Shown here: positions 1-64,000 of the stretch, in pieces
How the letters are laid out: the number at the start of each line of letters is the position of its first letter
How positions within the stretch are numbered: the first letter of the stretch is position 1
Assembly: GCA_964408735.1 (NCBI GenBank)
Contig: CAYPAX010000008.1
Span: 2,025 to 66,024, forward strand
Reading direction: 5' to 3'
DNA: 64,000 nt
Origin: an uncultured Rhodospirillaceae bacterium
Lineage (GTDB): Bacteria; Pseudomonadota; Alphaproteobacteria; UBA7887
Translations under genes and position numbers: made by a program
The notes under the pieces: model-generated
The model's input: the letters and a program-made list of their open reading frames with translations, nothing else
Databases searched by the model: none
Told to the model about the DNA's origin: nothing

Positions 1-172
1 CGCCGTGGCCTCCTCGAGGTCGAGCACGGCGACCTTGGCCCCGGCCTCGGCCAGCGCCAGGCAGGCGATGCGCCCCAGACCCTTGCCGCCGCCCGTGACG
101 ATGGCGGCATCGCCGTCGAGGCGAAAGCTCGCCAGAACCGAGAAGGATCGTCTGTCGTCCATGATCCGCGCT
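1..172 (-). CDS. Short-chain dehydrogenase/reductase (SDR) family protein, N-terminal fragment (gene continues beyond window start)
   Basis: Minus-strand translation from ATG at 170-172 gives MDDRRSFSVLASFRLDGDAAIVTGGGKGLGRIACLALAEAGAKVAVLDLEEATA. TGGGKGLG is the classic SDR Rossmann motif. The ORF runs off the window. Confidence 0.6.
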
Positions 173-173
173 C

Positions 174-821
174 CTAGAACTTGCCGAATTTGAGATAGGC
201 ATCCTTGGGGTCGACGCCTGAGAGGATGGCGTCGCGCACTTTGTCCTCGGCGGCGACCGCCTCTTCGGCCTTGGTGATGACTGTCTCCACGTGGTCTTGC
301 GGAATCACCACGGCGCCGTCCTTGTCGGCGATCAGGTAGTCGCCGCTGTAGATATCGAGCTGGCCGATGCGCACGCTGGTGCCCATCTCGCCGACGCGCC
401 AGCGCCCGGCGATATCGGCCGGCGTGCGGCCCGTGCAGAAGACGGGAAAGCCGAGCTTGAGGATGAAATCGACATCGCGGCAGAGACCGTCGGAGACATA
501 GCCGAGCACGCCGCGCACTTTCAGCGTCTCGGCCGACAGCTCGCCCATCAGGGCGATGGAGGTGTCGTTGGGCTGGCAAACCACCACATGGCCCGCCGGC
601 GCGGCAGAGAGGAACTCTGTCCAGCCCAGCAGGGACTCGTCGCGGCTGACGTGAGGCGCGCGGATGCCCGAAAGCGTCCAGATCGGTCCAGCGAGGGTGC
701 GCTCCGGATCGAGTGCCTGGATCTCGGGCGGCAGGGCCTGGCCGGCCATGCCCATATCGGAAAGCGTGTCGTAGACCACGCCCGTGTAAAGCGCGCGCAA
801 GCGCTCGCTAAGATCGGTCAT
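174..821 (-). CDS. RraA-family protein (RNase E activity regulator / 4-hydroxy-4-methyl-2-oxoglutarate aldolase-like)
   Basis: 215-aa ORF. Composition and motifs are typical of the RraA/MenG-like fold. Confidence 0.75.
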   Translation of the reverse strand: MTDLSERLRALYTGVVYDTLSDMGMAGQALPPEIQALDPERTLAGPIWTLSGIRAPHVSRDESLLGWTEFLSAAPAGHVVVCQPNDTSIALMGELSAETLKVRGVLGYVSDGLCRDVDFILKLGFPVFCTGRTPADIAGRWRVGEMGTSVRIGQLDIYSGDYLIADKDGAVVIPQDHVETVITKAEEAVAAEDKVRDAILSGVDPKDAYLKFGKF

Positions 822-843
822 CGTTCTTCCACTCGATTGGGTG

Positions 844-1011
844 TTATTCGCCTGTCTGGATGACGCACTCGTTGCTGCTGGGGTCGAAGTCGCCGGGGCA
901 CATCATGCGCACAGGATTGAAATCGTCGCGCTGGGCCGAACACGCGCCGAGCGCCAGCCCGGCGGCGAGGATGCACAGGGCTGCGATATGGCGTGTCGGT
1001 TTCTTGGTCAT
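844..1011 (-). CDS. Small putative lipoprotein (55 aa)
   Basis: Internal ATG at 1009-1011 gives MTKKPTRHIAALCILAAGLALGAC... This is a signal peptide with an LGAC lipobox followed by a Cys-containing mature part. The upstream part of the track ORF is Arg-rich junk. Confidence 0.4.
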   Translation of the reverse strand: MTKKPTRHIAALCILAAGLALGACSAQRDDFNPVRMMCPGDFDPSSNECVIQTGE

Positions 1012-1054
1012 GACGAGATCCTCTTGCGGCGGAGCGCGGCGGCGCAGGCGGCGA

Positions 1055-1597
1055 CTATAGCCCGCTTTCGTCAAGCCGCGAAAGCCGTCCTGCCGCGGCA
1101 TGGGCAAAGAGCAGGGTTTGGCGATTGCGTGCCGCCGTGGCCATAGGCGAATGCGGTGCCGGGCGCACTACCTCTCCGCCAAAACGGTCGGCCACCATGA
1201 TGCCAGTGTCTTCAGGCAGTTGGCCCAGGGGAAAGTCGGCGGCGACGGCGAAAAAGAAACGGTCGCAGGCATCGAGATAGGCCGGCCATTTGTCGTCGGC
1301 GCGCAGGTCCGGCAGGCCCGACTTGACTTCGACGATGGCAAAGCGGCCGCGCCCGTCGAGGCCGATGATATCGACCCGGCGGCCATTGGCGAGGCGCATT
1401 TCTGTCAGGCTGCGATAGCCGAGATCGCCGAGCAGGCGCGCCGCCCCACGGGTGATGTCCTCGGCGCTGGCCAGCCCGTTGCTCACCGGATCCCGATCGG
1501 CCAAATCGGGCCGGCTGCCGGGAATCGCACGATGCGCACGCACCAGCGGCCGTTTGGTCCGCTGCCGTGCCTCCCCGAAGGGCAAATCGTGCTGCAT
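1055..1597 (-). CDS. MmcB-family DNA repair protein-like (PD-(D/E)XK nuclease-like)
   Basis: 180-aa ORF with RRVDIIGLD...FAIVEVKSG core, resembling the MmcB/DUF1052 family common in alphaproteobacteria. Exact start uncertain. Confidence 0.55.
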   Translation of the reverse strand: MQHDLPFGEARQRTKRPLVRAHRAIPGSRPDLADRDPVSNGLASAEDITRGAARLLGDLGYRSLTEMRLANGRRVDIIGLDGRGRFAIVEVKSGLPDLRADDKWPAYLDACDRFFFAVAADFPLGQLPEDTGIMVADRFGGEVVRPAPHSPMATAARNRQTLLFAHAAAGRLSRLDESGL

Positions 1598-1637
1598 GGT
1601 CTCGACCCGCGGCGGCTTGCCGCGAGCGTCGATGCCG

Positions 1638-1766
1638 TTAGGTCAGGAATAGCGCCATCAGCGCCAAGGTTACGGCCACCGCCGCCGTGGAGTAGATCGT
1701 CAGGCGCACGAACGCCTTCCACGTGACTTGATGTTCCTCAAGCGATTGTTGTGCGTTGTATGCCAT
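1638..1766 (-). CDS. 42-aa single-pass membrane protein (aa3-type cytochrome oxidase subunit IV-like small protein?)
   Basis: Hand translation: MAYNAQQSLEEHQVTWKAFVRLTIYSTAAVAVTLALMALFLT*. Polar N-terminus, W-K-x-F, then one transmembrane helix. Below the 60-aa cutoff of the ORF track. Confidence 0.35.
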   Translation of the reverse strand: MAYNAQQSLEEHQVTWKAFVRLTIYSTAAVAVTLALMALFLT

Positions 1767-1877
1767 TCTCGATGATCCCCTGGGCTGTGTTCCCCTGCTA
1801 ACAGGGCGCTAGAAATAGCCCACCCGGGGGCCCGGCACAAGACCGTGCAGGCCGGGGAAGATTCACGGACCCCGGGG

Positions 1878-1907
1878 CTTGTGTTGCAAAATTACAACAT
1901 TATATCT
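1878..1907 (+). promoter_or_regulatory. Candidate sigma-32 (RpoH) heat-shock promoter of clpB
   Basis: CTTG at 1878-1881, 17-nt spacer, then ATTATATCT at 1899-1907. This fits the alphaproteobacterial RpoH consensus CTTG-N17-CyTATnTnnG. It lies 30 nt upstream of the clpB ATG. A GGGGA Shine-Dalgarno sits at 1927-1931. Confidence 0.4.
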
Positions 1908-1936
1908 CCGGTGGACCGCAGTCGCTGGGGATAGCC

Positions 1937-4527
<2,591 letters not shown>

Positions 4528-4531
<4 letters not shown>

Positions 4532-7482
4532 CGCTCGTCCTCGGCGCCGTCCTGGGCGACGGCACGAATGCCCGGCAGCTCCGCATACATGACCTGAAGC
4601 CGGTCACGCTCGGCCGCGAACCGCGCCAGGTCCGTTCCCGCCAGCCGCACGCCCGTAGGCAGCTTGACGCTCAGCGGGTTGACCTGCTTGCCATTGTGTA
4701 GAATTTCGTAGTGCAGGTGCGGTCCGGTGGACAGCCCGGTGCTGCCGACAAAGCCGATGGTCTGCCCTTGGATCACGCGCTTGCCTGCATAGATGCCTTT
4801 GGCATAGCTCTTCAGGTGCGCATAGGCAGTGCTGTAATCGCTGTTGTGGCGGATACGCACATAGTTGCCATAGCCGCTAAAGCGCGAGGCGCGCTCTACC
4901 ACGCCATCGCCTGCGGCATAGATAGGCGTGCCGCGCGGTGCCGCAAAATCCAGGCCCTTGTGCATCTTGTTGTAGCCCTGCACCGGGTGGCGGCGCACGC
5001 CGAAACGAGACGACAGGCGCGCACCGTCGATCGGCGTGCGCATCAGCGCCTTTCGCGTGCTGCGGCCCTGGGCATCGAAATAGTCGACGCGGCCGTCGGC
5101 CAGCTGATAGCGGTATAGCGGCGTGTCGGCACCGGACAGGTTCATCGAAGCGAAAAATATGTCACCAGCCTGAACTTCGTTGCCGGCGTCGTCCACCAGC
5201 ATGTCGAACATCAGCGTGAAGGTGTCGCCGCGCTGGATATCGCGCTGGAAGTCGACCTCGAAGCTGTAGATGCGGATCAGCTCCATCATCACCGAAAGCG
5301 GCAGGCCGGCTTCGACGGCGGCATTGTAGAGGCTCGAGTCGATGACGCCCTCGACGCGGCGCAGGTCGCGGACCAGGTCCTTGTCGACATAGCCCGAGAC
5401 GAAATCGCCTTCCTCGAGGCGCACCACCTCGAGGCGCGACTCGCCGCCCATGTCGAGACTGATGGCGCCGAGCTGCAATTGCGATTCCGGCTGCCCGGCC
5501 AGGCCGACCCGTTGCTGGGCGCCGACGAAGGTCACCGCCAATTCGTTGCCGGCGCGCAACCGCCGTGGATCGTAGAGCTCGCGCATGGCGGTGATAGCCT
5601 CATGCGCCTCGGCGCGCGCCACGCCTGCGCCGACCAGTGCACCCATCAGGGTATTGCCATTGCCGATGGTCAGGTTCCGCACCATCACTCCGGCGTTGAG
5701 ATCGACGATGCGGTGGCCGTTGACCCGGCTTGCCAGGTCGTCGCCTGCCGGCTCCTCGGCGGCCGCGGCCTGGCGCTCCTCGGGCGGCAGGCTGGCGAGG
5801 CGCCGGTCTTGTGCCTCGGCCGTCTGCAGCGCTTCCTCCAGCGCCGCGATATTTGTCTTATGCGCTTGGAAGCTCTCGCCTTTGCGTTCGACGATGACGG
5901 CGGATTTGCGCCCCGATTGAAGGGTAAAGCCGATCAGTCGCGCCTCGCCGATGCTGCCGGCGATCTCCACCACCAGACGCTGGCCGATATTGAGGCGATT
6001 GGGATTGTGCACTTTGCGCAAGCCGATCAGCGCGCGAACGATGTCGCCCTTGCCGGCGCCGGCATCGGCGAGCAGGGCGGACAGATTGTCGCCGCGAGCA
6101 ATGGTCGCCACGCTGAAGCTGTGGCTTATCGGCGGCAGGTCCGCAGGATCGACCGCGGGCTCGGTCTCGACCACCTCCGGCTCGGCTTCGACCTCGAACT
6201 CTTCAGCCGCCGGCACGTGAATGACGGCGGGCGAGGGCGCGCTGGCCGCAACCTCGGCCAAATCTTCAGTCAGTGGCCAACCCAGCACCACGGCTTCGTT
6301 GCCGCGCAGCTTGGCGGACAGGCCGACAAGCTGCTGCCGGCCGCCACTTTGCGGCGCCGCGAAGGTCAGGCGGAAGGTCTCGCCGATTTGCAGGCGCCGC
6401 ATGTCTACAATCTTGGCCAGCTCGCGCACGGCGCGGTTCGCCTCTTCGCGGTTGGCGCCGGCCGATACCAGACGATTGAAAAGGATCTCGTTCTTGCCGA
6501 GCGTGATGCTGCGGGTCTCGGTCTCACCGGCTGGCGCTTCGCGCTCCGTCAGCCCCACCACCAGGGTCTGCTCAGGCACGTCTTCACCGGCTGCTTCCGT
6601 CTGCTCCGCGGCCTCCTGGGCACGCTCGTCGCCTGCAACCACGGCGGCCGGGCCGTGATGCCAGCCGCCCTCGACGCCGCGACCGACCACGCTCTGGCGC
6701 CCGCCGCGAAGGGTCAGGGCAACACCTGCCAGGCGCGAGCCCTCGTCGCCGGTCTCGAACGTCACCGTTACGGCCTGGCCGATCTGCAGGCGCCGCAGAT
6801 TGATCCGCTCGCCGACCTTCTCGGATGCGGCATAGGCGTCGCTGGTGCTGGCACCGGCCTCGATCAGCAGGCGGTAAAGGGACTGGCCGCGTTGCAGAAC
6901 CATATCGCGTGCCGACAGGCCGCCGCTGTCGTCAGGTGCCAGCTCGACGATCGAATTCAAGAGCGTTTCCGCTTCCGCCGCCGTCATGCGCTTGGCCGAG
7001 AAGCGATCGCCGAAATCTCGAAATGCGACGGCGACCTTGTCGTTGCGAAGATTGAGAGAGACGCTGATCAAACGGTTGCTGGCGCCGCCCGTGGTCATCG
7101 GGTCGAGGCGCAGTGTGACGCGCTGGCCGATCTGCAAGCGCCGCAAATTGTAGACCCGGCCAAGCGCCGCGACGGCGTTGGCGGTTTCGTTGCGCCCGAC
7201 CCCTGCAGCATGGAGAATATCGGCCAGGGTTTGTCCGCGCGTAATCCGCAGCGTGCGCGTGGTCGCCTGAGCCGGCTCGAAGCCGCGCCCTTGTACGGCC
7301 GTGCCATCGCCCAAGGCATCATCGGGATAGCCGATGCGATAGACCTTGGCGCCGCCCTCGTAGCGCACGAGGGAACTGCCCAGGTCGATTACGCCTTCAT
7401 TGGCAAAGGATGCCGAGGGTAATGCAAGGCACGCAAAAGCAGCGGCCACCCCCCCCAGCGTACGCGCAAAGCTCATGCGCAA
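4528..7482 (-). CDS. M23 family metallopeptidase with five tandem LysM-like (OapA-type) repeats and N-terminal signal peptide
   Basis: C-terminus carries the LytM/M23 motifs ([22 protein letters not shown]...[15 protein letters not shown]). N-terminus is a signal peptide. Five ~50-aa repeats of pattern G-x-x-L-x-x-L-x-x-AG...RRLQIGQ-x-V-T. Overlaps the clpB stop by 4 nt (convergent). Confidence 0.85.
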
Positions 7483-7634
7483 GACTCCGTCAGTTTCCTA
7501 TCCGCCACACGCCGGGACGCTCTAACCGGCCATGCTTGACCGCATATTACGGTCTAAGCGTGAACAAAAATGTGACGAAAGTCCTATTTTGTCAATCAAA
7601 TCCGAAATTTATGAGAATTTTCGCAAACCTGAAT

Positions 7635-8387
7635 CTACGGTGCCGCGAACACCCGTTGCAGCAGGGCAGTGGTACGTGCTCCCGGGTTGTTGCGGATAGC
7701 GGCTTCCTCCTGCGCCAGCTTGTGGAAAAGGCCGCTCAGGGTCATTTCCAGGGCATAATTGGCGATATCGCCTTTGACGTCGGGCGCCAGCGGCATGGCG
7801 TCGTAGGGGCCCATCATCGAATCATAGGCGCGCACCACACCGGTATCGGCCATGGCGGAATCGACGATGGGACGCATGCGCGCGACCAGGTCAGGCGTCA
7901 TGATGCGCTCGAAATATCGTGTCGCAGCGTCGTCGGGCCCGTTGTAGATGGCCCTGGCGTCATCCAGGGTCATGGCGGCGATGGCATTGAGAAACACCTC
8001 GCGCGCTTGCGGCGCGGCGGTCTCTGCGGCACGGTTGAGGCGCAGCTCCAGATCGTCGCCCAACCCACCCATGCCGACCCGCGAAAGCACGCCATGCACG
8101 TCGGCGAGATAGCCGGGGAGGGGGATGTGAATCTCGGAATCCCCATTATAGCCATCGAAGCGGCCGACCAGGTCGACGACGCGCCCGGTGCCCACGCGCA
8201 GGGCCTCGATCAGGCCGTCGGCGACCTCGACGGTGCTGAGCGCGCCGACCGCCGCGGCGCTGCCGCCGTCGCTCGGCTGCACCTCCCGCAAGATATCCAG
8301 GGCGTCGTCGAGAAGATTGTCGGTCGCCACGGCCGGGCCATGAAAGGCGCAGACGGCGATGGCAGGCAGGATCCATCTCGCTTTCAT
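7635..8387 (-). CDS. DUF4197-like periplasmic protein (250 aa)
   Basis: Real start is the internal ATG at 8385-8387 (MKARWILPAIAVCAFHGPAVA, a signal peptide). GGGAGA Shine-Dalgarno just upstream. The N-terminal 179 aa of the track ORF are S/T/R/C-rich junk. Confidence 0.6.
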   Translation of the reverse strand: MKARWILPAIAVCAFHGPAVATDNLLDDALDILREVQPSDGGSAAAVGALSTVEVADGLIEALRVGTGRVVDLVGRFDGYNGDSEIHIPLPGYLADVHGVLSRVGMGGLGDDLELRLNRAAETAAPQAREVFLNAIAAMTLDDARAIYNGPDDAATRYFERIMTPDLVARMRPIVDSAMADTGVVRAYDSMMGPYDAMPLAPDVKGDIANYALEMTLSGLFHKLAQEEAAIRNNPGARTTALLQRVFAAP

Positions 8388-8406
8388 GACTTGGTCTCCC
8401 TGCACA

Positions 8407-9069
8407 TTACTCGCACTCGGCTGGCAGCTCCGGCATGATCTCCAATGCTTCGCCCAGGCGCATGGCCTGCGCCATCGCATCCGTCTCCGCTTCCAGCTCC
8501 AGCTGCTTGGCGTAGATCTGATAATACCCCGAGACAACGTTGCCCGCCCGCAAGCCGAGCTGCACCGAGACGGCGTCTGCGTCGAACTGGCTGTAGTGCC
8601 AGGAGTTTCCCATCTGCAGCGAGCCGAGATATTCCGACGGCCGCTCTTCCACCCAGGGTTCGCGGTAGTGTTCGGCACTGCCCTCGCCATAACGCTCGAC
8701 CAGGAAGTCGCGCAGCTCGTCGTAGCGGGCCAACAGCTCGCTGCCCTCGCCGCTGGTGTCGCGTATCGACTGGCCTTGAACGGAGATGCGCCAGAGCCGG
8801 TCGTCAAAGCCGAGGAACACGATGACCTGGGCGATATCCGGCAACCAAGCCTGCAAGCCGTGAACCAGGAAGCCACGGCCATCGTTCTCGTCGAGGCACA
8901 TGTCGTCGAGCGTGATGTCGGCATCGCTCTCGAGAAGCTCGTCGAGCGACATGCCCCAGGCCAGCCCGAGCGCTTCCTCGATCCCGGGCTCGGCGGCGGC
9001 AGGCGTGCAAAGCATCGCTGCCGCCAGGCAGTACCATCCCACCAGGATCTGCTTGCTCAAAGACCACAT
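8407..9069 (-). CDS. Secreted hypothetical protein (220 aa, signal peptide, acidic)
   Basis: N-terminus MWSLSKQILVGWYCLAAAMLCTPAAA is a signal peptide. Directly upstream of, and co-oriented with, the DUF4197 gene. Confidence 0.5.
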   Translation of the reverse strand: MWSLSKQILVGWYCLAAAMLCTPAAAEPGIEEALGLAWGMSLDELLESDADITLDDMCLDENDGRGFLVHGLQAWLPDIAQVIVFLGFDDRLWRISVQGQSIRDTSGEGSELLARYDELRDFLVERYGEGSAEHYREPWVEERPSEYLGSLQMGNSWHYSQFDADAVSVQLGLRAGNVVSGYYQIYAKQLELEAETDAMAQAMRLGEALEIMPELPAECE

Positions 9070-9230
9070 CAGCGCTTGTCCTCAACGTCTTGGTCCAGCC
9101 TATCGCCATCCCTGTCGCAGCTCCCCGGCAATGGCGATCGCAACAGGGTAGCAAATCCCTTGATTGTTGGTGAAAAATCGCTACGACCGGCCCCGCGGCG
9201 CGATAGTCCGCCGACCGGGAGAGCAATACC

Positions 9231-10934
9231 ATGCCTGATCCAGCCCAACAGCACGCGGCACCGAAGAGCGATCTGGAGATCGCCCAGGCCGCATCCCTGA
9301 GGCCGATTGCCGAAGTCGCCGCCAACGGCCTCGGCCTGCCGGAGGAGGCGTTGGAGCCCTATGGGCGCAGCAAGGCGAAGCTGTCGCTGTCGCATATCGA
9401 AAGCCTCGCCGACCGTCCCGACGGCAAGCTCATTCTTGTCACCGCGATTACACCGACACCGGCTGGCGAGGGCAAGACGACGACCACGGTCGGCCTCGGC
9501 GATGCCTTGAACACCATCGGCAAGCGTGCCGTCATGGCGCTGCGCGAGCCGAGCCTCGGGCCGTGTTTCGGCATGAAGGGCGGCGCCGCGGGCGGCGGCT
9601 ATGCCCAGGTCGTGCCGATGGAGGATATCAATCTCCATTTCACCGGCGATTTCCACGCCATCGGCGTCGCCAACAACTTGCTCGCCGCGATGGTCGACAA
9701 TCACATCTACTGGGGCAACGAGGAGAAGCTCGACCTGCGCCGCATCACCTGGCGACGTGTGGTCGACATGAACGATCGTGCCCTGCGTCAGACGACCTGC
9801 TCGCTTGGTGGCGTCGCCAACGGCTTTCCTCGTCAGGACGGTTTCGATATCACCGTCGCCAGCGAGGTCATGGCAATCTTCTGTCTGGCAACGGACCTTG
9901 AGGATCTGCAGCGCCGCGTCGGCAATATCATCGTCGGCTATCGCCGCGACCGCACACCCGTGCGGGCCTCCAGCCTGTCAGCGGCGGGACCGATGACGGC
10001 GCTGCTCAAGGACGCGCTGGCACCCAATCTGGTGCAGACCCTGGAGGGCAATCCCGCCTTTGTCCATGGCGGGCCCTTTGCCAATATCGCTCATGGCTGC
10101 AACTCGGTGGTCGCCACGCGGGCGGCACTCAAGCTTGCCGACTATGTGGTTACCGAGGCCGGATTCGGCGCCGATCTCGGGGCGCAGAAGTTCTTCGACA
10201 TCAAATGCCGCAAGGCCGGCCTGACCCCGGACTGCGTGGTGCTGGTGGCGACCATCCGGGCGCTCAAGATGCATGGCGGTGTGGCCCGCGAGGACCTGGG
10301 CACGGAGAACGTCGCGGCACTTCGGGAGGGCATCAGCAATCTCGCCCGGCATGTGTCCAATCTGCGTGGCTACGGCATGCCGCTGGTGGTGGCGATCAAC
10401 AAGTTCTCCGCCGACAGCGAAGACGAAGTCACGGTGTTGCTCGAGGCTTGCGCCGAGCTCGGTGTGGAGGCCGTGCTGGCGGACCATTGGGCGGCGGGCG
10501 GTGCAGGGGCGACGGATTTGGCTGAGCTCGTGGTACGCACCATCGATCGCGACGACAATGCCTTCCAGCTGCTCTATCCCGACGGCCTGTCGCTTTGGGA
10601 AAAGACGCGCACCGTGGCGCAGCGCATCTACGGCGCCGACAACATCATTGCGGACAAAGCCATTCGCAACCGCTTCCGCGAGCTGGAAGCCGCCGGTTTC
10701 GGCGATATTCCCGTATGCATCGCCAAGACGCAGTACAGCTTCTCGACAGACCCGGGCCTCAAAGGCGCGCCGAGCGACCATGTGGTGCCGGTTCGCGAGT
10801 TGCGCCTGGCCGGCGGGGCGGAATTCCTGGTCGTGGTCTGCGGCGATATCATGACCATGCCCGGCCTGCCTCGCCACCCCGCGGCGGAGAACATCGGTGT
10901 CGATGGCGACGGCCAGGTCGTCGGTTTGTTCTGA
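9231..10934 (+). CDS. fhs: Formate--tetrahydrofolate ligase
   Basis: 567-aa ORF with the [16 protein letters not shown]-loop and full-length FTHFS architecture. Confidence 0.95.
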
Positions 10935-10977
10935 TGCTGCGCCACGGCGTAGAATGACCGCGGACAGGAGCCAGAGC

Positions 10978-13900
10978 ATGGATTGCCCGGGATGCGGCGC
11001 AGCCAACGTTGCGGAAGCGAGGTTCTGTGCCGAGTGCGGCACGGCGCTGCCCGGCCCCTGCGCCTCTTGCGGCACGGTCAGCCCTGCCCAGGCAAAGTTC
11101 TGCATCGGTTGCGGCGCCGCGCTCGGCGGGGCGAACGAGCCTGCAGTGCCGGCCGAAGCCGAAGCCGGAGACGATATCGAGCGCAGGCAGGTCACCATCC
11201 TTTTCGTCGACCTTACCGATTACACGCGCCTGACCGGCAGCCTGGGGGCTGAGCGCACCCACGCCCTGGTGCGCCGTTTCTTCGAGCTCGTCGACGGCTT
11301 GGTCAGCGATCACGGCGGTATCGTCGAGCGTCACATCGGCGATGCCATCATGGCCATATACGGCGTGCCTGTCGCCCACGACAATGACGCCGAGCGTGCG
11401 GTACGAACCGCCTTCGCCATTCACAACGCAATGCCGGCCTTGGGCAGCGAATTCGGCCTCTCGCTCAGCGTCCATGCCGGGGTGGCCAGCGGCTTGATCG
11501 TCGCCAGCCGCCCGGACGAAGAGGGCAAGGACTACACCACGGTCGGCAATTCGGTGAACTTGGCGGCGCGTCTGGTATCACTTGCCGGTGCCGGCGAGAC
11601 CGTGATCTCTGATGCGGTCTATCGCTCGGTGATCCGGCATGTCGCGGGCGAGGCGATGGGCGAGGTCAGCGTAAAAGGCGTCGACCGGCCAGTGCGAGCC
11701 TGGCGGGCGCGGAAACTCGACAGTGAGGCAGGTGCCGCTGACCGCCATGGCCTGGTGGGTCGCGAAGCCGAGCTCGGGCAGTTTCACAGTGCGGCACAAT
11801 CCTGCTTACAGCGCGGCCGTGGCCAGGTCATGCATTTGCGCGGCGAGGCGGGTATCGGCAAGACGCGCCTGGCGGAAGAGTTCATGACCATCGCCGGGGC
11901 CAGCGGCTTTGCCTGCCACAACGGCTTCGTGCTCGATTTTGGCTTGGGCGGCGGTCAGGATGCCATCGGCCGTATCGTGCAGACCGTGCTCGGCGCCAAC
12001 CCGGATGCACCAATTCCGGTGCGGGCCGAAGCGGCGGAACGGGCGGTGCGCGGCGGGCTGGTCGGAAACGACGCGCTGATGTTCCTTCATGTCCTGCTCG
12101 ACGTTCCCCTGTCCGACGACGTCCGCCCCACCTATGACGCCATGGACAGCGCCACGCGTGCGGAGGGGCGCCACGCCTGTCTTGTCACGCTGATGCGAAG
12201 GAGCGCCGAGCGCACGCCGATCTGTGCCATCGTCGAGGATGTGCATTGGGCCGACGACGCCCTGCTGCAAGCCCTGGCGGCGGTGGCCGGTGCCAGCGTC
12301 GATGCGCCGCTGCTGCTGTTGCTCACGTCGCGGCCCGAGGGTGACCCGCTCAATCGCCATTGGCGCTCCGCCGCAGGCTCGGTGGCGCTCAGCACGATCG
12401 AGCTGGGGCCGCTGCCAGAGGACGACGCCCTGGCCCTTGCGGCGGGATTTCCGGATCTTAGCGGCGACGCGCTGGCCGAATGCGTGGCGCGCGCCGAAGG
12501 CAATCCGCTCTACCTCGAGCAATTGCTGCACGGGGCCGCCGCCGGCGAGGACGAGGCGGTGCCGGATTCGATCCGCAGCATTGTCCTGTCACGGCTCGAC
12601 AAGCTGTCGCCGCCTCTCAAGCGTGCGCTGCAGGCGGCAAGCGTGCTTGGCCAACGGGTTTCGCCGAAGATCGTTGCAGAGCTTACCGAGGTTGGCGAAG
12701 GGTATTTCGAAGAGCTGGTAACCCTGTCATTGCTGCGCCCGGAAGGCTCTGAATATCGCTTTGCCCATGCCTTGATCCGCGACAGCATTTACGGTGCCTT
12801 GCTCGACGACCAGCGCCACGATTGGCATCGCCGGGCGGCCATAAGTTTTGGCGCACGCGACGAGGTGCTGGAAGCGGAGCATCTGGAGCGGGCGGAGGAT
12901 CCTGGCGCTGCCCGGGCGTACCTGGCTGCCGGCGAGAGTATGCGCGACAAGGCCGATTTTCCGCGCGCCATCGACCTGCTCGGGCGCGGTTTGGCGATTG
13001 TGACGGAATCGTCCGACGAGATCGCCTTGCTGGAAGTCCGTTGCGAGCTTATGCGCGAGGTCGGCATGGTGGCCGAATCCGTATCGGGCTATCGGCGTAT
13101 CCTGGAAATTACCGGCGATGATGCCACGCGCTGCCGTGCCTGGATCGGCATTGCAGCAGGCATGCGTGTCTCGGACAGCTATGAAGAGGCCATTGATGCC
13201 CTGGCTCAGGCCCAGCAGATCGCCGAGAAGCTGGTGCTGACCTTCGAGCTGTCGCAGATTCACTATTATCGCGGCAATATTTATTTCCCTATGGGAAATA
13301 TCGAAGGCTGCCTGAGCGAGCAGCAGCTGGCTTTGGAGCATGCCCGCCGGGCCGGTTCGGTCGAGAACGAGGCGCGTGCCTTGAGCGGGCTGGGCGATGC
13401 CTATTATTCGCGCGGGCGCATGGCCACGGCGCTCGACTATTTCGAGCGCTGCGTCGCCCTCTGCCAGGCCAACGGCATACGCCGTATCGAGGCGGGCAAC
13501 CGTTACATGATCGCCTGGTGCCGGCTTTACCGGAATGAGGTCGAAGGGGCGCTGGAGGAGGCGCAGCGCGCCGTCAGCGTCGCCGTCGAGATCGGTCATC
13601 GCCGGGCGGAAGTGGTGGCACGACTGACCCTTGGGCGAACATTGCTCGCGGCGGGCCAGGATGCGGACGCGGCTGCCATGCTGAAAGAGGGTCGCGCCCT
13701 GGTGCGTGGCATCGGTGCCAACCGCTTCCTGCCCTTCTACGCCATATTCGAAGCGCGCATTGGATTTGCGGCAGGCGACGCGGAGGCTGCGCTTCTGGAG
13801 GGCCTGGAGTCGGACCTGGCTATCTCCCGCGAGACCGGCTTGGGATTTCTCGGACCGTGGATGCTCGGCACTATGGCGCTGGTCGGCGGTAGCGGGTCGG

Positions 13901-14277
13901 CTCGGCAGGCCGCTTTAGCCGAAGGCGAAGAGCTACTGAGCGGATCCTGCGTCGGGCACAATTATTATGGCTTCTACATTGATGCGATGGAGATCGCGCT
14001 TGGCGAGGGCGAGTGGGACGCGTGCGAACGCTATGGCGACGCGCTCGCCGCGTTCATGGCGGAGGAGCCCTTGGCCGGCCCATCGTTCTGGATCGAGCGG
14101 GCGCGGGCGCTGGCTGCGATCGGGCGGGCAGGGGCAGCTGATGACAACCTGAAGGCCGAGGTGGAAAGACTGCTGGAAATCGCCGTTGCAGCTAGTCTCA
14201 CACCGGCGCAGCCGGCCTTGAAAGCAGCGCTTTCCGGCGCGACGAGGCGCCCGGAAAGGTCGATCACCGTCAGCTGA
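10978..14277 (+). CDS. Multidomain signalling protein: double zinc-ribbon, class III adenylate/guanylate cyclase, STAND/AAA ATPase, TPR-like C-terminus
   Basis: Start at ATG 10978 (MDCPGCGAANV), preceded by AGGAG. Two CxxC...CxxC zinc ribbons. Cyclase homology domain (ILFVDLTDYTRL...GDAIMAIYG). Walker A GEAGIGKTRL. Long helical-repeat C-terminus. Confidence 0.85.
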   Translation: MDCPGCGAANVAEARFCAECGTALPGPCASCGTVSPAQAKFCIGCGAALGGANEPAVPAEAEAGDDIERRQVTILFVDLTDYTRLTGSLGAERTHALVRRFFELVDGLVSDHGGIVERHIGDAIMAIYGVPVAHDNDAERAVRTAFAIHNAMPALGSEFGLSLSVHAGVASGLIVASRPDEEGKDYTTVGNSVNLAARLVSLAGAGETVISDAVYRSVIRHVAGEAMGEVSVKGVDRPVRAWRARKLDSEAGAADRHGLVGREAELGQFHSAAQSCLQRGRGQVMHLRGEAGIGKTRLAEEFMTIAGASGFACHNGFVLDFGLGGGQDAIGRIVQTVLGANPDAPIPVRAEAAERAVRGGLVGNDALMFLHVLLDVPLSDDVRPTYDAMDSATRAEGRHACLVTLMRRSAERTPICAIVEDVHWADDALLQALAAVAGASVDAPLLLLLTSRPEGDPLNRHWRSAAGSVALSTIELGPLPEDDALALAAGFPDLSGDALAECVARAEGNPLYLEQLLHGAAAGEDEAVPDSIRSIVLSRLDKLSPPLKRALQAASVLGQRVSPKIVAELTEVGEGYFEELVTLSLLRPEGSEYRFAHALIRDSIYGALLDDQRHDWHRRAAISFGARDEVLEAEHLERAEDPGAARAYLAAGESMRDKADFPRAIDLLGRGLAIVTESSDEIALLEVRCELMREVGMVAESVSGYRRILEITGDDATRCRAWIGIAAGMRVSDSYEEAIDALAQAQQIAEKLVLTFELSQIHYYRGNIYFPMGNIEGCLSEQQLALEHARRAGSVENEARALSGLGDAYYSRGRMATALDYFERCVALCQANGIRRIEAGNRYMIAWCRLYRNEVEGALEEAQRAVSVAVEIGHRRAEVVARLTLGRTLLAAGQDADAAAMLKEGRALVRGIGANRFLPFYAIFEARIGFAAGDAEAALLEGLESDLAISRETGLGFLGPWMLGTMALVGGSGSARQAALAEGEELLSGSCVGHNYYGFYIDAMEIALGEGEWDACERYGDALAAFMAEEPLAGPSFWIERARALAAIGRAGAADDNLKAEVERLLEIAVAASLTPAQPALKAALSGATRRPERSITVS

Positions 14278-14442
14278 ATCGGCACTTTCGGCCATGCACT
14301 GCGCGCATGGCATATCTGCCTTGCATAGTGCGCCGCATGATAGATATTGCAATGCAGCATCAGCGCTCCTATATCACATTTGGCTGGCGACCCCCCTCGC
14401 CGGCCCCCGCACGAATTTGCGGGTGATTCCTCCCTGAACTTG

Positions 14443-14471
14443 GGCCGTGGCACTCTGCCACGGCCTTTTTT
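14443..14471 (+). terminator. Rho-independent terminator candidate
   Basis: GGCCGTGGCA-CTC-TGCCACGGCC is a perfect 10-bp stem followed by TTTTTT. It lies downstream of the 10978..14277 gene. No T-run on the opposite strand. Confidence 0.55.
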
Positions 14472-14473
14472 AC

Positions 14474-15337
14474 TTACTCGGCCGCGCGGGCGTAGGGAGA
14501 GACGTCGGCCAGGGCATCGACGAGCAGCGCCAGGACGCCGGCCAAACGCCGCAGGCCGTCATGGGGGCGCAATGCGGCTTCATCCAGGTACAGAGCCCGG
14601 TTGACTTCGATTTGCAGCGCATGCAGGCCATCGTGCGGGCGGCCGTGGCGAACCGTCGTGAAGCCGCCGGCATAGGGGCGGTTGCGCACGACGGCATATC
14701 CCAATCCGCTGAGCACGGAGTCCGCCTGCGCCGTAAGCTCGGGCATGCAGGCGCCGCCATGGCGGTCGCCGAGCACGAAATCCGGGCCGGGTCCGCCGTG
14801 GTGCACCACCGCTTGCGACGGCATGGAGTGGCAGTCGACAAGAATGGCAAAGCCGAAGCGCGCCGTGGTCTCCTTGAGCAGGGCCGTAAGCGCCTTGTGG
14901 TAAGGGAAGTAGCAACGGTGCAATCGCCGGCGCGCTTCGCTGACGGGCATCTTGCCGCCGTAGATGGCGACGCCGTTGGCCGCGGCGCGCGGCACCACGC
15001 CGAGCCCGGCGCGCACGCGCGGCGAATCCGCATTGGCAAAAGCTGGCAGCGGGCCGTCGAACATGTTTGCGTCAAGCTCGAGCGGCTCGCGGTTGGCATC
15101 CACATAGGTGCGCGGAAACAGAGCCTGGATGACCGGAACGCCAAGCTCCGGCAGCCCGGCCACCAGCGCATCCACATGCGCATCCTCCGAGCGCCGCAGC
15201 TCGGCAAGCCCGAGGCGGCAGCTGGCGAGGAATGCGCTGTCGTAGCGGCGCCCGCTATGAGGCGAGGCGACGACCAGCGGCCGCGTTTGCCGCGGCGGCC
15301 GCAAGATCTCAAAGGGAGGCGCTGTCTCCATCGCCAA
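14474..15337 (-). CDS. N-formylglutamate amidohydrolase family protein (HutG-like)
   Basis: 287-aa ORF with FGase-family features (VVASPHSGRRY...DCHSMP). Confidence 0.75.
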   Translation of the reverse strand: MAMETAPPFEILRPPRQTRPLVVASPHSGRRYDSAFLASCRLGLAELRRSEDAHVDALVAGLPELGVPVIQALFPRTYVDANREPLELDANMFDGPLPAFANADSPRVRAGLGVVPRAAANGVAIYGGKMPVSEARRRLHRCYFPYHKALTALLKETTARFGFAILVDCHSMPSQAVVHHGGPGPDFVLGDRHGGACMPELTAQADSVLSGLGYAVVRNRPYAGGFTTVRHGRPHDGLHALQIEVNRALYLDEAALRPHDGLRRLAGVLALLVDALADVSPYARAAE

Positions 15338-15391
15338 GCAGTATCACCGAAATGCGCTCTATGTCATCATGCTGCGCGAGGAGGGCCGGTC

Positions 15392-15676
15392 ATGGATCTG
15401 AGTCAATTCGAGACATCACTTGACGAGGCGGCTCCACCGGCCGGGATTTCGGCTGCGGTGGCGGCGCTGTGGCAGGCGGCGAAGGGCGATTGGCATGCCG
15501 CCCATGGCCTGGCACAAAGCCAGGACGACAGCGACGGTGCCTGGGTGCATGCCTATCTGCACCGGGTCGAAGGCGATGAGGGCAATGCCGGCTATTGGTA
15601 CCGCCGCGCCGGGCGACCGCACTGTGCGGCGCCGCTGCCCGAGGAATGGCGAGAGATCGCGACCGCGCTTCTCTAG
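15392..15676 (+). CDS. Hypothetical small protein (94 aa)
   Basis: ATG at 15392 preceded by GAGGAGGG. It is the only protein-like part of the long antisense ORF 14447..15676 (MDLSQFETSLDEAAPPAGISAAVAALWQAAKGDWHAAHGLAQ...). Confidence 0.4.
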   Translation: MDLSQFETSLDEAAPPAGISAAVAALWQAAKGDWHAAHGLAQSQDDSDGAWVHAYLHRVEGDEGNAGYWYRRAGRPHCAAPLPEEWREIATALL

Positions 15677-16620
15677 GTGCTGGAGGCGCCATGGCGGCGG
15701 AAATAGCGCCGCGTCGGGAAGGTCGCCTTGATCTCCGCATAGCCACGGCTGGCGGCCGGCAATTGCACCGGCGCCCGGCCCGCCGCCGCCAGCTCCAGCG
15801 CCGCAACCCTCTCGACGGTTCCGGGATGTGTCGAGAACAACGAAGTGGTGCCTTTCGTATCAGCGGGGTAGAGCTGGAGCAGGGTGCGGAAGAAGCCGGG
15901 CGCAGCAACGGCATCGTAGCCGGCAATGTCGAACACACTGAGTATGTGCTGATCGGCCTCGAGCTCGGCATTCTGGGAATAGCCGGCGGTGACGATGCCT
16001 CGCAAGGCGGGCGCCATCTCGTCGATCGCGATGTCGGTGAGCGTGGCGACGGTCGAATCGGTGATCTGGCTTTGCAGCAGGGTGCGACCGCTATCGGTCA
16101 GCGCCTTGGTAAAGCGCTCGGTACGCATCTCGCCAACGGCGTGGCGCAGCTCGATATGGCCGATCTCGTGAGAAAGCACGGCCGCCAACTCGGCGTCGCT
16201 GGAGACATATCGCAGCAATCCCTTGTTGATTCCAAGCTTGCCGCCGGGCAGGGCCCAGGCATTGACCGTGTCGTCATCCAGCACCGTGATCTCCCAGGGC
16301 AGGTTTTGCCGCTTGCTGCTGGCTATCAATGGCTCGGCAAAGCTTTGCATCGCCGATTGGATCTTGCGGTTGCGGTAGGCCCCGCCATAGATGTCGACCA
16401 TCCGCCCGTAAAGCTGATTGCCGATATTGATCTCGTCCTGCTCGGTGATGTTCAGGTCCTGGGCCAGCGTCGTCGCCAGTGAGAGCCCCGTCTGCGCCAG
16501 CAGCTCGGGTGTCACCCCCGGCGCACCTTCGCAGCCGGCCAGGGCCAACAGGCTGGCGCCGCCCGCGAGCATTTGGCGGCGGCTGATGGAGGATGCGGCG
16601 TTTGTCATGATCGGCCTCAT
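15673..16620 (-). CDS. M48 family zinc metalloprotease (HExxH), Tat/lipoprotein-type signal
   Basis: HEIGHIELRH motif. RRQMLAGGASLLALAGC is a twin-arginine/lipobox signal. ATG at 16618-16620 forms an ATGA overlap with the stop of the upstream CHASE2 cyclase gene. Alternative start at 16608. Confidence 0.8.
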   Translation of the reverse strand: MRPIMTNAASSISRRQMLAGGASLLALAGCEGAPGVTPELLAQTGLSLATTLAQDLNITEQDEINIGNQLYGRMVDIYGGAYRNRKIQSAMQSFAEPLIASSKRQNLPWEITVLDDDTVNAWALPGGKLGINKGLLRYVSSDAELAAVLSHEIGHIELRHAVGEMRTERFTKALTDSGRTLLQSQITDSTVATLTDIAIDEMAPALRGIVTAGYSQNAELEADQHILSVFDIAGYDAVAAPGFFRTLLQLYPADTKGTTSLFSTHPGTVERVAALELAAAGRAPVQLPAASRGYAEIKATFPTRRYFRRHGASST

Positions 16621-18734
16621 TTGGTCTTCATTTCGAAGGCGCGATTCCACGGGCGTGCCGGCGGGTTGTCGTGATAGTGCCGGCAGCGCTCAACATAGAG
16701 TATAGCCGCGGAATCGCTTTCCGCCAAAGCTTCGAACGCCTCGGCCGCCTCGGCGAAGCGGCCGCGGTAGTACAGCGCCAGGGCTTCGTGGAAGGCCGCG
16801 ACCTGTTCGTGGTGTGCCGCCCCGGCATTTTCGTGGCGGCATAACACCTCGTAGACGCGCACAGGCTGGGTCTTGCCCTTGACCACGAGCCGGTCGAGGC
16901 GGCGCAGCAGGAAGGTGTCGCGCACCGCGCGCGCGGTGTTTTCGCCGATCATGAGCCTCGTGCCGAATTGCTTGTTGGCGCCTTCGAGACGCGCGGCGAG
17001 GTTCACCGAATCGCCGGTCAGGGTGTAGTTGAGGCGACGCTCGGAGCCCATATTGCCGACCACTGCGATACCGGTGTTGATGCCGATCCGCGTGTTGATG
17101 CCCTGCAGGCCGTAGGTCCGCTCCAGGACTTCTTCATTGAAGCGCGTCAGCGCCTGCTGGCAGTCGAGCGCCGCGTGGATGGCATTGTGGCTCATTTGCT
17201 CGTCGCCGAGCGGCGCCCCCCAGACGGCCATCACCGCATCACCGATATATTTGTCGACATAGCCGCCATTGGCCTCGACGGCGTCGGTCATCAGGGTGAG
17301 ATAGGCGTTGAGGATGTCGACCAGCTTTTCCGGATCGTCCTTGAGCGCTTCCGAGAGCGTGGTGAAGCCTTCGATATCGGAGAAGAAGATGGCGACGGTG
17401 CGCGCCTCGCCGCCGAGCCTGAGCGCCTCCGGGTCACTGGTCAGGCGCTCGACCATCTCGGGCGCCAGGAAATGCTGAAAGGCGTGCTTGACCCAGCGCC
17501 GCGCCCTGTCCTCGACGACGAAGCGATAGGCATAGGCGGCGGCATAGGCGATGGCGGCGGCGGCCATCAGCGCTAGCAGCGGCGCGATGCTGAGATGGTG
17601 CAGGGCGAGCACGGAAAGCAGATCGCTGCCGGCGATGAAAGCTGACAACACACCGAAGCCGGCAAGCGGCGAGAGCGCCGTGAAGGCAAGGAACAGCAGC
17701 GCCGTGGCAAGCCCGACCAGCGCGAAGACGCCGCCGCGCGGCAGCATGGCCGGGGCATTGCCGGCGATCAGCGTGTTGATGGCCGCGGCATGGACATAGA
17801 TGCCGGGAATGGTGCGGCGATCGACAATGGCGCCGAAGCGCTCGGGATCCGCTTCCAGGGCGCAGCGCGGCTGCTGCCAGGTGTTGTGCTCGGCGGTGGC
17901 GAAGCGCTTGGCGGTCAGCGAGCGGTCTTCCAGGTCCAAGGCGAGGCCAATCAACACGATCTTGCCGGCAAAGGCTGAGCGGAAATAGTCGGCATCGCGC
18001 GCCTGGGCGCAGGCCCAGAGGTCGGCGAAGCTGTAGGCCGGGATGTCGCCCGGCCCGGTGTCGTAGTTGATGAGAATATTCTCGTCCGGCACGTCGCTGC
18101 CGGCACGTCGCGCCAGCTCGACGGCAAAGCTGGAGACGCGGCTGCCGTCCTCCGCCTCCCAGCCGCCGGGATAGCGGCGGATGACGTTGTCGCTGTCGAC
18201 CAGCAAGTTGAGCAGGCGAACATTGTCCCAGCCACCGACTGCCTGCACCAACCCGGCATAGGGGCTGATGGTCTCGCCCGACAGGCGCACCTGACCCATC
18301 ACCAGATTGCCCTTTTCGCCGACCCGGCGCAGGGCCTTGCGATAGGGCTTGTCGTAGTCGGCCAGCAGGTCGGGCCGGTCGAGGCTGGTGGGATGGATGA
18401 TGTCGAGCCCGATGGCGCTGGCGCCGACGCCATCGACCAAAGAAAGAATTCCCGCGAGATACGGGGTCCAGGCAACCCGCGGGGTGTCCCGGAATGGCTC
18501 CGTCCGATAACTCTGTTCGTCGATGACCACGGCAACCACGGGCGAGTCTTGCGGTGCGCGTAGCGGCCCGTACAGCGCGTCCCGCTGCGGCAACAGCAGG
18601 TCGATACCGAGGCGCCCCGCATAATCGGCCAGCGGCGAGGCGGCGATGCCGCCGAGCACCGCGCCGAGGCCCAGCCCCAGTGCCAGTCGCCGGCGCCAGA
18701 TGTCGCGTTGGCTATGGACGGATGGCGACGACAC
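16617..18734 (-). CDS. CHASE2 sensor domain-containing adenylate/guanylate cyclase
   Basis: 705-aa ORF: periplasmic CHASE2-like region, transmembrane segments, class III cyclase domain (AIFFSDIEGFTTLSE...GDAVMAVWGAP...GDSVNLAARLE). Confidence 0.85.
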   Translation of the reverse strand: MSSPSVHSQRDIWRRRLALGLGLGAVLGGIAASPLADYAGRLGIDLLLPQRDALYGPLRAPQDSPVVAVVIDEQSYRTEPFRDTPRVAWTPYLAGILSLVDGVGASAIGLDIIHPTSLDRPDLLADYDKPYRKALRRVGEKGNLVMGQVRLSGETISPYAGLVQAVGGWDNVRLLNLLVDSDNVIRRYPGGWEAEDGSRVSSFAVELARRAGSDVPDENILINYDTGPGDIPAYSFADLWACAQARDADYFRSAFAGKIVLIGLALDLEDRSLTAKRFATAEHNTWQQPRCALEADPERFGAIVDRRTIPGIYVHAAAINTLIAGNAPAMLPRGGVFALVGLATALLFLAFTALSPLAGFGVLSAFIAGSDLLSVLALHHLSIAPLLALMAAAAIAYAAAYAYRFVVEDRARRWVKHAFQHFLAPEMVERLTSDPEALRLGGEARTVAIFFSDIEGFTTLSEALKDDPEKLVDILNAYLTLMTDAVEANGGYVDKYIGDAVMAVWGAPLGDEQMSHNAIHAALDCQQALTRFNEEVLERTYGLQGINTRIGINTGIAVVGNMGSERRLNYTLTGDSVNLAARLEGANKQFGTRLMIGENTARAVRDTFLLRRLDRLVVKGKTQPVRVYEVLCRHENAGAAHHEQVAAFHEALALYYRGRFAEAAEAFEALAESDSAAILYVERCRHYHDNPPARPWNRAFEMKTK

Positions 18735-19671
18735 GGGCGGTCAGAACCTCGCCGACCTCAAGCCCAGGATCGATCGAAAACAGGGCCTCGCCAACGCCGG
18801 CCGCGCCCTCGATTCGCACAGCATAAGGGCGGCCGATCGCCAGCGCCGGCGCGTCGTCGGGATAGGTGGCCTGCCCGCCAGCCGCCTCTACCTGCCAGAG
18901 CACCTCGGGCACAGCAAGATCCGCATCAACTATTTGGAGCAAGACTGTGTCGTTGTCATGCCAGGCGAAAGTCGGTTGCGCCACGTTCACCACCTGCTCA
19001 CGCCAGTTGAGACTATCGTTGATGTCGATGCGGTCCACCGTGGCGCCGGCCTCGGAGGCCTGCTCGGGGATAAACAGCGCCAGTTGCTGGCATTGGGTCG
19101 TTTCCGCCGTGATGCGCCCACCGGCGACCTCGCTGCTCGCCATGCCGATGGTAACTGTGCCGCCGCGAATGTGCTCACGGCGGCAGGAATCGAGATATTC
19201 CAGCACCAATTCGCCGTCGTTCCCGAGGGCGATGCTGTCACCAGCAAACAGATAATCGAGCTCATTGAGCTCGCTCTGTGGCGCGGCCGCTATGCTTTGC
19301 ACCATGGCCACGGAGGGTTCGCCCAGGGGCCTGTTTTCCGAGGAGGTGGACACGCCGATTTCATCGAACACGCTTGCCAGGCCGCTGTCCTTGGCTTGAC
19401 GCTGGTGGCCACGACCGCGGCCACGGCCACCACCACCACCGCCCTGGTCTCCGCCTTGCGCCTGCGGGCCACGATCCTCCGGCGGGCCGCCACGATCCTC
19501 GGGCGGGCCGCGGCGCTCTTCGGCCGCCGGGGCAGGGGCGTCTTCTTCGTCGTCGGAGAAAATGTCTTCGAAAGCGTCGAACAGGTCTTCCTGGGCAAAG
19601 ACCGAGGCCGGATAGGCCAGCAGCAGGGCCGCCAAGACCGTTCCCCAGAGACCGATTGCCCGAACTTGCAT
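18712..19671 (-). CDS. Secreted protein with Gly/Arg/acidic low-complexity linker, possible FecR-like partner of the CHASE2 cyclase
   Basis: Signal peptide MQVRAIGLWGTVLAALLLAYPASVFA. GGGGGGRGRGRG linker. 3' end overlaps the cyclase start by 23 nt, so probably co-transcribed. The FecR-like assignment is inference only. Confidence 0.5.
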   Translation of the reverse strand: MQVRAIGLWGTVLAALLLAYPASVFAQEDLFDAFEDIFSDDEEDAPAPAAEERRGPPEDRGGPPEDRGPQAQGGDQGGGGGGRGRGRGHQRQAKDSGLASVFDEIGVSTSSENRPLGEPSVAMVQSIAAAPQSELNELDYLFAGDSIALGNDGELVLEYLDSCRREHIRGGTVTIGMASSEVAGGRITAETTQCQQLALFIPEQASEAGATVDRIDINDSLNWREQVVNVAQPTFAWHDNDTVLLQIVDADLAVPEVLWQVEAAGGQATYPDDAPALAIGRPYAVRIEGAAGVGEALFSIDPGLEVGEVLTARVVAIRP

Positions 19672-19810
19672 GGCCGTCCCCTCCTTGCGCTGTCGCAGGA
19701 GTCTACCAGAACCGCGTCCGCTTGCGAAATATCACCGCCTTCTTCGCCCTTGCCCCGGGCTCGGTGGCGTGCTCAGTTCTGCGGCGGCGAAACCGGAGGA
19801 ATGAGAGGTC

Positions 19811-20638
19811 ATGCTGGACGAAGCGCTGTTGTCGATAAACCAGGCCACGACGCGCGAGCAGTGGTCGCTGTCGCAAGCGGTGGCGGGCTATGCGCGACAT
19901 GGCGTGCATGGGATTGCGGTATGGCACGACAAGCTGCGCGAGGCCGGCCTGGCCGAGGGCGTGCGCCTGTTGCGCGAGCACGACATGACCGTCACCGGCT
20001 ATTGCATCGGCGGGCTCTTGACCTCTCCCGATTACGCGGCCTGGCAATCGGCGCTCGACGACAATCGCCGTGCCATCGAGGAAGCGGCGGCGATCGGGGC
20101 GCAATGCATCGTTTTCGTCGCCGGCGGCCTGGTCGATGGCTCGAAAGACCTGGTCGGCGCCCGGGCGCGTTGCCTGGAAGGGTTGAACGTTCTTCTGCCA
20201 GAGGCCAAGGCGGCCGGTGTGACCATCGCGCTAGAGCCTTTGCATCCCATGATGTGTGCCAGCCGCGCGGTGCTCACCACCCTCGGCGAGGCCAACGACT
20301 GGTGCGACCAGCTTGGCGCCGGCAACGAGCTTGGTATCGCGGTCGATGTCTACCACGTCTGGTGGGACCCCAATCTGGCGCGCGAGATCGGCCGTGCCGG
20401 CAAGCGCGTCGTCGCCTTTCACATCAACGACTGGCTGGAGGACACGCGAGACCTGCGTCTCGACCGTGGCATGATGGGCGATGGCGTGATCGACATTCCG
20501 GGCATCCGCGCCATGGTCGAGAGCACGGGCTACGCCGGCCATCGCGAGGTCGAGATATTCTCCAGCCGCGACTGGTGGCAGCGCGACCCGGACGAGGTGG
20601 TGCGCATCATCAAGGAACGCTATCAGACCGCCGTATAG
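19811..20638 (+). CDS. Sugar phosphate isomerase/epimerase (xylose isomerase-like TIM barrel; IolE-like)
   Basis: 275-aa ORF typical of the AP-endonuclease-2 / xylose isomerase-like TIM family. Confidence 0.8.
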   Translation: MLDEALLSINQATTREQWSLSQAVAGYARHGVHGIAVWHDKLREAGLAEGVRLLREHDMTVTGYCIGGLLTSPDYAAWQSALDDNRRAIEEAAAIGAQCIVFVAGGLVDGSKDLVGARARCLEGLNVLLPEAKAAGVTIALEPLHPMMCASRAVLTTLGEANDWCDQLGAGNELGIAVDVYHVWWDPNLAREIGRAGKRVVAFHINDWLEDTRDLRLDRGMMGDGVIDIPGIRAMVESTGYAGHREVEIFSSRDWWQRDPDEVVRIIKERYQTAV

Positions 20639-20650
20639 GGGAGACGAGCC

Positions 20651-21646
20651 ATGGAGCCTGTTCGCTGGGGCGTGCTCGGCTGTGCCAACATCGCCATGAG
20701 GACCGTCATACCGGCCATGCAGCAAAGCGCGCTGACGCCGGTCGTCGCCATCGCCTCGCGGGATGGCGAAAAGGCGCGTGCCGCCGCCGAAGCGCTTGGC
20801 ATTCCACGGGCGCACGGCAGCTACGAGGCGCTGCTCGCCGATGACGGCATAGACGCGATCTACAATCCCCTGCCCAACAATCTCCACCTCGAATGGAGCG
20901 TCAAGGCGCTGGAGGCGGGCAAGCACGTGCTTTGCGAGAAGCCGCTGACCATGGACGCGGCGCAAGCGGAAGAGATGATCCGCGTGCGCGACCGCACAGG
21001 GCTTTGTGCCGAAGAGGCGATGATGGCCCGCGACCACCCGCAATGGACAGTCGTTCGTGAGCTGATCGATGGCGGTGAGATCGGCGAGCTGCACGCCATG
21101 CAACTGGCCTTCACCTACAACAATCCGAACCCCGCCAATATCCGCAACAAGGTCGAGACCGGCGGCGGCGGCATCTACGACCTCGGCGTCTATACCAGCA
21201 CCATCGCGCGCCTGGTTTTCGACGACGAGCCGAAGCGCCTGGTGGCGCTGGTCGACCACGACCCGAATTTCGGCACCGACCGGCTGGCCTCGGTGATGCT
21301 CGACTTCGGCGCCTCGCGTCAGGCCTGCATGACGGTCGCCACCCAGACCGGGCGCTACCAGCAGGCGCAGATTCTCGGGTCCGAAGGCTGGCTCCGCGTC
21401 GAGTTCCCCTTCGCCCATATGCAGCCGCGCACGGCCTATCTGCATCACTGCCGCAGCCCGGGCTTCGACATCCGGCGCATCGAGGTGCCGGCGGTCAACC
21501 AGTACACGCTGCAAGGCGAGCGCTTCTCGCGGCTGGTGCGCGGCGAGCCGACCACGGAGCGGCCGCTGGAGCTGGCATACGCCGGCATGCGCGTGCTCGA
21601 CGCCATTCGTCGCTCCCACGAGAGCGGCGGCTGGGAGGACGTGTGA
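20651..21646 (+). CDS. Gfo/Idh/MocA family NAD(P)-dependent oxidoreductase (IolG-like)
   Basis: N-terminal Rossmann fold (WGVLGCANIAMRTVIPA) and the EKP motif (CEKPLTM). Confidence 0.85.
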   Translation: MEPVRWGVLGCANIAMRTVIPAMQQSALTPVVAIASRDGEKARAAAEALGIPRAHGSYEALLADDGIDAIYNPLPNNLHLEWSVKALEAGKHVLCEKPLTMDAAQAEEMIRVRDRTGLCAEEAMMARDHPQWTVVRELIDGGEIGELHAMQLAFTYNNPNPANIRNKVETGGGGIYDLGVYTSTIARLVFDDEPKRLVALVDHDPNFGTDRLASVMLDFGASRQACMTVATQTGRYQQAQILGSEGWLRVEFPFAHMQPRTAYLHHCRSPGFDIRRIEVPAVNQYTLQGERFSRLVRGEPTTERPLELAYAGMRVLDAIRRSHESGGWEDV

Positions 21647-23304
21647 GCGGCGAGATCAGCACCGGCGAAGCCCTGCTGCGGCGCCTCAAGACGCTCGGCA
21701 TCGACTATCTGTTCGCCAATTCGGGCACCGATTTCCCGCCGCTGATCGAGGCGCTGGCGGGCGGCGACGCCGATGCCATGCCGCAACCCCTTGTCATGCC
21801 CCACGAGCATGCGGCAATGGGCATGGCGCACGGCTACACCCAGGCCACGGGGCGGCCCCAGGCCGTGATGGTGCACACCAATGTTGGCTTGGCCAATGCC
21901 GCCATCGGCGCGCTGAATGCGGCCTACGACCAGATCCCGATGATCCTCTGCTCGGGCCGCACCCCGGCTACCGAGCACGGTCGCCTCGGCTCGCGCAACA
22001 ACCCCATCAACTGGGGCCAGGAGATGCGCGACCAGGCGGCGTTGGTGCGCGAGGTTGTGAAGTGGGATTACGAGCTGCGCTTTCCCGAGCAGGTCTACGA
22101 CGTTCTCGATCGCGCCTGGGCCATCGCCATGTCCGCGCCGCGCGGGCCGGTCTATCTCAGCTTGCCGCGCGAGGTGCTGAGCGCACCGTGCCCGCCGCCC
22201 ACGGCCGGCCCGGCGCTGGTGCCGGCCCAGGCAGGCCCGGCGGCAGAGGATGTCGCCCGGGCGGCGGCGATATTGGCCGCGGCCGAGCGGCCGCTGATCG
22301 TCACCCAGCGTGGCGCTGGCGGGGCGGAAGGGTTCGCCACCCTGGCCCGGCTCGCCGAGCGTTGGGCCATTCCCGTCACCCAGTTCTGGCCACTGCAACT
22401 CGCCATTGCCAGCGACCATGCCATGAATGGCGGCCCCGACCCGGCGCCTTGGCTGGCCGAGGCCGACGCGGTGCTGGTCATCAATGCGCTGACGCCCTGG
22501 GCGCCGTCGCAAGCCTCGCCACCGCCGGGCTGCAAGGTCATCCATGTCGGGCCGGATCCTTTGTTCGCTCGCTATCCGATACGCGGCCACCGCGCTGACG
22601 CGACCGTGACCGGCGACGTGGCGGCCGTCCTCGCCGCCTTGGAGGCCGAGATGGGCGCACCGCACGCAGGCTGGCAGAGTGCGGCAGAGCGCTGCCGCGA
22701 TATCCGTGCGGCGGCACAATCCGAAGCCGAGGCCGGCAACGGCTCACCCATGACCAAGGCCTGGGCGGCGAAATGCGTCTCGGATCTGCTGGCAGAGAAT
22801 GACAGCGTTTTGATCACCGAGCTCGGTTGCCCCACTGCAAACATGACCCTGAGCCGTGCCGACGCCTTCCACCAGGAGCCCCATTCGGGCGGCCTCGGCT
22901 GGGGTTTTCCGGCGGCACTCGGCAGGCGTCTTGCCGAACCCGATCGCCTGGTGGTGGCGACCGTCGGCGACGGCTCCTACATCTTTGCCAATCCCGTCGC
23001 CTGCCATCAGATCGCCGAGGCGCTGGACCTGCCGATCCTGCTCGTGGTGCTCAACAACGGTGCCTGGAACGCGGTGCGCCGGGCCACGCTCGACATCTTT
23101 CCCGACGGCAACGCCGCACGCGCCAACGCCATGCCGCTGACCTCGCTGTCGCCATCGCCGGATTTCGCCAAGCTGGCCGAGGCCCACCGTGCCTGGTCGG
23201 AGGCGGTGGAGGTGGGTAGCGAGCTGCCGGCAGCCCTTGCGCGGGCGGCCGAGGTGGTGTTGAAGGAGCGTCGTCTGGCGCTGTTGGAAGTACGGGTTTC
23301 ATAG
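21643..23304 (+). CDS. Thiamine pyrophosphate-dependent enzyme (acetolactate synthase-like / IolD-like)
   Basis: 553-aa ORF with TPP-enzyme N-terminal, central and C-terminal TPP-binding domains (GDGSYIF...NNGAWNA). Start overlaps the upstream stop by 4 nt. Confidence 0.85.
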   Translation: MSGEISTGEALLRRLKTLGIDYLFANSGTDFPPLIEALAGGDADAMPQPLVMPHEHAAMGMAHGYTQATGRPQAVMVHTNVGLANAAIGALNAAYDQIPMILCSGRTPATEHGRLGSRNNPINWGQEMRDQAALVREVVKWDYELRFPEQVYDVLDRAWAIAMSAPRGPVYLSLPREVLSAPCPPPTAGPALVPAQAGPAAEDVARAAAILAAAERPLIVTQRGAGGAEGFATLARLAERWAIPVTQFWPLQLAIASDHAMNGGPDPAPWLAEADAVLVINALTPWAPSQASPPPGCKVIHVGPDPLFARYPIRGHRADATVTGDVAAVLAALEAEMGAPHAGWQSAAERCRDIRAAAQSEAEAGNGSPMTKAWAAKCVSDLLAENDSVLITELGCPTANMTLSRADAFHQEPHSGGLGWGFPAALGRRLAEPDRLVVATVGDGSYIFANPVACHQIAEALDLPILLVVLNNGAWNAVRRATLDIFPDGNAARANAMPLTSLSPSPDFAKLAEAHRAWSEAVEVGSELPAALARAAEVVLKERRLALLEVRVS

Positions 23305-23305
23305 C

Positions 23306-24772
23306 ATGAGCGAAATCGCACTGGGCGACATTCCGGCCCATTACGCCGAGGCCTTGGGCGACGACCGGGTGGCGCTGATTCACCCCGACGGCGAGCTGAG
23401 CTGGGGCGGGCTGGAGCGTGCGGCAAACCGCCGCGCTCGCCGGCTTGCCGAGCTCGGCGTTGGCGGCGACGACCTGGTCACCATCGCGCTGCCCAACGGC
23501 AACCGCTTTTTCGAGACCACTTTCGCGATCTGGAAGCTGGGCGCGACGCCGCATGTGGTGTCGTCGAAACTGCCGCCCGCAGAGTTGCGCGAGATCGTCG
23601 CCGTGGCCGAGCCGCGCCTGGTCATCGGCGTCGATGCGGACATTCTGCCCGGCACGGCGACCCTGCCCGAGGATTTCGCCGCCGACGGTCACGACGACGG
23701 GCCCATGCCGGTCAAGGTGGCGCGCTATTGGAAGGCCATGTCGAGCGGCGGCTCCACGGGGCGGCCCAAGATCATCGTCGACCACAATCCGGCGGCGATC
23801 GACCCTGAGGAGGAGGATTTCCTCGATATGCCGCGCGCGGGCTGCCTGCTCAACCCGGGCCCGCTCTACCACAATGCGCCTTTCATCATGGCCCATCGCG
23901 GCCTGTTTCGCGGCAACCGGATTGTCGGCATGCAGCGGTTCGATGCGGCGGAGTCCCTGCGCCTGATCGAGCGTCATCGCGTCGAATGGGTGATGATGGT
24001 GCCGACCATGATGCACCGCATCTGGCGCCTCGAAGCGGCCGAGCGCGAGGCTTTCGATCTATCCAGTCTGCGCATTGTCAGTCATGTCGCGGCACCCATG
24101 CCGGTCTGGCTCAAGCAGAACTGGGTAGACTGGCTCGGGCCCGATCGGGTCTGGGAGCTCTATGGCGGCACGGAAGGCACGGGTGCGACCTGGTGCAGCG
24201 GCACGGAGTGGCTGGCCCACAAGGGCACGGTGGGCAAGACCGTGCGCGGCTCGCGGGTGCGCATCCTCGACGAGGACGGCAAGGATTGCGCGCCGGGAGA
24301 GATGGGCGAGGTCTTCCTGATGCCGGAAGCCGGGCCGGCCAGCAGCTACCACTATATCGGCGCCGAGGCCAAGGTCGCGGACGGCGGCTGGGAGACCCTC
24401 GGCGATGTCGGCTGGCTCGACGAGGACGGCTACCTCTATCTCGGCGACCGCCGCGGCGACATGATCATCGCCGGCGGCGCCAACATCTACCCGGCCGAGG
24501 TGGAATCGGCGCTGGCCGAGCATCCCGGCGTCGATACGGTGGTCGCCATCGGCCTGCCGGACGAGGATATGGGCGAGGTGGTGCACGCCATCGTGCAGCC
24601 CCACGACGGCTGGCAGGACAGGCTGGACGACGCCGCGTTGGCGGAATTCGCCGAGACGCGCCTGGCGCGCTACAAGACCCCGCGCAGTTATGAATTCGTC
24701 GACTATTCGTTGCGTGATGACGCCGGCAAGGTACGCCGCTCGCAATTGCGCGCGGAGCGCGTCGCCGATTAG
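23306..24772 (+). CDS. AMP-dependent synthetase/ligase (acyl-CoA synthetase family)
   Basis: 488-aa ORF with the AMP-binding signature (MSSGGSTGRPK) and C-terminal lid. Confidence 0.85.
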   Translation: MSEIALGDIPAHYAEALGDDRVALIHPDGELSWGGLERAANRRARRLAELGVGGDDLVTIALPNGNRFFETTFAIWKLGATPHVVSSKLPPAELREIVAVAEPRLVIGVDADILPGTATLPEDFAADGHDDGPMPVKVARYWKAMSSGGSTGRPKIIVDHNPAAIDPEEEDFLDMPRAGCLLNPGPLYHNAPFIMAHRGLFRGNRIVGMQRFDAAESLRLIERHRVEWVMMVPTMMHRIWRLEAAEREAFDLSSLRIVSHVAAPMPVWLKQNWVDWLGPDRVWELYGGTEGTGATWCSGTEWLAHKGTVGKTVRGSRVRILDEDGKDCAPGEMGEVFLMPEAGPASSYHYIGAEAKVADGGWETLGDVGWLDEDGYLYLGDRRGDMIIAGGANIYPAEVESALAEHPGVDTVVAIGLPDEDMGEVVHAIVQPHDGWQDRLDDAALAEFAETRLARYKTPRSYEFVDYSLRDDAGKVRRSQLRAERVAD

Positions 24773-25623
24773 CTCCGGTCGAGGAAGGTTCCGGCGCGCA
24801 GGTCGTCGAAGGCCTGCATGAGCTCCTCGCGGCTGTTCATGACGAAGGGGCCATGGCGGGCCACAGGCTCGCCGATGGGCCGGCCGGCCAGCAGCAGCAG
24901 GCGGGCCTTGCCTGCCAGGTGCACGCTGTTGCCCTCGCCGAGCACGGCGAGATTGTCCGCGGGCACGGCCGTGCCGGCGATGGTCGCGGTGCCGGCAAAG
25001 ACATAGGCGAAGGCATTGTGGCCTTGGGGCACGTCGAAAGTCGTCGTCTCGCCCTCGCCGAGCGAGACATCGAGGAACAGCGGCGCGCTGTCGATCCCCG
25101 AGATCGGGCCCGTGACGCCCTTGGCCTCGCCGGCCACGACACGGACCTTGCCGCCGTCCGGCAGGGCCACTTCGGGAATGTCCTGCGGCGGGATGTCCTG
25201 ATAGCGCGGCGCGATCATCTTGCGCGCGGCGGGCAGGTTGACCCAAAGCTGGAAACCGTGCAGGCGACCGTCCTCCTGCTCGGGCATTTCCGAATGTATG
25301 ACGCCGCGCCCGGCGGTCATCCATTGCGCGCTGCCGGACTCCAGCAGGCCCTCGCCGCCGGTGCTGTCGCGGTGGCGCATGCGGCCCTCCACCATATAGG
25401 TCACGGTCTCGAAGCCGCGATGGGGGTGCTCGGGAAAGCCGGCGATGTAGTCGGTCGCGGAATCGGATTCGATATTGTCGAGCAGCAGAAAAGGGTCGAG
25501 GTGGTCCAACATCGGGCTGCCGATGCTGCGCTTGAGCTTGACGCCGGCGCCGTCGGAGGTGGGCATGGCGGTGATGGTGCGCGTGACGGAACGCGGTTTG
25601 CTGGTCATGCTAAACCTCTCCAA
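24769..25623 (-). CDS. Pirin family protein
   Basis: Cupin motifs HPHRGFETVTYMVEG and bicupin length. Convergent 4-nt overlap with the ligase gene. Alternative start at 25608. Confidence 0.9.
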   Translation of the reverse strand: MERFSMTSKPRSVTRTITAMPTSDGAGVKLKRSIGSPMLDHLDPFLLLDNIESDSATDYIAGFPEHPHRGFETVTYMVEGRMRHRDSTGGEGLLESGSAQWMTAGRGVIHSEMPEQEDGRLHGFQLWVNLPAARKMIAPRYQDIPPQDIPEVALPDGGKVRVVAGEAKGVTGPISGIDSAPLFLDVSLGEGETTTFDVPQGHNAFAYVFAGTATIAGTAVPADNLAVLGEGNSVHLAGKARLLLLAGRPIGEPVARHGPFVMNSREELMQAFDDLRAGTFLDRS

Positions 25624-26569
25624 GCTCGTCTCTGTCGTGAGGCAGGGTGAAATCCAGGTCCGGACCCTTCGGCACGATGCCGGTTGGATTTATGCTGTCA
25701 TGGCAGATGTAGTAGTGGCGCTTGATATGATCCATGTCCACAGTGGCTGCGATACCCGGGGTCTGGTAGAGGTCGCGCGTGAAGCCCCAGAGAGCCGGAT
25801 AATCGACGATTCGCTTCTTGTTGCACTTGAAGTGTCCGGCATAGACCGAGTCGAAACGCACCAGCGTTGTGAACAGGCGGATATCGGCTTCGGTCAGGCG
25901 ATTTCCCACCAGATAGCGTTGCCGGGCCAGCCGCTCTTCAAGCCGGTCGAGGGCCTCGAAGAGCCTGTCGAATGCCTGCTCGTAGGCGCCTTGCGTGGTG
26001 GCGAAGCCGCAGGCATACACGCCATTGTTGACCGCACGATAGACCCAGGCATTGACCTCGTCGATCTCCTCGCGCAGGGCGCTGGGATAGAGGTCAACCG
26101 TGGCGTCGCCCCATTCATCGAAAGCGCCGTTGAGCATGCGAATGATCTCGGCGGATTCGTTGTTGACGATGGTTTCGCTATCGCGGTCCCACAGCACCGG
26201 TACGGTGACCCGGCCGCTATAGGCGGCATCGGCGCGGGCATAAAGGCGGTGTAGCGCATTTTCGCCGTAGAGGTGATCGAGCGTGCCGCCGTCGTCGGGA
26301 TTGAAGCCCCAGCCCTCGCCCCAGACCGGCGCCACGACCGAAACTGAGACGACCTCTTCCAGTTTCTTGAGCGCCCGCACGATAAGGGTGCGGTGGGCCC
26401 AGGGGCAGGCCAGCGAGACATAGAGATGATAGCGGCTCGCCGCGGCAGGGAAGGGCCCGTCGTCGCCGATGGCCTGGCGAAAGGCGCTCTGCTTGCGCAC
26501 GAAGTGGCCGTCGGTGCTGCGCGTGTCGTACCAGCCTTCCGACCAGACGCCACTCTCCAAATATCCCAT
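25610..26569 (-). CDS. Xi-class glutathione transferase / glutathionyl-hydroquinone reductase (YqjG/ECM4-like)
   Basis: RYHLYVSLACPWAHRTLI catalytic Cys-Pro motif. 319 aa. Confidence 0.85.
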   Translation of the reverse strand: MGYLESGVWSEGWYDTRSTDGHFVRKQSAFRQAIGDDGPFPAAASRYHLYVSLACPWAHRTLIVRALKKLEEVVSVSVVAPVWGEGWGFNPDDGGTLDHLYGENALHRLYARADAAYSGRVTVPVLWDRDSETIVNNESAEIIRMLNGAFDEWGDATVDLYPSALREEIDEVNAWVYRAVNNGVYACGFATTQGAYEQAFDRLFEALDRLEERLARQRYLVGNRLTEADIRLFTTLVRFDSVYAGHFKCNKKRIVDYPALWGFTRDLYQTPGIAATVDMDHIKRHYYICHDSINPTGIVPKGPDLDFTLPHDRDELGEV

Positions 26570-26587
26570 GTCGCCTCTCCTTACTGC

Positions 26588-27016
26588 TCAGGCGCCTTGT
26601 CCGAGCGGGCGTGTCATGACGAAGCGTCTCACATCGAGCGCCCAGGCGCCGTTGCCCAGGAAGGCCTGGGCGAGGGCTGCGGCGACGAGGAAGAGCGGAT
26701 ATTCCCAGCCGCCGCCTTGGGCGCTGAACAGCCAGCCATTGCCCCAATGCACGGCAGTGGCGCCGAGCAACACGGGAACCAGGGCCAGGGCGACCGCACG
26801 GGTGCCAACGCCGAGGATGAGCAGCGCGCCGCCAGCCACTTCGGCAAAGACTGTGGCATAGGCGAGCCAGCCGGGAAAGCCGACGCTTTCGAAAAAGCCA
26901 ACCGTACCGGGAAGCGTGAAGACGAAAACCTTCAACAGGCCATGGGCGACGAACATGACGCCGAGGGCCAGGCGCAGAACGAACGCGCCATATGCGGCGG
27001 AAGCCTGTGTGGTCAT
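26588..27016 (-). CDS. DoxX family membrane protein
   Basis: 142 aa, four transmembrane helices. DoxX-like GLLKVF...GLGLL patterns. Confidence 0.85.
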   Translation of the reverse strand: MTTQASAAYGAFVLRLALGVMFVAHGLLKVFVFTLPGTVGFFESVGFPGWLAYATVFAEVAGGALLILGVGTRAVALALVPVLLGATAVHWGNGWLFSAQGGGWEYPLFLVAAALAQAFLGNGAWALDVRRFVMTRPLGQGA

Positions 27017-27083
27017 AGGGAACCTCCATTCGACTTAAGGGGTGATTGCCGTTGCTGTAGGTGTAAGTGGTTCACTGAAGAAT

Positions 27084-27110
27084 GATAATCCCCCTAAATC
27101 GAACATTATC
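27084..27110. promoter_or_regulatory. Candidate LysR-type binding palindrome (GATAAT-N15-ATTATC)
   Basis: Perfect 6-bp inverted repeat in the AT-rich 111-bp divergent region between the DoxX and LysR genes. Confidence 0.3.
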
Positions 27111-27127
27111 GTTTATAATTATGAACA

Positions 27128-28021
27128 ATGGATCATGCCTTCGCCTTGATCGTATTTGCCCGTGTGGTCGACAGCGGCAGCTTCTCTGCTGCTGCCAGGC
27201 AACTCGGCCTCTCAAAGGGCGGTGTCAGCAAGCATGTGGGCCGGCTGGAGGAACGCTACGGCCTGCGTCTGCTCAACCGCACCACGCGCCGGCTCAGCCT
27301 TACGGAAGCGGGCCGCTCGGTCTATGAGCGCGCGGCGCGTGTGGCCGAGGAGACGGCGGCAGCGGACGCCGCGGCTTCGGCTCTCACCGAAGAGCCGCGG
27401 GGGTTGTTGCGTTTGACGCTGCCGACTTCGTTCGGTTTGCGCCGGGTCTCGCCGTTGCTGCCGGCATTCCTGGCGCAATATCCCGAGGTCAGCGTCGACG
27501 TCACGGTCAGCGACCGATTTCTCGATCTCGTCGGCGAGGGCTACGACCTGGCGATCCGTATCGGTGAGTTGCCGGACTCGACCCTGGTCGCGCGCAAGAT
27601 CGCCGAAAGCCGGGTCGTCGTGTGCGCTTCGCCCGCCTATTGGCAGGCCCACGGCCGGCCCGCACGTCCGGTCGATCTCAAGCACCATCATTGTTTGGTC
27701 TATCGCGGCGCCGCTCCGCTCGGCGAGTGGCGCTTTGCCGGCGATACCGTTGTCCGGGTCAAAGGCGCCATGATCTCGGACAATGGCGACGTCCTCATCG
27801 ATGCCGCCTGCGCCGGCCTCGGCGTTTGCTACACGCCGGGTTTCTTGGCGGACGCCGCGCTTGCCGACGGCCGGCTCGAGAGCGTGCTGGAGAATTGCGA
27901 AACAAAGCCAATTCCGATTTACGCGATGCACACCCACGGCCGCCATCCGGCCGCCAAGGTTCGCGCCTTCATCGATTATCTGAGCGTTCAGTCTCGGGCG
28001 AGCGCGGCGGCGGAAACGTAA
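27128..28021 (+). CDS. LysR family transcriptional regulator
   Basis: N-terminal HTH (FARVVDSGSFSAAARQLGLSKGGVSKHV) and LysR substrate-binding domain. Divergent from the DoxX gene. Confidence 0.9.
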   Translation: MDHAFALIVFARVVDSGSFSAAARQLGLSKGGVSKHVGRLEERYGLRLLNRTTRRLSLTEAGRSVYERAARVAEETAAADAAASALTEEPRGLLRLTLPTSFGLRRVSPLLPAFLAQYPEVSVDVTVSDRFLDLVGEGYDLAIRIGELPDSTLVARKIAESRVVVCASPAYWQAHGRPARPVDLKHHHCLVYRGAAPLGEWRFAGDTVVRVKGAMISDNGDVLIDAACAGLGVCYTPGFLADAALADGRLESVLENCETKPIPIYAMHTHGRHPAAKVRAFIDYLSVQSRASAAAET

Positions 28022-28835
28022 AGCACGGCGGCAATCAACATCACGGCGGAGAAGCCGAAGCGCATGGCGATCAGCGTCGCCAGCATGGCGCTGAGCACCG
28101 AGGCGCAGCCGTTCACGCCCCAGGCCCAGGGCACCAGCGCCGGGGTCGCCTGGCGCACTTGTGCCAGGCCGAGCGGGAAGGGCATGCCCATGAAGAAGGC
28201 CAGCGGCGCGATGACGGCGATGGCGACAGCGAATTTCGCGGCGGTGGGAACGGTTGCCAAGGCAGCGAAGACCTCTGGCAGCAGCCAGGGATAGGAGAGC
28301 GACAGAATGGCGATGGCGGCGACCGCAAGGGGGATGGCGAAGCGCTGCGAGACGGCACTGCCCAGGCCGGAGAAGACCAGGAAGCCGGCGAGCGCCGCCG
28401 CCACAGCATAGACCGGGTGGCTGAGGAACAGCACCAGCGTCTGGATCACGGCGATCTCGATGAAGAGATATAGCCGGCGCCGAAGAAGAACGGCACCACC
28501 AGTGCGACATACATCGCTGGCAGGGCGGCCAGCTGCCAGGGATTCCAGAGCACCGCCTTGGCGTTGAAGGGAATGGCCTGGGCGGCGAGGAAGGCGAGCG
28601 GGGCGGTAATCGCGAACAACAACGCCGTGCCTGCGAAGCCCGCCGTGGCGTGGCGGTGCAACCAGCCTTGGGTCAGGGCGATGACACTGCCGCTGGCGCC
28701 GAAGCCGAGCAGGGCGATGCTGATCGCCATGAAGGCGAAGTGATGCCACTGCACGATGGCGAACAGGCGCACCAGCAGCACTTCGTAGGCGAGCACCGCG
28801 GCGGAGACCAGCGCCAGCGCCAGGTTCGCGGTCAT
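27988..28835 (-). pseudogene. Polytopic membrane protein gene interrupted by a frameshift near 28450-28475
   Basis: Two overlapping minus-strand ORFs (28446..29051 and 27988..28749) are both hydrophobic and membrane-like. One continues where the other stops (..FFFGAGY | LFIEIAVIQTLVLF..). Start ATG at 28833-28835 forms an ATGA overlap with the pcm stop. Confidence 0.5.
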
Positions 28836-29560
28836 TCGCGCGGGCGGGTCAGCGGCACGAAGCGCACCGGCAGCAGCTGACGCGTGGTGACGGCGCCTGC
28901 CGCATCCTTCTCCACGAGTGTCAGGAATTGCGGCCCGTAGACGTCGCCGACCGGGATCACCATGCGCCCGCCTGGCTTGAGCTGCTGCACCAGCGGCGGC
29001 GGCACGTGGCCCGCCGCGGCGGTGACGGTGATGCCGTCGAAGGGCCCGCACTCGGGCCAGCCCATGTAGCCGTCGCCGATGCGCGCGCGCACGTTGTCGT
29101 AGCCGAGCTCTGCCAGGCGCGCGGCGGCGCTCTCGCCGAGCGGCGCGATGATCTCCATGCTGCAGACTTCCGTTACCAGCGGCGCCAGCACCGCCGCCTG
29201 GTAGCCCGAGCCGGTGCCGATCTCGAGCACTCTGGCCTCCGGCCCGACACCCAGCAGCTCGGTCATCAGGGCGACGATGAAGGGCTGCGAGATGGTCTGG
29301 CCGTGGCCGATCGGCAGCGGCGTGTCGGCATAGGCGTCACGGCGGTAGGCCTCGGGCACGAAAAGGTGCCGCGGCACGGTTTTCATCACGGCCAGCACTT
29401 CCGGCGAGATCAGCTCGCCGGACGGCGCAAGAGAGTCCGCATGGCGCTCGATGACGCGCACCATCAGCGCCCGCGCCTCCGCCCAGCCATCGTCGGCAAT
29501 GGCTGGTGTGGTCCACAGGGCGGCAAAGCAGAGCAGTGCTATGAGCGGTGGCTGTCTCAT
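28832..29560 (-). CDS. pcm: Protein-L-isoaspartate O-methyltransferase, secreted form
   Basis: Internal start MRQPPLIALLCFAALW (signal peptide), then the PIMT core (VLEIGTGSGYQAAVLA, SAM motif I). The upstream 330 aa of the track ORF are junk opposite a + strand SDR gene. Confidence 0.85.
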   Translation of the reverse strand: MRQPPLIALLCFAALWTTPAIADDGWAEARALMVRVIERHADSLAPSGELISPEVLAVMKTVPRHLFVPEAYRRDAYADTPLPIGHGQTISQPFIVALMTELLGVGPEARVLEIGTGSGYQAAVLAPLVTEVCSMEIIAPLGESAAARLAELGYDNVRARIGDGYMGWPECGPFDGITVTAAAGHVPPPLVQQLKPGGRMVIPVGDVYGPQFLTLVEKDAAGAVTTRQLLPVRFVPLTRPRE

Positions 29561-29632
29561 GATCGTTTCCAGCTGTGGGCCATGATGGTACGCCTTGTCA
29601 TAGCCCGCGTCATCGCCAAGGAGGGAAACGAC

Positions 29633-30412
29633 ATGGATCTGGGGATTGCCGGCCGCAAGGCCATTGTCTGTGCATCCAGCAAGGGGCTGGGGCGCGCCTG
29701 TGCCCAGTCCCTGGCGCGCGAGGGGGTCGATCTGGTGGTCAATGGGCGCGGGCCCGAGGCGCTGGAGCAAACCGCCGCGGATATTCGCGCCGAGAGCGGC
29801 GTGGCGGTGACCGCTGTGGCCTGCGATGCCACGACGCCCGAGGGCCAGCAGGCCCTGCTCGCGGCCTGTCCCGAGCCGGATATTCTGGTCAACAATGCGG
29901 GCGGGCCGCCGCCCGGCGATTTTCGCGACTGGGATCGGGAGGACTGGCAGGAGGCGCTGGTGGCCAACATGCTCGCGCCCATCGAGCTCATGAAGGCGAC
30001 CGTCGACGGCATGATGGCGCGCGGTTTCGGGCGCATCGTCAACATCACCTCGGCCTCGACCAAATGCCCGATCCCCGACCTCGGCATGTCGAACGGCGCG
30101 CGCACCGGGCTGGCCGGCTTCGTGGCCGGGCTGGCGCGCCAGACCGTGCGCCGCAACGTCACCATCAACTCGCTTTTGCCCGGCGCCTTCGTTACCGACC
30201 GCATGCGCCAGCACATGACCTATACCGGCGCCCAGCAGGGCATGGACTTCGAGACCTTCGCCGCGGCGGCGGCGGAACAGAACCCGGCCGGCCGGCTCGG
30301 TGACCCGGCGGAATTCGGCGACGCCTGCGCCTTTCTCTGTGCCGCGCAGTCGGGCTATGTCACCGGCCAGCACTACCTGATGGACGGCGGCAACTTCCGC
30401 GGCACCTTTTGA
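29633..30412 (+). CDS. SDR family oxidoreductase
   Basis: ATG at 29633 with AAGGAGGG Shine-Dalgarno. Rossmann motif (GRKAIVCASSKGLGRA). Catalytic S...YxxxK-like core. Confidence 0.85.
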   Translation: MDLGIAGRKAIVCASSKGLGRACAQSLAREGVDLVVNGRGPEALEQTAADIRAESGVAVTAVACDATTPEGQQALLAACPEPDILVNNAGGPPPGDFRDWDREDWQEALVANMLAPIELMKATVDGMMARGFGRIVNITSASTKCPIPDLGMSNGARTGLAGFVAGLARQTVRRNVTINSLLPGAFVTDRMRQHMTYTGAQQGMDFETFAAAAAEQNPAGRLGDPAEFGDACAFLCAAQSGYVTGQHYLMDGGNFRGTF

Positions 30413-30474
30413 CGCCGGCGGGATAACCTCGGTTAAGGTGGTGCGCACAGGCTGGCGGCATCCTCGGGGGTAAC

Positions 30475-31269
30475 ATGGCAGAACGCAGGACGGCACTGGT
30501 GACGGGGGCGGCGCGGGGCATCGGCCGCGCCATCGCGACACGATTGGTGCAGCGCGGCGACCGTGTCGCGCTTATCGACATCGCCCCCGATGTCGCGGCG
30601 ACCGCCGACGCTATCGGTGCGGCCGTTGCCGTGCAGGCGGACGTCAGCGACGCCGACGCGGTGGCCGAGGCGGTTCGAGAGGTCGGTCCCGTCGAGATAT
30701 TGGTCAACAATGCCGGGCTGGTGAAGAACATCGCGCCCGTCGGCCGCATGACCAGCGAGGCCTGGGAGACGGAGCTGGCGGTCAATCTCGGCGGGCCGTT
30801 CAACCTCATCCGGGCGGTCATCGGACCGATGGTCGAGGCGGGCTGGGGGCGCATCGTCAACATATCGTCCGTGGCAGCGCGCGGGGGCTTGCATTACCAG
30901 GCCGGCTACGGCGCCTCGAAGGCCGGGCTGCTCAGCCTCACCCACACCGTGACCCTGGAATATGCCCGCCACGGCATCACCTGCAACGCGATCCTCCCGG
31001 GCGTGATCGAGACCGAGAACGTCAAGGCCATGCCGCGGGCCATACGGGATTCGGTCATCGCCAGCGCGCCGGCGCGGCGCCTCGGCAAGGTCGAGGAGGT
31101 GGCGTATCTCGTCGCCTTCCTGGCCTCGGAAGAGGCCGGCTACATCAGCGGCGCGGAGATCGATATCGACGGCGGCACGCGTCTGAGTGCCATCACGCTC
31201 GGCAGCCGCAGCGAGTTGAAGGAGCGCGCCGAAGCCCTTGCCAGGGCACTCGAGGAGAGCGAGTCATGA
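30475..31269 (+). CDS. SDR family oxidoreductase
   Basis: TGAARGIGRA Rossmann motif. YGASKAG catalytic Tyr/Lys. Confidence 0.85.
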   Translation: MAERRTALVTGAARGIGRAIATRLVQRGDRVALIDIAPDVAATADAIGAAVAVQADVSDADAVAEAVREVGPVEILVNNAGLVKNIAPVGRMTSEAWETELAVNLGGPFNLIRAVIGPMVEAGWGRIVNISSVAARGGLHYQAGYGASKAGLLSLTHTVTLEYARHGITCNAILPGVIETENVKAMPRAIRDSVIASAPARRLGKVEEVAYLVAFLASEEAGYISGAEIDIDGGTRLSAITLGSRSELKERAEALARALEESES

Positions 31270-32849
31270 GCGAACAAACCAGCTATTCCGGCATTCCGCT
31301 CGAGCCTTTCTATGCGCCCGAGGGCGAGAGCGAGGCCCCCGGCGCCTATCCCTACACCCGCGGCAAGCGCCTGCCGCGCCCGGGCCAGTCGTGGATATTG
31401 CGCGAGCTTTCCGGCGAGGGCACGGCCGAGCGCTCCAATGCCCAGTTCAAGTCGCTGATCGCCAAGGGCCAGCAGGGCCTAGACGTCATCGGCGATTCGC
31501 CGACCATGGCCATGCTCGATGCGGACCATCCCCACGCCGTGCACGCGGTGGGCACGCAAGGCGTCTCGCTGTGCTGCCGCGCCGACTACGAGGCGCTCTA
31601 CCGCGACCTGCCGTTGGATAGCTTGAGTTTTTCGCAATCCCTGCCCTCGGTGGCGGCGATCGCCGGATTGTATCTGGTCGCCACGGCGCGCGGCGTGCCG
31701 GCGGAGAAGCTGCGCGGCTCTGCCATTCAGGTCGCCTTGTACGAGGACGATTGCTGCTATTCGCGCCACCTGCCGCTGGCCTTGCGCACGCGCCTGGCCA
31801 CGGACTCGATCGCCTTTGCCACGGCGAAGATGCCGAAATTCCACGCCCTGCTGGAGGACACCTATTATTTCAGCGAGACAGGCCTCGAGTCGGTCGAGGA
31901 AATGGCGTTGGGCTTCGTCGAGCTGCGCTTCTACATCCGCGAGCTGATCAAGCGCGGCATCGACGTCGACGCCTTCGCCCCGCGCATCGGCATATTGCTG
32001 ACCTGCCGCATGGACCTGTTCGAGGAGATCGCCAAGATCCGCGCCTCACGCCGGCTCTATGCGCGCATGATGAAAGACGAGTTCGGCGCCCGCGATGAAC
32101 GCTCCATGGCGCTGACCGTGACCGCGCATACCTCGGGGCTCACCATGACGGCGCAGCAGCCGGTCAACAATGTCGCGCGCGGCGGCATGCAGGCGCTGGC
32201 CATGGCGCTCGCCGGCGTCCAGGCGATGGAGATCTCGACCTTCGACGAGGCCTACCGCACGCCGAGCGAGGAGGCCCATCTGGTGGGCCTGCGCACCCAG
32301 CAGATCGTGCAGCTGGAGACCAACGTCACCAAGGTGGCGGACCCCCTGGGCGGCTCCTACTATGTCGAGGCGCTGACCGACGAGATGGAGCGGCGGATTG
32401 CCGCCGAGGTCGCGCGTATCGAGGCCGCGGGCGATATCGCCGAGCTTGCCGAACAGGGCTATTTCCGGCACATCTTCGCCACTGCCATGGAGCGCCTGGG
32501 CCGCGATCTCGCCGACGGCACCCTGCAGCGCGTCGGCGACACTTGCCATACCGTGCCCGAGGACGAGGACCGCATGCTCAAGGACGCCGCCGAGGTGAAG
32601 ATCGAGCCCTATCGCGAGCAGATCGATCGCATCCGCGACTTCAAGGGCAGCCGCGACCAGGAAAGCGTCAAGCAGGCGCTCGGTGCCCTGCACGATGCCG
32701 CGCGTGAGCCCGACCGCGACCTCATGGCGCCCTATGTCGCCGCACTTGCTGCCGATGCAACGGTTGGCGAGACCGCCGGCGTGCTGCGCCAGGCCTACGG
32801 CCAGCCCTACGATCCCCTGGCGCGGCTGCCGTCGCCGCTCGATGGCTGA
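31266..32849 (+). CDS. Acyl-CoA mutase family large (catalytic, TIM-barrel) subunit lacking a fused B12 domain (Icm/Hcm-like)
   Basis: N-terminal PGAYPYTRGKRLPRPGQSWILRELSG matches the methylmalonyl-CoA mutase family signature. 527 aa. ATGA overlap with the upstream SDR stop. Confidence 0.75.
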   Translation: MSEQTSYSGIPLEPFYAPEGESEAPGAYPYTRGKRLPRPGQSWILRELSGEGTAERSNAQFKSLIAKGQQGLDVIGDSPTMAMLDADHPHAVHAVGTQGVSLCCRADYEALYRDLPLDSLSFSQSLPSVAAIAGLYLVATARGVPAEKLRGSAIQVALYEDDCCYSRHLPLALRTRLATDSIAFATAKMPKFHALLEDTYYFSETGLESVEEMALGFVELRFYIRELIKRGIDVDAFAPRIGILLTCRMDLFEEIAKIRASRRLYARMMKDEFGARDERSMALTVTAHTSGLTMTAQQPVNNVARGGMQALAMALAGVQAMEISTFDEAYRTPSEEAHLVGLRTQQIVQLETNVTKVADPLGGSYYVEALTDEMERRIAAEVARIEAAGDIAELAEQGYFRHIFATAMERLGRDLADGTLQRVGDTCHTVPEDEDRMLKDAAEVKIEPYREQIDRIRDFKGSRDQESVKQALGALHDAAREPDRDLMAPYVAALAADATVGETAGVLRQAYGQPYDPLARLPSPLDG

Positions 32850-32850
32850 G

Positions 32851-33261
32851 ATGGCGCGCCCGATCAAGATCCTCGTCGCCATCCTCGGCACCGACCAGCA
32901 CGAGGTCGGCGCCCTGGCGGTCTCGGCCTTGCTGCGCGATGCCGGCATGGAGGTGATCTACAGCGGCCGCTTCAACCTGCCCGCCGGAGTCGTCACCAGC
33001 GCCGTGCAGGAGGATGTGGACGTGATTGGCATCAGCGCCCATTCCTGGGAATATCTGCATTACCTGGACGATATCTTCGCCGGCCTGGCGGAGGCGGGGG
33101 CGGACATTCCGGTGGTCGTCGGCGGCTCGGTGGTGACGCCGGGCGACAAGGCCAAGGTGCTGGCGCAAGGGGTTGCGGCGGCGTTCGGCCCCACCGACAG
33201 CGCGGCGGAGATCGTTGCCGAGATCCGCCGGCTCGCGGCGGCGGAGGAGGAGATTCAATGA
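32851..33261 (+). CDS. Cobalamin (B12)-binding small subunit of the acyl-CoA mutase
   Basis: 136 aa. DxHxxG-type motif (GTDQHEVG) and Rossmann-like B12-binding fold. Starts 1 nt after the large-subunit stop. Confidence 0.8.
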   Translation: MARPIKILVAILGTDQHEVGALAVSALLRDAGMEVIYSGRFNLPAGVVTSAVQEDVDVIGISAHSWEYLHYLDDIFAGLAEAGADIPVVVGGSVVTPGDKAKVLAQGVAAAFGPTDSAAEIVAEIRRLAAAEEEIQ

Positions 33262-33632
33262 CCGACAATGAGGTAGCCGCGCGCCTGGGTCACCTGCCGG
33301 CGCTGGTCAACGGCAATATGGCGCTGGTGCGGCGCGGGCGGACCCTCAACGAGACCATTCTGGTCGGGGCGGGGGATATCCCGGTGTATGTCACGGTGAG
33401 CGGCGGCGAGGTCGCCGAGGTGGCGCGCGGGCCGGTGCTGATGCGCTCGTGGCGCTTCGCCATCCGGGCAAGTGCCGAGGCCTGGGGGCGCTTCTGGCAG
33501 CCCATGCCGGAGCCCGGCTTCCACGACATCCTTGCCATGACACGGTTCGGCCATGCCACCATCGAGGGCGATTTGCAGCCGCTGATGGCGCATCTGCGCT
33601 ACGTCAAGGAGTTGCTGGAGGCGCCGCGATGA
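33258..33632 (+). CDS. SCP2 (sterol carrier protein-2)-like small protein
   Basis: 124 aa. C-terminal ...TRFGHATIEGDLQPLMAHLRYVKELL resembles the SCP2 motif ...GKLKIEGDMGLAMKL... ATGA overlaps on both sides. Confidence 0.4.
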   Translation: MTDNEVAARLGHLPALVNGNMALVRRGRTLNETILVGAGDIPVYVTVSGGEVAEVARGPVLMRSWRFAIRASAEAWGRFWQPMPEPGFHDILAMTRFGHATIEGDLQPLMAHLRYVKELLEAPR

Positions 33633-34477
33633 GCCTGGCATTCGAGCCCATCACGGGGCGCTACGCCACGCTGAGCCTGGCGGGCAGGCCCTGCCGCATC
33701 TATCTGGAAGAGGCGGGCAGCGGCATCCCCTTGCTCTGCCTGCACACCGCCGGCGCCGATAGCCGCCAGTATCGCCACTTGATGCTCGACGAGGCCGTGA
33801 CGGATCGCTTTCGGGTGATCGCCTTCGATCTTCCCTGGCACGGCAAGTCCCTGCCGCCGCCCGGCTACGAGGACGAGGAATATCGCCTGACCACCGCGTC
33901 CTATGTCGAAGCCATCCTCGCCGTTGCCGTCGGGCTCGACTTGCAGGACCCGGTGCTCATGGGCTGCTCCATGGGCGGACGCATCGTGCTGGAGATTGCG
34001 GCCCGCCACGCGGAACGCTTCCGCGCCCTGATCGGCGTCGAGTGCGCCGACCACCAGACGCCCTGGTACGACACCGACTGGCTGCACCGCGGCGACGTGC
34101 ACGGCGGCGAGGTCTGCGCCGCCATGATCTCAGGCCTGGTCGCGCCCCAGTCGCCCGCCCAATACCGCTGGGAGACCCTCTGGGGCTACCTGCAAAGCGG
34201 CCCCGGCATCTTCAAGGGCGACCTGCATTTCTACCGCGAGGATTCCGACTTCCGCGACCGCGCCGCCCTGATCGACACAGCGGTTTGCCCACTCTATCTG
34301 CTGACCGGCGAATACGACTTCTCCTGCACCCCCGAGGACACCCTGCGCACCGCTGCCGCCATCCCCGGTGCCAAGGCAACCATCATGAGGGAACTCGGCC
34401 ATTTCCCCATGAGCGAGAACCCGGCGCGCTTCCACGAATATCTGATGCCGGTGCTGGCGGAGATTTGCGCGAAATAG
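33629..34477 (+). CDS. Alpha/beta hydrolase fold protein
   Basis: Start MSLAFEP at 33629. Nucleophile elbow GCSMGG. 282 aa. Confidence 0.8.
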   Translation: MSLAFEPITGRYATLSLAGRPCRIYLEEAGSGIPLLCLHTAGADSRQYRHLMLDEAVTDRFRVIAFDLPWHGKSLPPPGYEDEEYRLTTASYVEAILAVAVGLDLQDPVLMGCSMGGRIVLEIAARHAERFRALIGVECADHQTPWYDTDWLHRGDVHGGEVCAAMISGLVAPQSPAQYRWETLWGYLQSGPGIFKGDLHFYREDSDFRDRAALIDTAVCPLYLLTGEYDFSCTPEDTLRTAAAIPGAKATIMRELGHFPMSENPARFHEYLMPVLAEICAK

Positions 34478-34490
34478 CCTGCGCCGCCGG

Positions 34491-35581
34491 AATGGGGTCC
34501 GCCGCCGAATTGGGGTCACGCCGAATTGGGGTCAAGTCTTTCATTTTAGCGTTGATGATTCTATGATTGTCGACGGCCAAATCATAACAACCGGACCGAA
34601 CGCCATGGCACGTCCCTTGCGGCTCGACTTTCCCGGCGCGCTTCACCACGTGACGGCGCGGGGCAATGCGCGCCAGGACATCTTCTTCACGGCCGATGAC
34701 AGGCAGCATTTTCTCGACAATTTGGGGAAGGTCTGTGAACGACTCGGTTGGATATGCTATGCTTACTGTATGCTCGATAACCACTATCATATTCTGATAG
34801 AGACGCCGACCGGCGGCCTCGCCCGCGGCATGCGGCAAGTCAACGGTGTCTACACGCAATACGTCAATCGCGTGCATGATCGCGTCGGGCACCTCTTTCA
34901 GGGGCGCTACGCCTCGATCCTGGTTCACAAGGAGAGCCATCTGCTCGAGCTCTGCCGCTACATCGTGCTCAACCCGGTCAGGGCCGGCCTGGCCGACGCC
35001 GCAGGCGACCATCTGTGGTCGAGCTACCGCGCCACCGCCGGAGCGTCGCGCGGGCCGGCGTGGCTGCATAGCGATGCAGTATTGAGCCTGTTCGGCGGCG
35101 CGCCGCGCACCGCCAGGGCGCGGTATCGGCGATTCGTGGCGGAAGGGGCGGCAAGGCGGCCCTGGGACAATCTGGTCGATCAGGTCTTTCTCGGGCCGGC
35201 CGGCTTCGCTGCCGAGATGAAGGCGCGCGTCGGCGATACCGATGCCCTGACCGAGGTGCCGCAAGCGCAAAGGCGGGCGCCGGCGCATGGCCTCGACTGG
35301 TATGCCGCCGAGACGCCGGACCGCAACGCCGCCATGCTCGCGGCCTGGCAGTCGGGCGATCACACGCAGCAGGCCATAGCGCGGCATTTCGGCATTCATT
35401 ACACCACCGTCTCGCGCCTTCTCAAGCGCCTGGGGGCATAGCTGTCCGCGGGCCCGTCTTGGGGTCAGCGGGTTTTGGGGTCAGGTCTTTCCCTTTAGCA
35501 TATTATGTTTTTCTAAAATGCTAAAATGAAAGACTTGACCCCAATCTGGATGAAATGAAAGACTTGACCCCAATCTGGATG
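34491..35581 (+). mobile_element. REP-associated tyrosine transposase (RAYT) locus with flanking REP-like repeats
   Basis: IS200/Y1-type transposase gene flanked by GGGGTC-containing repeats. Tandem AAT(T)GGGGTC units at 34491-34535. TTGGGGTCAAGTCTTTCATTTTAGC at 34526-34550. A variant copy at 35474-35499. Two tandem inverted copies GAAATGAAAGACTTGACCCCAATCTGGATG at 35522-35581. Confidence 0.7.
34605..35441 (+). CDS. REP-associated tyrosine transposase (IS200-like Y1 transposase with C-terminal HTH)
   Basis: MARPLRLDFPGALHHVTARGNARQDIFF...NHYHILIET carries the HuH motif and a catalytic Tyr region. C-terminal HTH (IARHFGIHYTTVSRLLKR). The track ORF starts 14 codons earlier, at 34563. Confidence 0.8.
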   Translation: MARPLRLDFPGALHHVTARGNARQDIFFTADDRQHFLDNLGKVCERLGWICYAYCMLDNHYHILIETPTGGLARGMRQVNGVYTQYVNRVHDRVGHLFQGRYASILVHKESHLLELCRYIVLNPVRAGLADAAGDHLWSSYRATAGASRGPAWLHSDAVLSLFGGAPRTARARYRRFVAEGAARRPWDNLVDQVFLGPAGFAAEMKARVGDTDALTEVPQAQRRAPAHGLDWYAAETPDRNAAMLAAWQSGDHTQQAIARHFGIHYTTVSRLLKRLGA

Positions 35582-35586
35582 CGCGT

Positions 35587-36483
35587 TCAGGGGGTGACGA
35601 GGTTCAGCGTGCGCTCCGACAGCGTCACCTGCGCGGTGATGCCCCAGTCGAAGCGCAGGTAGTCCTGCTCGATACCGTCGGCGAAGATGACGCCGTCGTC
35701 GTTCATGCGCGAGGTCAGGGAGAGGCCGTGTTGCTGTTCCACCGCGCCGAAGGCGAGGGTGCTGCCGGATTGTTTGCTGGGCCAGGGCTCGCGGGCGAAA
35801 TAGAGGGCGCGGCGCTCGTCGGGCGCCAGCGCCTCTTGCCGCTGGGTCGCGGTCATGATGGAGCGCGCCCAGCCGCTCAGGCCCGTGCCTGTGGAGACGA
35901 TCACGCCGGAGGACGACTGGTACTCCTCCACCTCGCCGTCGCGCAGCACATAGCGCGCCGACTGGTGCGAGCGGTGGCCGAGGAAAAGCTCGTTGAGCGC
36001 CGAGAGCGACTGGCCGTCGTCGAGGCTCGCCTGCACCATGGTGCGGCGCTGCAAGTCGACGTCGCCGGCGGCGACGCGCGGTAGCAAGGCGGGCAGGGCG
36101 TCTGCCGACAAAGCGGTGAGAATGCCCTCGGTCGTCTGTGGATCGGGTGTCACACCGAGCACGGGCTGGCCACTGAGATACTTGGCCAGGTTCGCCACCA
36201 GGCCGTCCTGGCCGACGGCGATGACGATGTCGTTGTCGCCGAACAGGAAACGGTCGAGGTCGTCGCGCAGCACCTGGGCGATCGACCAGTCGTCGGGCAC
36301 GGCGCGCTTGACCTGGCCCTCGGCGGCCAGCTGGCGCTTATTTTGCTTGTCGAGCGTCGCCAGGCTCTGGCCGCGGCTTTCGAGGAAGAACTCGGTCTGG
36401 CCGCGCGTCGCGTGGCTCGCCAGCAGGCGGTCGAATTCCGTCTGCCGGGTCACCACCACCGCTCTTGCCGCCAGGCCGCTCAT
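35587..36483 (-). CDS. Atypical NAD kinase-like (ATP-NAD kinase / DAGK-catalytic family) protein
   Basis: 298 aa. GQDGLV in place of the canonical GGDG. SSGVIVSTGTGLSGWARS in place of DGlivsTPTGSTAYSLSAGGP. The fold assignment is likely but the substrate is uncertain. Confidence 0.6.
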   Translation of the reverse strand: MSGLAARAVVVTRQTEFDRLLASHATRGQTEFFLESRGQSLATLDKQNKRQLAAEGQVKRAVPDDWSIAQVLRDDLDRFLFGDNDIVIAVGQDGLVANLAKYLSGQPVLGVTPDPQTTEGILTALSADALPALLPRVAAGDVDLQRRTMVQASLDDGQSLSALNELFLGHRSHQSARYVLRDGEVEEYQSSSGVIVSTGTGLSGWARSIMTATQRQEALAPDERRALYFAREPWPSKQSGSTLAFGAVEQQHGLSLTSRMNDDGVIFADGIEQDYLRFDWGITAQVTLSERTLNLVTP

Positions 36484-36493
36484 GGTTCGCTCC

Positions 36494-37477
36494 CTACTCT
36501 GTCGCAGCGTGGCTCAGGGCGCCGCGCATCTGGCCGAGCAGGCTCGAGAGCATGTCGGGCGTGATGCTGAGATTGTCGATGCGCTCCAGCTTGCCGGCGA
36601 AGTCCCGTGCGGCAAGGCCCATCAGCACGGCGGGCGGCAGCTCGCGATAGACGGCCATGCGCGCCTGCTCCATGTCCGCCGCGGCCTGGTCGACGGTGCG
36701 GATGCGCCCGGCCTCGGCTTCGGCGTGGACCTTCAGCGCCTCGGCCTCGGCCTCGGCTCTCGCCATGTCGTTGGCGGCCTCGCGGGCGATCAGATCCTGT
36801 TCGCGGGCGGCAAGCTCGATGCGGTTGTTGAGCTCGTTCTCGGTGATCGCGCGCTCCTTGTCGACGGCGAGCGCCCGGCGCGCGAATGTCGCTTCGTCCG
36901 CCTGCTGCTGCAGGCTTTCGAAGGTCGGCGCCTGCAACGCCCGCGCCAGCTCGCTGCTGGGCTGCAGGCTAGCGACACGAATGCCGACCAGGCCCAGGCC
37001 GATATCGGCAAGCGAGCTGTCGGCATCGAAGCCATCGGCAATGATGGCCTGCAACGGCGCCACGCCGGCATCGAGCAGGTCGCGCACACCGAATTGGGCG
37101 AGACGCGCATTGGCGAACTGACCGACCAATGAGACAAGCAGGGTATTCACCTGATCCAGCGGCTCGCCGATGTGTTGACCGGTCTTCAGATCCAGGGTGA
37201 AATCCACGCGGTCGCCGAGGGCTTCAGGATCGGTGACGCGCCAGGTGACGATGCCTTGCACGGTGAGCTCCTGGAAATCCGCGGACTGGCCCTTGAGCAC
37301 GAACGGCAGCTGCCGGTCGGCCATGGGAATCTCGCTGATCGAGGCGCCATCGGGGCGGCACCAGAAGGCCAGGCCGCGCCCCGAGCGCACGCGGCGGCCG
37401 TTGCGGAAAAGCTGCACGTGGGCGGAAGCGTCCGACCGGAACTGCCGCAGGGTCGGGTAGGATGTGATCTGTGCCAT
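36494..37477 (-). CDS. SPFH/band-7 (flotillin-like) domain protein
   Basis: 327 aa. Band-7 core followed by a Glu/Ala-rich coiled coil (EAEAEALKVHAEAEAGRIR). 10 nt upstream of the NAD-kinase-like gene. Confidence 0.85.
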   Translation of the reverse strand: MAQITSYPTLRQFRSDASAHVQLFRNGRRVRSGRGLAFWCRPDGASISEIPMADRQLPFVLKGQSADFQELTVQGIVTWRVTDPEALGDRVDFTLDLKTGQHIGEPLDQVNTLLVSLVGQFANARLAQFGVRDLLDAGVAPLQAIIADGFDADSSLADIGLGLVGIRVASLQPSSELARALQAPTFESLQQQADEATFARRALAVDKERAITENELNNRIELAAREQDLIAREAANDMARAEAEAEALKVHAEAEAGRIRTVDQAAADMEQARMAVYRELPPAVLMGLAARDFAGKLERIDNLSITPDMLSSLLGQMRGALSHAATE

Positions 37478-37538
37478 GTCGGGAACTCCTCTTCTTCTTG
37501 CGGCTTGCCGCCGAGGCTTCTTTGCGATAGTGTGTATA

Positions 37539-37573
37539 TGACACTTAGTATTCGTGTTGTCAAGACACTAAGT
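37539..37573. promoter_or_regulatory. Candidate operator: nested inverted repeats TGACA-N14-TGTCA and ACTTAGT-N17-ACTAAGT (possible NrtR site)
   Basis: Located in the 99-bp divergent region, ending 4 nt before the ATG of the Nudix-regulator gene. Also contains a near-direct repeat GACACTTAGT / GACACTAAGT. Confidence 0.35.
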
Positions 37574-37576
37574 CAC

Positions 37577-38245
37577 ATGAGCCATACCTACGACTATCCC
37601 CATCCCGCCGTGACGACCGATATCGTCGTGTTCACGGTCGACGAAGGTGTGCTGAAGCTGCTGGGGATCCGGCGCAAGGCGGCGCCGTATCAGGGGCGCT
37701 GGGCGCTGCCGGGCGGCTTTGTCGAGATCGACGAGTCCATTGATGCCTGTGCCGCGCGGGAGCTGGCGGAGGAGACCGGGCTCGCCGGCATCTATCTCGA
37801 GCAGCTCTACACCTTCGGCGCGCCGGATCGCGATCCGCGGGAGAGGGTGATCAGCGTCGCCTATTACGCGCTTGCGCCGTTGCACGGTCTCGCGCTCAGG
37901 GCCGGCTCGGACGCCGCGGCTGCCGCCTGGCACGACATCGATGCCTTGCCGGAGCTGGCTTTCGACCACCGGGATATCGTCGCCATGGCGCGAGAGAGGG
38001 TGCGGGCGAAGATCGAGTATTCCGACCTCGGGCTGATGTTCATGCCGGAGAGCTTCACTTTGTCGGACGTGCAGGGGCTTTACGAGACCGTCTCCGGGCA
38101 GCCGCGCGACAAGCGGAATTTCCGCAAGTGGCTATTGTCTCTTGACCTGATCGAGGAAACGGGCGAGATGCGGGCCGAGGGCGCCCATCGTCCCGCCAAG
38201 CTCTACCGGCGGACGAGCCCGAACGAGCTGACGATCATCCGCTGA
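37577..38245 (+). CDS. NrtR-like regulator: Nudix domain fused to C-terminal winged-helix DNA-binding domain
   Basis: Intact Nudix box GGFVEIDESIDACAARELAEETGL. C-terminal ...LSDVQGLYETVSGQPRDKRNFRKWLLSLDLIEETGEMRAEGAHRPAKLYRR is typical of the NrtR winged-helix domain. Confidence 0.7.
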   Translation: MSHTYDYPHPAVTTDIVVFTVDEGVLKLLGIRRKAAPYQGRWALPGGFVEIDESIDACAARELAEETGLAGIYLEQLYTFGAPDRDPRERVISVAYYALAPLHGLALRAGSDAAAAAWHDIDALPELAFDHRDIVAMARERVRAKIEYSDLGLMFMPESFTLSDVQGLYETVSGQPRDKRNFRKWLLSLDLIEETGEMRAEGAHRPAKLYRRTSPNELTIIR

Positions 38246-38254
38246 GGCGACAGC

Positions 38255-38929
38255 ATGCAAATCTCCGATGTCGAACAGGCCTTGCGCACGGCGGGACTGG
38301 CGCCGCGTGGTGCGTTTCACCCCGAGCCCGCCGACGGCGTGCCGGATATCGCACCGGGGCGGCCGACCGGCACCCTGGTGCTGGCGGGCAATGCGGGGCC
38401 CGAGATGTGGCGCGCCTTCGTGGCGGCGACGGGGGCGCCGGCCGGCGGCCTCGACGGCTGGTCCGACGAAGTCTTGAGCCGGGCCGCCGAGCAGTGTGGC
38501 GCCATGGCCGTCTTCCCCTTCAGCAAGCCGCCGCTGCCGTTTCAGCGCTGGGCCTGCCGTGCAGGACCCTGCTTCAGCTCGCCCCTCGGTATCCTGATTC
38601 ATGCCGATCACGGCCTTTGGCACGCCTTTCGCGGCGGCCTGGCATTTGCCGAGCGCCTCGATCTGCCGCCGCCGGACGAGCGCCCCAACCCCTGCGAGGC
38701 CTGCCCGCAGCGGTTCTGCCTGACGACCTGCCCGGTGTCGGCCTTCAGCGAGGACGGCTATGACGTTCCCGCTTGCGCCGTCCATGTCGCGGAAAACGGG
38801 GACGGCGACTGCCTTTCGCTGGGCTGCCGGGCGCGGCGTGCCTGTCCGATCGGGCGTGGGGCACGCTACGAGCCGGCCCAGGCACAGTTTCACATGGAGT
38901 CGTTCCTGCGCGCCCGCCTGCCCGCCTGA
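38255..38929 (+). CDS. Ferredoxin-like protein with two [4Fe-4S]-type Cys clusters
   Basis: CEACPQRFCLTTCP and CAVHVAENGDGDCLSLGCRARRACP motifs in the C-terminal half. Starts 9 nt after the NrtR-like gene. Confidence 0.5.
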   Translation: MQISDVEQALRTAGLAPRGAFHPEPADGVPDIAPGRPTGTLVLAGNAGPEMWRAFVAATGAPAGGLDGWSDEVLSRAAEQCGAMAVFPFSKPPLPFQRWACRAGPCFSSPLGILIHADHGLWHAFRGGLAFAERLDLPPPDERPNPCEACPQRFCLTTCPVSAFSEDGYDVPACAVHVAENGDGDCLSLGCRARRACPIGRGARYEPAQAQFHMESFLRARLPA

Positions 38930-38981
38930 GCCTTGACGCCCTTAACATGGGTTATTGCCGTCATTGCCGCACTTGAGCCGA

Positions 38982-39692
38982 ATGGCGGACACTGGGGTTC
39001 GAGAATTCTCACGATATCGACCTCCCCTGCCAACCAAGCCATGGGTGACGCACGTGTCTGTCGCGGAAATTTACGATGCTGTTCTGGATTACGATGATGA
39101 GGGGGTGCCTGAGCTGGTAAACGCGGAGCTCGCAGCCGGCACCGACATAAAGGTCATTCTCGACGACGGCATGATAGCCGCGCTCGATGATATCGGGGCC
39201 CGCTTCAGCGAGGGCACGCTGTTCGTGCCCGAGATGCTGATGGCGGCCCAGGCGGTGCAGGCGGGCATGGATATCCTGCGCCCGCTGCTGGCCGAGACCG
39301 GCGCCAAGCCCGTCGGCACCGTGGTCATCGGCACGGTCAAGGGCGACCTGCACGACATCGGCAAGAACCTGGTGGCGATGCTGCTGGAAGGCGCCGGTTT
39401 CAAGGTCGTGGACCTGGGCGTCGATGTCGATGCCGAGACCTTCATCTCCTCGGCCCAGGAGAACGAAGCCGAGCTGGTGGCGATCTCGGGCCTCCTGACC
39501 ACCTCCATGCCGGAAATCGAGAGCGCCGTGGCGACCATCGCCGAGGCCAACAAGGCGCGCAACCTCAACGTCAAGGTCATGGTCGGCGGGCCGCCTCTGA
39601 ACACCGAATTCGCCACGCGCATCGGCGCCGACGGCTATGGCGAGAGCGCACCCGCCGCGGTCGACAGAGCCCGCAGCCTGGTCGCGGTATAA
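38982..39692 (+). CDS. Cobalamin-binding corrinoid protein (methyltransferase cognate corrinoid protein, MtaC/MtbC-like)
   Basis: B12-binding cap domain plus Rossmann domain with DxHxxG (GDLHDIGKN). Start uncertain: ATG at 38982, or in-frame GTG at about 39047. Confidence 0.75.
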   Translation: MADTGVREFSRYRPPLPTKPWVTHVSVAEIYDAVLDYDDEGVPELVNAELAAGTDIKVILDDGMIAALDDIGARFSEGTLFVPEMLMAAQAVQAGMDILRPLLAETGAKPVGTVVIGTVKGDLHDIGKNLVAMLLEGAGFKVVDLGVDVDAETFISSAQENEAELVAISGLLTTSMPEIESAVATIAEANKARNLNVKVMVGGPPLNTEFATRIGADGYGESAPAAVDRARSLVAV

Positions 39693-39705
39693 GGGGACAC
39701 GTGCG

Positions 39706-40863
39706 ATGAGCTGGAGCCACCGCGACCGCGTCCTTGCCGCGATCAACCACGAGGAGCCCGACCGGGTTCCCATCGATCTCGCCGCCGCCGGCGCCACGGG
39801 CATCACCATCGATGCCTATGACGCCCTCAAGGCGCATCTCGGCCTGGAGCACGAGAGCGTGATGATGTCGAAGCTCAACCAGCTCGCCGCGCCGGACGAG
39901 ACGGTGCTCGAGCGCTTCGGCGTCGATACCCGCCCGGTCATGGCGCACGGGCGCCGCGGCGGCAAAGGCCACTGGGTCGACGAGCTGACCTATATCGACC
40001 ATTTCGGCGTCACCTTCAAAGGCACCGTCGGCACGGCGGACAAGCATTTCCTCTACAAGGACGGCCCGCTCTGCGGCGGCAAGCTGACCATCGACCGCAT
40101 CGACGAGATGGAATGGCCGGACCCCGAAGATCCGCTGATGTCCGCGGGCATCAAGGAGCGGGTCGCCGCCTACAAGGCGCAGGGCGACTACTGCCTGGTC
40201 TTCAACGTGCCCGATCAGGTCATCCATCGCGCCTACGGCCTGCGCGGCATGGAGGCCTTCCTGATGGATCTGTTCAAGGCGCCGGAAGCGGCGTGTTATC
40301 TCATGGACCGCCTGGCCGACTACAACATCAAGGCCTCGGAGAAGATGATCCGCGAGGCCGGGCCGGAGAACATCGACGTGATCTTCTTCGGCGAGGATCT
40401 CGGCACCCAGAACGGCTGCATGTTCGACCCCGACGCGACCTATGGCCGCATGATCAAGCCGCGCCACGAGCGCATCATCCAGACGCTGAAGGGCCTGACG
40501 GGCGGCAAGTCGCTGTTCCACTGCTGCGGCTCCGCCTATCTCTTCATCGAGCATCTGATCGATATCGGCGTCGATATCCTCAATCCCGTCCAGGTGGCGG
40601 CGAAGAACATGGAGGTCGAGCGCCTCAAGGGCGAGTTCGGCACCCGCATGGCTTTCTGGGGCGGCATCAACACGCAAGCGACCCTGCCCCAGGGCACGCC
40701 CGAGGAGGTCATCGCCGAGACCCGCCACGTCATCGATGTCCTCGGCAAGGGCGGCGGCTACGTGCTCAACGCGGTGCACAACATCCAGCCCGAGGTGCCG
40801 CCGGAAAACGTCGTCGCCATGTACGACACCGGGCTCGCGCACCGCTACCTGGTGCCGGCCTGA
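39706..40863 (+). CDS. Uroporphyrinogen decarboxylase (URO-D) family methyltransferase (MtaA/MtbA-like methylcobamide methyltransferase)
   Basis: 385 aa. N-terminus MSWSHRDRVLAAINHEEPDRVPIDL. URO-D/MtaA fold. AAGGGGA Shine-Dalgarno. Confidence 0.8.
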   Translation: MSWSHRDRVLAAINHEEPDRVPIDLAAAGATGITIDAYDALKAHLGLEHESVMMSKLNQLAAPDETVLERFGVDTRPVMAHGRRGGKGHWVDELTYIDHFGVTFKGTVGTADKHFLYKDGPLCGGKLTIDRIDEMEWPDPEDPLMSAGIKERVAAYKAQGDYCLVFNVPDQVIHRAYGLRGMEAFLMDLFKAPEAACYLMDRLADYNIKASEKMIREAGPENIDVIFFGEDLGTQNGCMFDPDATYGRMIKPRHERIIQTLKGLTGGKSLFHCCGSAYLFIEHLIDIGVDILNPVQVAAKNMEVERLKGEFGTRMAFWGGINTQATLPQGTPEEVIAETRHVIDVLGKGGGYVLNAVHNIQPEVPPENVVAMYDTGLAHRYLVPA

Positions 40864-40864
40864 C

Positions 40865-41461
40865 ATGACCGAGCCGCCGCGCACCCTGTTGATCACCTGC
40901 GGTGCCCTGGCCGCGGAGGTCGTTGCCCTGGTGCGCGACAACGGCTGGGACAGCATGAAGGTCAAATGCCTGCCGGCGCATATCCACAATACGCCGGAGC
41001 TGATACCCGACGGCGTGCGCAGGCTGATCCATGCCGGGCGCGAGGATTTCGAGCAGATCCTGGTGTTGTTCGCCGATTGCGGCACCGGCGGCAAGCTCGA
41101 CGAGGTGATTGCGGAAGAAGGCGTGGCGCGCATCGGCGGCAGCCACTGCTACGAGGTCTACGCCGGGCCTGAGGCGTATGCCGAGCTGATGCGGGACGAG
41201 CCGGGCAGTTTCTTCCTGACCGACTTCCTGGCCCGCCACTTCGAGCGCCTTGTCGTCAAGGGCCTGGCGCTCGATCGCCATCCGAAGCTGCGCGACATCT
41301 ATTTCGGCAAATACCGCAAGCTGGTCTATCTGAGCCAGAACGAGACCCCGGAATTGCGCGCCAGGGCCGAAGCCGCTGCCGAGACGCTGGGTCTCGCTTT
41401 CGAGGCGCGCCCGACCGGCTATGGCGGCTATCAGGAGTTCCTCGAAACCCACCAAGCATGA
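40865..41461 (+). CDS. DUF1638-like protein
   Basis: 198 aa (MTEPPRTLLITCGALAAEVVAL...). Starts 1 nt after the upstream stop. This family is often linked to corrinoid methyltransferase loci (recalled from memory). Confidence 0.55.
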   Translation: MTEPPRTLLITCGALAAEVVALVRDNGWDSMKVKCLPAHIHNTPELIPDGVRRLIHAGREDFEQILVLFADCGTGGKLDEVIAEEGVARIGGSHCYEVYAGPEAYAELMRDEPGSFFLTDFLARHFERLVVKGLALDRHPKLRDIYFGKYRKLVYLSQNETPELRARAEAAAETLGLAFEARPTGYGGYQEFLETHQA

Positions 41462-41471
41462 GGTGCCGACC

Positions 41472-42608
41472 ATGACCGGCTTCAGCCATCGGGATCGTGT
41501 TCTTGCCGCCCTCGACCACGAGCCGACCGATCGCGTGCCGATCGACTTCGGCGGCACCTTCGTCTCGACGATCTGGTATTCGGCCTATGAGAAGCTGAAG
41601 CAGGAGCTCGGCATCGCCACCACGGTCAAGGCCGCCAATGTCTCGCCCGTGCGCCGCCTGGCGGTGGTCGAGCCCGAGGTCCAGGACCGCTTCGACGTGG
41701 ACACCCGCTATCTCGCCCTCGGCCAATACGAGGGCGACCAAAAGGTCATCGACGAGGACACCTATTTCGACGAGTGGGGCGTGACCTGGCGCAAGTCGGG
41801 CGAGGGCCCCTATCTCTATGTCAACGGCCCCTTCTTCGGCATCAAGAAGCCCGATATCGCCCTGCTCGACGACTACGACTGGCCCGATCCCGACAACCCC
41901 GGCTATACCCGCGGCCTGGCCGAGCGCGCGGCGGCGCTGAGAAAGAACAGCGATCACGCCATCATTCTCAACATGCCCGTCGGCATCGTCCACAACGCCC
42001 AGTTCGTGCGCGGCTTCGCCGAGTCGCTCACCGACCTCTACAAGAACCGCGCCTTCCTCGAGCGCCTCTACGGCATCCTCACCGACTGGTATGTGAGGGT
42101 GGCAAGCAATGCCCTGGAGGCGGTCGGCGACAATGTCGACATCGTCTTCATGGGCGACGATCTGGCCTCGCAGCAGGCGACCATGTTCGACCCCGAGATC
42201 TACCGCGCCATGATCAAGCCCCACCAGCGCCGCATCATGGAGTGCGTCAAGAGCTACGGTCAGCCAAAAATTCTCTATCACAGCTGCGGTGCGGTGGCGC
42301 CGCTGATCGAGGATCTTATCGAGATCGGCGTCGATGCGCTCAATCCCGTGCAGGTCACGGCCAAGGGCATGGAGCCGGCGGGCCTCAAGGAAGCCTACGG
42401 CGACCGCCTCGCCTTCTGGGGCGGCATCAGCACCCAGAAGGCCCTGCCCTTCGGCACGCCCGACGAGGTGCGCGCCGATGTGCGCCATATCATCGATTGC
42501 CTCGGCAAGGACGGCGGCTACGTGCTCAACAGCGTGCACAACCTGCAAAGCGACGTGCCGCCGAAAAACATCATCGCCATGTTCGACGAAGCGCGGGTGT
42601 ACTGCTAG
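41472..42608 (+). CDS. Second URO-D family methyltransferase paralogue (MtaA-like)
   Basis: 378 aa. N-terminus MTGFSHRDRVLAALDHEPTDRVPIDF parallels the first paralogue. GAGG Shine-Dalgarno. Confidence 0.8.
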   Translation: MTGFSHRDRVLAALDHEPTDRVPIDFGGTFVSTIWYSAYEKLKQELGIATTVKAANVSPVRRLAVVEPEVQDRFDVDTRYLALGQYEGDQKVIDEDTYFDEWGVTWRKSGEGPYLYVNGPFFGIKKPDIALLDDYDWPDPDNPGYTRGLAERAAALRKNSDHAIILNMPVGIVHNAQFVRGFAESLTDLYKNRAFLERLYGILTDWYVRVASNALEAVGDNVDIVFMGDDLASQQATMFDPEIYRAMIKPHQRRIMECVKSYGQPKILYHSCGAVAPLIEDLIEIGVDALNPVQVTAKGMEPAGLKEAYGDRLAFWGGISTQKALPFGTPDEVRADVRHIIDCLGKDGGYVLNSVHNLQSDVPPKNIIAMFDEARVYC

Positions 42609-42704
42609 GCGGCACTATCCGGGGCACATGGCGCGTGGTTTGACTCGCGCCGGCGGGGCCGGCGTGGCAAACTGGCGGTTGTGCGCAACGACCCGGGGGG
42701 CGAG

Positions 42705-45700
42705 ATGAGCGCTGACGAAGGCCAGAGGAAGCTGGCGGCGATATTGGCGGCCGATGCGGCCGGCTATTCGCGGCTGATGGCCGAGGACGACCGCGCGACG
42801 GTGGCGGCGGTCAAGCAGGCGCGCGAGGTCTTCCGTGAGCGTATCGAGGCCCATGGCGGGCGGCTCGTGGATACCGCCGGCGACAGCGTGCTGGCCGAGT
42901 TCCGCAGCGATGTCGAGGCGGTGCAGTGCGCCGTCGAGGTGCAGGATAAGCTCAAAGAGATCAACGCCCCCGTCGCCGACGATCGCCGCATGCTGTTCCG
43001 CATCGGCGTCAACACCGGCGATGTCATCGAGGAGGCCGACGGCACGCTGTATGGCGACGGCGTCAACGTCGCCGCGCGCCTGGAGGGCCTGGCCGAGCCC
43101 GGCAGCATCAACATCTCCGCCCGCGTCCACGACGATGTCGAAGGCAAGGTGGATGTCGGTTTCGTCGATATCGGCGAGCACGAGGTCAAGAACATCGCCC
43201 GGCCCGTGCGGGCCTATCGCGTGGTGGCGTCGGGGAGTGAGAAGGCTTCGGCGCCCAGCGTCAGCTCGCGCAAACGTCTGGGAGTCATCGCGGCTGCCTT
43301 GGCGGGGGTCATCGTGCTTGCAGGAATTGTGTGGTGGCAAACGGGGAGCCCGGAACCATCGCCTATGTTGACAGCGGATGGGGTTCCGACAGAGAGCCCG
43401 GCGCTTGCAATGCCGACAGGCCCCGCGATTGCCGTTCTTCCTTTCGACAATTTCAGCGGCGACGCGGACCAGGATTACTTTGCCAATGGCTTGACCGAAA
43501 ATATCATCACGGCCCTGTCGCATTTCCAAGGCATTCGCGTTATCGCGCGGAACTCGACATTCAAGTATCAAGGAAGAGCGGTCGACGTTCGCGAGGTGGC
43601 CTCCGACCTGGGTGCCGACTATGTGCTGGAAGGGAGCGTGAGGCGCACAGCGGAAAGCATTCGTGTCACGGTTCAGCTCCTGGACCCAGTAGACGGCTCC
43701 CACATATGGGCGAAGAAATACGACCGGATAGCAGACGCGGCCCAGCTCTTCGCCGCGCAGGATGAAATTACAGATCACGTAGCGGCAGCTATAGCAGGTG
43801 TCGCGGGCGTGATCGTTGGTCGCGAGCTGGGAGAAATGGAGCGAAGAGCTCCGGGATCACTTTTCGTCTATGACTGCGTTTTATTAGCACAGCATGCAAT
43901 GCATGTTACCAGTGACGAGAACCATCGACGGGCAAAGACATGCCTTAAGGAGGCTATAGCATCCGACCCGAGTTCTGCGGATGCTTGGGCTGCGCTCGCC
44001 AATCTCTACGAAGGAGAGCTGTACGGTATCGACCCCGAACCCGACGCTGGCGATCCCGTCGATCGCATGATCGATGCCGCGAGGAAGGCGTTGGAATTCC
44101 AACCGCGACATCCTTGGGCACTGTATGTCTTGGCGTCTGCACATTTCTGGCGCCAGGACCGTGAGGCCTTCTTCCGAACAGCGAAAGAGGCGATTGCGGC
44201 CAACCCGAATGATGCTACCACTATCCAAGTGCTGGGAGACAAGTTCTCGTTTATGGGGGATTCGGAAACGGCTCTTGCATTGGTTAAGAAGGCAGTTGCG
44301 TTGACACCAGACCCGCCGCCAACTTACTGGATGACATTCACGGTGGAGCACTACGGTCGGCGGGAGTATGAGGCGGCCTTGAAATACGCAAAACGCGCCG
44401 AAACTCCTGGATACTTCTGGAGTTATCTTCAGCTAGCCATGGTCCAGGGTCAGCTTGGGAACCTCGAAGAGGGTCGTGATGCGGCTACGAAGATGCGTGA
44501 ACTCAATCCCGAGATGGCTGATAGGGATGCCGTGTGGGCTGAGTTTCAGTTTTGGGCCTTCGGCGATGACGCGAAGGCGCATCACTGGATGGAGGGCCTC
44601 GAAAAAGCCGGCCTCTTCGACGAGCCCGAAGCCCCCTCCCGCCCCGTGATTGCCGTGCTGCCGTTCGACAATCTCTCCGGCGATCCTAGCCAGGAGTATT
44701 TCGCCGACGGCATCACCGAGGACATCATCACGCGTCTGGCGCAATACCCGGACATTCTCGTGCTGGGGCGCAACACGACCTTCCAGTTCAAGGGCCAGGC
44801 CGTGGACATCCCGGCCATCGCCGAAAAGCTCGGCGCCGACTACGTGGTCGAGGGCAGCATCCGCCGCGGCGGCAATACGGTGAGGGTGACGGCGCAGTTG
44901 CTGGGTGCGGAGGGTGGGACGCACGTCTGGGCAGAGACGTATGACAGGGCACTTGATCCAGAAAATTTGTTCACCATGCAGGACAAGATCACAAGTGCAA
45001 TCGCAAGCCGCATCGGCGACTATTACGGTGCGATCGGCGAGGCCGAGTTCCAGCGCACGATTAAACAGGCCCCTGATCACCTGTCGTCATACGAATGCGT
45101 CCTTCGATTTTTCGAGTACGGCAGGATGCTCTCACCCGATACGCATCGCGTGGCGATCGATTGCCTTGAGGCGGTGGTCGAAGTTGAGCCCGATTACGCA
45201 GAGGCGATGGCGTTTCTTGTTGAAGTATATTTGGACGATGTCGCGTTCGGCTTCGGCGCCTCACCAAACTCTTCCGTGCAAAGAGCCCTCGAGCTCGCTC
45301 AGCGGGCTGTTGCAATCGAGTCTGACAGCGGCTCAGCGCTAATCCGTTTAGCGCGTGCTTATTACCTTAACGGGGATGTCGAGCGCGCCTACCGGGCAAC
45401 GGAAAAGTCGCTTGAGCTTGAGCCCAATAGTGTAGACGTGATTGCCGTCGCCAGTGACATCTTGGTGCGGATTGGAAAGTTTGAACGCGGCTTCGAGATG
45501 TTGGAGCTTGTGCAACAGCTGAATCCGAACTATCCGCCATGGATGAACTGGGATATCGCAATTGTCCATATGGCTCGCGGCGAATACACCGAAGCCATCG
45601 CGCGGCTCGAACAGACACAGATGGACTGGCAGTACTGGACACCCGCTTTCATCGCAGCGGCGCATTGTCAAAACGGTGACATTGAGAGTCGCCGAAAGTC

Positions 45701-45881
45701 GCTGGAGACGGCATTGCAGCTTAATCCCGATCTTGCCGACGTCTATTGGCGGGATTTCTACTTTTGGAACAAAGGCCCAGATGTGAGGCCGATGGTTGAG
45801 GCTGTTGCATCCGGCCTCGAAGCCTGCGGCTGGGATGTGCCGCCCGATCCCGGCCGCGAGGCGTTCGCCGGCCAGGACTAG
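42705..45881 (+). CDS. Class III adenylate cyclase with transmembrane segment and duplicated TolB-N-like + TPR modules
   Basis: Cyclase domain at the N-terminus (KLAAILAADAAGYSRLM...GVNVAARLE). Transmembrane helix. Two paralogous modules begin AIAVLPFDNFSGD (nt ~43426) and VIAVLPFDNLSGD (nt ~44641). Start is ATG 42705, or GTG 42681. Confidence 0.85.
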   Translation: MSADEGQRKLAAILAADAAGYSRLMAEDDRATVAAVKQAREVFRERIEAHGGRLVDTAGDSVLAEFRSDVEAVQCAVEVQDKLKEINAPVADDRRMLFRIGVNTGDVIEEADGTLYGDGVNVAARLEGLAEPGSINISARVHDDVEGKVDVGFVDIGEHEVKNIARPVRAYRVVASGSEKASAPSVSSRKRLGVIAAALAGVIVLAGIVWWQTGSPEPSPMLTADGVPTESPALAMPTGPAIAVLPFDNFSGDADQDYFANGLTENIITALSHFQGIRVIARNSTFKYQGRAVDVREVASDLGADYVLEGSVRRTAESIRVTVQLLDPVDGSHIWAKKYDRIADAAQLFAAQDEITDHVAAAIAGVAGVIVGRELGEMERRAPGSLFVYDCVLLAQHAMHVTSDENHRRAKTCLKEAIASDPSSADAWAALANLYEGELYGIDPEPDAGDPVDRMIDAARKALEFQPRHPWALYVLASAHFWRQDREAFFRTAKEAIAANPNDATTIQVLGDKFSFMGDSETALALVKKAVALTPDPPPTYWMTFTVEHYGRREYEAALKYAKRAETPGYFWSYLQLAMVQGQLGNLEEGRDAATKMRELNPEMADRDAVWAEFQFWAFGDDAKAHHWMEGLEKAGLFDEPEAPSRPVIAVLPFDNLSGDPSQEYFADGITEDIITRLAQYPDILVLGRNTTFQFKGQAVDIPAIAEKLGADYVVEGSIRRGGNTVRVTAQLLGAEGGTHVWAETYDRALDPENLFTMQDKITSAIASRIGDYYGAIGEAEFQRTIKQAPDHLSSYECVLRFFEYGRMLSPDTHRVAIDCLEAVVEVEPDYAEAMAFLVEVYLDDVAFGFGASPNSSVQRALELAQRAVAIESDSGSALIRLARAYYLNGDVERAYRATEKSLELEPNSVDVIAVASDILVRIGKFERGFEMLELVQQLNPNYPPWMNWDIAIVHMARGEYTEAIARLEQTQMDWQYWTPAFIAAAHCQNGDIESRRKSLETALQLNPDLADVYWRDFYFWNKGPDVRPMVEAVASGLEACGWDVPPDPGREAFAGQD

Positions 45882-46195
45882 ATAGCCACCACCCGCTGCA
45901 CCGTCCAGCGCGGGGTGCCGGAGACGATGTGGGGCGCCAGCGCCTTGGCCCAGGCCGCCTGGTCCTCGGCCTCGGCCAGGCGTTCCCAGGCCTCGTCGAG
46001 GGCGCTCAGGCTGGCCAGTTGGACCTCGACCTCGATGGCGGATTCCCGGGTGCCGACGGCGCCGGTGAGGATGCGCACCTGATTGGGCTGCCAGCCGATC
46101 TGTGGCGCGATCTCCAGCCACCAGCGGCGCATCGCCTCCAGCGCCTCGGCCTTGTGGCCGAAGCGGGCCTGGATCCGCCAGCGGGCGACGATCAT
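45878..46195 (-). CDS. Hypothetical protein (105 aa)
   Basis: MIVARWRIQARFGHKAEALEAMRRWW... ATG at 46193-46195 forms an ATGA overlap with the stop of the upstream deacetylase gene. Convergent 4-nt overlap with the cyclase gene. Confidence 0.45.
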   Translation of the reverse strand: MIVARWRIQARFGHKAEALEAMRRWWLEIAPQIGWQPNQVRILTGAVGTRESAIEVEVQLASLSALDEAWERLAEAEDQAAWAKALAPHIVSGTPRWTVQRVVAI

Positions 46196-47283
46196 GCCGC
46201 CACGCCTTCGAGCCGGGCCGCTGCCTCGTTCAGCAGCGCGGCCTGGTGCGGCTGCAAGGCCTGGCCGCCCAGGCTTTCGTACCAGCCGAGCATGGGGTCG
46301 GCGACGCTGGTGCGCCGGCTCGACAGCTCCTCGATGATCGCGAGGCCGCAGAACGGTGCGTAGCTCGGCGCATAGCCGCCCTCGTGGCAAAGCGCCAGGC
46401 GGCCGCCGCACAGCGCCTCGGCGGCCTGCATCAGGCGTCGCGTCATCTGGCGATACGTCTCGCTGTGGCACAGCATGCGCCCGAGGGGGTCGCCGACGCA
46501 GGCATCGAGGCCCGAGGCGACGACGATCAGCTCGGGCCGGAAGCGCTGCAGCGCCGGCAGCACCACCCGGTCCAAGGCGGCGAGGTAGGCGCCGTGGCCG
46601 CTGCCGGGCGGCAGGGGCAGGTTGAGAGCGAAACCCCGGCCCGCGCCCTTGCCGATGTCCTCGAGCGCGCCGCTGTCGGGCGGGTAGCAGCGCTCCTGGT
46701 GCAGGGAGATCGTCAGCACCGAGGGGTCGTCATAGAACGCGGCTTCCGTGCCGTTGCCGTGATGCACGTCCCAGTCGACCACCGCCACGCGCTCGATCCC
46801 GCGCACGGCCTGGGCATGGCGGACGGCGAGCACGACATTGCCGAAGACGCAGAAGCCGCGGCCGCTGTCGGCCTCGGCGTGGTGGCCGCAGGGGCGCACC
46901 AGGGCATAGGCGTTGTCGACGCGGCCCGTCAGCACCGCGTCCACCGCCTCGATGCAGCCGCCGGCCGCCAGCAGGGCGATGTCATAGCCGTTGGGACCGA
47001 TGCGCACGTTCTCGCCGACCATGCCGCCGTCGTCGGCACTTGCCAGACGCACGCGTTGCAGGTAGTCGGGCGTGTGAAAGCGCTTGAGCTCCGTCTCGCT
47101 CGCTTCCCGCACGGGGATCGGCACCAGGCTGTCGAGCAGGCCGCTCGCCGCGAGCAGGCTGTGGATGCGGCGCTTGCTTTCGGGGCGGTCGAGGGCCGGG
47201 TATGGCTCTGACCAGGGGCTTTGCGAGGCGCGCCCGGCATCGTGCCAGGCGAAGCGCTCGTGCCAGACGAATCCGGTACGCAT
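46192..47283 (-). CDS. Histone deacetylase-family protein (acetoin utilization AcuC / acetylpolyamine amidohydrolase-like)
   Basis: Start MRTGFVWHERF at 47281-47283. Arginase/deacetylase motifs (VDWDVHHGNGTE, catalytic His-His, GGY at the C-terminus). Confidence 0.85.
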   Translation of the reverse strand: MRTGFVWHERFAWHDAGRASQSPWSEPYPALDRPESKRRIHSLLAASGLLDSLVPIPVREASETELKRFHTPDYLQRVRLASADDGGMVGENVRIGPNGYDIALLAAGGCIEAVDAVLTGRVDNAYALVRPCGHHAEADSGRGFCVFGNVVLAVRHAQAVRGIERVAVVDWDVHHGNGTEAAFYDDPSVLTISLHQERCYPPDSGALEDIGKGAGRGFALNLPLPPGSGHGAYLAALDRVVLPALQRFRPELIVVASGLDACVGDPLGRMLCHSETYRQMTRRLMQAAEALCGGRLALCHEGGYAPSYAPFCGLAIIEELSSRRTSVADPMLGWYESLGGQALQPHQAALLNEAAARLEGVAA

Positions 47284-47290
47284 GGCGGGC

Positions 47291-47539
47291 CTACAGCCGG
47301 GCTTCGAGGACGAGGTTGAAGGGCGTCTCGGTGGCGCGCTGGAAGCGCTTGAAGCCGGCCTTGGCGAAGATGTCGGCAAGCCGCGCGTGGCCTGCCTGGG
47401 CACCGAGTGCCAGCCGCTTGAGCCACTTCACGACCGCCCTCAGCCACATCATGACCGTCGTGAGCCCAGACACGACCGTCTTCGCGACAACATCGCTTGC
47501 CGTCTTGGGTGCCCTCATGAGGGTGGTCGCGGCGCCCAT
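47291..47539 (-). CDS. Hypothetical small protein (82 aa), amphipathic-helical
   Basis: ATGA-coupled to the upstream 60-aa ORF. AGGCGG Shine-Dalgarno-like. Weak evidence only. Confidence 0.3.
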   Translation of the reverse strand: MGAATTLMRAPKTASDVVAKTVVSGLTTVMMWLRAVVKWLKRLALGAQAGHARLADIFAKAGFKRFQRATETPFNLVLEARL

Positions 47540-47721
47540 CAGTAACCGCCTGTCTTCTTGCGATGCTCGGCGATGATCCTGTCGGCCTCGGTGCCGAGGT
47601 ACTGAAGCTTCCCCTGCTCGAAGCGCATGGTCACTCGTCCCGACCGGTAGGCCGCGTGAAGCTCCTCTTGTAGCCGGTCACGCGGATACGTGACCTGGAA
47701 TATTCCGTTGACGTAAGGCAT
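47539..47721 (-). CDS. Hypothetical small protein (60 aa)
   Basis: MPYVNGIFQVTYPRDRLQEELHAAYRSGRVTMRFEQGKLQYLGTEADRIIAEHRKKTGGY. Strong AGGAGA Shine-Dalgarno 9 nt upstream. The rest of the track ORF is junk. Confidence 0.35.
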   Translation of the reverse strand: MPYVNGIFQVTYPRDRLQEELHAAYRSGRVTMRFEQGKLQYLGTEADRIIAEHRKKTGGY

Positions 47722-47734
47722 GGTCGTTGGTCTC

Positions 47735-48406
47735 CTATATGTAGGTGTGTCTGGGCCGCAACTTGGCGACCTCGGCTTGAAGCTTCTCGATGTACTTGCC
47801 GAAGGCTTCGTCAACGATGCCTCGCCGCAGCTCCTGCTGTTGCTTCTCAAGTGCCCGGTCGAGCTTCCACTGGAGCCGCTGTTCGCTTTCATTGGTCTTG
47901 AACATCTGGGCCTCCATGCTGTTGGGGGTGATGCCCCCTTTGCGGAACGGGAGTTCGAATAGCTCCTCCAGCTTGAGACTCGCCTCCATCCGCAAGCTGT
48001 CTGCCTCGTCACCGATCAGGAACTGTGCGATGGACGAGACGGCCCACGCCAAGGCGTCGATGCGATCATCATGTGGGAGCGATCTGCCGTCTGCTGTGGC
48101 GTGGGTGATCTGTTTGATGGTCTCCATCGCGTTCGTACCGCTCACGACGCTCTCCAGGAGCACGAGACGATTGTCGGCAAGAGGAGTACTCAACGCGTCC
48201 AGTATGCGCTCGCCCTTCCGTGCCCCACTCTGGACCGGCTCGACGAGCATGGGATACCCGCGACGCGCCAAGACGCTGGCGACCTGACCTGGGAAGAGTG
48301 AGTCCGCTCTCGCCTCACAGACGATCTTCGACGGGTAGTAGCCGTGGACCAGTGCCGCGACCTTGGTCAGGCTGTCCTGGACAGACGTGCCCCGAATGCC
48401 GTCCAC
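47735..48406 (-). CDS. Phage-related protein, possible terminase large-subunit C-terminal (nuclease) fragment
   Basis: ...GRSLPHDDRIDALAWAVS... resembles the terminase RNaseH-like nuclease motif. Local GC is below the window average. Too short for an intact large terminase (TerL). Confidence 0.4.
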   Translation of the reverse strand: MDGIRGTSVQDSLTKVAALVHGYYPSKIVCEARADSLFPGQVASVLARRGYPMLVEPVQSGARKGERILDALSTPLADNRLVLLESVVSGTNAMETIKQITHATADGRSLPHDDRIDALAWAVSSIAQFLIGDEADSLRMEASLKLEELFELPFRKGGITPNSMEAQMFKTNESEQRLQWKLDRALEKQQQELRRGIVDEAFGKYIEKLQAEVAKLRPRHTYI

Positions 48407-49200
48407 GCAACCTCGCCGATACCTTCCACGTTCACCACTTCCTTCTGGTTCGGACCCTTGCCGACCGTGTGCACGTCCGCTCCGTTATGACCGGAGCCAT
48501 GAGAGATGCGGAAGCGGGACACGAGATCAGCGAAAGGACGGGCGTTGCCGTTGAACAGGGCTTCCGTGGTCATCGAGGCGAGAGTGTTGGCCGGAACGTT
48601 GGCCTTCAGGTAGCTCCAGAACGCATCAGCTTGCTCAGCTGCAATTCCTTTTTCGAGGGCATAGTCGACAATCGCGACCTCCACCTCCGCCGCCAGCTGC
48701 CGAGTCACGGCAAGCGCTTCGGCCTCATCGATACCGCTGTGGTCAGCTGCGAGCTTCACGGCAGGAGGGAGCTTGTCCGGGTTCATCAAGAGCTGGGAGA
48801 TAGCTGCGGCAGGGTTCGCCCCGACAGCTTCGACGCCACGAGAGAGGTTCACGAACGCCTCGCTGGTGCGACGGTCGAACGCCAACGCCTCGGACATGTC
48901 GGCTTCCTCGGGAGCCTCGGGCTGAGGCATGGCCTTCTCCACCTGGGCAGCGGTCACGTCTTCGTAGCGGCCAAAGGAGTTCAGACGCAGAAATCCCATC
49001 CGCTCCGCATCAGCCACCGTCATGTCCACGCCACGCACGACCACGAGGTCATCGGCGCTAGCATGGTCCCGCAGGGCTGAGCCGTTCGACTGACGAGCCG
49101 TCGCAAGGATGCCATGTGAGTTGTCCCTGGGAGGTGCCTTCACTTCATGTGTGTTGGTGGTGGTGGGGTCGATGCGGATGGTCTCTGTTTCGTTGGGCAT
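48367..49200 (-). CDS. Hypothetical phage-related protein (277 aa)
   Basis: Long ORF in the low-GC islet. Acidic, helical. No recognizable motif. Confidence 0.4.
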   Translation of the reverse strand: MPNETETIRIDPTTTNTHEVKAPPRDNSHGILATARQSNGSALRDHASADDLVVVRGVDMTVADAERMGFLRLNSFGRYEDVTAAQVEKAMPQPEAPEEADMSEALAFDRRTSEAFVNLSRGVEAVGANPAAAISQLLMNPDKLPPAVKLAADHSGIDEAEALAVTRQLAAEVEVAIVDYALEKGIAAEQADAFWSYLKANVPANTLASMTTEALFNGNARPFADLVSRFRISHGSGHNGADVHTVGKGPNQKEVVNVEGIGEVAWTAFGARLSRTA

Positions 49201-49550
49201 TAGTCGTCACCTTCAGATGGGTTGGAAGCGGCGGAGGGAGTGTCCGCTGGTGGGTGGAAGTGGTTCTGAACGATCTCTGTCATCTGGTCAGGATCGAGAT
49301 CAGGGAAGGTGCCAGCCAGCAACCTGCAAGCCATCTCCTTCGTATCGACTCGCCACTGCTTGAGCAGGAAGTCGTAATCCACCTTTGTCGGCGGGCGTTG
49401 ATCAACGCCGAGCGTGCGGCCCGACTGGCTGACTTGCCAGAAGGTGTGGGTGATCGGATCGTAAGTCGTCGCCGCCAGTAGAACACGCCCCGCCGCCGTG
49501 TAATATGCTCGCCCATGAGAACCACCGTGAGAACCAACAACGAGAACCAT
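49200..49550 (-). CDS. Hypothetical protein (116 aa), N-terminus overlaps GAGAACCA repeats
   Basis: ORF in the low-GC islet. Its first 12 codons are the reverse complement of the GAGAACCA repeat array, so the true start may be later or the ORF may be spurious. Confidence 0.3.
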   Translation of the reverse strand: MVLVVGSHGGSHGRAYYTAAGRVLLAATTYDPITHTFWQVSQSGRTLGVDQRPPTKVDYDFLLKQWRVDTKEMACRLLAGTFPDLDPDQMTEIVQNHFHPPADTPSAASNPSEGDD

Positions 49551-49611
49551 TGGTTCTCATCGGCCTCTGGCGGCTCGTAAGGTCTTGGGACTTCTGGAAA
49601 AGCAGATTTTG

Positions 49612-49685
49612 TGGCTGGGGGACCTGGATTCGAACCAGGACTGGTCGGGTCAGAGCCGACAGTTCTACCGTTAAACTATCCCCCA
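49612..49685 (-). tRNA. tRNA-Gln (anticodon CUG)
   Basis: Hand-folded cloverleaf. U1:A72 acceptor pair (typical of bacterial tRNA-Gln). D-stem GTTT/GAAC. Anticodon stem GTCGG/CCGAC with loop CTCTGAC. T-arm CCTGG-TTCGAAT-CCAGG. Discriminator G, then an encoded CCA. Confidence 0.88.
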
Positions 49686-49762
49686 GCGGGGTCTGCTATA
49701 CGAGGGGGAGGAAACTAGGAGCGGCCCGGCGGTGTGTCAAGCGGTGGGCCGGGTGGAATGGC

Positions 49763-50455
49763 ATGGCGAGATCGTCGCGAAAGAAAGGGCGCGGGCCGGG
49801 GCGGGCGCCGCCGAAAGAGAAGCTGCGCACGGCCAAAGGGCGCTCCATATCCTCGTCGCGCTGGCTGCAGCGTCAGCTCGACGACCCTTATGTGGCACGG
49901 GCGCGGGCCGAGGGCTATCGCAGCCGCGCGGCCTTCAAGCTTCTGGAGCTGGACGAGCGCTTCCGCTTCCTCAAGCGTGGCGCCACGGTCGTCGACCTTG
50001 GTGCGGCGCCTGGCGGCTGGAGCCAGGTGGCGGTGGCGTGCGGCGCGCGCGTGCTGGCGGTCGACCTGGTCGAATTCGAGCCAGTGCCCGGGGCCGAGCA
50101 TCTCACCCTCGATTTCCTCGACGAAGGCGCCGATGTGACCATACGCCAAGCGCTCGGCGGGTCGGCGGATGTGGTCATGAGCGACATGGCGGCACCGGCG
50201 ACGGGCACGCCCAATGTGGATCACTTGCGCATCATGGCCTTATGCGAGGCTGCTGCCGAGTTTGCCGAGAGCGTGTTGGCGCCGGGGGGCTGTTTTCTGG
50301 CGAAGGTTTTGCGGGGCGGCGGCGAGGCGTCTTTGGTGGCGCATCTCAAGCGCCGTTTCCGCTCCGTCCGCCACGTCAAGCCGGCAGCCAGCCGGGCCGA
50401 TTCCGCCGAGCTCTATCTGCTGGCGATGGGTTACCGGGGGGCCGAGGAGGATTAG
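49763..50455 (+). CDS. rlmE: 23S rRNA (uridine2552-2'-O)-methyltransferase RlmE (FtsJ)
   Basis: Start MARSSRKKG...SSSRWLQRQLDDPYV. SAM motif VVDLGAAPGGWSQV. Catalytic K-D-K-E context. Confidence 0.9.
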   Translation: MARSSRKKGRGPGRAPPKEKLRTAKGRSISSSRWLQRQLDDPYVARARAEGYRSRAAFKLLELDERFRFLKRGATVVDLGAAPGGWSQVAVACGARVLAVDLVEFEPVPGAEHLTLDFLDEGADVTIRQALGGSADVVMSDMAAPATGTPNVDHLRIMALCEAAAEFAESVLAPGGCFLAKVLRGGGEASLVAHLKRRFRSVRHVKPAASRADSAELYLLAMGYRGAEED

Positions 50456-50790
50456 GAGCGTCCGGGTAGTGCGGATTCGCCGAGGCTGCACCAGTCTTCG
50501 TCGGCGATAGCGCGTGGCTCGCAGGGGTTGCGGGGGCTGTCGATGACCATGACATCGGCCGAGCTCGTCTTGGTCGTAACGGGGCTGCGCACCGGCGATT
50601 CGCTGAATTGCGTGGTCTGAGCCATGCGCGCACCGCCGCCACGTCCGCTGTCAGCCGGGGTCCAAATAATCATCATATTCCTCCGCTCCGTTTGCCAGCG
50701 GTCCCATCCGCCGGCCTACGACTAGGAGAATGCGCCGCGCGGCCGCGGCTGGGAGTGACGACCGTCACACAGCAGCCCAGGCCCTTGTGA

Positions 50791-52335
<1,545 letters not shown>

Positions 52336-52361
52336 AGCATGCCTCGGCGGGAGGACGCCGA

Positions 52362-52673
52362 ATGCCGAAAGCTCCGTGGCAAACATGTGAAATCTGTCGC
52401 GATCTTCCCGCGAGCAGCAAGGCGGACGCCATGCAAGGCGAGAGCCTGCCGCCTGCGGTGGACAGGCTAGACCGCTGCAACAGCGTCCTGCGCTGTCCGC
52501 AATGTCATAGTTATTATTATTATGATGACGGCAACGACCCGCATCACTTCATGCCGGATCCCGAAAGGCTCGAGCGGATAGAGACCGACGTCGCGCGTCG
52601 ATACCTTGCCAACTACATATCGGACACGGCGAAGCGCTGGCTGCGGGATTTGGATACGGGTGCGTGTAAGTAG
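52362..52673 (+). CDS. Small Cys-rich hypothetical protein (zinc-ribbon-like CxxC...CxxC)
   Basis: CEIC...CPQC pairs. YYYYDDGND run. Local GC dip. Starts 26 nt after guaB. Confidence 0.35.
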   Translation: MPKAPWQTCEICRDLPASSKADAMQGESLPPAVDRLDRCNSVLRCPQCHSYYYYDDGNDPHHFMPDPERLERIETDVARRYLANYISDTAKRWLRDLDTGACK

Positions 52674-52767
52674 CCCCGATATGTTCTAGACTGACGGCAG
52701 GCGCCGGGTCGCCATAGCTCCCGGAGCAACCGACATTCCGGAGGGCGCGCCTTGCGCCATTGCCATC

Positions 52768-53733
52768 ATGTCAGACGAAATCATTTCCGCTCAGACCAAG
52801 CAGATTTGCATCGTGCTGGTCGCCATGTTCGCGATAGCGCTTCTCTACGACCGCATTCCCGTGCATCCCAGCTTCAGCTTCTATTGGGCGGTCTTTCTGC
52901 CCGTGATCGCGACCGTCTGCGCCGTCACCATCGAGATTCTGACGATCGGCATTGAGAAGAGCTCGGTCCGACAGCTCATCATCGCGCAAGACGACCAGTC
53001 CACAGGCTACGACACCTTTTTCTATCTCGTGCATCTGCTGGGAATCTGGGCCTGGCTGCCGCTGGTCGTGAGCCTGGGGCTGATCACCTACGCCGCGGAT
53101 TTCCACGACTCCATGGTCGCCTACGGGGAGGCCAAGGGCTTTGGCCTGGCAACGGGAATATTGCCCGTCGATGTTCTGGTGTTCGCGGTGCTGTGGACGT
53201 TCTTTGACTACTGGAACCACCGCATCGTGCATATGCAGCCGCTCTGGTACTTTCATCGCATGCACCACTCGGCCACGAACCTGACTCTGTTCACGGCCAC
53301 GCGAAACAACCCCATCGCCTATGTGGTGGAGCCTTTCATTCGCGTTTGGCCGTTTGTGCTGTTCATGCCGGATGTGATTACGCTGACCTGTTTCATAGCG
53401 CTCAACCACACCTACCAACTCCTGGTTCACTCGCGCATACAGACCGACTGGGGTTGGTTCGGGCGCTGGGTGATGGTGTCTCCGGCGGCGCATCGCGTCC
53501 ATCACAGCTGCAATCCGGAGCATTACGGCAAGAACCTGGCCATGGCGACGTTGTGGGACAAGATATTCGGCACCTGGATCGGCGCCGATCACGGTGAGAT
53601 CGAGCTCGGCGTGAAGGAAAGCAAACACAATTCCGGGAATCTGATCCGCGATATCTATATCGATATCTGGATGTTCTTTCGCGAATCCGTTGGCATGCTA
53701 CGCGGCCTGGTCACCAGCAACCCGACGCGCTGA
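52768..53733 (+). CDS. Fatty acid hydroxylase / sterol desaturase family membrane protein
   Basis: His boxes HRIVHMQPLWYFHRMHHS and HRVHHSCNPEH. Multiple transmembrane helices. Confidence 0.8.
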   Translation: MSDEIISAQTKQICIVLVAMFAIALLYDRIPVHPSFSFYWAVFLPVIATVCAVTIEILTIGIEKSSVRQLIIAQDDQSTGYDTFFYLVHLLGIWAWLPLVVSLGLITYAADFHDSMVAYGEAKGFGLATGILPVDVLVFAVLWTFFDYWNHRIVHMQPLWYFHRMHHSATNLTLFTATRNNPIAYVVEPFIRVWPFVLFMPDVITLTCFIALNHTYQLLVHSRIQTDWGWFGRWVMVSPAAHRVHHSCNPEHYGKNLAMATLWDKIFGTWIGADHGEIELGVKESKHNSGNLIRDIYIDIWMFFRESVGMLRGLVTSNPTR

Positions 53734-53768
53734 CGCACTCGCGAGCACCCCTTGTATGCCGGCTCTCC

Positions 53769-55646
53769 TTACGCCGGGCGCTTCAGGATGTCCCTGCGGC
53801 AGGCCGCGACGACATCCCGCAAAGACCGGCGTAGGCGTTGCCGGTCGTCTGCCGGCATGCGTGTCAGGCTCAGATAGCTCCGTGCTCGTCGCCACGATGC
53901 TCGGGCCCGGTCGGCATAATGCAGCGAGACGCGGGCGAAATAGGGCAGGGTGGCGAGGTAGAGGGCAGCGCCGAGTGGTGAGACGAGGGCGGCGATGAGC
54001 ACTGTCTGGGCGAGGGCGAAGAGCGGCAGCACGATTAGCGCCGGAATCACGAAATGGGTCGCCCATTGGTCCTCGAGGCGTGGCGCGCGGCGGGTCTCAT
54101 AGCAGAGCGCCAGCAAAGAGGGCAGAGAGTTGATTGCGCCCCACAGCGCCGGGGCTAAGCCGACCACGAGCAGTTCGATCTCGCGCAGGGCAAAGAGCAG
54201 CGCCCGCCAGCGCGACAGCGGCACCAGCAGGTCTTCGGTGGCGATGCCGTGGCGGCGGGTCTCGCGGCGAAGGGCCATGGCGTCTGCGAGGACAGGGCCT
54301 GCATCTGCCTGGCTCAGCCGGCGACGCCAGTGCCAGGCGCGCAGCAGGCGGGATTCGGGGTGGCCGAGGGGCTGCGGCGGCCGGTTGCCGCGGGCTGCCA
54401 GATCGGCGAGGTAGGGCAGGCGCTTGGCGTCGCGAGCCCGCCCATATTGCGGTACCAGGGTGGCGATGGCTTTGAAGAAGGTCTCGCCGAGCGCCTTCGG
54501 GGTCGCGTCAGCCCCTTGGTCTGCCAACCATTGGCGCAAGCTGATCGGGGCGCCAAACTCGACCAGGGCGGTCGAGCGCAGGCGCGATTTGTCGTCATAG
54601 AGCAGGCCCGCAGGGATGATCGTGAGATCGGGCAGATCTTCCGCGGCCGCGCGCTCGCCATAGGCCAGCGCGATGCGCGCGGCGCCCGAGCGGAACTTGC
54701 GCATGGCCGGGTCGGAGTTGCTTTGGCCCTCCGGAAACAGGCAGAGCACGCCGCCGTCTGCCAGACGGTCGATGGCGCCGGTCAGCGCGGTCTTGTTGGC
54801 GCTCATGTCCGCCCCCTTATCCTGGGCGCGGTGCAGCTGGATGATGCCGAGGGCTTCCAGCAGCACCCGGTTGAGCGGTTTCTGCGTCAGGCTGGCGCGC
54901 GCGGTCAGCGTCACCTGGCGAGGCAGGCAGGCCGCGACCATGCCGCCGTCGATGAAGGCGTTGGCGTGATTGGCGACGATCAGCACCGGCCCGTCTGCGG
55001 GAACGTTGGCGAGCCCCGCGGCCTCGACCCGGCGATAATAGATGCCCATGAGCAGGCGGTAGAAATGGGCGACGGCGTTCTGGATGGGGCCGCTGCCACC
55101 GCGCAGCTTTGGCCGCCCGCCTCGCCCCGTCAGGGTGCGCGCTGCAAGTCCGATGGCCGTGCCGAGAGCGACGCTAACAGGCGCCGGCCCCCAGGCCGCC
55201 AGCACCGCCACAGGCACCAGCACCAGCCCGCGGGTACGGTGAAAGCGCAGATCGAACAGGCAGAGATAGAGCGCCAGCGCAACCGGCAGGCTCGGCGGCG
55301 CCAGCAGGGCGAGTGCTAGGACCAGCGCCAGGCCGTCGACGAATCGGCGCTTCTCGCCCGGCGGGCGCGCCAGCAGGCCGAGCACGATGGTGAGGCAGAG
55401 ATAGGCAAGGAGCGCCGACAGCCCTGCGCCATGGTGCAGCGTGAGCATGACGGCGAGCACGGCAAAGCCGCGGCCGAAATGGCGCCACAAGCGGCTTCGG
55501 CGCTGGCTCAGCAGCAGCGCGTAGGCGACCGTGAGCGACAGCGCCACAAGGGGAGCGCCGATCGCCACTGCCAATACCGGCGCGGCAAGCGTCAGGGCAT
55601 CGGCCAAAGTGATGCCAGGCAGCCGAAATCGGTGTATGAGCCTCAC
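53769..55646 (-). CDS. Lysophospholipid acyltransferase (PlsC/LPLAT) family membrane protein with extended membrane domains
   Basis: Acyltransferase motifs (NHANAFIDG, FPEGQ) in the central part. Hydrophobic N- and C-terminal regions. 625 aa. Confidence 0.7.
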   Translation of the reverse strand: MRLIHRFRLPGITLADALTLAAPVLAVAIGAPLVALSLTVAYALLLSQRRSRLWRHFGRGFAVLAVMLTLHHGAGLSALLAYLCLTIVLGLLARPPGEKRRFVDGLALVLALALLAPPSLPVALALYLCLFDLRFHRTRGLVLVPVAVLAAWGPAPVSVALGTAIGLAARTLTGRGGRPKLRGGSGPIQNAVAHFYRLLMGIYYRRVEAAGLANVPADGPVLIVANHANAFIDGGMVAACLPRQVTLTARASLTQKPLNRVLLEALGIIQLHRAQDKGADMSANKTALTGAIDRLADGGVLCLFPEGQSNSDPAMRKFRSGAARIALAYGERAAAEDLPDLTIIPAGLLYDDKSRLRSTALVEFGAPISLRQWLADQGADATPKALGETFFKAIATLVPQYGRARDAKRLPYLADLAARGNRPPQPLGHPESRLLRAWHWRRRLSQADAGPVLADAMALRRETRRHGIATEDLLVPLSRWRALLFALREIELLVVGLAPALWGAINSLPSLLALCYETRRAPRLEDQWATHFVIPALIVLPLFALAQTVLIAALVSPLGAALYLATLPYFARVSLHYADRARASWRRARSYLSLTRMPADDRQRLRRSLRDVVAACRRDILKRPA

Positions 55647-55709
55647 CTCGTCAGAGTTTCAGACGGGAAGGATAATGGATTTCGTGCAACCCCGGATCAA
55701 GGCGGGCTG

Positions 55710-56963
55710 ATGACACCGGCCGCGCGCACCCAGGCAGCCATCGAGCTGCTGTCGCAGATCGAGGCCGAGGGCCTGCCGGCGGACGCGGCCGTCAGGGCGT
55801 ATACACGCCAACGCCGCTACATGGGCTCGAAGGATCGCCGCGCCGTCGCCGATCTCGTCTTTGCGACCATTCGCGCCCGCCTGGCGCTCGACTGGCGCAT
55901 CGCACAGGCCGGCGGCTCGCCAAGCCCCCGCCTGCGCGTGCTTGCCGGGTTGGCGCGGGACGACGTCGAGCACATGGCAAGCCTTTGCGATGGCAGCACC
56001 TACGGTCCGTCAGAGCTTGGCGAAGACGAGCGCAGCCTGCTCAGCGCTGTAGCGGCTGACGATGCAGAGCCGCCCGCCAACGTCCCCGCCTGGCTGGAGC
56101 CCGAGATGCGCCGGCGTTTCGGTGCGGCGATGGAGGAGGAGCTTGCCGCGCTCGACAGCGAGGCGGCGCTAGACCTGCGCGTCGCGGCGGGGCACGACCG
56201 TGACGCCATCATGGCGCAGCTGACCTCGCTGGGCATGGCGGCCGAGGCGACGCCGCTGTCGCCCCATGGCATTCGCGTGAGGGGCCGCCCGCGCATCGAC
56301 GGCCTGCCGGCCTGGCGCGATGGCGCGATCGAGATCCAGGACGAGGGCGCGCAGCTCGTGGCGCTGCTCTGCGAGGCGGCGCAGGCGCGCTGCATTGTCG
56401 ATTACTGCGCCGGCGCGGGCGGCAAGACCCTGGCGCTTGCGGCCCTGGCGCCCGAGGCGCGCCTGATCGCCTGCGACAGTGATGCCAAGCGACTGGGCCG
56501 GCTTGCCCCACGGCTTGCACGTGCCGGTATCGCCGGCGTCGAAAGCCATGTCATAGGCAGTGACGATCCGCTGACGGAAGGCCTCGCCGAGCGCGTGCTG
56601 GTGGATGTGCCGTGCAGCGGCACCGGTGCCTGGCGGCGCAATCCGGATGATCGTCATCGGCTGACAGCCGATGCGCTGGCTGCCTATACCGCGCGCCAGG
56701 ACGAGATCCTGGCCGCCGCAGCGCCGTTGGTCGCACCCGGCGGGCGGCTGATCTACGCCACCTGCTCGCTGTTGCCGCGCGAGAACGAGGATCGGGTCGA
56801 CGGGTTCCTTGCCGCACGAAGCGATTTTCAGCGTCTCGAAGTGCGCGAAATCTGGCGGCGGGCACTTGCCGCGCCACCGCCGGGCGAACGCCCGGACCTG
56901 CTGCTCACGCCCCACCGCCACGGCACAGACGGCTTCTACGTCGCCGTCCTGCGGCGCGCCTGA
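55710..56963 (+). CDS. RsmB/NOP (Sun) family RNA cytosine-C5 methyltransferase
   Basis: Start MTPAARTQAAIELL at 55710. SAM motif VDYCAGAGGKT. Catalytic PCSGTG and ATCSL motifs. Confidence 0.85.
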   Translation: MTPAARTQAAIELLSQIEAEGLPADAAVRAYTRQRRYMGSKDRRAVADLVFATIRARLALDWRIAQAGGSPSPRLRVLAGLARDDVEHMASLCDGSTYGPSELGEDERSLLSAVAADDAEPPANVPAWLEPEMRRRFGAAMEEELAALDSEAALDLRVAAGHDRDAIMAQLTSLGMAAEATPLSPHGIRVRGRPRIDGLPAWRDGAIEIQDEGAQLVALLCEAAQARCIVDYCAGAGGKTLALAALAPEARLIACDSDAKRLGRLAPRLARAGIAGVESHVIGSDDPLTEGLAERVLVDVPCSGTGAWRRNPDDRHRLTADALAAYTARQDEILAAAAPLVAPGGRLIYATCSLLPRENEDRVDGFLAARSDFQRLEVREIWRRALAAPPPGERPDLLLTPHRHGTDGFYVAVLRRA

Positions 56964-57025
56964 CTTCGGCTCGCGCGCCGCTTGTGGAATCGTGGAAAAA
57001 AAGACCTTGGATGGGGAGACTTGAT

Positions 57026-57645
57026 ATGGCTCGGATTGCGAGGAATGCCGCCCATCTGGCTTTGGCCGCATGCCTGGGGATCAGTAGTGTTGCGTTTGCG
57101 GCGGAACGGCGCGAGCGCATAGAGGTTGCGCCGTCGGTCGAGCGCGAGCGGGCAGGACCCGAGATCCAGCGCGTCACGCCGCAGGAAGATGACGGCCCGG
57201 GCGTTCGGGCCGCACCGGAGGCCATTCGGCCGGAAATCATGCGCGAGCGCGATGTTCCCTCATTAGAAAGCATCAGTGGCGATTGCGCATTCGGTTTCGA
57301 AGGCGAGCCCGATCCCAATGACGGGCACAAATACCTCTGCCGCAGCTGGCAGGTCACCGGCGTATTCGGCTGCAACGTGCCGTTTACACGACGATCAACC
57401 ACTCGCCCACGGTGTCGCAGAACATTGCCGAGTATCGCTGTAAGACGTCGCCGTCGGCCCCGGCGCCGGCCGCGGGCGTCTGTCGCCTGCCGTTCATCGT
57501 GGAGACCTTGAGCGTTACCAGCTCTGTTGCGATCTATCGCTGCAAGAGCTGGAACCCGACATGCACGGGGTCGTTCAATTACATGCCGCACTCAATGCAT
57601 TATGATTCGCTGACGGAGCGGTTCGTCTATACCTGCAAGTACTGA
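57026..57645 (+). pseudogene. Secreted Cys-rich repeat protein gene with apparent frameshift near 57380-57415
   Basis: Signal peptide MARIARNAAHLALAACLGISSVAFA (GGGGAGA Shine-Dalgarno). Repeats of Y-x-C-[RK]-S-W are split between frame 1 (KYLCRSWQVTGVFGCN) and frame 2 (EYRCKTSPS..., IYRCKSWNPTCTG..., YTCKY). Frame 1 becomes Arg-rich junk after the switch. Confidence 0.4.
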
Positions 57646-57648
57646 CGC

Positions 57649-58788
57649 TCAGACGTAACCGGGGCCGTCGATCAGCGGCAGGTCGGCGAGCACCGCCTCG
57701 TCGATCTCGACGCCGAGGCCGGGGCCTTCCGGTGGGCGCACATTGCCGTTCTCGTCGACTTCCGCCTGCCAATTGCAGAGTTGGTCGCGGAAGGGGTTGT
57801 GGGCCGAGAGGTCGGCCTCGAAATAGCCCGCATTGTCGATGCTGCAGAGGTAATGGATGCTGGCCGCGACATTCAGGCCCGTGGCCGAGGTATGCGGATT
57901 GATGCGCAGCTTCCAGGCCGAGGCCAGGGCGGCGATGCGTATGCCCTCGGTGATGCCGCCGGTCTTCGAGAGGTCCGGCTGCAGGATGGTGATGACGCCG
58001 TCCTCGATCACACGGTGGAACTCGAAGCGCGTGTAGTGGTTCTCGCCGGCTGCCAGCGGCGTACGCCCGAAGCCTTTGGCCTCGGCGTAGCGGCGGTGGT
58101 CGTGGGGCGCGAAAGGCTCCTCCAGCCAGCCCACGTTCGCCTCGTCCAGCACCGGCATGACGCGGCGGGCGTCGTCGAGGGTATAGGCGGTATTGGCGTC
58201 GGTCAGGATGTCGATGTCGTCGCCCAGGCGCTCGCGTACCGCGGCGACGCGCGCCATGTCCGCCTGTGCCGTATCGCCGAGCCTGAGCTTCAGCGCGCGA
58301 TAGCCGCTTGCGACCACGCCCGCCGCCTCTTCCGCCAACTCAGCCGGCGGCTGATAGCCGAGCGAGATGCCGCCGGCATAGGCCGGGACCGCTTTCGCCG
58401 CGCCGCCGAGCAGCTTGTAGAGCGGCCAGCCCGTGGCCTTGCCGCGAATGTCCCAGAGCGCCAAGTCGACGCCGCTCAGGGCCAGGCAGGCGGCTGAGCC
58501 CATGCCGTGGCTGGCGAGCTGCATGCGATAGACGCGGTCCCAAACGCCGTTCACGTCGCTGGCGTCCATGCCTTGGACCAGCGTGTTCAAGGTCGTATTG
58601 ATGAGCTGGGCAATGGCTCCCGGCGCGCGCCCCGGATGGGCCTCGCCCCAGCCGACGACGCCGTCGTCCGTCTCGATACGCACGAGCACGGAATCGCGCT
58701 TGATGGCCTGGCCGATGCCGAGCCTGACCTGGTGCTCCGGCGGCACCGGAAAGGAAATAGGGAAGGCTTTGATGGTGGCGATTTTCAT
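57649..58788 (-). CDS. Mandelate racemase/muconate lactonizing enzyme family protein (enolase superfamily)
   Basis: Real start MKIATIKAF at 58786-58788 (379 aa). Capping domain and barrel domain with metal ligands (D..E..D pattern, LEEPF). The upstream part of the 814-aa track ORF is junk. Confidence 0.85.
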   Translation of the reverse strand: MKIATIKAFPISFPVPPEHQVRLGIGQAIKRDSVLVRIETDDGVVGWGEAHPGRAPGAIAQLINTTLNTLVQGMDASDVNGVWDRVYRMQLASHGMGSAACLALSGVDLALWDIRGKATGWPLYKLLGGAAKAVPAYAGGISLGYQPPAELAEEAAGVVASGYRALKLRLGDTAQADMARVAAVRERLGDDIDILTDANTAYTLDDARRVMPVLDEANVGWLEEPFAPHDHRRYAEAKGFGRTPLAAGENHYTRFEFHRVIEDGVITILQPDLSKTGGITEGIRIAALASAWKLRINPHTSATGLNVAASIHYLCSIDNAGYFEADLSAHNPFRDQLCNWQAEVDENGNVRPPEGPGLGVEIDEAVLADLPLIDGPGYV

Positions 58789-58790
58789 GG

Positions 58791-59789
58791 TCAGCCGGCG
58801 CGAATGAATTTCTGGAAGGCGTGGCAGGTGAGCGGCGCGAAGTGGTCGATCGAGCCCGAGGCTTTGACCACCTCGCCGACATAGAAGTCGCCGCGGGAAT
58901 CCGCCCAGATGCCGTGCGGCACGATGAAGTTGCCCGGCAGCAGCGAATCGGCGCCGCCGAGCTGGGCCTGGATGTTGCCGTCGAGGTCGCAGATGGTTAC
59001 CCGCGCGATCGGCGCGTGCCCCATTGGCGGGTGGTTCATGAGGCAGAATTCGGGCCGGTGGGGGAAGGGGATGTTCCAGCCGAGCTCGGCGATATAGAGG
59101 TTTTCCTGCTCGTCGAGGAAAAGGTCGTCGGGGCGGTTCACCCAGTCCCAGCTGTGCAGATATTCGCCGTCCTTGGAGAAGAACTGGATGCGCGAATTCT
59201 CGCGGTCGGCGACCAGCACCCGGCCCGAGCGGTCGACGACGATGCCGTGGGGCAGGTTGAATTGGCCCGGTCCGTTGCCAGGGCCGCCCCAGGAGGCGAG
59301 CAGCTGGCCGTCGGCACTGAAGCGGTGCACCCGGGCATTGCCATAGCCGTCGGCTATGAACAGATCGCCATCCTCCGCCACGGCGACGTTGGTGACCATG
59401 TTGAAGGGGCCACCCGAATATTGCACCGGCGTCTGGCCGAGCACGAAGCCCGTGTCGGCGGGCTGGTCGGCCTCGCCGAGGGTCATCAGCAGGTCGCCCG
59501 AGGTGGTGAACTTGCGCACCGTGTGGTCGAAATTGTCGGCGCACCAGACGTGGTCGTTGCGGTCGATGAAGATGCCGTGGGCGGAGGAGAAGATACCTTC
59601 GCCCCAGGCGTCGAGGAACTTGCCCTCCTTGTCGAACACGATGACCGGGTGGGCGCCGCGGTTGAAGACATAGACCCGGTCGCGGGAATCGACGGCCACC
59701 CCGGCCACTTCGACGAACGACCAGCCTTCGGGCAGTTGCTCCCAGCCTTCCAGCACCTGATAGTCGAGATTGTATGCGTTGGTCGCCAT
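58791..59789 (-). CDS. NHL-repeat six-bladed beta-propeller protein
   Basis: Repeated motifs of NHL type (PHGIAVD..., LYVADxxNxRI, HRFSADGQ, GPGQFNLPHGIVVD). 332 aa. 2-nt gap to the downstream enolase-superfamily gene. Confidence 0.75.
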   Translation of the reverse strand: MATNAYNLDYQVLEGWEQLPEGWSFVEVAGVAVDSRDRVYVFNRGAHPVIVFDKEGKFLDAWGEGIFSSAHGIFIDRNDHVWCADNFDHTVRKFTTSGDLLMTLGEADQPADTGFVLGQTPVQYSGGPFNMVTNVAVAEDGDLFIADGYGNARVHRFSADGQLLASWGGPGNGPGQFNLPHGIVVDRSGRVLVADRENSRIQFFSKDGEYLHSWDWVNRPDDLFLDEQENLYIAELGWNIPFPHRPEFCLMNHPPMGHAPIARVTICDLDGNIQAQLGGADSLLPGNFIVPHGIWADSRGDFYVGEVVKASGSIDHFAPLTCHAFQKFIRAG

Positions 59790-59857
59790 GGCCCTCTCCC
59801 CGAATGCGTCGGCGACAGCCTAGCGCGTGGGCCGGCCGAATGCGATAGTCTGGCCCC

Positions 59858-60481
59858 ATGTATAGACCTGCCGCATTTGACATAACCGACCCGAAGGAAT
59901 TGCATCGCCTGATCGGCGAGATCGGCATGGGCGTGCTCGTCTCGCCCGACCTCGAGGCGACGCATCTGCCCTGGCTCTGTGAGCCCGAGCCGGCGCCGCT
60001 CGGCTGCCTGGTCGGGCATGTGGCGAAGGCGAACGCGCACTGGCAGGCGCTGCCGGCGGACAGGGAGGTACTGGTCGTCTTCCAGGGCGCCAACGCCTAT
60101 GTCTCGCCGAGCTGGTACCCGAGCAAGCGGAAGACGGCAAGGGTCGTGCCGACCTGGAACTACGTCGCCTTGCACGCCTACGGCAGGCCGGAGACCTTCG
60201 ACGACCCGGCCGCACTGCGCGACGTCGTCGCCCGCCTGACCGACGCGCAAGAGGCGCGCTTCGCCGAGCCCTGGTCCCTCGACGACGCGCCGGCCGATTT
60301 CACCGACGCCATGCTCGGCCATATCGTCGGCATCCGCCTGCGCCTCAGCCGCCTCGAGGGCAAGCGCAAGCTCAACCAGAACCGGCCGGAAGAAGACCGG
60401 GACGGGGTGGAAGCGGCGCTGTCAAACTCGGAGCGGCCGCAGGATCAGGCGCTCGCCCTTGCTATGCGGAAGGCCCTCTGA
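59858..60481 (+). CDS. PaiB-family FMN-binding negative transcriptional regulator
   Basis: 207 aa with conserved PaiB features (HLPWL..., VVFQGANAYVSPSWY, NYVALHAYG). Confidence 0.8.
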   Translation: MYRPAAFDITDPKELHRLIGEIGMGVLVSPDLEATHLPWLCEPEPAPLGCLVGHVAKANAHWQALPADREVLVVFQGANAYVSPSWYPSKRKTARVVPTWNYVALHAYGRPETFDDPAALRDVVARLTDAQEARFAEPWSLDDAPADFTDAMLGHIVGIRLRLSRLEGKRKLNQNRPEEDRDGVEAALSNSERPQDQALALAMRKAL

Positions 60482-60486
60482 CGGGA

Positions 60487-62739
60487 TCAGTTCCGCGAGA
60501 GATCGATATCGATTCCAGTTTCGCCGCTGCTCAGGCGTGTCGCGTAAAAGTGCAGCAGCGGGTCGGCAGGATCGCTTTCGGCTAGCGCCGCCATTCTCGC
60601 AGTAGCCGCCGGATCAGCTGCCTCGATCATCGCATAGGTTTCAAGATAGGCCGCCAGCGGATCGCCGCCGTTCGCCTGCGGTGGCAGGGGCTCGAAAGCC
60701 CTGACCCCGACGCTCTTGCCGCGCAGGTGCAGGGTGCCGACTGGGCGTCCCTGAAAGTTCTCGCAGCCCTGCGCGGTGGCCTCGCTCACCAGCATCCGCG
60801 TACCGAGCACCTTGTTTGCCGCCTCCAGCCGGGCGGCTGTATTGATGGGATCGCCGAGCGCGCGATAGTCGAGGCGCAGGCTGCCGCCGATATTACCGAC
60901 GATCACGGGCCCGGAGCTGACGCCGATGCGGGTCGTGCCAAGGGTAATGCCCTCTTCCGACTTGGCCGTGATAAAGGCTTGCGAGAAGCGATCCATGTCG
61001 AGCGCGCAGGCGACCGCCCGTTGGGCGTGATCGATCTGCTCCACGGGTGCCGAGAACATGACCGACATGGCATCGCCGACGATCTTCTCGACCGTGCCGC
61101 CGTGGCGGAAGGCGAGCTCGGTCATTTCGCCGAAATAGTCGTTGAGCAGGGCCACGACGCGTTCCGGCTCCTCGCCTTCGACCAGGCTGGTGAAGCCGGC
61201 GAGATCTGTCATGACGAAGGAGCATTCGCGGCGCTCGCCGCCGAGGCCGAGCGCACCCGGATCATCCATCAGATGATGGACGAGGTTGGGAGAGACATAG
61301 CTGGCGAACGCTTCGTGTATCCAGCTGCGCTCGCTCTCGGTCTGCAGATGCCTGGCGATGGAGCCGGCCACGAAGACGGCAGCGAGAGCCAGCGAGGCGT
61401 TGAGCGGGTCGAGCAGCAGCCGTTCGGAGACGAAGACGTAGGTCGCGGCGGCGCTGGCACCGGCGATGACCAACACGGCGACCAGCGCTGACCAGGCCGC
61501 ACCGAGGCTGAAGGCGAGCACGATCAGAACCGCGGCACTGGCGAGCAGGCCAAGCAGCTCCGCCGCCGCGGCCCAGTCCGGTCGCGACAAGTAGCTGCCG
61601 TCGGCGATCTGGTCGATGATCTGGGCATGGATCTCCACCCCCGGAACGACCTCGTCCAGTGCCGTGAAGCGAAGGTCGAGCAGGCCGGCGGCCGAGGGGC
61701 CGACAAAGACGATGCGACCGCGCACTGCCTCTGGCGGCATCGAGCCGTCGATAACCTGCCAGGCCGGTATGTAGCGGCTGCGGTCGAGCTTGGCGTAATG
61801 CAGCCAAGCCGCGCCTTGCGGGTCCGTCGTCACCGGCATGCCGCTGATCACGAGCTGGGTTATGCCGGTGGCGACGCCGAAGCGGCTTTCGCCGCTGGCG
61901 CCGGAGGCCCGGATCAGGATGGCGCCGCCGCCGAGCCCGACGCGTAGCGCCTCGGCGGCGAGGGTGGGATAGACGGTGTCGTCGAGACGCACCAGAAGCG
62001 GCACGCGGCGCACGATGCCGTCGCGCCCGGGCATGAAGTTGATGGCGCCATTGCCGACGGCGGCCGCTTCTATCACCGGCAGGTTGATCACGGCGCCGCG
62101 GAACGCCGGCAGGAACTGCTCGGGCGGGTCGCCGGCATTGGCCATGCCGCCGGGCTTGTGCGGTGGCGGTCCCGTGCCTGGCTCGGGCGTAAGAATATAC
62201 CCCGTCACCGCCGGTGCGGTGCGCAGTGCCTCCGCAAAGACGAGATCGTAGGCCGTGGTGCCGGCAGGCGGCGGCGGCTCGATATCGGCCGGCACGGAAG
62301 GCGAGGTGCGGTCCGCTTCCGCGAATACGACGTCGAAGGCGATGACCGCGGCGCCGGCGTCGCGCAGGCGCTCGACCAAAGTCGCCATGACCGTGCGCGG
62401 CCAGGGCCATTGGCTGAGGCGATCGAGGCTTGCCTCGTCGATGTCGATGATGCGCACGAACGGCTCCGGCGCCTCGCGCGGCAGCCAGCGCTGATAGGCG
62501 TCGAAGGCGATATTACGCAGCGCCACGACAGGTGCCGGCTCGAGAATGATGGTGAAGATGGCGCCGAGGAGCACCAGCGTTGGCGCCCAGATCGGGCCGC
62601 TGCGCAGCAGCCGCGATCCGCTGCGGCGCCCTCTATCGGACGGTGACCTCGACACGACGGTTGCGCGGCTCGCCGACGCCGTCGGCCGTGGGGATGATCG
62701 GCAGGCTCTCGCCGTGGAAGTCGGTCTCGATGACGGCAT
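60487..62739 (-). CDS. CHASE2 sensor domain adenylate/guanylate cyclase (second copy)
   Basis: CHASE2 region, transmembrane helices and cyclase domain (ECSFVMTDLAGFTSL...GDAMSVMFSAP...GDPINTAARLE). The N-terminal ~35 codons overlap the upstream OmpA-like gene and look non-native, so the true start is probably internal. Confidence 0.8.
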   Translation of the reverse strand: MPSSRPTSTARACRSSPRPTASASRATVVSRSPSDRGRRSGSRLLRSGPIWAPTLVLLGAIFTIILEPAPVVALRNIAFDAYQRWLPREAPEPFVRIIDIDEASLDRLSQWPWPRTVMATLVERLRDAGAAVIAFDVVFAEADRTSPSVPADIEPPPPAGTTAYDLVFAEALRTAPAVTGYILTPEPGTGPPPHKPGGMANAGDPPEQFLPAFRGAVINLPVIEAAAVGNGAINFMPGRDGIVRRVPLLVRLDDTVYPTLAAEALRVGLGGGAILIRASGASGESRFGVATGITQLVISGMPVTTDPQGAAWLHYAKLDRSRYIPAWQVIDGSMPPEAVRGRIVFVGPSAAGLLDLRFTALDEVVPGVEIHAQIIDQIADGSYLSRPDWAAAAELLGLLASAAVLIVLAFSLGAAWSALVAVLVIAGASAAATYVFVSERLLLDPLNASLALAAVFVAGSIARHLQTESERSWIHEAFASYVSPNLVHHLMDDPGALGLGGERRECSFVMTDLAGFTSLVEGEEPERVVALLNDYFGEMTELAFRHGGTVEKIVGDAMSVMFSAPVEQIDHAQRAVACALDMDRFSQAFITAKSEEGITLGTTRIGVSSGPVIVGNIGGSLRLDYRALGDPINTAARLEAANKVLGTRMLVSEATAQGCENFQGRPVGTLHLRGKSVGVRAFEPLPPQANGGDPLAAYLETYAMIEAADPAATARMAALAESDPADPLLHFYATRLSSGETGIDIDLSRN

Positions 62740-63658
62740 CCTCGGCGCCGCCTGAGATCAGGGCGTCGCGCACCGCCTTGGCGCGTGCGCTCGAGAGGCG
62801 GAAATTGTAGTCATCCGCGCCTTGGCGGTCGGTATGGCCGATCACCGAGACGTCGGTCACGTCGCGAGCGCGGATCATGGCCAGGGCGTGTGTCAAGACG
62901 GCCTCGGAGTCGGCGGTCAGCGTGGTCTGGTCGCTGGCGAAATAGAGCAGGAAAATCTCAGGCGCCTCGGGCTCGGCCGCGAGTGCCGGCGCGAACACCT
63001 CTTCGACGTCGTCCGTGGCGGGCACGAAAATGCGGTTGGCGAGGCCAACCAGCTCAAACGCCTCGCCCGGCTCGTCGAGGGTCAACCTGCGGCCACGATC
63101 GGTGCGAACCTCGATCGCGCTGGCCCGTCCGCCCGGTCCTTCGAGCAGCACCACGACGTTGTCGGGAATTGGTCCCGCCTGCGGCGGCGCCGGGTAGCGC
63201 AGCGCCTCGTCGACCTCGGCCATGGCAGCCTCGTAGCGCGAACGGCAGGCGGCGATGTCATCAGGCTGGCTGCCTTCCTCGATCTCTTGCATCCAGCAAT
63301 CGAACATGACTTGCGCCCGCGCTGCCTGGGCCGGGAGCACTTCCTTGGCGCCATGGTCGAAAGCCTGCAGCAGGCGACTGCGGGCCGCGAACATCGTGCC
63401 GAACTCTTCGTTCGACAGGTTGCGCGCCGACAGCGGCTCGGGCGGAACGGCCTGGCCCGCGGAAAGGGCCATTGCGCGCTCGGCGAAGAGGTCCGAATCA
63501 AGCGTGTCCTGCTCGGCGCGTTCGGTGGCGGCGAGATCGAGATAGCCCTGGTGCAAGGCGGCTTCGAAGGTGCCGCCGGGGGGCGGCGCCTGGCGTGCGG
63601 AGTCGAGCTGCATGCCGCAGGCAGACAGCAGTGCCACCGCCATAAGCCCAAAGCCCAA
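62633..63658 (-). CDS. OmpA-family lipoprotein (OmpA/MotB C-terminal peptidoglycan-binding domain)
   Basis: Lipobox LLSAC. C-terminal OmpA-like domain (VIGHTDRQGADDYNFRLSSARAKAV...NRRVEV). Confidence 0.75.
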   Translation of the reverse strand: MGFGLMAVALLSACGMQLDSARQAPPPGGTFEAALHQGYLDLAATERAEQDTLDSDLFAERAMALSAGQAVPPEPLSARNLSNEEFGTMFAARSRLLQAFDHGAKEVLPAQAARAQVMFDCWMQEIEEGSQPDDIAACRSRYEAAMAEVDEALRYPAPPQAGPIPDNVVVLLEGPGGRASAIEVRTDRGRRLTLDEPGEAFELVGLANRIFVPATDDVEEVFAPALAAEPEAPEIFLLYFASDQTTLTADSEAVLTHALAMIRARDVTDVSVIGHTDRQGADDYNFRLSSARAKAVRDALISGGAEDAVIETDFHGESLPIIPTADGVGEPRNRRVEVTVR

Positions 63659-63686
63659 AGCCCAGGCTCAGCCTGCGGCGCACCGT

Positions 63687-64000
63687 CTAGCCTCCGACGC
63701 GAACGAGGAAACGGGTGCCGCGCACGCCAATGGTGGCACTCGGGGTCTCGATCGCGACTTCGTCCGGTGCCACGGTGGCAATAACGCCCGAGGTGAAGAA
63801 CATCGTGCCGCGGCCGATCCGGGCGACGAAGGAGTAGTTCTCGTCGGCCGGGGCGTAGACGAAGGCGTCCATCGTCAGGCGCGTGTTGTTGCCGAGCGAG
63901 ACGCGCGTGTTGTCCTTGAAGGTAATACCCAGCGAGCCGTCGGCACCGGTGACCATGACATCGTTGAGGAAGACCTCGTCGCCCTCGCCGATGGGCAGGG
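63687..64000 (-). CDS. FecR-domain protein, C-terminal part (gene extends beyond window end)
   Basis: ...TRLTMDAFVYAPADENYSFVARIGRGTMFFTSGV...TIGVRGTRFLVRV resembles the FecR sensor domain. The open frame continues past nt 64000. Confidence 0.55.
   Translation of the reverse strand, partial: LPIGEGDEVFLNDVMVTGADGSLGITFKDNTRVSLGNNTRLTMDAFVYAPADENYSFVARIGRGTMFFTSGVIATVAPDEVAIETPSATIGVRGTRFLVRVGG

Follow-up and report, generated by a model that had tools for sequence, protein, structure and literature searches.

The closest described systems to the enzyme considered here are split acyl-CoA mutases. HcmAB of Aquincola tertiaricarbonis (4r3u) has separate large and small subunits, as does our pair (MutL and MutS), and its substrate is not carboxylated, a likeness to the one proposed below; IcmA/IcmB resemble MutL/MutS in the same two respects. 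HCM operons include a dedicated acyl-CoA ligase and a MeaB-type chaperone, and both likewise occur in part of the MutL-related loci; the regulator is of the GntR type for HCM, whereas MutL loci have TetR, with an SDR as partner. As for the (R)-specific 2-hydroxyisobutyryl-CoA mutase of Kyrpidia tusciae, RcmAB, Weichler is said to have reported in 2015 that RcmA has Val in place of HcmA Asp117, and RcmA reportedly differs from HcmA chiefly at that residue.

RcmAB-like mutases are also found in the acetone-degrading sulfate reducers Desulfococcus biacutus and Desulfosarcina cetonica, with a TPP enzyme, a FabG-annotated 3-hydroxybutyryl-CoA dehydrogenase and MeaB (PMC7888143, PMC7176365, PMC8084838). 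The acetone clusters of these species and of Desulfotomaculum spp. set a split B12 mutase beside an SDR annotated as 3-oxoacyl-ACP reductase, which oxidizes the mutase product, with MeaB, enoyl-CoA hydratase (ECH), acyl-CoA synthetase and thiolases nearby (PMC7888143, PMC8084838). Their hallmark is a TPP enzyme of ~685 aa.

Gene organization

The window analyzed is a 64-kb stretch from an uncultured Rhodospirillaceae bacterium, a marine member of the Alphaproteobacteria. The original prediction had called six genes in it at 29633-34477, and open reading frames and domain matches bear out their identities:

SDR1: 29633-30412, + strand, 259 aa; PF13561/PF00106, with AAGGAGG 8 nt 5' of the ATG
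SDR2: 30475-31269, + strand, 264 aa; classical SDR
MutL: 31266-32849, + strand, 527 aa; PF01642 (E 5.9e-126, full-length match)
MutS: 32851-33261, + strand, 136 aa; PF02310 (E 2e-18)
U124: 33258-33632, + strand, 124 aa; SCP2 fold by model
ABH: 33629-34477, + strand, 282 aa; PF00561/PF12697

In-frame GC3 is 0.87-0.88 for all six. The predicted junction positions are all as described, i.e. three ATGA overlaps at 31266 (SDR2/MutL), 33258 (MutS/U124) and 33629 (U124/ABH), and a 1-nt gap between MutL and MutS at 32851. An alternative MutS ATG at 32842, the choice of public gene callers, yields 139 aa and an 8-nt overlap with MutL. Coupling had been claimed for all six genes, and it holds for the five from SDR2 to ABH; SDR1 is set off by a 62-nt gap and is not translationally coupled. 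Since at least 24 public metagenome contigs carry the locus verbatim, it is no assembly artifact. It is a real and presumably co-transcribed operon, but a lineage-specific mosaic of three units.

The mutase subunits

MutL is predicted to be the substrate-binding large subunit of a split adenosylcobalamin-dependent acyl-CoA mutase. It exceeds the NCBIfam cut-off for TIGR00641 (373 bits), and its top PDB match is HcmA (4r3u, E 2.4e-85, 35.5% identity), ahead of MCM and IcmF, similarity to the last being much weaker (122 bits to 4xc6; 139 bits to the NCBIfam IcmF model, cut-off 1500). The expected architecture, an MCM-family large subunit lacking a fused B12 domain in the Icm/Hcm manner, is confirmed. 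So is the view that this is not housekeeping methylmalonyl-CoA metabolism, as MutL scores 317 bits against the MCM equivalog (cut-off 876), lacks the Tyr89 and Arg207 equivalents, and is 35-41% identical to canonical mutases; nor does it cluster with MCM alpha chains that lost their B12 domain by artifact. Its clade is internally at least 52% identical and is represented by a single full-length 50%-identity representative (625 bits), while the next matches outside the family have 350-385 bits and 36-41% identity, and HcmA 35%. Motifs invariant among the 120 closest homologues are WIxRELSGEG, GxDVIGDxPT, EDTY[YF][IF]SE, HTSG and E[IV]SxFDEA.

Residue equivalences were taken from profile-profile alignment (probability 100%); the predicted MutL model is of moderate confidence (pLDDT 75.6). 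MCM (1req, 2xij) has the same Pfam domain pair, fused there and separate here, and the Glu370 equivalent (Glu328), Tyr243, YTRG, FDEA and DxHxxG are conserved. The remainder of the active site differs. MCM Tyr89 (HcmA Ile90) becomes Leu48, an aliphatic residue as in HcmA; Ser114 becomes Asp73, HcmA Asp117 Ile75, MCM Phe117 (HcmA Phe118) Gly76, MCM Gln330 (HcmA Gln332) His288, MCM Asn366 (HcmA Asn368) Ser324, and MCM His244 (HcmA His245) Tyr or Phe at 201 in the clade. Neither Arg207 of MCM nor Gln208 of HcmA is retained in MutL, and the position opposite Arg207 varies with the aligner (Asp162, residue 164 or Tyr165). The pocket check that had been suggested thus matches MutL to neither Tyr/Arg (MCM), Phe/Gln (ICM; here Leu48 and no Gln) nor Ile/Asp/Gln (HCM). 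With the hydroxyl binder Asp117 replaced by Ile and Gln208 absent, HCM-type substrate binding is not to be assumed from the MutL sequence; the HcmA N-terminal extension of roughly 45 residues is missing too. To our knowledge His244 is catalytic and conserved in every characterized acyl-CoA mutase, and in its absence the chemistry of MutL may depart further from the mechanism proposed below.

MutS is the predicted small cobalamin-binding subunit, with His16 as the putative cobalt ligand. It exceeds the NCBIfam cut-off for TIGR00640 (82.8 bits), its second-best solved-structure match is HcmB, and its D14-Q-H16-E-V-G19 aligns on the DGHDRG of both HcmB and 2yxb. DxHxxG is kept in 49 of 50 orthologues. 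The 136-aa B12-binding subunit of the original prediction therefore stands, with PF02310 and DQHEVG, the motif surviving proper alignment. Tblastn agrees that the 64-kb window holds no MeaB homologue. Elsewhere in the window, 8 kb 5' of the locus, a 553-aa TPP protein of the uncharacterized PRK08327 family belongs to a separate gene cluster.

A conserved cassette and two additions

Synteny was assessed in 80 related loci, sampled from 183 matching GTDB species, with partners counted over 78. The recurring unit is SDR2-MutL-MutS only. MutS adjoins MutL in nearly all 80, and the split architecture is present in every locus compared. Near MutL we found an SDR2 orthologue in 38 of 78 loci, ECH in 28, an AMP-forming acyl-CoA synthetase (ACS) in 25, TetR in ~15 and MeaB in nine. 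Four marine alphaproteobacterial loci add a ketopantoate-reductase-like 2-oxoacid reductase and a class-V aminotransferase, a pair that would generate 2-hydroxy acids.

SDR2 is a predicted NAD-dependent (R)-3-hydroxyacyl-CoA dehydrogenase/3-oxoacyl-CoA reductase and a conserved partner of the mutase: its orthologues, 53-87% identical, lie directly 5' of MutL in those ~38 loci. It carries TGxxxGIG, NNAG and Y145xxxK149, with Asp35 following beta-2; in the PDB it comes closest to acetoacetyl-CoA reductases (4k6c, 3vzp) and to a (3R)-hydroxyacyl-CoA dehydrogenase (2et6), and TIGR01829 gives 207 bits, under its cut-off.

The other genes are additions: SDR1 and U124-ABH are absent from all 80 related loci. 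One of these (L010), with 88% nucleotide identity and a MutL 94% identical to ours, lacks both as precise indels. This comparison does not support the claim that the six genes make up one pathway. (i) SDR1 is lineage-specific here, occurring in the one other six-gene contig. Burkholderia SDRs of unassigned function from structural genomics (5vps/5idx/5va8) match it at ~70% identity (E 3e-104), and it belongs to an atypical SDR subfamily lacking the catalytic Tyr and Lys, with S153xxxR157 for YxxxK. (ii) U124-ABH is an independent, separable two-gene module found without any mutase; in such loci an ABH orthologue follows U124 without exception.

The U124 family counts ~179 proteins, 59-93% identical, one UniRef entry being named 'SCP-2 sterol transfer family protein'. 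Its AF2 model (pLDDT 94.2) indicates an SCP2-fold protein: the top Foldseek PDB matches all have this fold (TM 0.6-0.72, best E 5e-6, probability 1.0), among them 1wfr, 2cx7 (TM 0.72), UbiJ-SCP2 (6h6o) and AF1534 (3bn8). The SCP2-like assignment made earlier is upheld at this structural level and not by profiles, as Pfam gives no match even at E=10 (PF02036 included) and NCBIfam none at E <= 0.01. Identity to 2cx7, 6h6o and 3bn8 is only 13-17%, and known SCP2 domains are fused to thiolase, dehydrogenase or sulfatase, whereas U124 is unfused and paired with an alpha/beta hydrolase. ABH looks to be an alpha/beta-fold serine hydrolase, with a GCSMG nucleophile elbow at residue 112, and is a candidate esterase, lactonase or thioesterase; it is only weakly similar to the esterases 4uhc and AidH 4g5x (E ~1e-12), and its NCBIfam matches (PcaD, MenH and others) are all under cut-offs.

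Discussion

Our best explanation for the whole, to which we give somewhat less than even odds, is a mosaic operon in which the mutase of an SDR2-MutL-MutS core acts on a probable 2-hydroxyacyl-CoA, U124-ABH has been appended and SDR1 inserted. MutL and MutS would form a heterodimeric adenosylcobalamin-dependent carbon-skeleton mutase, reversibly migrating the thioester carbonyl of a non-carboxylated, probably hydroxy-branched acyl-CoA, an assignment based on analogy and gene context. The most probable reaction would convert 2-hydroxy(-2-alkyl)acyl-CoA to 3-hydroxyacyl-CoA, which PhaB-like, NAD-type SDR2 would then oxidize to 3-oxoacyl-CoA for thiolysis; more speculatively, invariant His288 or Asp73 may stand in as the polar residue for His244. 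The SDR2-mutase pair would parallel the 2-hydroxyisobutyryl-CoA mutase and FabG-like dehydrogenase of acetone-degrading sulfate reducers. The MeaB chaperone, acyl-CoA ligase and hydratase that go with the cassette in other organisms would here have to be encoded at another site in the genome. U124-ABH, independently mobile and translationally coupled where it was appended, may supply or liberate a hydrophobic ester or thioester, and SDR1 would be an atypical SDR placed 5' of the core. Of the substrates named in the original prediction, a 2-hydroxyisobutyryl-like compound fits best, although the pocket is not of the HCM type; nothing found bears on a terpenoid or steroid side chain.

A rival reading, developed from the first one, has all six genes in one pathway, with an ICM/PCM-like mutase for a non-hydroxylated, hydrophobic, alkyl-branched acyl-CoA (e.g. 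a terpenoid or steroid side chain), the SCP2 protein carrying lipid, and hydrolase and SDRs acting before or after the mutase. The enlarged hydrophobic pocket (Leu48, Ile75, Gly76 for Phe), the SCP2 fold and the coupling of five genes are consistent with it, and ECH and ACS partners suit alkyl-branched substrates equally well. In eukaryotic MFE-2 an SCP2 domain goes with (3R)-hydroxyacyl-CoA dehydrogenase, and in SCPx with the branched-chain thiolase; 2et6 is among the SDR2 matches. We nevertheless consider this reading unlikely, given the indels relative to even a 94%-identical MutL, the separate existence of U124-ABH, the catalytic residues missing from SDR1, a PhaB-like conserved partner that needs a 3-hydroxy/3-oxo substrate, and the lack of steroid or terpenoid genes nearby.

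It is more doubtful still that the clade isomerizes an acyl-CoA with a cationic or strongly polar substituent (e.g. 2-amino- to 3-aminoacyl-CoA) bound by new acidic residues. Asp73, Glu47, Glu51, Glu/Asp161-Asp162, Glu197-Asp198 and Glu322 are invariant where canonical mutases are neutral, hhalign puts Asp162 at the Gln208/Arg207 position, and a class-V aminotransferase adjoins in the four marine loci. However, these residues need not all line the pocket, the commonest partners (SDR, ECH, ACS) suit hydroxy/enoyl chemistry better, and we know of no aminoacyl-CoA mutase described so far in this family.

A similarly small chance goes to the clade being the RCM-type enzyme known from K. tusciae and from acetone breakdown in D. 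biacutus. The HcmA-117 position is hydrophobic in both, Ile75 resembling the Val reported for RcmA; yet RcmA is said to depart from HcmA chiefly there, and the MutL clade departs almost throughout the active site, His244 included. The FabG/PhaB-like SDR, MeaB, ECH, ACS and thiolases match the acetone clusters (PMC7888143, PMC8084838), and clade members occur in Desulfobacteraceae MAGs and Desulfotruncus alcoholivorax. Against this, the large subunit has 64.7 kDa in D. cetonica (PMC7888143) and ~58-59 kDa here, the D. alcoholivorax enzyme has no named acetone degrader among its 120 nearest relatives, and the 685-aa TPP enzyme was not identified in MutL loci, the annotation of which left out large neighboring ORFs.

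That MutL is a paralogue that is catalytically dead or no mutase at all (MutA beta chain-like), as the loss of the catalytic His and changes at Gln330 and Asn366 could suggest, or a housekeeping MCM split by assembly, is very improbable, with active-site motifs invariant in 121 sequences from many phyla, Glu328 and YTRG conserved, DxHxxG kept in MutS, MeaB adjoining in nine loci, the split form in every locus and on no fewer than 24 independent contigs, and an MCM equivalog score far under cut-off.

If the MutL clade were of the RCM type, its function would already be known; this is unlikely on indirect grounds. By its sequences the MutL branch is a discrete, uncharacterized clade of acyl-CoA mutases whose active site is non-canonical, and its SDR2-MutL-MutS cassette is conserved across many phyla.

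Operon structure

The six-gene stretch at 29633-34477 was confirmed, and all six ORFs have coding-type composition (GC3 0.87-0.88). Its genes are as follows.

29633-30412 (+): SDR1, 259 aa, adh_short (Pfam)
30475-31269 (+): SDR2, 264 aa, adh_short (Pfam)
31266-32849 (+): MutL, large mutase subunit, 527 aa, full-length MM_CoA_mutase, E 5.9e-126 (Pfam)
32851-33261 (+): MutS, small cobalamin-binding subunit, 136 aa, B12-binding domain (Pfam)
33258-33632 (+): U124, 124 aa, blank in Pfam and NCBIfam
33629-34477 (+): ABH, 282 aa, alpha/beta hydrolase (Pfam)

The junctions are as first described: ATGA overlaps at 31266, 33258 and 33629, and a gap of 1 nt at 32851, where public gene callers favour an alternative MutS start, the ATG at 32842. 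Translational coupling had been claimed for all six genes; the spacing between SDR1 and SDR2 is 62 nt, so that five genes, not six, are coupled. The expected absence of MeaB, the mutase G-protein chaperone, was borne out by a search of the 64 kb of the window. Neither a cobalamin riboswitch nor any other Rfam family was detected at 26-42 kb of the window, and a scan for the operon promoter and terminator gave nothing beyond shuffle expectation and no convincing internal terminator. The closest genome records are uncultured marine Rhodospirillaceae MAGs, and an identical MutL protein occurs on at least 24 public marine metagenome contigs, with the same gene neighbours at the places shown. This recurrence, together with the split architecture across related loci, rules out an assembly artefact in which MutL merely lost its B12 domain.

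The mutase clade and its active site

MutL matches PF01642 over profile positions 2-512 of 512 and scores 373 bits with TIGR00641 (cut-off 304), while MutS lies above the cut-offs for PF02310 and TIGR00640. The cobalamin ligand expected in MutS was recovered on alignment: its DQHEVG falls on the DGHDRG of HcmB and Aeropyrum 2yxb, and DxHxxG is present in 49 of 50 orthologues. By profile and motif, the pair is thereby shown to belong to the AdoCbl acyl-CoA mutase superfamily, with an intact cobalamin ligand. The best solved relative of MutL is HcmA, from the 2-hydroxyisobutyryl-CoA mutase HCM (E 2.4e-85, 35.5% identity), which outranks human, mycobacterial and propionibacterial methylmalonyl-CoA mutases (MCM) and the isobutyryl-CoA mutase IcmF.

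The MutL clade is discrete, because among 1.84 billion representatives clustered at 50% identity it collapses to a single full-length one (56% identity and 625 bits to MutL), the next, non-clade matches lying far lower, at 350-385 bits and 36-41% identity. The 120 nearest homologues (56-92%), from Rokubacteria, deltaproteobacterial lineages, Alphaproteobacteria, Bacillota and others, carry generic names only, and we found no description of the clade in the literature. Their active-site motifs are invariant, and unlike those of every characterised mutase. Residue equivalences were taken from profile-profile alignment (probability 100%) against HcmA and canonical representatives, with column counts over 121 sequences.

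Active-site positions of known mutases and the equivalent residues in the MutL clade
MCM Tyr89 / HcmA Ile90: Leu48, 121/121
Ser114/115: Asp73, 121/121
HcmA Asp117: Ile75, 121/121
Phe117/118: Gly76
Tyr243: Tyr200, invariant
His244: Tyr or Phe201, 62/59 of 121
His328: Thr/Ala286
Gln330: His288, 121/121
Asn366: Ser324, 121/121
Glu370: Glu328, conserved

For the counterpart of Arg207/Gln208, three aligners gave three answers (Asp162, Gly/Ser/Cys164 and Tyr165), never an Arg or Gln. In MCM numbering, Tyr89 and Arg207 bind the substrate carboxylate, His244 polarises the migrating thioester carbonyl, and Gln330, Asn366 and Glu370 contact adenosine. To our knowledge only about seven B12 acyl-CoA mutase specificities are known (MCM, ICM/IcmF, ECM, HCM, RCM, PCM and the hexylmalonyl type), and all the types known to us retain the catalytic Tyr-His pair. 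In MutL the Tyr of this pair is kept and the His is replaced, a loss that, as read from the alignment, would weaken the claim to canonical membership, not the claim to mutase function.

A rough neighbor-joining distance tree of 50%-identity representatives, without bootstrap, places the clade on a long branch within a large unnamed radiation that lacks His244 and often has His at the Gln330 position, apart from the canonical Tyr-His/Gln/Asn group of HcmA and representatives with MCM-type signatures. This metagenomic radiation of MM_CoA_mutase-domain proteins (P0246-P0390), of which the MutL clade is one branch, is very large, and its members have Asp, Asn, Val, Gly or Tyr at the His244 position.

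Comparison with characterised mutases

As had been predicted, MutL is not a housekeeping MCM: it has Leu48 for Tyr89, no Arg at the candidate positions, and 317 bits with PRK09426, whose cut-off is 876. The Phe and Gln pair of ICM/IcmF is also missing (Leu48; no Gln at the 207 position), and MutL reaches just 139 of the 1500 bits that the IcmF model requires. MutL departs from the HCM pocket of Ile90, Asp117 and Gln208 as well, Leu48 being conservative, Ile75 standing for Asp117 and Gln208 having no equivalent; of the HCM-type partner genes, acyl-CoA ligase and MeaB, neither is in the operon.

Alternatively, the clade could be identical with the already known RCM type, an (R)-specific 2-hydroxyisobutyryl-CoA mutase: Ile75 resembles the Val at the HcmA-117 position of Kyrpidia tusciae RcmA. 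The evidence against this identity is indirect: RcmA reportedly differs from HcmA mainly at residue 117, and no named acetone degrader is found among the 120 nearest relatives of the clade enzyme from Desulfotruncus alcoholivorax, most of these matches being nameless. The sizes differ too, the large subunit of the D. cetonica mutase being 64.7 kDa (PMC7888143) and MutL about 58 kDa.

Gene neighborhoods of the mutase

We compared 80 related loci, one representative genome per GTDB species, by tblastn and ORF clustering; peptide patterns specific to the clade had matches in at least 183 GTDB species. MutS directly follows MutL nearly everywhere in the 80 loci. In 38 of 78 loci MutL has an SDR2 orthologue (53-87% identical) no more than 5 kb away, mostly immediately upstream, and an enoyl-CoA hydratase (ECH), a crotonase of the uncharacterised PRK12478 equivalog, is near MutL in 28 of the 78. 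The mutase is adjoined by an AMP-forming acyl-CoA synthetase (ACS) in 25/78 loci, by MeaB in 9/78, and by TetR regulators in about 15. Less frequent neighbours are a 3-hydroxyacyl-CoA dehydrogenase, an SCPx-type thiolase and an acetoacetate-decarboxylase-like protein (4-5 loci each), and a ketopantoate-reductase-like reductase with a class-V aminotransferase (4 marine alphaproteobacterial loci). Four deltaproteobacterial loci (L019, L024, L029 and L045) share the order TetR-ECH-SDR-MutL-MutS, followed by ACS or 3-hydroxyacyl-CoA dehydrogenase. In Desulfotruncus alcoholivorax DSM 16058, the sole carrier in culture, the order is MutL-MutS-ECH-ACS-SDR, with TetR also at the locus and, further on, an apparent acyl-CoA dehydrogenase, 3HCDH and thiolases. 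A protein of some 220 aa, which has the Cys motifs PKPCGSG...YCAHCY but no Pfam or NCBIfam match, adjoins MutL-MutS in five loci (L028, L032, L052, L070 and L075), usually directly after MutS; it may be an accessory factor of the clade.

The two SDRs of the operon are of different kinds. SDR2 carries the classical motifs (T10GAARGIG, N78NAG, Y145GASK), and its nearest relatives are PhaB acetoacetyl-CoA reductases and the (3R)-hydroxyacyl-CoA dehydrogenase of yeast MFE-2; it has an Asp after beta-2, which is typical of NAD-dependent SDRs. SDR1 has Ser153 for the catalytic Tyr and Arg157 for the Lys; its relatives at about 70% identity are Burkholderia SDRs from structural genomics, whose function is unknown.

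SDR1, U124 and ABH are present in none of the 80 loci. The locus L010, whose MutL is 94% identical and whose nucleotide identity to the window is 86-89% (blastn), differs from it by indels covering precisely SDR1 plus its RBS (29613-30418) and all sequence beyond 33279 (U124 and ABH). Apart from this strain, the complete six-gene order was found on a single other contig, where the U124 protein shows 84% identity and neither the PCMT nor the transposase gene is present. That the six genes form one pathway was thus not borne out. By the indels and the synteny, the operon combines three units: a widely conserved SDR2-MutL-MutS cassette, a mobile SCP2-hydrolase pair, and an inserted atypical SDR.

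The SCP2-fold protein and its hydrolase

U124 has no Pfam match up to E 10 and no NCBIfam match at E <= 0.01, and its family consists of about 179 'hypothetical' proteins, 59-93% identical. Its description as SCP2-like fails at the level of the sequence profile, PF02036, and holds at the level of the fold. The AlphaFold (AF2) model, for which 36 homologues were used, is confident (pLDDT 94.2, pTM 0.86), and all 13 Foldseek matches in the PDB with E <= 0.001 have the SCP2 fold (TM up to 0.72), with Thermus TT1886 and SCP2, UbiJ-SCP2 and AF1534 among them. Proteins of the SCP2 type bind lipids and acyl-CoAs. ABH has the nucleophile elbow GCSMG and weak similarity to esterases and AHL lactonase; since it is obligately paired with an SCP2-fold protein, its substrate may be a hydrophobic ester or thioester.

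In all four mutase-less contexts inspected, an ABH orthologue comes after U124; these are a Rokubacteria MAG and three metagenome contigs, one of them with the Thalassobaculum-type protein. The comparison shows that the pair is no inherent part of the mutase pathway. That it is translationally coupled to the mutase here suggests functional recruitment in this lineage, e.g. for acid release or supply. On one metagenome contig (L092, 6001-11121) the pair is translationally coupled to genes of the hydantoinase A/B family, which has acetone carboxylase and oxoprolinase among its members; on two other metagenome contigs it lies upstream of a class II aldolase.

Flanking genes

Upstream, a PCMT-type methyltransferase gene (28832-29560, -) starts 72 nt from the SDR1 start. 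It is adjoined by two small hydrophobic ORFs (27988-28835, -; 153 and 129 aa), remnants of a single gene for a 774-aa membrane protein; L010 has this gene intact, and about 1.46 kb of it is missing in the window. Directly after the operon lies a gene (34563-35441, +) for a 292-aa protein with an IS200-like Y1 transposase domain and a C-terminal HTH; it is missing at that position in the related six-gene contig, a presence/absence that fits local rearrangements.

A second B12 system (39045-42608, +) begins 4.5 kb downstream of the operon. Besides a DUF1638 protein it encodes a 215-aa corrinoid protein (B12-binding_2 and B12-binding) and two URO-D/MtaA-like methyltransferases (385 and 378 aa), and upstream of it are genes for a NUDIX/NrtR-type regulator (37577-38245) and a protein of 224 aa rich in Cys (38255-38929). 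Its make-up suggests corrinoid-dependent methyl transfer or demethylation.

A separate coupled cluster (20651-24772, +) encodes a GFO/IDH/MocA oxidoreductase, a TPP-requiring protein of 553 aa (661 bits with the uncharacterised equivalog PRK08327) and an acyl-CoA ligase resembling BaiB/FadD4; in L007, an 83% identical relative, the mutase also has a TPP enzyme about 6 kb upstream of it. Chemistry of the 2-hydroxyacyl-CoA lyase type could conceivably be involved, and makes the TPP enzyme and ligase (21643-24772) attractive as part of the mutase pathway. Their membership was rejected as unproven: they belong to a separate plus-strand cluster, seven mixed-strand genes (Pirin, GST, DoxX, LysR, two small ORFs and PCMT) lie between them and the operon, and the ligase is just 24-27% identical to the ACS families accompanying the mutase elsewhere.

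Possible function

The original interpretation is partly supported, in that the non-housekeeping mutase stands and the single six-gene pathway does not. The MutL pocket is shown to be distinct and under strong purifying conservation, with neighbours of the CoA-thioester type. We infer a substrate probably free of a carboxylate, because MutL has neither Tyr89 nor Arg207. A precedent is published for the anaerobic acetone pathway, where a protein annotated as 3-oxoacyl-ACP reductase oxidises the mutase product, and the acetone clusters also hold MeaB, hydratases, ligases and thiolases (PMC7888143, PMC8084838, PMC7176365).

Because of the 2-oxoacid reductase and aminotransferase context in four loci, we favour an isomerase coupled to SDR2, a reading that we hold at slightly less than even confidence, uncertainty about the substrate class included. 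The reductase and aminotransferase would supply 2-hydroxy acids, and MutL/MutS would isomerise 2-hydroxy(-2-alkyl)acyl-CoA to 3-hydroxyacyl-CoA; the smaller Gly76, with the hydrophobic Leu48 and Ile75, would perhaps fit a substituent larger than methyl. Rather unlikely, in our estimate, is a His244-less mutase of new specificity that acts through His288 and Asp73 on 2-hydroxyacyl-CoAs in general (candidates being lactyl- to 3-hydroxypropionyl-CoA and 2-hydroxybutyryl- to 3-hydroxyisobutyryl-CoA) or, as a rival substrate, on an amino-substituted acyl-CoA. If true, it would be the first tractable member of the large metagenomic radiation of His244-less mutase homologues. An alkyl-branched acyl-CoA is another alternative substrate to the 2-hydroxyacyl-CoA that we favour.

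Significance

As a recent local mosaic, the six-gene arrangement is of less significance, and the interest lies in the SDR-MutL-MutS cassette. Mutases of this sort are sought for biotechnology, as in 2-hydroxyisobutyrate production and a synthetic lactyl-CoA mutase (PMC11599936). The loss of His244 poses a mechanistic question, namely how rearrangement is catalysed without it, and with the conserved context merits experiment; many such divergent clades exist. The clade is widespread, its hosts including sulfate reducers, syntrophs, Rokubacteria/Methylomirabilota, Binatia, Chloroflexi and alphaproteobacteria of oxygen-minimum zones. Because the active site is invariant yet different, and the dehydrogenase, hydratase and ligase context is conserved, the clade would point to a catabolic route, not yet described, by which organisms of anoxic and marine habitats degrade some branched or hydroxylated acid.

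Follow-up and report, generated by a model that had tools for sequence, protein, structure and literature searches.

Organization of the locus

The locus described here lies in a window of 64 kb, by which we mean the whole stretch of DNA that was analysed, and consists of two genes on the reverse strand facing a third on the forward strand (Table 1). The three reading frames reported in a first-pass annotation of this DNA, for a kinase-like, an SPFH and an NrtR-like protein, were recovered at the stated positions, as was the short spacer between the SPFH and kinase genes, which contains GGAG. In annotated relatives these two genes overlap by 1–14 nt, as against the gap seen in the window. The REP-like hairpin that follows the kinase gene is part of the neighbouring RAYT/REP element, outside the module, and is possibly also a terminator.

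Table 1. Features of the nrtR–spfh–kinase locus (positions in the window)
Feature	Position	Strand	Remarks
REP-like hairpin	35475..35544		31-nt arms, just 3' of the kinase stop
NADK2-like kinase	35587..36483	(-)	298-aa ORF, operon gene 2, GQDG variant of GGDG
Spacer, SPFH stop to kinase start	36484..36493	(-)	10 nt, GGAG Shine-Dalgarno, read from sequence
SPFH/Band-7 protein	36494..37477	(-)	327 aa, operon gene 1
Divergent intergenic control region	37478..37576		99 bp; from ORF calls, sequence and alignment
NrtR box 1, ATAGTGT-GTATATG-ACACTTA	37527..37547		2 mismatches to consensus
Candidate weak -10, CATATA	37535..37540	(-)	17 nt downstream of the -35, in the 7-nt spacer of box 1
NrtR box 2, TTCGTGT-TGTCAAG-ACACTAA	37551..37571		1 mismatch to consensus; conserved in alignment
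Candidate -35 of the spfh-kinase promoter, TTGACA (reverse complement of TGTCAA)	37558..37563	(-)	in the spacer of box 2
NrtR-family regulator	37577..38245	(+)	222 aa, Nudix domain and NrtR winged helix

An NrtR-family regulator and its predicted operator

The product of the forward-strand gene belongs to the NrtR family proper, since a Pfam profile search matched both its Nudix domain (NUDIX PF00293, E 2.8e-20, residues 13–135) and an NrtR-type winged helix (NrtR_WHD PF21906, E 1.6e-23, residues 154–211). It reaches 162 bits with the NCBIfam model of the ADPR-responsive repressor (NF050029, cut-off 400); by these profile scores it is a family member and not an equivalog of that characterised repressor. 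Its Nudix box, GFVEIDESIDACAARELAEETGL, is an intact one of the type GX5EX7REUXEEXGU, so that the regulator may also hydrolyse its own effector. The box is intact in 10 of the 11 divergent-arrangement loci counted (three of those being copies of the window); all 65 same-strand alphaproteobacterial loci have a degenerate one.

Known NrtR regulons combine a regulator of Nudix plus winged-helix architecture with 21-bp palindromic boxes that have a GT-N7-AC core and often stand in tandem (Rodionov et al. 2008, PMC2330246). The intergenic region does contain the two inverted repeats noted earlier, TGACA (37539–43)-N14-TGTCA (37558–62) and ACTTAGT (37543–49)-N17-ACTAAGT (37567–73). Their interpretation as a putative operator holds, and this operator is conserved; the description of the repeats as nested has to be revised, because each repeat pairs sequence of one 21-bp NrtR box with sequence of the other, the two boxes standing in tandem. 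Located 24 bp apart, the boxes fit TTAGTGT-N7-ACACTAA and agree with the family palindrome and its core. They were the only two matches to this pattern in the 64 kb with up to three mismatches (0.13 expected). Both are conserved in seven related loci, in whose alignment TAGTGT...ACAC of box 1 is invariant. Over 139 loci the NrtR box is about 200-fold enriched in the promoter zones of the module (1.43 versus 0.007 per kb), it lies upstream of spfh in 11 of the 11 loci that have nrtR downstream, and tandem pairs occur in distant loci too. The loci of another NrtR subtype carry a different two-box palindrome around TTGACA-N17-TAACTA. These comparisons support the intergenic palindromes as a conserved predicted operator made of cognate NrtR boxes.

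TTGACA and CATATA on the reverse strand form a putative spfh-kinase promoter within this operator. TGTCAA is present in six of the seven aligned loci, and the -10 position is AT-rich without being conserved in the same alignment. A consensus scan of 35300–39100 for sigma-70 promoters and terminators called none in the intergenic region, nor was an nrtR promoter located there.

A widespread and self-contained module

The divergent SPFH-kinase operon, which had been proposed as the partner of the regulator, is its conserved partner. The nrtR, spfh and kinase genes are kept together as a block in hundreds of bacterial species. Among 77 genome loci with flanking sequence, the SPFH gene is directly upstream of the kinase gene in every one and an NrtR gene is adjacent in 68, at varying positions; in most cases nrtR either forms a transcription unit by itself or stands at one end of the module. 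No nrtR is found within the flank in about one third of loci. The SPFH-kinase pairing is retained in nearly all distant metagenome loci, relatives with kinase identities of 33–43% and SPFH identities of 24–33% still being paired, and it also occurs in Rhizobium etli p42f, Ralstonia and Streptomyces. The pairwise-identity matrices of kinase and SPFH proteins correlate with r = 0.96 (145 loci), and a single SPFH-kinase fusion of 574 aa was found. The kinase family comprises at least 360 clusters at 50% identity (E below 1e-30).

All-against-all clustering of neighbouring genes (80 loci from genomes, 82 from metagenomes) gave no fourth conserved gene; in the genome set, the extra clusters of greatest size consisted of antisense shadow ORFs. 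Genuine extra neighbours are rare (NadA, NadM and Macro, in 2–3 loci each), and an NAD/ADPR theme runs through the occasional ones, NADAR included. No canonical nadK is present in the window or in any fetched locus. The flanking genes differ among genomes, and the module is found on plasmids and chromids. Many species representatives of whole genera, among them Sphingomonas, Methylobacterium and Mesorhizobium, carry it, with one copy per fetched locus and a vertical-looking divergence. By comparison of all these loci, the module of the window is shown to be one copy of a widespread, self-contained nrtR plus spfh-kinase unit, with the SPFH-kinase pair as invariant core and NrtR as usual third member. 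Queries on NrtR with SPFH, on SPFH with NAD kinase and on the R. etli locus tags indicate that the module is undescribed in the searchable literature.

The kinase belongs close to mitochondrial NADK2

The kinase scores 18.9 bits with the Pfam NAD_kinase model PF01513 (cut-off 25.5) and 17–31 bits with the NCBIfam NadK equivalogs (cut-offs 219–386), and is thus NAD-kinase-like and not a canonical NadK. In the comparison with NadK/PpnK suggested by the first-pass annotation, only the central region matches, below threshold, and GGDG is absent. The profile built from alignment A1 of the kinase family gives 55 bits with human NADK2 and 29 bits with the best bacterial NadK. The AF2 model (pLDDT 89.5) predicts the two-domain fold of NAD kinases, and its top Foldseek match is NADK2 (7r4l, TM 0.78). 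All of the top 50 PDB matches, with E values down to 4e-18, are NAD(H) kinases or NadK-family proteins, one of them, 2an1, bearing the structural-genomics label 'putative kinase'. By profile and by modelled fold, human mitochondrial NADK2 is the closest solved relative.

Two motifs had been reported as altered, GQDG (residues 91–94) and STGTGLSGWARS (197–208). Both are in place, and G91, Q92, D93, G94, T198, G199, T200, G201 and W205 are invariant in 29 homologues. The first is a true, family-specific change: of 150 family representatives only 2 keep the second Gly of GGDG, and the other 148 differ there (Q in 84, P in 35, R in 8). With GGDG changed so widely, the kinase could use another phosphoryl donor or have another activity. 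The Asp of GxDG is invariant. For the substrate loop the claim does not stand. TGTG..W is a hallmark of the mitochondrial NADK2/C5orf33 clade, whose members are genuine NAD kinases (PMC3535332, PMC9245612), and its presence argues for NAD(H) as substrate, not against it.

This clade is defined by Ser and Trp in place of Ppnk Asp189 and Tyr202 (human S306 and W319; PMC3535332). Both defining residues are found here: S192 and W205, invariant in the homologues, correspond in the alignment to 7r4j to NADK2 S306 and to W319, the residue that stacks on nicotinamide. D93 aligns with the catalytic D161 and R13 with K76 of NADK2. A162-L-N164-E165 (NE motif) is invariant in the homologues, as is its N in alignment A4. 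Motif 1 of the clade, PX-GXN(T/S)DP, reads PVLGVTPDP in the window and P..xVNPDP in the wider family; the former aligns with NADK2 PVIGVNTDP, the two sequences not being identical. NADK2 H191, which stacks on adenine, is replaced by Ile121 in the window kinase and by Ile or Val across alignment A1. Animal NADK2 has a dimerisation insert (EMKA, 22–47 aa, PMC9245612), for which the bacterial protein seems to leave no room, judging by its length and by the blocks aligned to NADK2. From its sequence, NAD(H) kinase activity is most likely the function of this protein.

A predicted soluble SPFH protein

The product of the first operon gene matches Band_7 (PF01145, E 5.4e-11) in the Pfam profile search. 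Its AF2 model, of moderate quality (pLDDT 76.5, pTM 0.47), consists of strands at residues 20–173 followed by a long helix at 186–279 (about 95 residues), and a structure search matched this fold to HflK/C, prohibitin, stomatin, erlin, flotillin and MVP. The fold search was needed, as the sequence search against the PDB returned tektin coiled-coil matches only, which are spurious. We infer the role and oligomeric state of the protein from its fold relatives only.

A transmembrane segment is not predicted, the maximum Kyte-Doolittle hydropathy over 19 aa being 1.17, and 114 of 120 homologues stay below 1.6 on the same scale. In the AF2 model the N-terminus is disordered, with no hydrophobic helix. 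An N-terminal membrane anchor is typical of 10 of the 12 prokaryotic SPFH subfamilies, and only the uncharacterised SPFH8/9 subfamilies are predicted to be soluble (Hinderhofer et al. 2009, PMC2636767). No NfeD gene is a neighbour here, the kinase and nrtR genes being the sole conserved neighbours in 160 loci.

Proposed mechanism and alternative explanations

On balance, the evidence tips in favour of a module in which NrtR represses, and probably ADP-ribose induces, an NAD(H) kinase that works with an oligomeric SPFH partner. NrtR dimers on the two tandem boxes would cover the candidate -35/-10 of spfh-kinase and, the boxes abutting the nrtR start codon, would repress both directions. The repressor would be released by an NAD breakdown product, most likely ADP-ribose (an effector assumed from the characterised NrtRs), and an NrtR with an intact Nudix box may hydrolyse this effector and so reset the switch. 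The induced kinase, as a bacterial member of the mitochondrial-type NADK2 branch, would most likely convert NAD+ and/or NADH to NADP(H). It would work in fixed proportion with a soluble SPFH oligomer that scaffolds, gates or encloses it. The net effect would be more NADP(H) while NAD is consumed. A bolder version, which we hold to be unlikely, would make the pair a hitherto unrecognised type of SPFH system: an SPFH ring or cage free of the membrane would physically enclose or gate the NAD(H) kinase, the assembly producing NADP(H) when triggered by ADP-ribose, and the GxDGL family would be the prokaryotic sister of NADK2/NADK3. A 2019 phylogeny left the provenance of this eukaryotic mitochondrial clade unresolved (PMC6675116).

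The kinase may instead act on ADP-ribose, NaAD or a signalling nucleotide, or use an unusual donor, the module then processing or making an ADP-ribose-type signal. We find this rather unlikely while giving it real weight, because GxDGL replaces GGDG throughout the family, the scores fall under the NAD-kinase thresholds, the adenine-stacking His of NADK2 is absent, NADAR, Macro and DNA ligase genes surround one distant locus, and PGAP labels the protein 'sugar kinase'. Against it, the Trp that stacks on nicotinamide, the basic residue that binds the diphosphate, the catalytic Asp and the NE motif are all conserved, GGDG is also absent in 7 of 65 C5orf33 homologues (PMC3535332), and the other occasional neighbours are NAD-biosynthesis genes. 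The altered GGDG and the obligatory SPFH pairing could also be read as signs of a pseudoenzyme, i.e. an NAD(H)-binding subunit that controls the SPFH assembly without catalysis; the strong conservation of the catalytic Asp with GxDGL, of NE and of TGTG..W across more than 300 clusters leaves scarcely any probability for this.

Two further explanations draw on the surroundings of the module. The first-pass annotation saw a single Nudix-effector switch coupling the SPFH-kinase operon to a corrinoid methyltransferase operon. In the window, ORF224 indeed begins 9 nt after nrtR on the same strand, B12-binding and URO-D-like genes come next, and ORF224, the sole recurring corrinoid-side gene, also follows nrtR in locus L028. 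But these genes stand beside the module in the window's own lineage only: the flanks differ elsewhere, and none of the other 150 or so loci has corrinoid methyltransferase genes there. Moreover, a 115-nt gap precedes the B12-binding gene, the 64 kb contain no further NrtR box, and a RAYT/REP element adjoins the module, which suggests local rearrangement. The coupling is improbable; judged by this comparison, the adjacency to the vitamin-B12 methyltransferase genes is a local accident and these genes are outside the system. An anti-phage or conflict trio, sensing NAD depletion or ADP-ribose and responding through the kinase and an SPFH assembly, would fit the variable flanks, the plasmid and chromid locations, a weak match of the NrtR Nudix domain to the PADLOC candidate PDC-S07 (E 1e-7) and the NADAR and Macro genes beside the kinase at one locus. 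We set a defence system aside as very improbable, since PADLOC has no match for the kinase or the SPFH protein and tblastn found the kinase in no phage record. The single copy per fetched locus across many species of the genera, with vertical-looking divergence, and the lack of any effector-type toxic domain also speak against it.

Comparison with known systems

The NrtR-controlled NAD(H)-kinase module would be of interest in several respects. A single NadK per bacterium is the usual statement, and the kinase family of the module makes up a sizeable branch of the NAD-kinase superfamily that has gone unstudied. With its diagnostic mitochondrial NADK2 residues, this family may be the prokaryotic relative that has been missing for that enzyme. 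We know of no documented member or function for the class of soluble bacterial SPFH proteins; the module supplies such a protein with a conserved partner and a regulator. The module is carried by tractable bacteria, among them Rhizobium etli CFN42 (p42f), Methylorubrum, Sphingomonas and Ralstonia.

With the eukaryotic 'mito clade' (NADK2/C5orf33 and plant NADK3), its best match, the kinase shares the Ser, TGTG..W and PxxGVxxDP..EG, the catalytic Asp and the NE motif, and its N-terminal region aligns with that of NADK2, whereas that of bacterial NadK does not. Unlike NADK2, it is a bacterial protein of 298 aa, apparently without the animal dimerisation insert, it has GQDG for GGDG and lacks His191, and it is always paired with SPFH. 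Canonical bacterial NadK/PpnK (PF01513/PF20143) resembles it in the two-domain fold (TM about 0.6), the catalytic Asp, the NE motif and the C-terminal xDG, but the scores to solved NadKs are only 23–29 bits, and xDG..TPTGSTAY of NadK becomes SSG..TGTG..W.

As in the known two-gene SPFH operons (stomatin/flotillin with NfeD, HflK/C with FtsH), an SPFH domain with a long C-terminal helix is encoded in a tight, translationally coupled gene pair. The fold relatives all form rings or cages. Its partner is a kinase instead of NfeD or a protease, it has no N-terminal membrane anchor, unlike most known subfamilies, and its operon is under predicted NrtR control, unlike the known ones.

Finally, known NrtR regulons share with the module the regulator architecture, the tandem 21-bp boxes with their core, the position of these boxes over the promoter of genes adjoining nrtR and, likely, de-repression by ADP-ribose. 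The window regulator keeps an intact Nudix signature, as does the enzymatically active NuhA, and differs in its score from the characterised NrtR repressor (162 bits against the 400-bit equivalog cut-off). Characterised targets are genes of NAD biosynthesis, salvage and pentose metabolism, whereas here they would be an SPFH protein and an NADK2-like kinase. The NrtR regulon would thereby widen from NAD synthesis to NAD(P) partitioning, and this in lineages supposed to depend on NadQ: the Alphaproteobacteria were previously described as NadQ users, and there the module has NrtR.

Organization and conservation of the module

The kinase-like gene of the window belongs, with high confidence, to a conserved module. 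Relatives of the kinase are encoded in at least 517 species (scan of one genome per species), and almost all of the 80 examined further are alphaproteobacterial. In all 77 examined genome loci with an upstream flank, spfh lies directly upstream of the kinase gene, and 68 of them also have an adjacent NrtR-like gene. Where it is adjacent, nrtR, spfh and the kinase gene are generally on the same strand with nrtR first (65/68). The divergent order is less common and was met in the clade of the window, in R. etli and in Ralstonia. The module of Rhizobium etli p42f and of a Ralstonia megaplasmid is annotated 'NUDIX / SPFH domain-containing protein / sugar kinase', and Streptomyces plasmids carry spfh-kinase without nrtR.

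Against 1.84 billion representatives, a profile search with the kinase matched 360 clusters at E<1e-30 and 1707 at E<1e-10. Among distant members (82 loci; identity 33-43% for the kinase and 24-33% for SPFH), spfh is immediately upstream wherever the flank exists. The NrtR gene adjoins in about half of these loci, and its place varies: ahead of spfh-kinase on the same strand, ahead of it in divergent orientation, or downstream of the kinase gene. Pairwise identity matrices of kinase and SPFH correlate with r = 0.96 (145 loci). The two genes overlap by 1-14 nt in annotated relatives; in the window they are 10 nt apart, with GGAG inside the gap. One representative from the profile search, P0302 (574 aa), joins Band_7 (16-197) to the kinase domain (284-572) in a single polypeptide. 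Such a protein could be a genuine fusion, or the product of an artefactual frameshift where the two genes usually overlap by 4 nt. No further gene was found conserved alongside nrtR-spfh-kinase among the neighbours in the genome and distant-member loci. The positions that the first-pass annotation had assigned to the three ORFs match the window exactly, and the Pfam matches bear out its view of the regulator as NrtR-like.

Features of the module and its surroundings in the window
Feature	Position	Strand	Description
MM_CoA-mutase-like large subunit, small B12-binding subunit, SDRs, alpha/beta hydrolase	31266-33261		One of two distinct flanking B12-dependent systems
REP-like 17-mers GAAAGACTTGACCCCAA	within 34526-35581		Four copies, flanking the RAYT transposase
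RAYT/IS200-like Y1 transposase	34563-35441	+	NCBIfam REP_Tyr_transpos, E 4e-20
Hairpin	35475-35544		31-nt arms, directly past kinase stop
Perfect 29-bp tandem duplication	35524-35581		Also past kinase stop
Kinase-like gene	35587-36483	-	298 aa, NAD-kinase-like ORF
SPFH gene	36494-37477	-	327 aa; Band_7 (Pfam, E 5.4e-11)
Box 1, ATAGTGT-N7-ACACTTA	37527-37547		21-bp palindrome
Box 2, TTCGTGT-N7-ACACTAA	37551-37571		21-bp palindrome, 24 bp on from box 1
nrtR	37577-38245	+	222 aa, Nudix/winged-helix; NUDIX (E 2.8e-20) and NrtR_WHD (E 1.6e-23), Pfam
ORF224	38255-38929	+	9 nt past nrtR stop
Corrinoid protein, two URO-D-like methyltransferases, DUF1638	39045-42608		The other flanking B12-dependent system
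Adenylate/guanylate cyclase domain protein	42681-45881		1066 aa, long TPR region; directly past methyltransferase cluster

NrtR boxes and candidate promoters

The 99-bp region between spfh and nrtR holds two tandem boxes. They were the only sites found in 64 kb with TTAGTGT-N7-ACACTAA (up to 3 mismatches; 0.13 expected). Their form, a 21-bp palindrome around GT-N7-AC, is that of the described NrtR operators (PMC2330246). The inverted repeats TGACA-N14-TGTCA and ACTTAGT-N17-ACTAAGT, previously read as a nested operator, are real; they are pairings between portions of box 1 and box 2, and the operator resolves into two tandem boxes rather than a nested one. Seven divergent-order loci share TAGTGT..ACAC of box 1 and most of box 2 without change; elsewhere their intergenic regions vary.

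The conserved box 2 spacer TGTCAA reads TTGACA on the spfh-kinase strand, and a weak CATATA follows 17 nt downstream, within the box 1 spacer. A consensus scan made no promoter call in the intergenic region; we infer from the hexamers a candidate spfh-kinase promoter, both halves of which bound NrtR would cover. The nrtR ATG lies 5 nt past box 2 with no Shine-Dalgarno sequence (37572-37579), a sign that the nrtR mRNA of this lineage may be leaderless. A Shine-Dalgarno sequence is also missing in 4 of 6 aligned relatives (L028, L084, L085 and L087), and in another locus, L003, an insertion of 13 nt ahead of nrtR provides a GAAAGAG-like ribosome-binding site (4819-4850).

Over 139 loci, promoter zones (200 bp ahead of the first gene in the module) contain 1.43 copies per kb of TAGTGT-N7-ACACTA (up to 2 mismatches), versus 0.007 per kb elsewhere. 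This box is often a perfect palindrome, in tandem pairs, and is found in 11/11 loci with nrtR downstream of the kinase gene and in 12/15 divergent loci. These boxes appear to pair with an NrtR subtype that has the full Nudix signature (GX5EX7REUXEEXGU), judging from a rough match of total locus numbers. In the 65 alphaproteobacterial same-strand operons, NrtR has a degenerate signature, RVLxEK. There (L002-L079), a very conserved promoter, TTGACA-N17-TAACTA/TAAGTA, lies about 60 bp upstream of nrtR in a palindrome of about 45 bp; the two boxes that form it are spaced by about 24 bp and differ in sequence from the window's. That one operon is guarded by two NrtR subtypes with separate operators argues strongly, on comparative grounds, for the regulatory link, and NrtR probably controls the module through the two boxes. 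NuhA, with an intact Nudix signature, is an active ADPR pyrophosphatase; Slr1690, with a degenerate one, is inactive. Since its signature is intact as in NuhA, the window's NrtR may by analogy also hydrolyse its own effector, for which ADP-ribose has an even chance.

The first-pass annotation had extended the switch to the corrinoid operon. After ORF224, the gene for a B12-binding protein follows on the same strand after a 115-nt gap, then two URO-D-like methyltransferase genes and a DUF1638 gene. Of these genes ORF224 alone recurs, in just one locus, that of the closest relative (L028). In L084-L087 no gene stands behind nrtR on the same strand, and the window has no NrtR box beyond box 1 and box 2. 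With differing flanks and no further boxes, there is no support for corrinoid coupling as a trait of the system, and there may be local read-through from nrtR into ORF224. ORF224 is Cys-rich, without a Pfam match, and has a weak QueG-like 4Fe-4S/B12 region (NCBIfam E 0.002). As it precedes the corrinoid genes, it might, speculatively, be a corrinoid-related redox protein. The RAYT transposase and REP-like repeats abut the module on the kinase side.

An NADK2-like kinase

The kinase scores 18.9 bits against Pfam NAD_kinase, under the 25.5 cut-off, and about 30 bits against NCBIfam NadK equivalogs (cut-offs >200). Among solved structures, human mitochondrial NADK2 is its closest relative (phmmer E 5e-7), and the family profile gives 55 bits to NADK2 versus 29 to the best bacterial NadK. 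This alignment takes in the N-terminal 80 residues, where canonical NadKs have no match. NADK2 is also the top fold match of the AF2 model (pLDDT 89.5; TM 0.78), versus a TM of about 0.6 for bacterial, archaeal and cytosolic NadKs. D93 corresponds to the catalytic D161 of NADK2, R13 to the diphosphate-binding K76, and W205 to W319, which stacks on nicotinamide. H191, which stacks on adenine, is not retained (Ile121; Ile/Val in the alignment of close homologues).

GQDG and STGTGLSGWARS, noted earlier as altered motifs, are present, with key residues invariant across 29 homologues. At the second position of GxDGL, 150 representatives have Q (84), P (35), R (8) or G (2); this motif is the special feature of the family. 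Together with the sub-cut-off NadK scores, it speaks for a non-canonical kinase with a shifted substrate or a shifted donor, the main rival reading. The substrate loop points the other way. With S192 and W205 the kinase has the Ser/Trp replacements by which Ohashi et al. (PMC3535332) defined C5orf33 homologues, and PVLGVTPDP aligns with their motif 1. The loop is thus as the first-pass annotation described it, but its 'atypical' residues are an NADK2 signature and no sign of an odd substrate; with its nicotinamide-stacking Trp it favours NAD(H), as do the other NADK2-type residues and the fold. We therefore lean slightly towards an NAD+ and/or NADH kinase. Occasional neighbours of the module (NadA, NadM, Macro and, once, NADAR-Macro-DNA ligase) fit an NAD/ADP-ribose theme. 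At L088 (2123-7641), a distant kinase lies within an NrtR-NADAR-Macro-...-kinase-ATP-dependent DNA ligase cluster, an ADP-ribose-processing context, where the SPFH gene is reduced to fragments (48% identity over 80 aa).

The SPFH protein

In the model (pLDDT 76.5), the SPFH domain is followed by a helix of about 95 residues (186-279), and two short helices lie at the C-terminus. Its fold matches are HflK/C, prohibitin, stomatin, erlin, flotillin and major vault protein, all of which form rings or cages. No hydrophobic segment was found in the window's protein, nor in most homologues. It would be an oligomeric soluble scaffold working with the kinase; that the two form a physical complex is a balanced bet.

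Comparison with known systems

Only two uncharacterised prokaryotic SPFH subfamilies were predicted to be soluble by Hinderhofer et al. (PMC2636767), who do not mention a kinase or Nudix partner. We found no literature link of NrtR with SPFH, or of SPFH with NAD kinase. SPFH-kinase is absent from the targets given in the NrtR papers, which assign alphaproteobacterial NAD regulation to NadQ, and a phylogeny of NADKs from 2019 did not settle where the eukaryotic clades came from (PMC6675116). Individually, the components of the module are of known kinds. The obligatory NrtR/SPFH/kinase combination, the size of the GxDGL kinase family and its kinship with mitochondrial NADK2 appear to be undescribed.

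What the first reader, a model, noticed from the sequence alone, without database searches (positions are those of the whole stretch)
37577..42608. Compact corrinoid-dependent methyltransferase module headed by an NrtR-like Nudix regulator
Six co-directional, tightly spaced genes (gaps of 9, about 50, 12, 1 and 10 nt) look like a single operon. In order they encode:
- a Nudix-wHTH regulator (NrtR-like);
- a two-cluster [4Fe-4S] ferredoxin-like protein;
- a B12-binding corrinoid protein;
- a URO-D-family (MtaA-like) methyltransferase;
- a DUF1638 protein;
- a second URO-D-family methyltransferase.

There is no MttB/MtgB-, MtaB- or MtrH-type partner in the operon. The two URO-D paralogues would therefore have to act as MT1 and MT2 around the corrinoid protein, as the MtsA type does. 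The Fe-S protein is a plausible reductive reactivator of Co(II).

Such systems are classically found in methanogens and acetogens. A version in a high-GC proteobacterial chromosome, controlled by a Nudix-type regulator, is not a textbook system. Its methyl donor and acceptor cannot be read from the sequence.
Basis: partly seen in the sequence, partly recalled or inferred. Interest (0 to 1): 0.78.

Follow-up and report, generated by a model that had tools for sequence, protein, structure and literature searches.

The report
Trimmed corrinoid methyl-transfer operon, marine alphaproteobacterium
The six genes are a real operon: a cut-down, NrtR-controlled copy of a widespread but uncharacterised vitamin-B12-dependent methyl-transfer system of uncultured marine bacteria, whose two URO-D-type enzymes most likely strip methyl groups from still unknown substrates.

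Summary
Six co-directional, tightly spaced genes at 37577-42608 encode:
- an NrtR-family regulator;
- a Cys-rich Fe-S protein;
- a corrinoid protein;
- a URO-D-family protein;
- a DUF1638 protein;
- a second URO-D-family protein.

All six are under purifying selection (dN/dS 0.07-0.21).

Relatives carry the same genes interleaved with an ATP-dependent corrinoid activase (RACo/AcsV-like), a methyl-THF:corrinoid methyltransferase, MetVF, a homocysteine methyltransferase (the type Mausz 2025 calls MtgE), TRAP transporters and GntR regulators. The two URO-D paralogues are therefore not forced to act as an MT1+MT2 pair. They most likely act as two substrate:corrinoid methyltransferases (MT1). The MT2 and the activase would then be encoded outside this 64-kb window.

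The "ferredoxin" has a CblC/QueG/reductive-dehalogenase cobalamin-binding fold plus two [4Fe-4S] motifs.

The only two GTGT-N7-ACAC palindromes in the window lie just upstream of the regulator's start codon, and they match the NrtR operator core.

Aerobic alphaproteobacterial modular corrinoid systems are already published (CmuAB, split MetH, MtgBCDE). I found no description of this URO-D-based version. It is a new variant of a known kind, and its substrate is unknown.

The parts
37530..37568 (.). Two tandem candidate NrtR operators, GTGTGTATATGACAC (37530-37544) and GTGTTGTCAAGACAC (37554-37568). They are 24 bp apart and end 9 nt before the g1 ATG.
   Evidence: These are the only two GTGT-N7-ACAC matches in the 64-kb window (0.38 expected by chance). 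The block is almost invariant in L005 while the sequence further upstream diverges. It matches the NrtR core GT-N7-AC (PMC2330246). Binding was not tested.
37577..38245 (+). g1: NrtR-family Nudix/winged-helix transcription regulator (222 aa) with an intact Nudix box (G-FVEID-E-SIDACAA-RE-L-A-EE-T-G-L).
   Evidence: Pfam NUDIX 73 bits and NrtR_WHD 83 bits. NF050029 gives 162 bits, below its equivalog cutoff of 400. The best PDB hit is Bacteroides AraR 5bs6 (3.7e-50), ahead of Shewanella NrtR 3gz5 (8.6e-33). dN/dS is 0.12.
38255..38929 (+). g2: protein with a CblC/QueG/RdhA-fold (cobalamin-binding type) domain followed by two [4Fe-4S]-type Cys motifs (C147/150/155/159 and C174/186/191/197).
38943..38954 (.). 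Conserved palindromic motif TAACATGGGTTA in the g2-g3 spacer. Its function is unknown; it may be an internal operator or promoter element.
   Evidence: TAAC-N4-GTTA is found upstream of the corrinoid protein gene in the window, L005, L001 and L003. About 0.005 matches are expected per 320-nt segment. There is no Rfam hit, and the spacer folds no better than shuffled sequence (z 0.37).
39045..39692 (+). g3: methyltransferase-cognate corrinoid protein with a B12 cap, a Rossmann B12-binding domain and the His-on motif DLHDIG. Alternative starts are 38982 and 39054.
   Evidence: Pfam PF02607 and PF02310. NCBIfam MtgC_2 gives 184 bits and pyl_corrinoid 169 bits, both below their cutoffs. PDB relatives are 1y80, MttC 7xcn and 4jgi.
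39706..40863 (+). g4: URO-D-superfamily methyltransferase of clade A, the type found next to the corrinoid protein gene. It carries the H-x-C motif (FHCCG) and a conserved downstream His.
   Evidence: Pfam URO-D 82 bits. MtaA/CmuA models give 47-64 bits, below their cutoffs, and hemE gives 21 bits against 303. The clade comes from the NJ tree. A URO-D gene follows the corrinoid protein gene in about 33 of 37 loci.
40865..41461 (+). g5: DUF1638 protein with four invariant Cys (C12, C35, C72, C95) and two invariant His (H41, H94). It is an accessory factor of corrinoid methyltransferases.
41472..42608 (+). g6: URO-D-superfamily methyltransferase of clade B, the clade that has expanded into many paralogues. 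It carries the H-x-C motif (YHSCG) and H356.
   Evidence: Pfam URO-D 92 bits. The best PDB relative is MtaA 4ay7 (4.7e-08 for g6 alone; 6.7e-10 for the A1 profile). Across 113 family members H270 is present in 113, C272 in 104 (Asp in 9), and H356 in 102 (Cys in 5). The family has more than 4257 proteins at E<=1e-10 and 1219 clusters (50% identity) at E<=1e-30.

Best explanation
The block is one operon and a reduced copy of a widespread modular corrinoid-dependent methyl-transfer system.

Proposed roles:
- g3 is the cobalamin-carrying shuttle (His-on).
- g4 (clade A) and g6 (clade B) are two substrate-specific, probably zinc-dependent (His/Cys/His) substrate:corrinoid methyltransferases (MT1). 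Each moves a methyl group from a small methylated compound onto Co(I).
- The methyl group is then passed on by an MT2 that this organism must encode elsewhere. This would be a MeTr-type methyl-THF-forming enzyme (feeding MetVF and C1 oxidation) and/or an MtgE-type homocysteine methyltransferase (making methionine).
- g5 (DUF1638, a four-Cys site) and a RACo/AcsV-like ATP-dependent activase encoded elsewhere keep the cofactor in the Co(I) state.
- g2 is a cobalamin-binding Fe-S redox protein of the CblC/QueG/RdhA fold. It most likely processes incoming cobalamin, reduces it, or loads it onto g3.
- g1 is an NrtR-family repressor. It binds two GTGT-N7-ACAC operators over the operon's promoter and start region, and releases them when its nucleotide- or sugar-type effector is bound.

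Shown: gene content, folds, motifs, conserved synteny, purifying selection and the operator-like sites.

Inferred: the MT1 role of both URO-D proteins, the off-window MT2 and activase, zinc binding, the roles of g2 and g5, and repression by g1.

The substrate is not identified. In relatives, the linked TRAP binding protein is closest to lactate- and keto-acid-binding proteins. Together with the MtaA-like H-x-C motif, this suggests small methylthio- or methoxy-carboxylates. That is only a lead.
For: - Domains.
- Fuller operons in relatives: for example L016 reads PanB-GntR-FeS-CoP-UROD_A-DUF1638-MetV-MetF-MeTr-RACo-UROD_B-DctPQM-PhyH. L003 and L007 end in an MtgE-type homocysteine methyltransferase.
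- Loci such as L054 and L059 have clade A as their only URO-D next to MeTr and MetVF. There, clade A must be the partner opposite the pterin-binding methyltransferase.
- Clade B expands to 10 tandem copies in L030, as substrate-specific MT1 families do.
- The H-x-C motif aligns with the MtaA zinc motif LHICG. H356 is replaced by Cys in 5 of 113 sequences.
- g2 fold.
- DUF1638 genetics and its co-occurrence with RamA-like proteins: PMC5764234. Increased abundance during methyl-compound growth: PMC12478193.
- Module scattering around the genome is normal in R. pomeroyi and P. inhibens.
- Operators.
- Purifying selection.
Against: - No MT2, RACo, MetF or transporter lies anywhere in the 64-kb window. 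Their presence elsewhere in this genome could not be checked.
- No member of clade A or B has been characterised biochemically.
- Both clades fall far below the NCBIfam MtaA/CmuA thresholds, and only their C-terminal halves match known profiles.
- MtaA, the closest solved relative, is an MT2 (methyl-cobalamin to thiol). Sequence affinity therefore leans, if anything, towards thiol methylation rather than MT1 chemistry.
- The third zinc ligand was assigned indirectly. The MtaA alignment stops before it.
- g2 homologues also occur away from any corrinoid operon.
- g1 is closer to arabinose-sensing AraR than to ADP-ribose-sensing NrtR, so its effector is unknown.
Confidence: 0.55

Rival explanations
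1. One URO-D paralogue is the MT1 (substrate to Co(I)). The other is an MtaA/MtsA-like MT2 that transfers the methyl group from methyl-Co(III) to a thiol acceptor such as homocysteine, 3-mercaptopropionate or another small thiol. The operon would then be self-sufficient for methyl transfer.
For: - The window holds no other methyltransferase.
- The closest solved relative is the thiol-methylating MtaA, and the H-x-C zinc motif is fully conserved.
- Clade A is the constant partner next to the corrinoid protein gene, while clade B is variable. That pattern would fit a fixed MT2 with variable MT1s.
- NC10 loci also carry two different URO-D genes beside the corrinoid protein gene.
Against: - In relatives, the same two orthologues coexist with dedicated MT2 genes, either MeTr or the MtgE type.
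- Several loci have clade A as the only URO-D together with MeTr, MetVF and a TRAP transporter (L054, L059). A catabolic MT1 role explains this more simply.
- The NC10 loci with two URO-D genes still carry a homocysteine methyltransferase.
- g4 and g6 share all candidate catalytic residues, so nothing in the sequences separates a donor-side enzyme from an acceptor-side one.
Confidence: 0.2
2. The locus is mainly the core of the organism's split cobalamin-dependent methionine synthase, as in P. inhibens and R. pomeroyi (corrinoid protein plus DUF1638). The URO-D genes would be add-on modules that let alternative methyl donors feed methionine synthesis.
For: - Corrinoid protein and DUF1638 genes are adjacent in the published split-MetH core.
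- L003, L007 and the NC10 loci place an MtgE-type homocysteine methyltransferase in the same operon.
- About 70% of marine genomes with MtgBCD lack MetH.
Against:
- No homocysteine or pterin module lies in the window.
- Some genomes hold several corrinoid protein paralogues (L014 has two), so g3 need not be the methionine-synthase one.
- This reading overlaps the best explanation rather than excluding it.
Confidence: 0.15
3. The operon is a decaying remnant. After RACo, MeTr, MetVF and the transporter were lost from the ancestral operon, the remaining genes no longer work.
For: The window and its closest relatives lack the RACo gene that sits between DUF1638 and clade B URO-D in L001, L003, L007 and others. 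They also lack MeTr, MetVF and TRAP genes.
Against: - All six ORFs are intact.
- dN/dS is 0.07-0.21 at dS of 0.2-0.5 against L005.
- The same reduced architecture is kept in three diverged lineages, with g2 identity between them down to 74%.
- The same contig is recovered from many metagenomes.
Confidence: 0.03
4. g4 and g6 are decarboxylases of the HemE type, or another URO-D-like non-methyltransferase, that merely sit next to a B12 protein.
For: - The Pfam URO-D hit.
- The conserved VHN motif aligns with the HemE G-H-G histidine.
Against: - The hemE equivalog model gives 17-21 bits against a cutoff of 303.
- There is tight, recurrent linkage to corrinoid protein, RACo, MeTr and DUF1638 genes.
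- The MtaA-type H-x-C motif is invariant.
Confidence: 0.02

Closest known systems
Split methionine synthase / MtgBCDE system of marine Roseobacters (P. inhibens, Price et al. 2018, PMC5764234; R. pomeroyi, Mausz et al. 2025, PMC12478193)
   Same: - It occurs in aerobic Alphaproteobacteria.
- It has a stand-alone corrinoid protein next to a DUF1638 gene.
- It depends on a RamA/RACo-like activase.
- It uses a MeTr-type pterin module and an MtgE-type homocysteine module, both present in relatives' operons.
- Its modules are scattered over the genome.
   Different: - The substrate-specific MT1 there is an MttB-superfamily protein (pfam06253, MtgB). Here it would be one of two URO-D-superfamily proteins.
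- No pfam06253, pterin or homocysteine module lies in this window.
- A CblC-fold Fe-S protein and an NrtR regulator are part of this operon.
- Orthology of g3 with MtgC was not tested.
Acetogen and archaeal O-demethylase and haloalkane systems (MtvABC, OdmABCD, MtoABCD, CdmBCA; PMC13222342, PMC8630106)
   Same: The four-part logic is found in relatives' operons: a UroD-superfamily MT1, a corrinoid protein, a pterin-binding MT2 and a RACo-type activating enzyme. MT1 families also expand into paralogues.
   Different: - Sequence similarity of clades A and B to CdmB is marginal (E 0.013, C-terminus only). They are nearer to MtaA.
- Clades A and B have an invariant H-x-C motif, whereas CdmB is zinc-free.
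- The hosts are high-GC marine Alphaproteobacteria. The L001 relative carries cytochrome oxidase genes nearby.
- DUF1638 and the CblC-fold protein are extra components.
MtaA/MtbA/MtsA/MtpA methylcobamide:CoM methyltransferases of methanogens, and the CmuA methyltransferase domain
   Same: They share the URO-D TIM-barrel superfamily and the H-x-C zinc motif, which aligns with MtaA. They partner with a separate or fused corrinoid protein. MtsA and MtpA show that the fold can act on methylthio substrates.
   Different: - Scores are 47-64 bits against family cutoffs of 235-400, and only the C-terminal half aligns.
- The third ligand appears to be His instead of Cys.
- No CoM metabolism is expected in these bacteria.
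- A third URO-D type in some relatives (for example L019:302-1480, 223 bits against a cutoff of 244) is much closer to MtaA/CmuA. It is absent from the window.
MMACHC/CblC, QueG and reductive dehalogenases (cobalamin-binding nitroreductase-like fold; PMC4646009)
   Different: - There is no significant sequence match to any of them (no PDB hit at E<=1; only a 17-bit QueG hit).
- It lacks the tRNA-binding or substrate domains.
- Cobalamin binding and activity are untested.
NrtR/AraR family of Nudix-related transcription regulators (Rodionov et al. 2008, PMC2330246)
   Same: It has a Nudix domain and an NrtR winged-helix domain. Palindromic sites with the GT-N7-AC core lie in front of its own operon.
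   Different: The regulated genes have no evident link to NAD or pentose metabolism. The protein scores below the NrtR equivalog cutoff. It is closer to Bacteroides AraR than to Shewanella NrtR, yet it keeps an intact Nudix box.

Membership tests
HemE (uroporphyrinogen decarboxylase) | Score above the TIGR01464 equivalog cutoff (303 bits) | tested here: not met
   g4 scores 20.7 bits and g6 scores 17.6 bits.
URO-D superfamily (Pfam PF01208) | Score above the Pfam gathering threshold (23.9 bits) | tested here: met
   g4 scores 81.9 bits and g6 scores 92.1 bits. Only profile positions from about 144-159 to 342-344 of 346 are matched.
MtaA/CmuA family methyltransferases (TIGR01463 / PRK06252) | Score above the family cutoff (235-244 bits) | tested here: not met
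   Scores are 54.6-64.6 bits. A third URO-D type in relatives reaches 223 and 206 bits.
MtaA/CmuA family methyltransferases (TIGR01463 / PRK06252) | Zinc motif H-x-C plus a distal Cys | tested here: inconclusive
   H270 is present in 113 of 113 sequences and C272 in 104 of 113, and the motif aligns with MtaA LHICG. The distal position is His (102 of 113; Cys in 5), and it was assigned only through the HemE alignment. Metal content cannot be tested here.
Methyltransferase-cognate corrinoid proteins (MtaC/MttC/MtgC type) | B12 cap domain, B12-binding Rossmann domain and the DxHxxG His-on motif | tested here: met
   PF02607 scores 66.6 bits and PF02310 scores 94.8 bits. DLHDIG is read directly in the translation. 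The closest PDB chains are 1y80, 7xcn and 4jgi.
Glycine-betaine-specific MtgC (NF047996 / NF047995) | Score above the model cutoff (370 / 310 bits) | tested here: not met
   Scores are 184 and 160 bits.
Roseobacter MtgBCDE / split MetH system | Corrinoid protein gene adjacent to a DUF1638 gene | tested here: met
   g3 and g5 are in one operon, separated only by g4.
Roseobacter MtgBCDE / split MetH system | MtgB (pfam06253), MtgD (pterin-binding), MtgE (homocysteine) and RamA-like modules present | tested here: inconclusive
   tblastn with MeTr-type, MtgE-type and RACo representatives found nothing in the 64-kb window, and no pfam06253 hit appeared among the ORFs of 23306-47403 that were scanned. 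MeTr-type, MtgE-type and RACo genes do occur inside relatives' operons. The rest of this genome could not be searched.
Roseobacter MtgBCDE / split MetH system | g3 orthologous to SPO2160 / PGA1_c13350 | not tested
Three/four-component O-demethylase-type systems (MT1, CP, MT2, AE) | UroD-superfamily MT1, corrinoid protein, pterin-binding MT2 and RACo-type activator encoded together | tested here: inconclusive
   All four occur together in relatives such as L016, L017, L018 and L025. The window has only the candidate MT1s and the corrinoid protein.
NrtR family regulators | N-terminal Nudix domain fused to an NrtR winged-helix domain | tested here: met
   PF00293 scores 73 bits and PF21906 scores 83 bits.
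NrtR family regulators | NrtR equivalog score (NF050029 cutoff 400) and an ADP-ribose effector | tested here: not met
   The score is 162 bits. The effector cannot be tested here. The best PDB relative is arabinose-responsive AraR.
NrtR family regulators | Palindromic operator with a GT-N7-AC core upstream of regulated genes | tested here: met
   Two GTGT-N7-ACAC sites lie at 37530-37568. They are the only ones in the window and are conserved in L005.
CblC/QueG/RdhA cobalamin-binding fold | Structural match to the family and Fe-S motifs as in QueG/RdhA | tested here: met
CblC/QueG/RdhA cobalamin-binding fold | Binds cobalamin | not testable with these tools
   This needs purification and spectroscopy.
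DUF1638 (PF07796) | Score above the gathering threshold (27 bits) | tested here: met
   The score is 92.5 bits.

The most novel reading that the evidence does not exclude
Three linked claims make up the most novel reading that the evidence does not exclude.

1. URO-D clades A and B are a new, very large class of zinc-dependent (His/Cys/His) substrate:corrinoid methyltransferases of oxygen-respiring bacteria. They would open an unrecognised route by which abundant uncultured marine Alphaproteobacteria demethylate small methylthio- or methoxy-carboxylates and pass the methyl groups to tetrahydrofolate or directly to homocysteine. One candidate substrate is 3-methylthiopropionate; as far as I recall, no bacterial demethylase for it is known.

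2. g2 would be the first Fe-S-dependent bacterial counterpart of the CblC B12-processing enzyme.

3. In this lineage the whole module has been rewired from a GntR regulator to a nucleotide-sensing NrtR regulator.
Probability: 0.3. Interest if true: 0.8.

Novelty: new variant of a known kind. Interest (0 to 1): 0.6.

Why it matters
Corrinoid-dependent methyl transfer was long treated as an anaerobe speciality. Recent work shows it drives glycine betaine turnover and methionine synthesis in abundant aerobic marine bacteria.

The URO-D clade found here is large. It has more than 4257 proteins at E<=1e-10 and 1219 clusters (50% identity) at E<=1e-30. It can reach ten tandem copies in one locus. 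It is wired to the same hub parts: corrinoid protein, DUF1638, RACo, MeTr and a homocysteine methyltransferase of the type Mausz 2025 calls MtgE.

Identifying its substrates would add a new B12-dependent sink for methylated metabolites in the ocean and further B12 demand. It would also give a function to two orphan components, DUF1638 and the CblC-fold Fe-S protein.

The present locus is a compact six-gene version suited to heterologous reconstitution.

Tried and rejected
- **Riboswitch or other RNA element.** An Rfam scan of 36000-44000 at E<=1 found nothing. The g2-g3 spacer folds no better than shuffled sequence (z 0.37).
- **Partner genes in the window.** tblastn with RACo, homocysteine methyltransferase, MeTr, MTHFR, MetV, DctPQM, GntR, PhyH and PanB representatives gave no hit. 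The only match was an unrelated MR_MLE gene at 57685-58692.
- **The upstream B12-binding ORF (32683-33261).** It is the small subunit of a methylmalonyl-CoA-mutase-like enzyme and is unrelated to this operon.
- **Cultured or annotated examples.** tblastn of g4 against 72,556 plasmids gave only two distant hits, below 30% identity. The best 80 genome hits were all metagenome-assembled genomes.
- **Substrate from the transporter.** The TRAP binding protein in relatives is closest to lactate- and keto-acid-binding proteins, and the PhyH gene is only distantly like EctD. This is suggestive but not diagnostic, and neither gene is in the window.
- **NrtR implying an NAD-related methyl donor such as trigonelline.** Nothing supports this idea. 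Relatives use GntR regulators, and g1 is closer to AraR than to canonical NrtR. It was dropped to speculation.
- **Literature.** Full-text searches for DUF1638, DUF4445 with corrinoid, URO-D family with corrinoid, MtgC/MtgD, MtaA with Rhodospirillaceae, and O-demethylase terms with marine or Alphaproteobacteria found no description of this URO-D-based system.
- **Terminator and promoter scan.** It gave no more sites than chance.

Full report
**Observation**

| Gene | Coordinates | Content |
|---|---|---|
| g1 | 37577-38245 | NUDIX and NrtR winged helix |
| g2 | 38255-38929 | no Pfam hit, Cys-rich |
| g3 | ends at 39692 | B12-binding_2 and B12-binding |
| g4 | 39706-40863 | URO-D |
| g5 | 40865-41461 | DUF1638 |
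| g6 | 41472-42608 | URO-D |

Two coordinates need small corrections. The g4 start is 39706; a start at 39705 is out of frame. The g3 start is more likely 39045 or 39054 than the first ATG at 38982, because gene callers on identical metagenome contigs choose those starts and orthologues are 212 aa.

The gaps are therefore 9, 52 to 124, 13, 1 and 10 nt. g4 and g6 are 44% identical over their full length.

The genes are real and constrained:
- dN/dS is 0.07-0.21 for all six against L005 (dS 0.2-0.5). It is 0.13-0.17 for g2-g6 against L001.
- The identical locus appears on contigs from several marine metagenomes.
- The closest named genomes are uncultured Rhodospirillaceae MAGs.

**Surroundings**

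- Upstream, on the opposite strand, lie a Band_7 gene (36494-37477) and an unannotated 298-aa gene.
- Further upstream are an IS200-type Y1 transposase gene, an alpha/beta hydrolase gene and a methylmalonyl-CoA-mutase-like pair with its own small B12-binding subunit. This pair is unrelated to the finding.
- Downstream, on the same strand after 72-96 nt, is a 1066-aa adenylate-cyclase/TPR gene of lower G+C.
- tblastn finds no RACo/RamA-like, pterin-binding, MTHFR, homocysteine methyltransferase or TRAP genes anywhere in the 64 kb. No MttB-family (pfam06253) hit appeared among the ORFs of 23306-47403 that were scanned with Pfam.

**What the proteins are**

*g4 and g6.* They are not HemE: they score 17-21 bits against a cutoff of 303. 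They also fall well below the MtaA/CmuA family thresholds (47-65 bits against 235-400), and only their C-terminal halves match known profiles.
- The closest solved relative is MtaA 4ay7, with E 6.7e-10 for the family profile. HemE follows, and the chloromethane MT1 CdmB is marginal at E 0.013.
- The MtaA zinc motif H-x-C is aligned and conserved. Over 113 family members, H270 is present in 113 and C272 in 104.
- H356 is present in 102 sequences and replaced by Cys in 5. It aligns with the HemE G-H-G histidine. I infer that this is the position of MtaA's distal Cys. The MtaA alignment stops before it, so I did not show this directly.

*g3.* It is a standard methyltransferase-cognate corrinoid protein with DLHDIG.

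*g2.* It gave a confident model (pLDDT 92.6).
- The C-terminal 80 residues carry eight invariant Cys in two [4Fe-4S]-type motifs.
- It is therefore a small member of the cobalamin-binding CblC/QueG/RdhA fold family, not a simple ferredoxin.

*g5.* It gave a good model (pLDDT 87.6) but only generic two-lobe Rossmann-like matches. Four Cys and two His are invariant, which suggests a metal or Fe-S site.

**Comparative genomics**

The g6 family is large:
- more than 4257 proteins at E<=1e-10 in the 90% identity cluster database;
- 1219 clusters (50% identity) at E<=1e-30.

Most members come from marine Alphaproteobacteria. The family is also found in NC10, Acidobacteriota, Desulfobacterota, Chloroflexota, Planctomycetota and Bacillota.

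I clustered all ORFs of 78 loci and annotated the recurrent clusters. A fuller ancestral-looking operon emerges, for example in L016:

PanB-like, GntR/FCD, g2-type, corrinoid protein, URO-D clade A, DUF1638, MetV, MetF, MeTr-type methyl-THF:corrinoid methyltransferase (NF005719, 346 bits against a cutoff of 259), RACo/AcsV-like activase, URO-D clade B, DctPQM, PhyH dioxygenase.

Other variants:
- L003 and L007 end with a homocysteine methyltransferase (NF005718, 421 bits against 338). Mausz et al. reinterpret this "BHMT" type as MtgE.
- NC10 loci read RACo, corrinoid protein, URO-D, URO-D', homocysteine methyltransferase, DUF1638.
- L030 has ten tandem clade B genes followed by DUF1638 and MetVF.

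An NJ tree separates a clade A, found next to the corrinoid protein gene (g4), from a clade B that has expanded into paralogues (g6). A third type, close to MtaA/CmuA, is absent from the window.

The NrtR gene occurs only in the window's own lineage (window, L005 and the contig). That lineage has also lost RACo from between g5 and g6.

g2 homologues also occur alone elsewhere in genomes. This fits a general cobalamin-handling role.

**Link to the literature**

- In P. inhibens, the corrinoid protein PGA1_c13350 and the adjacent DUF1638 gene PGA1_c13340 are both needed for B12-dependent methionine synthesis. So are a pterin module, a homocysteine module and a RamA-like protein encoded elsewhere. 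DUF1638 and RamA-like proteins co-occur across Alphaproteobacteria (PMC5764234).
- In R. pomeroyi, the same hub (MtgC) also serves glycine betaine demethylation with an MttB-family MT1 (MtgB). Its modules are scattered around the genome (PMC12478193).
- UroD-superfamily MT1s are known for methoxy-aromatics and haloalkanes in anaerobes (PMC13222342).
- Nine of the ten full-text searches asked about parts of this system (the tenth concerned NrtR operator motifs). None found a description of URO-D clades A or B, or of the g2 family.

**Mechanism**

The most economical reading is a modular corrinoid shuttle.
- g4 and g6 are two MT1s that load methyl groups from different donors onto Co(I)-g3.
- An MT2 unloads the methyl group to THF (MeTr type) or to homocysteine (MtgE type).
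- RACo, DUF1638 and possibly g2 maintain or install the cofactor.

The MT1 assignment rests on three points:
- Some loci have clade A as the only URO-D beside MeTr, MetVF and a TRAP importer.
- Clade B shows MT1-like paralogue expansion.
- Dedicated MT2 genes coexist with both clades.

For this organism, the MT2 and the activase have to lie outside the window. That is inferred, not shown.

The nearest solved relative is a thiol-methylating MT2, and the sequences do not separate donor-side from acceptor-side roles.

The substrate cannot be read from the sequence. In relatives, the linked TRAP binding protein is closest to lactate- and keto-acid-binding proteins. With the thiol-type zinc motif, this makes small methylthio- or methoxy-carboxylates reasonable first candidates.

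**Regulation**

The 99-bp region between the Band_7 gene and g1 contains the only two GTGT-N7-ACAC palindromes in the 64-kb window, at 37530-37544 and 37554-37568. They are 24 bp apart and end 9 nt before the g1 ATG. About 0.38 such sites are expected by chance in the whole window.

This block is nearly invariant in L005, while the sequence further upstream diverges. It matches the GT-N7-AC core of NrtR operators (PMC2330246).

g1 keeps an intact Nudix box. However, it scores below the NrtR equivalog cutoff and is closer to Bacteroides AraR than to Shewanella NrtR. Its effector should therefore not be assumed to be ADP-ribose.

A second conserved palindrome, TAACATGGGTTA at 38943-38954, lies in the g2-g3 spacer of the window, L005, L001 and L003. 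It is unexplained.

**Verdict**

- The system belongs to a known kind: multi-component corrinoid methyltransferases, now known in aerobic Alphaproteobacteria.
- It is an undescribed variant, with a new URO-D clade pair as presumptive MT1s, a CblC-fold Fe-S accessory protein and lineage-specific NrtR control.
- This particular locus is a trimmed copy of a widespread operon, not a unique invention.
- I score interest at 0.6.

Noticed in passing
L030:831-12929: Ten tandem URO-D clade B paralogues (48-55% identical to g6), followed by DUF1638 and MetV/MetF, in one uncultured alphaproteobacterial MAG (CAYUNL01). That MAG has further copies on at least five other contigs. This is an extreme paralogue expansion.
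   Followed up: partly
window 38943-38954; also L005, L001 and L003 upstream of the corrinoid protein gene: A conserved palindrome, TAAC-N4-GTTA (TAACATGGGTTA), lies in the spacer between the Fe-S protein gene and the corrinoid protein gene in four related loci. About 0.005 matches are expected per segment. It may be an internal operator or promoter. No RNA family or stable fold was found.
   Followed up: partly
window 34563-35441 (+): An IS200-type Y1 transposase with a C-terminal HTH (292 aa). It is absent from the otherwise syntenic relative on the 253-kb JGI contig, so it is probably a recent insertion. That relative instead has a second Band_7 gene next to the NrtR gene.
   Followed up: partly
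window 42681-45881 (+): A 1066-aa adenylate/guanylate cyclase with TolB_N/FlgO-like and TPR regions lies directly downstream on the same strand, 72-96 nt after g6. Its G+C is lower (0.59 against about 0.66). It sits in the same position in all close relatives. No + strand terminator-like site separates it from g6, so co-transcription is not excluded.
   Followed up: no
window 30475-34477 (+): A separate B12-dependent cluster: an SDR, a methylmalonyl-CoA-mutase-like large subunit (31266-32849), a small B12-binding subunit (about 32842-33261), a 124-aa ORF and an alpha/beta hydrolase. It is unrelated to the corrinoid methyltransferase operon, but it shows a second B12 demand within 5 kb.
   Followed up: partly
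L019:302-1480, L025:44-1102, L036:5101-6279, L012:11147-12178 (-): A third URO-D type flanks the fuller operons of some relatives. It is much closer to genuine MtaA/CmuA (223 bits on PRK06252 against a cutoff of 244, with a full-length match). It is absent from the window and could be the thiol-type or CmuA-type partner in those loci.
   Followed up: partly
L042:1145-7600 and L046:7386-13800: NC10 (Methylomirabilota) MAGs carry a compact RACo, corrinoid protein, URO-D, divergent URO-D, homocysteine methyltransferase, DUF1638 operon. It looks like a complete system that methylates homocysteine from an alternative methyl donor.
   Followed up: no
L087:8001-8684 and L088:8001-8693: Homologues of the CblC-fold Fe-S protein (57-61% identical to g2) stand alone, far from any corrinoid gene. 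One lies next to a nos (N2O reductase) cluster and the other next to peroxidase and caspase-like genes. The family is therefore not restricted to methyltransferase operons.
   Followed up: partly
L003:12275-15764: Directly after the homocysteine methyltransferase gene of one relative's operon come an IlvD/Edd-family dehydratase, an SDR and a PNP_UDP_1 (MTA/purine nucleoside phosphorylase family) gene. This is a possible hint of a link to methylthio-compound or methionine salvage.
   Followed up: no
window 46192-47403 (-): A histone-deacetylase-family (PF00850, 290 bits) gene follows the cyclase on the opposite strand. It is conserved in synteny in the relatives.
   Followed up: no
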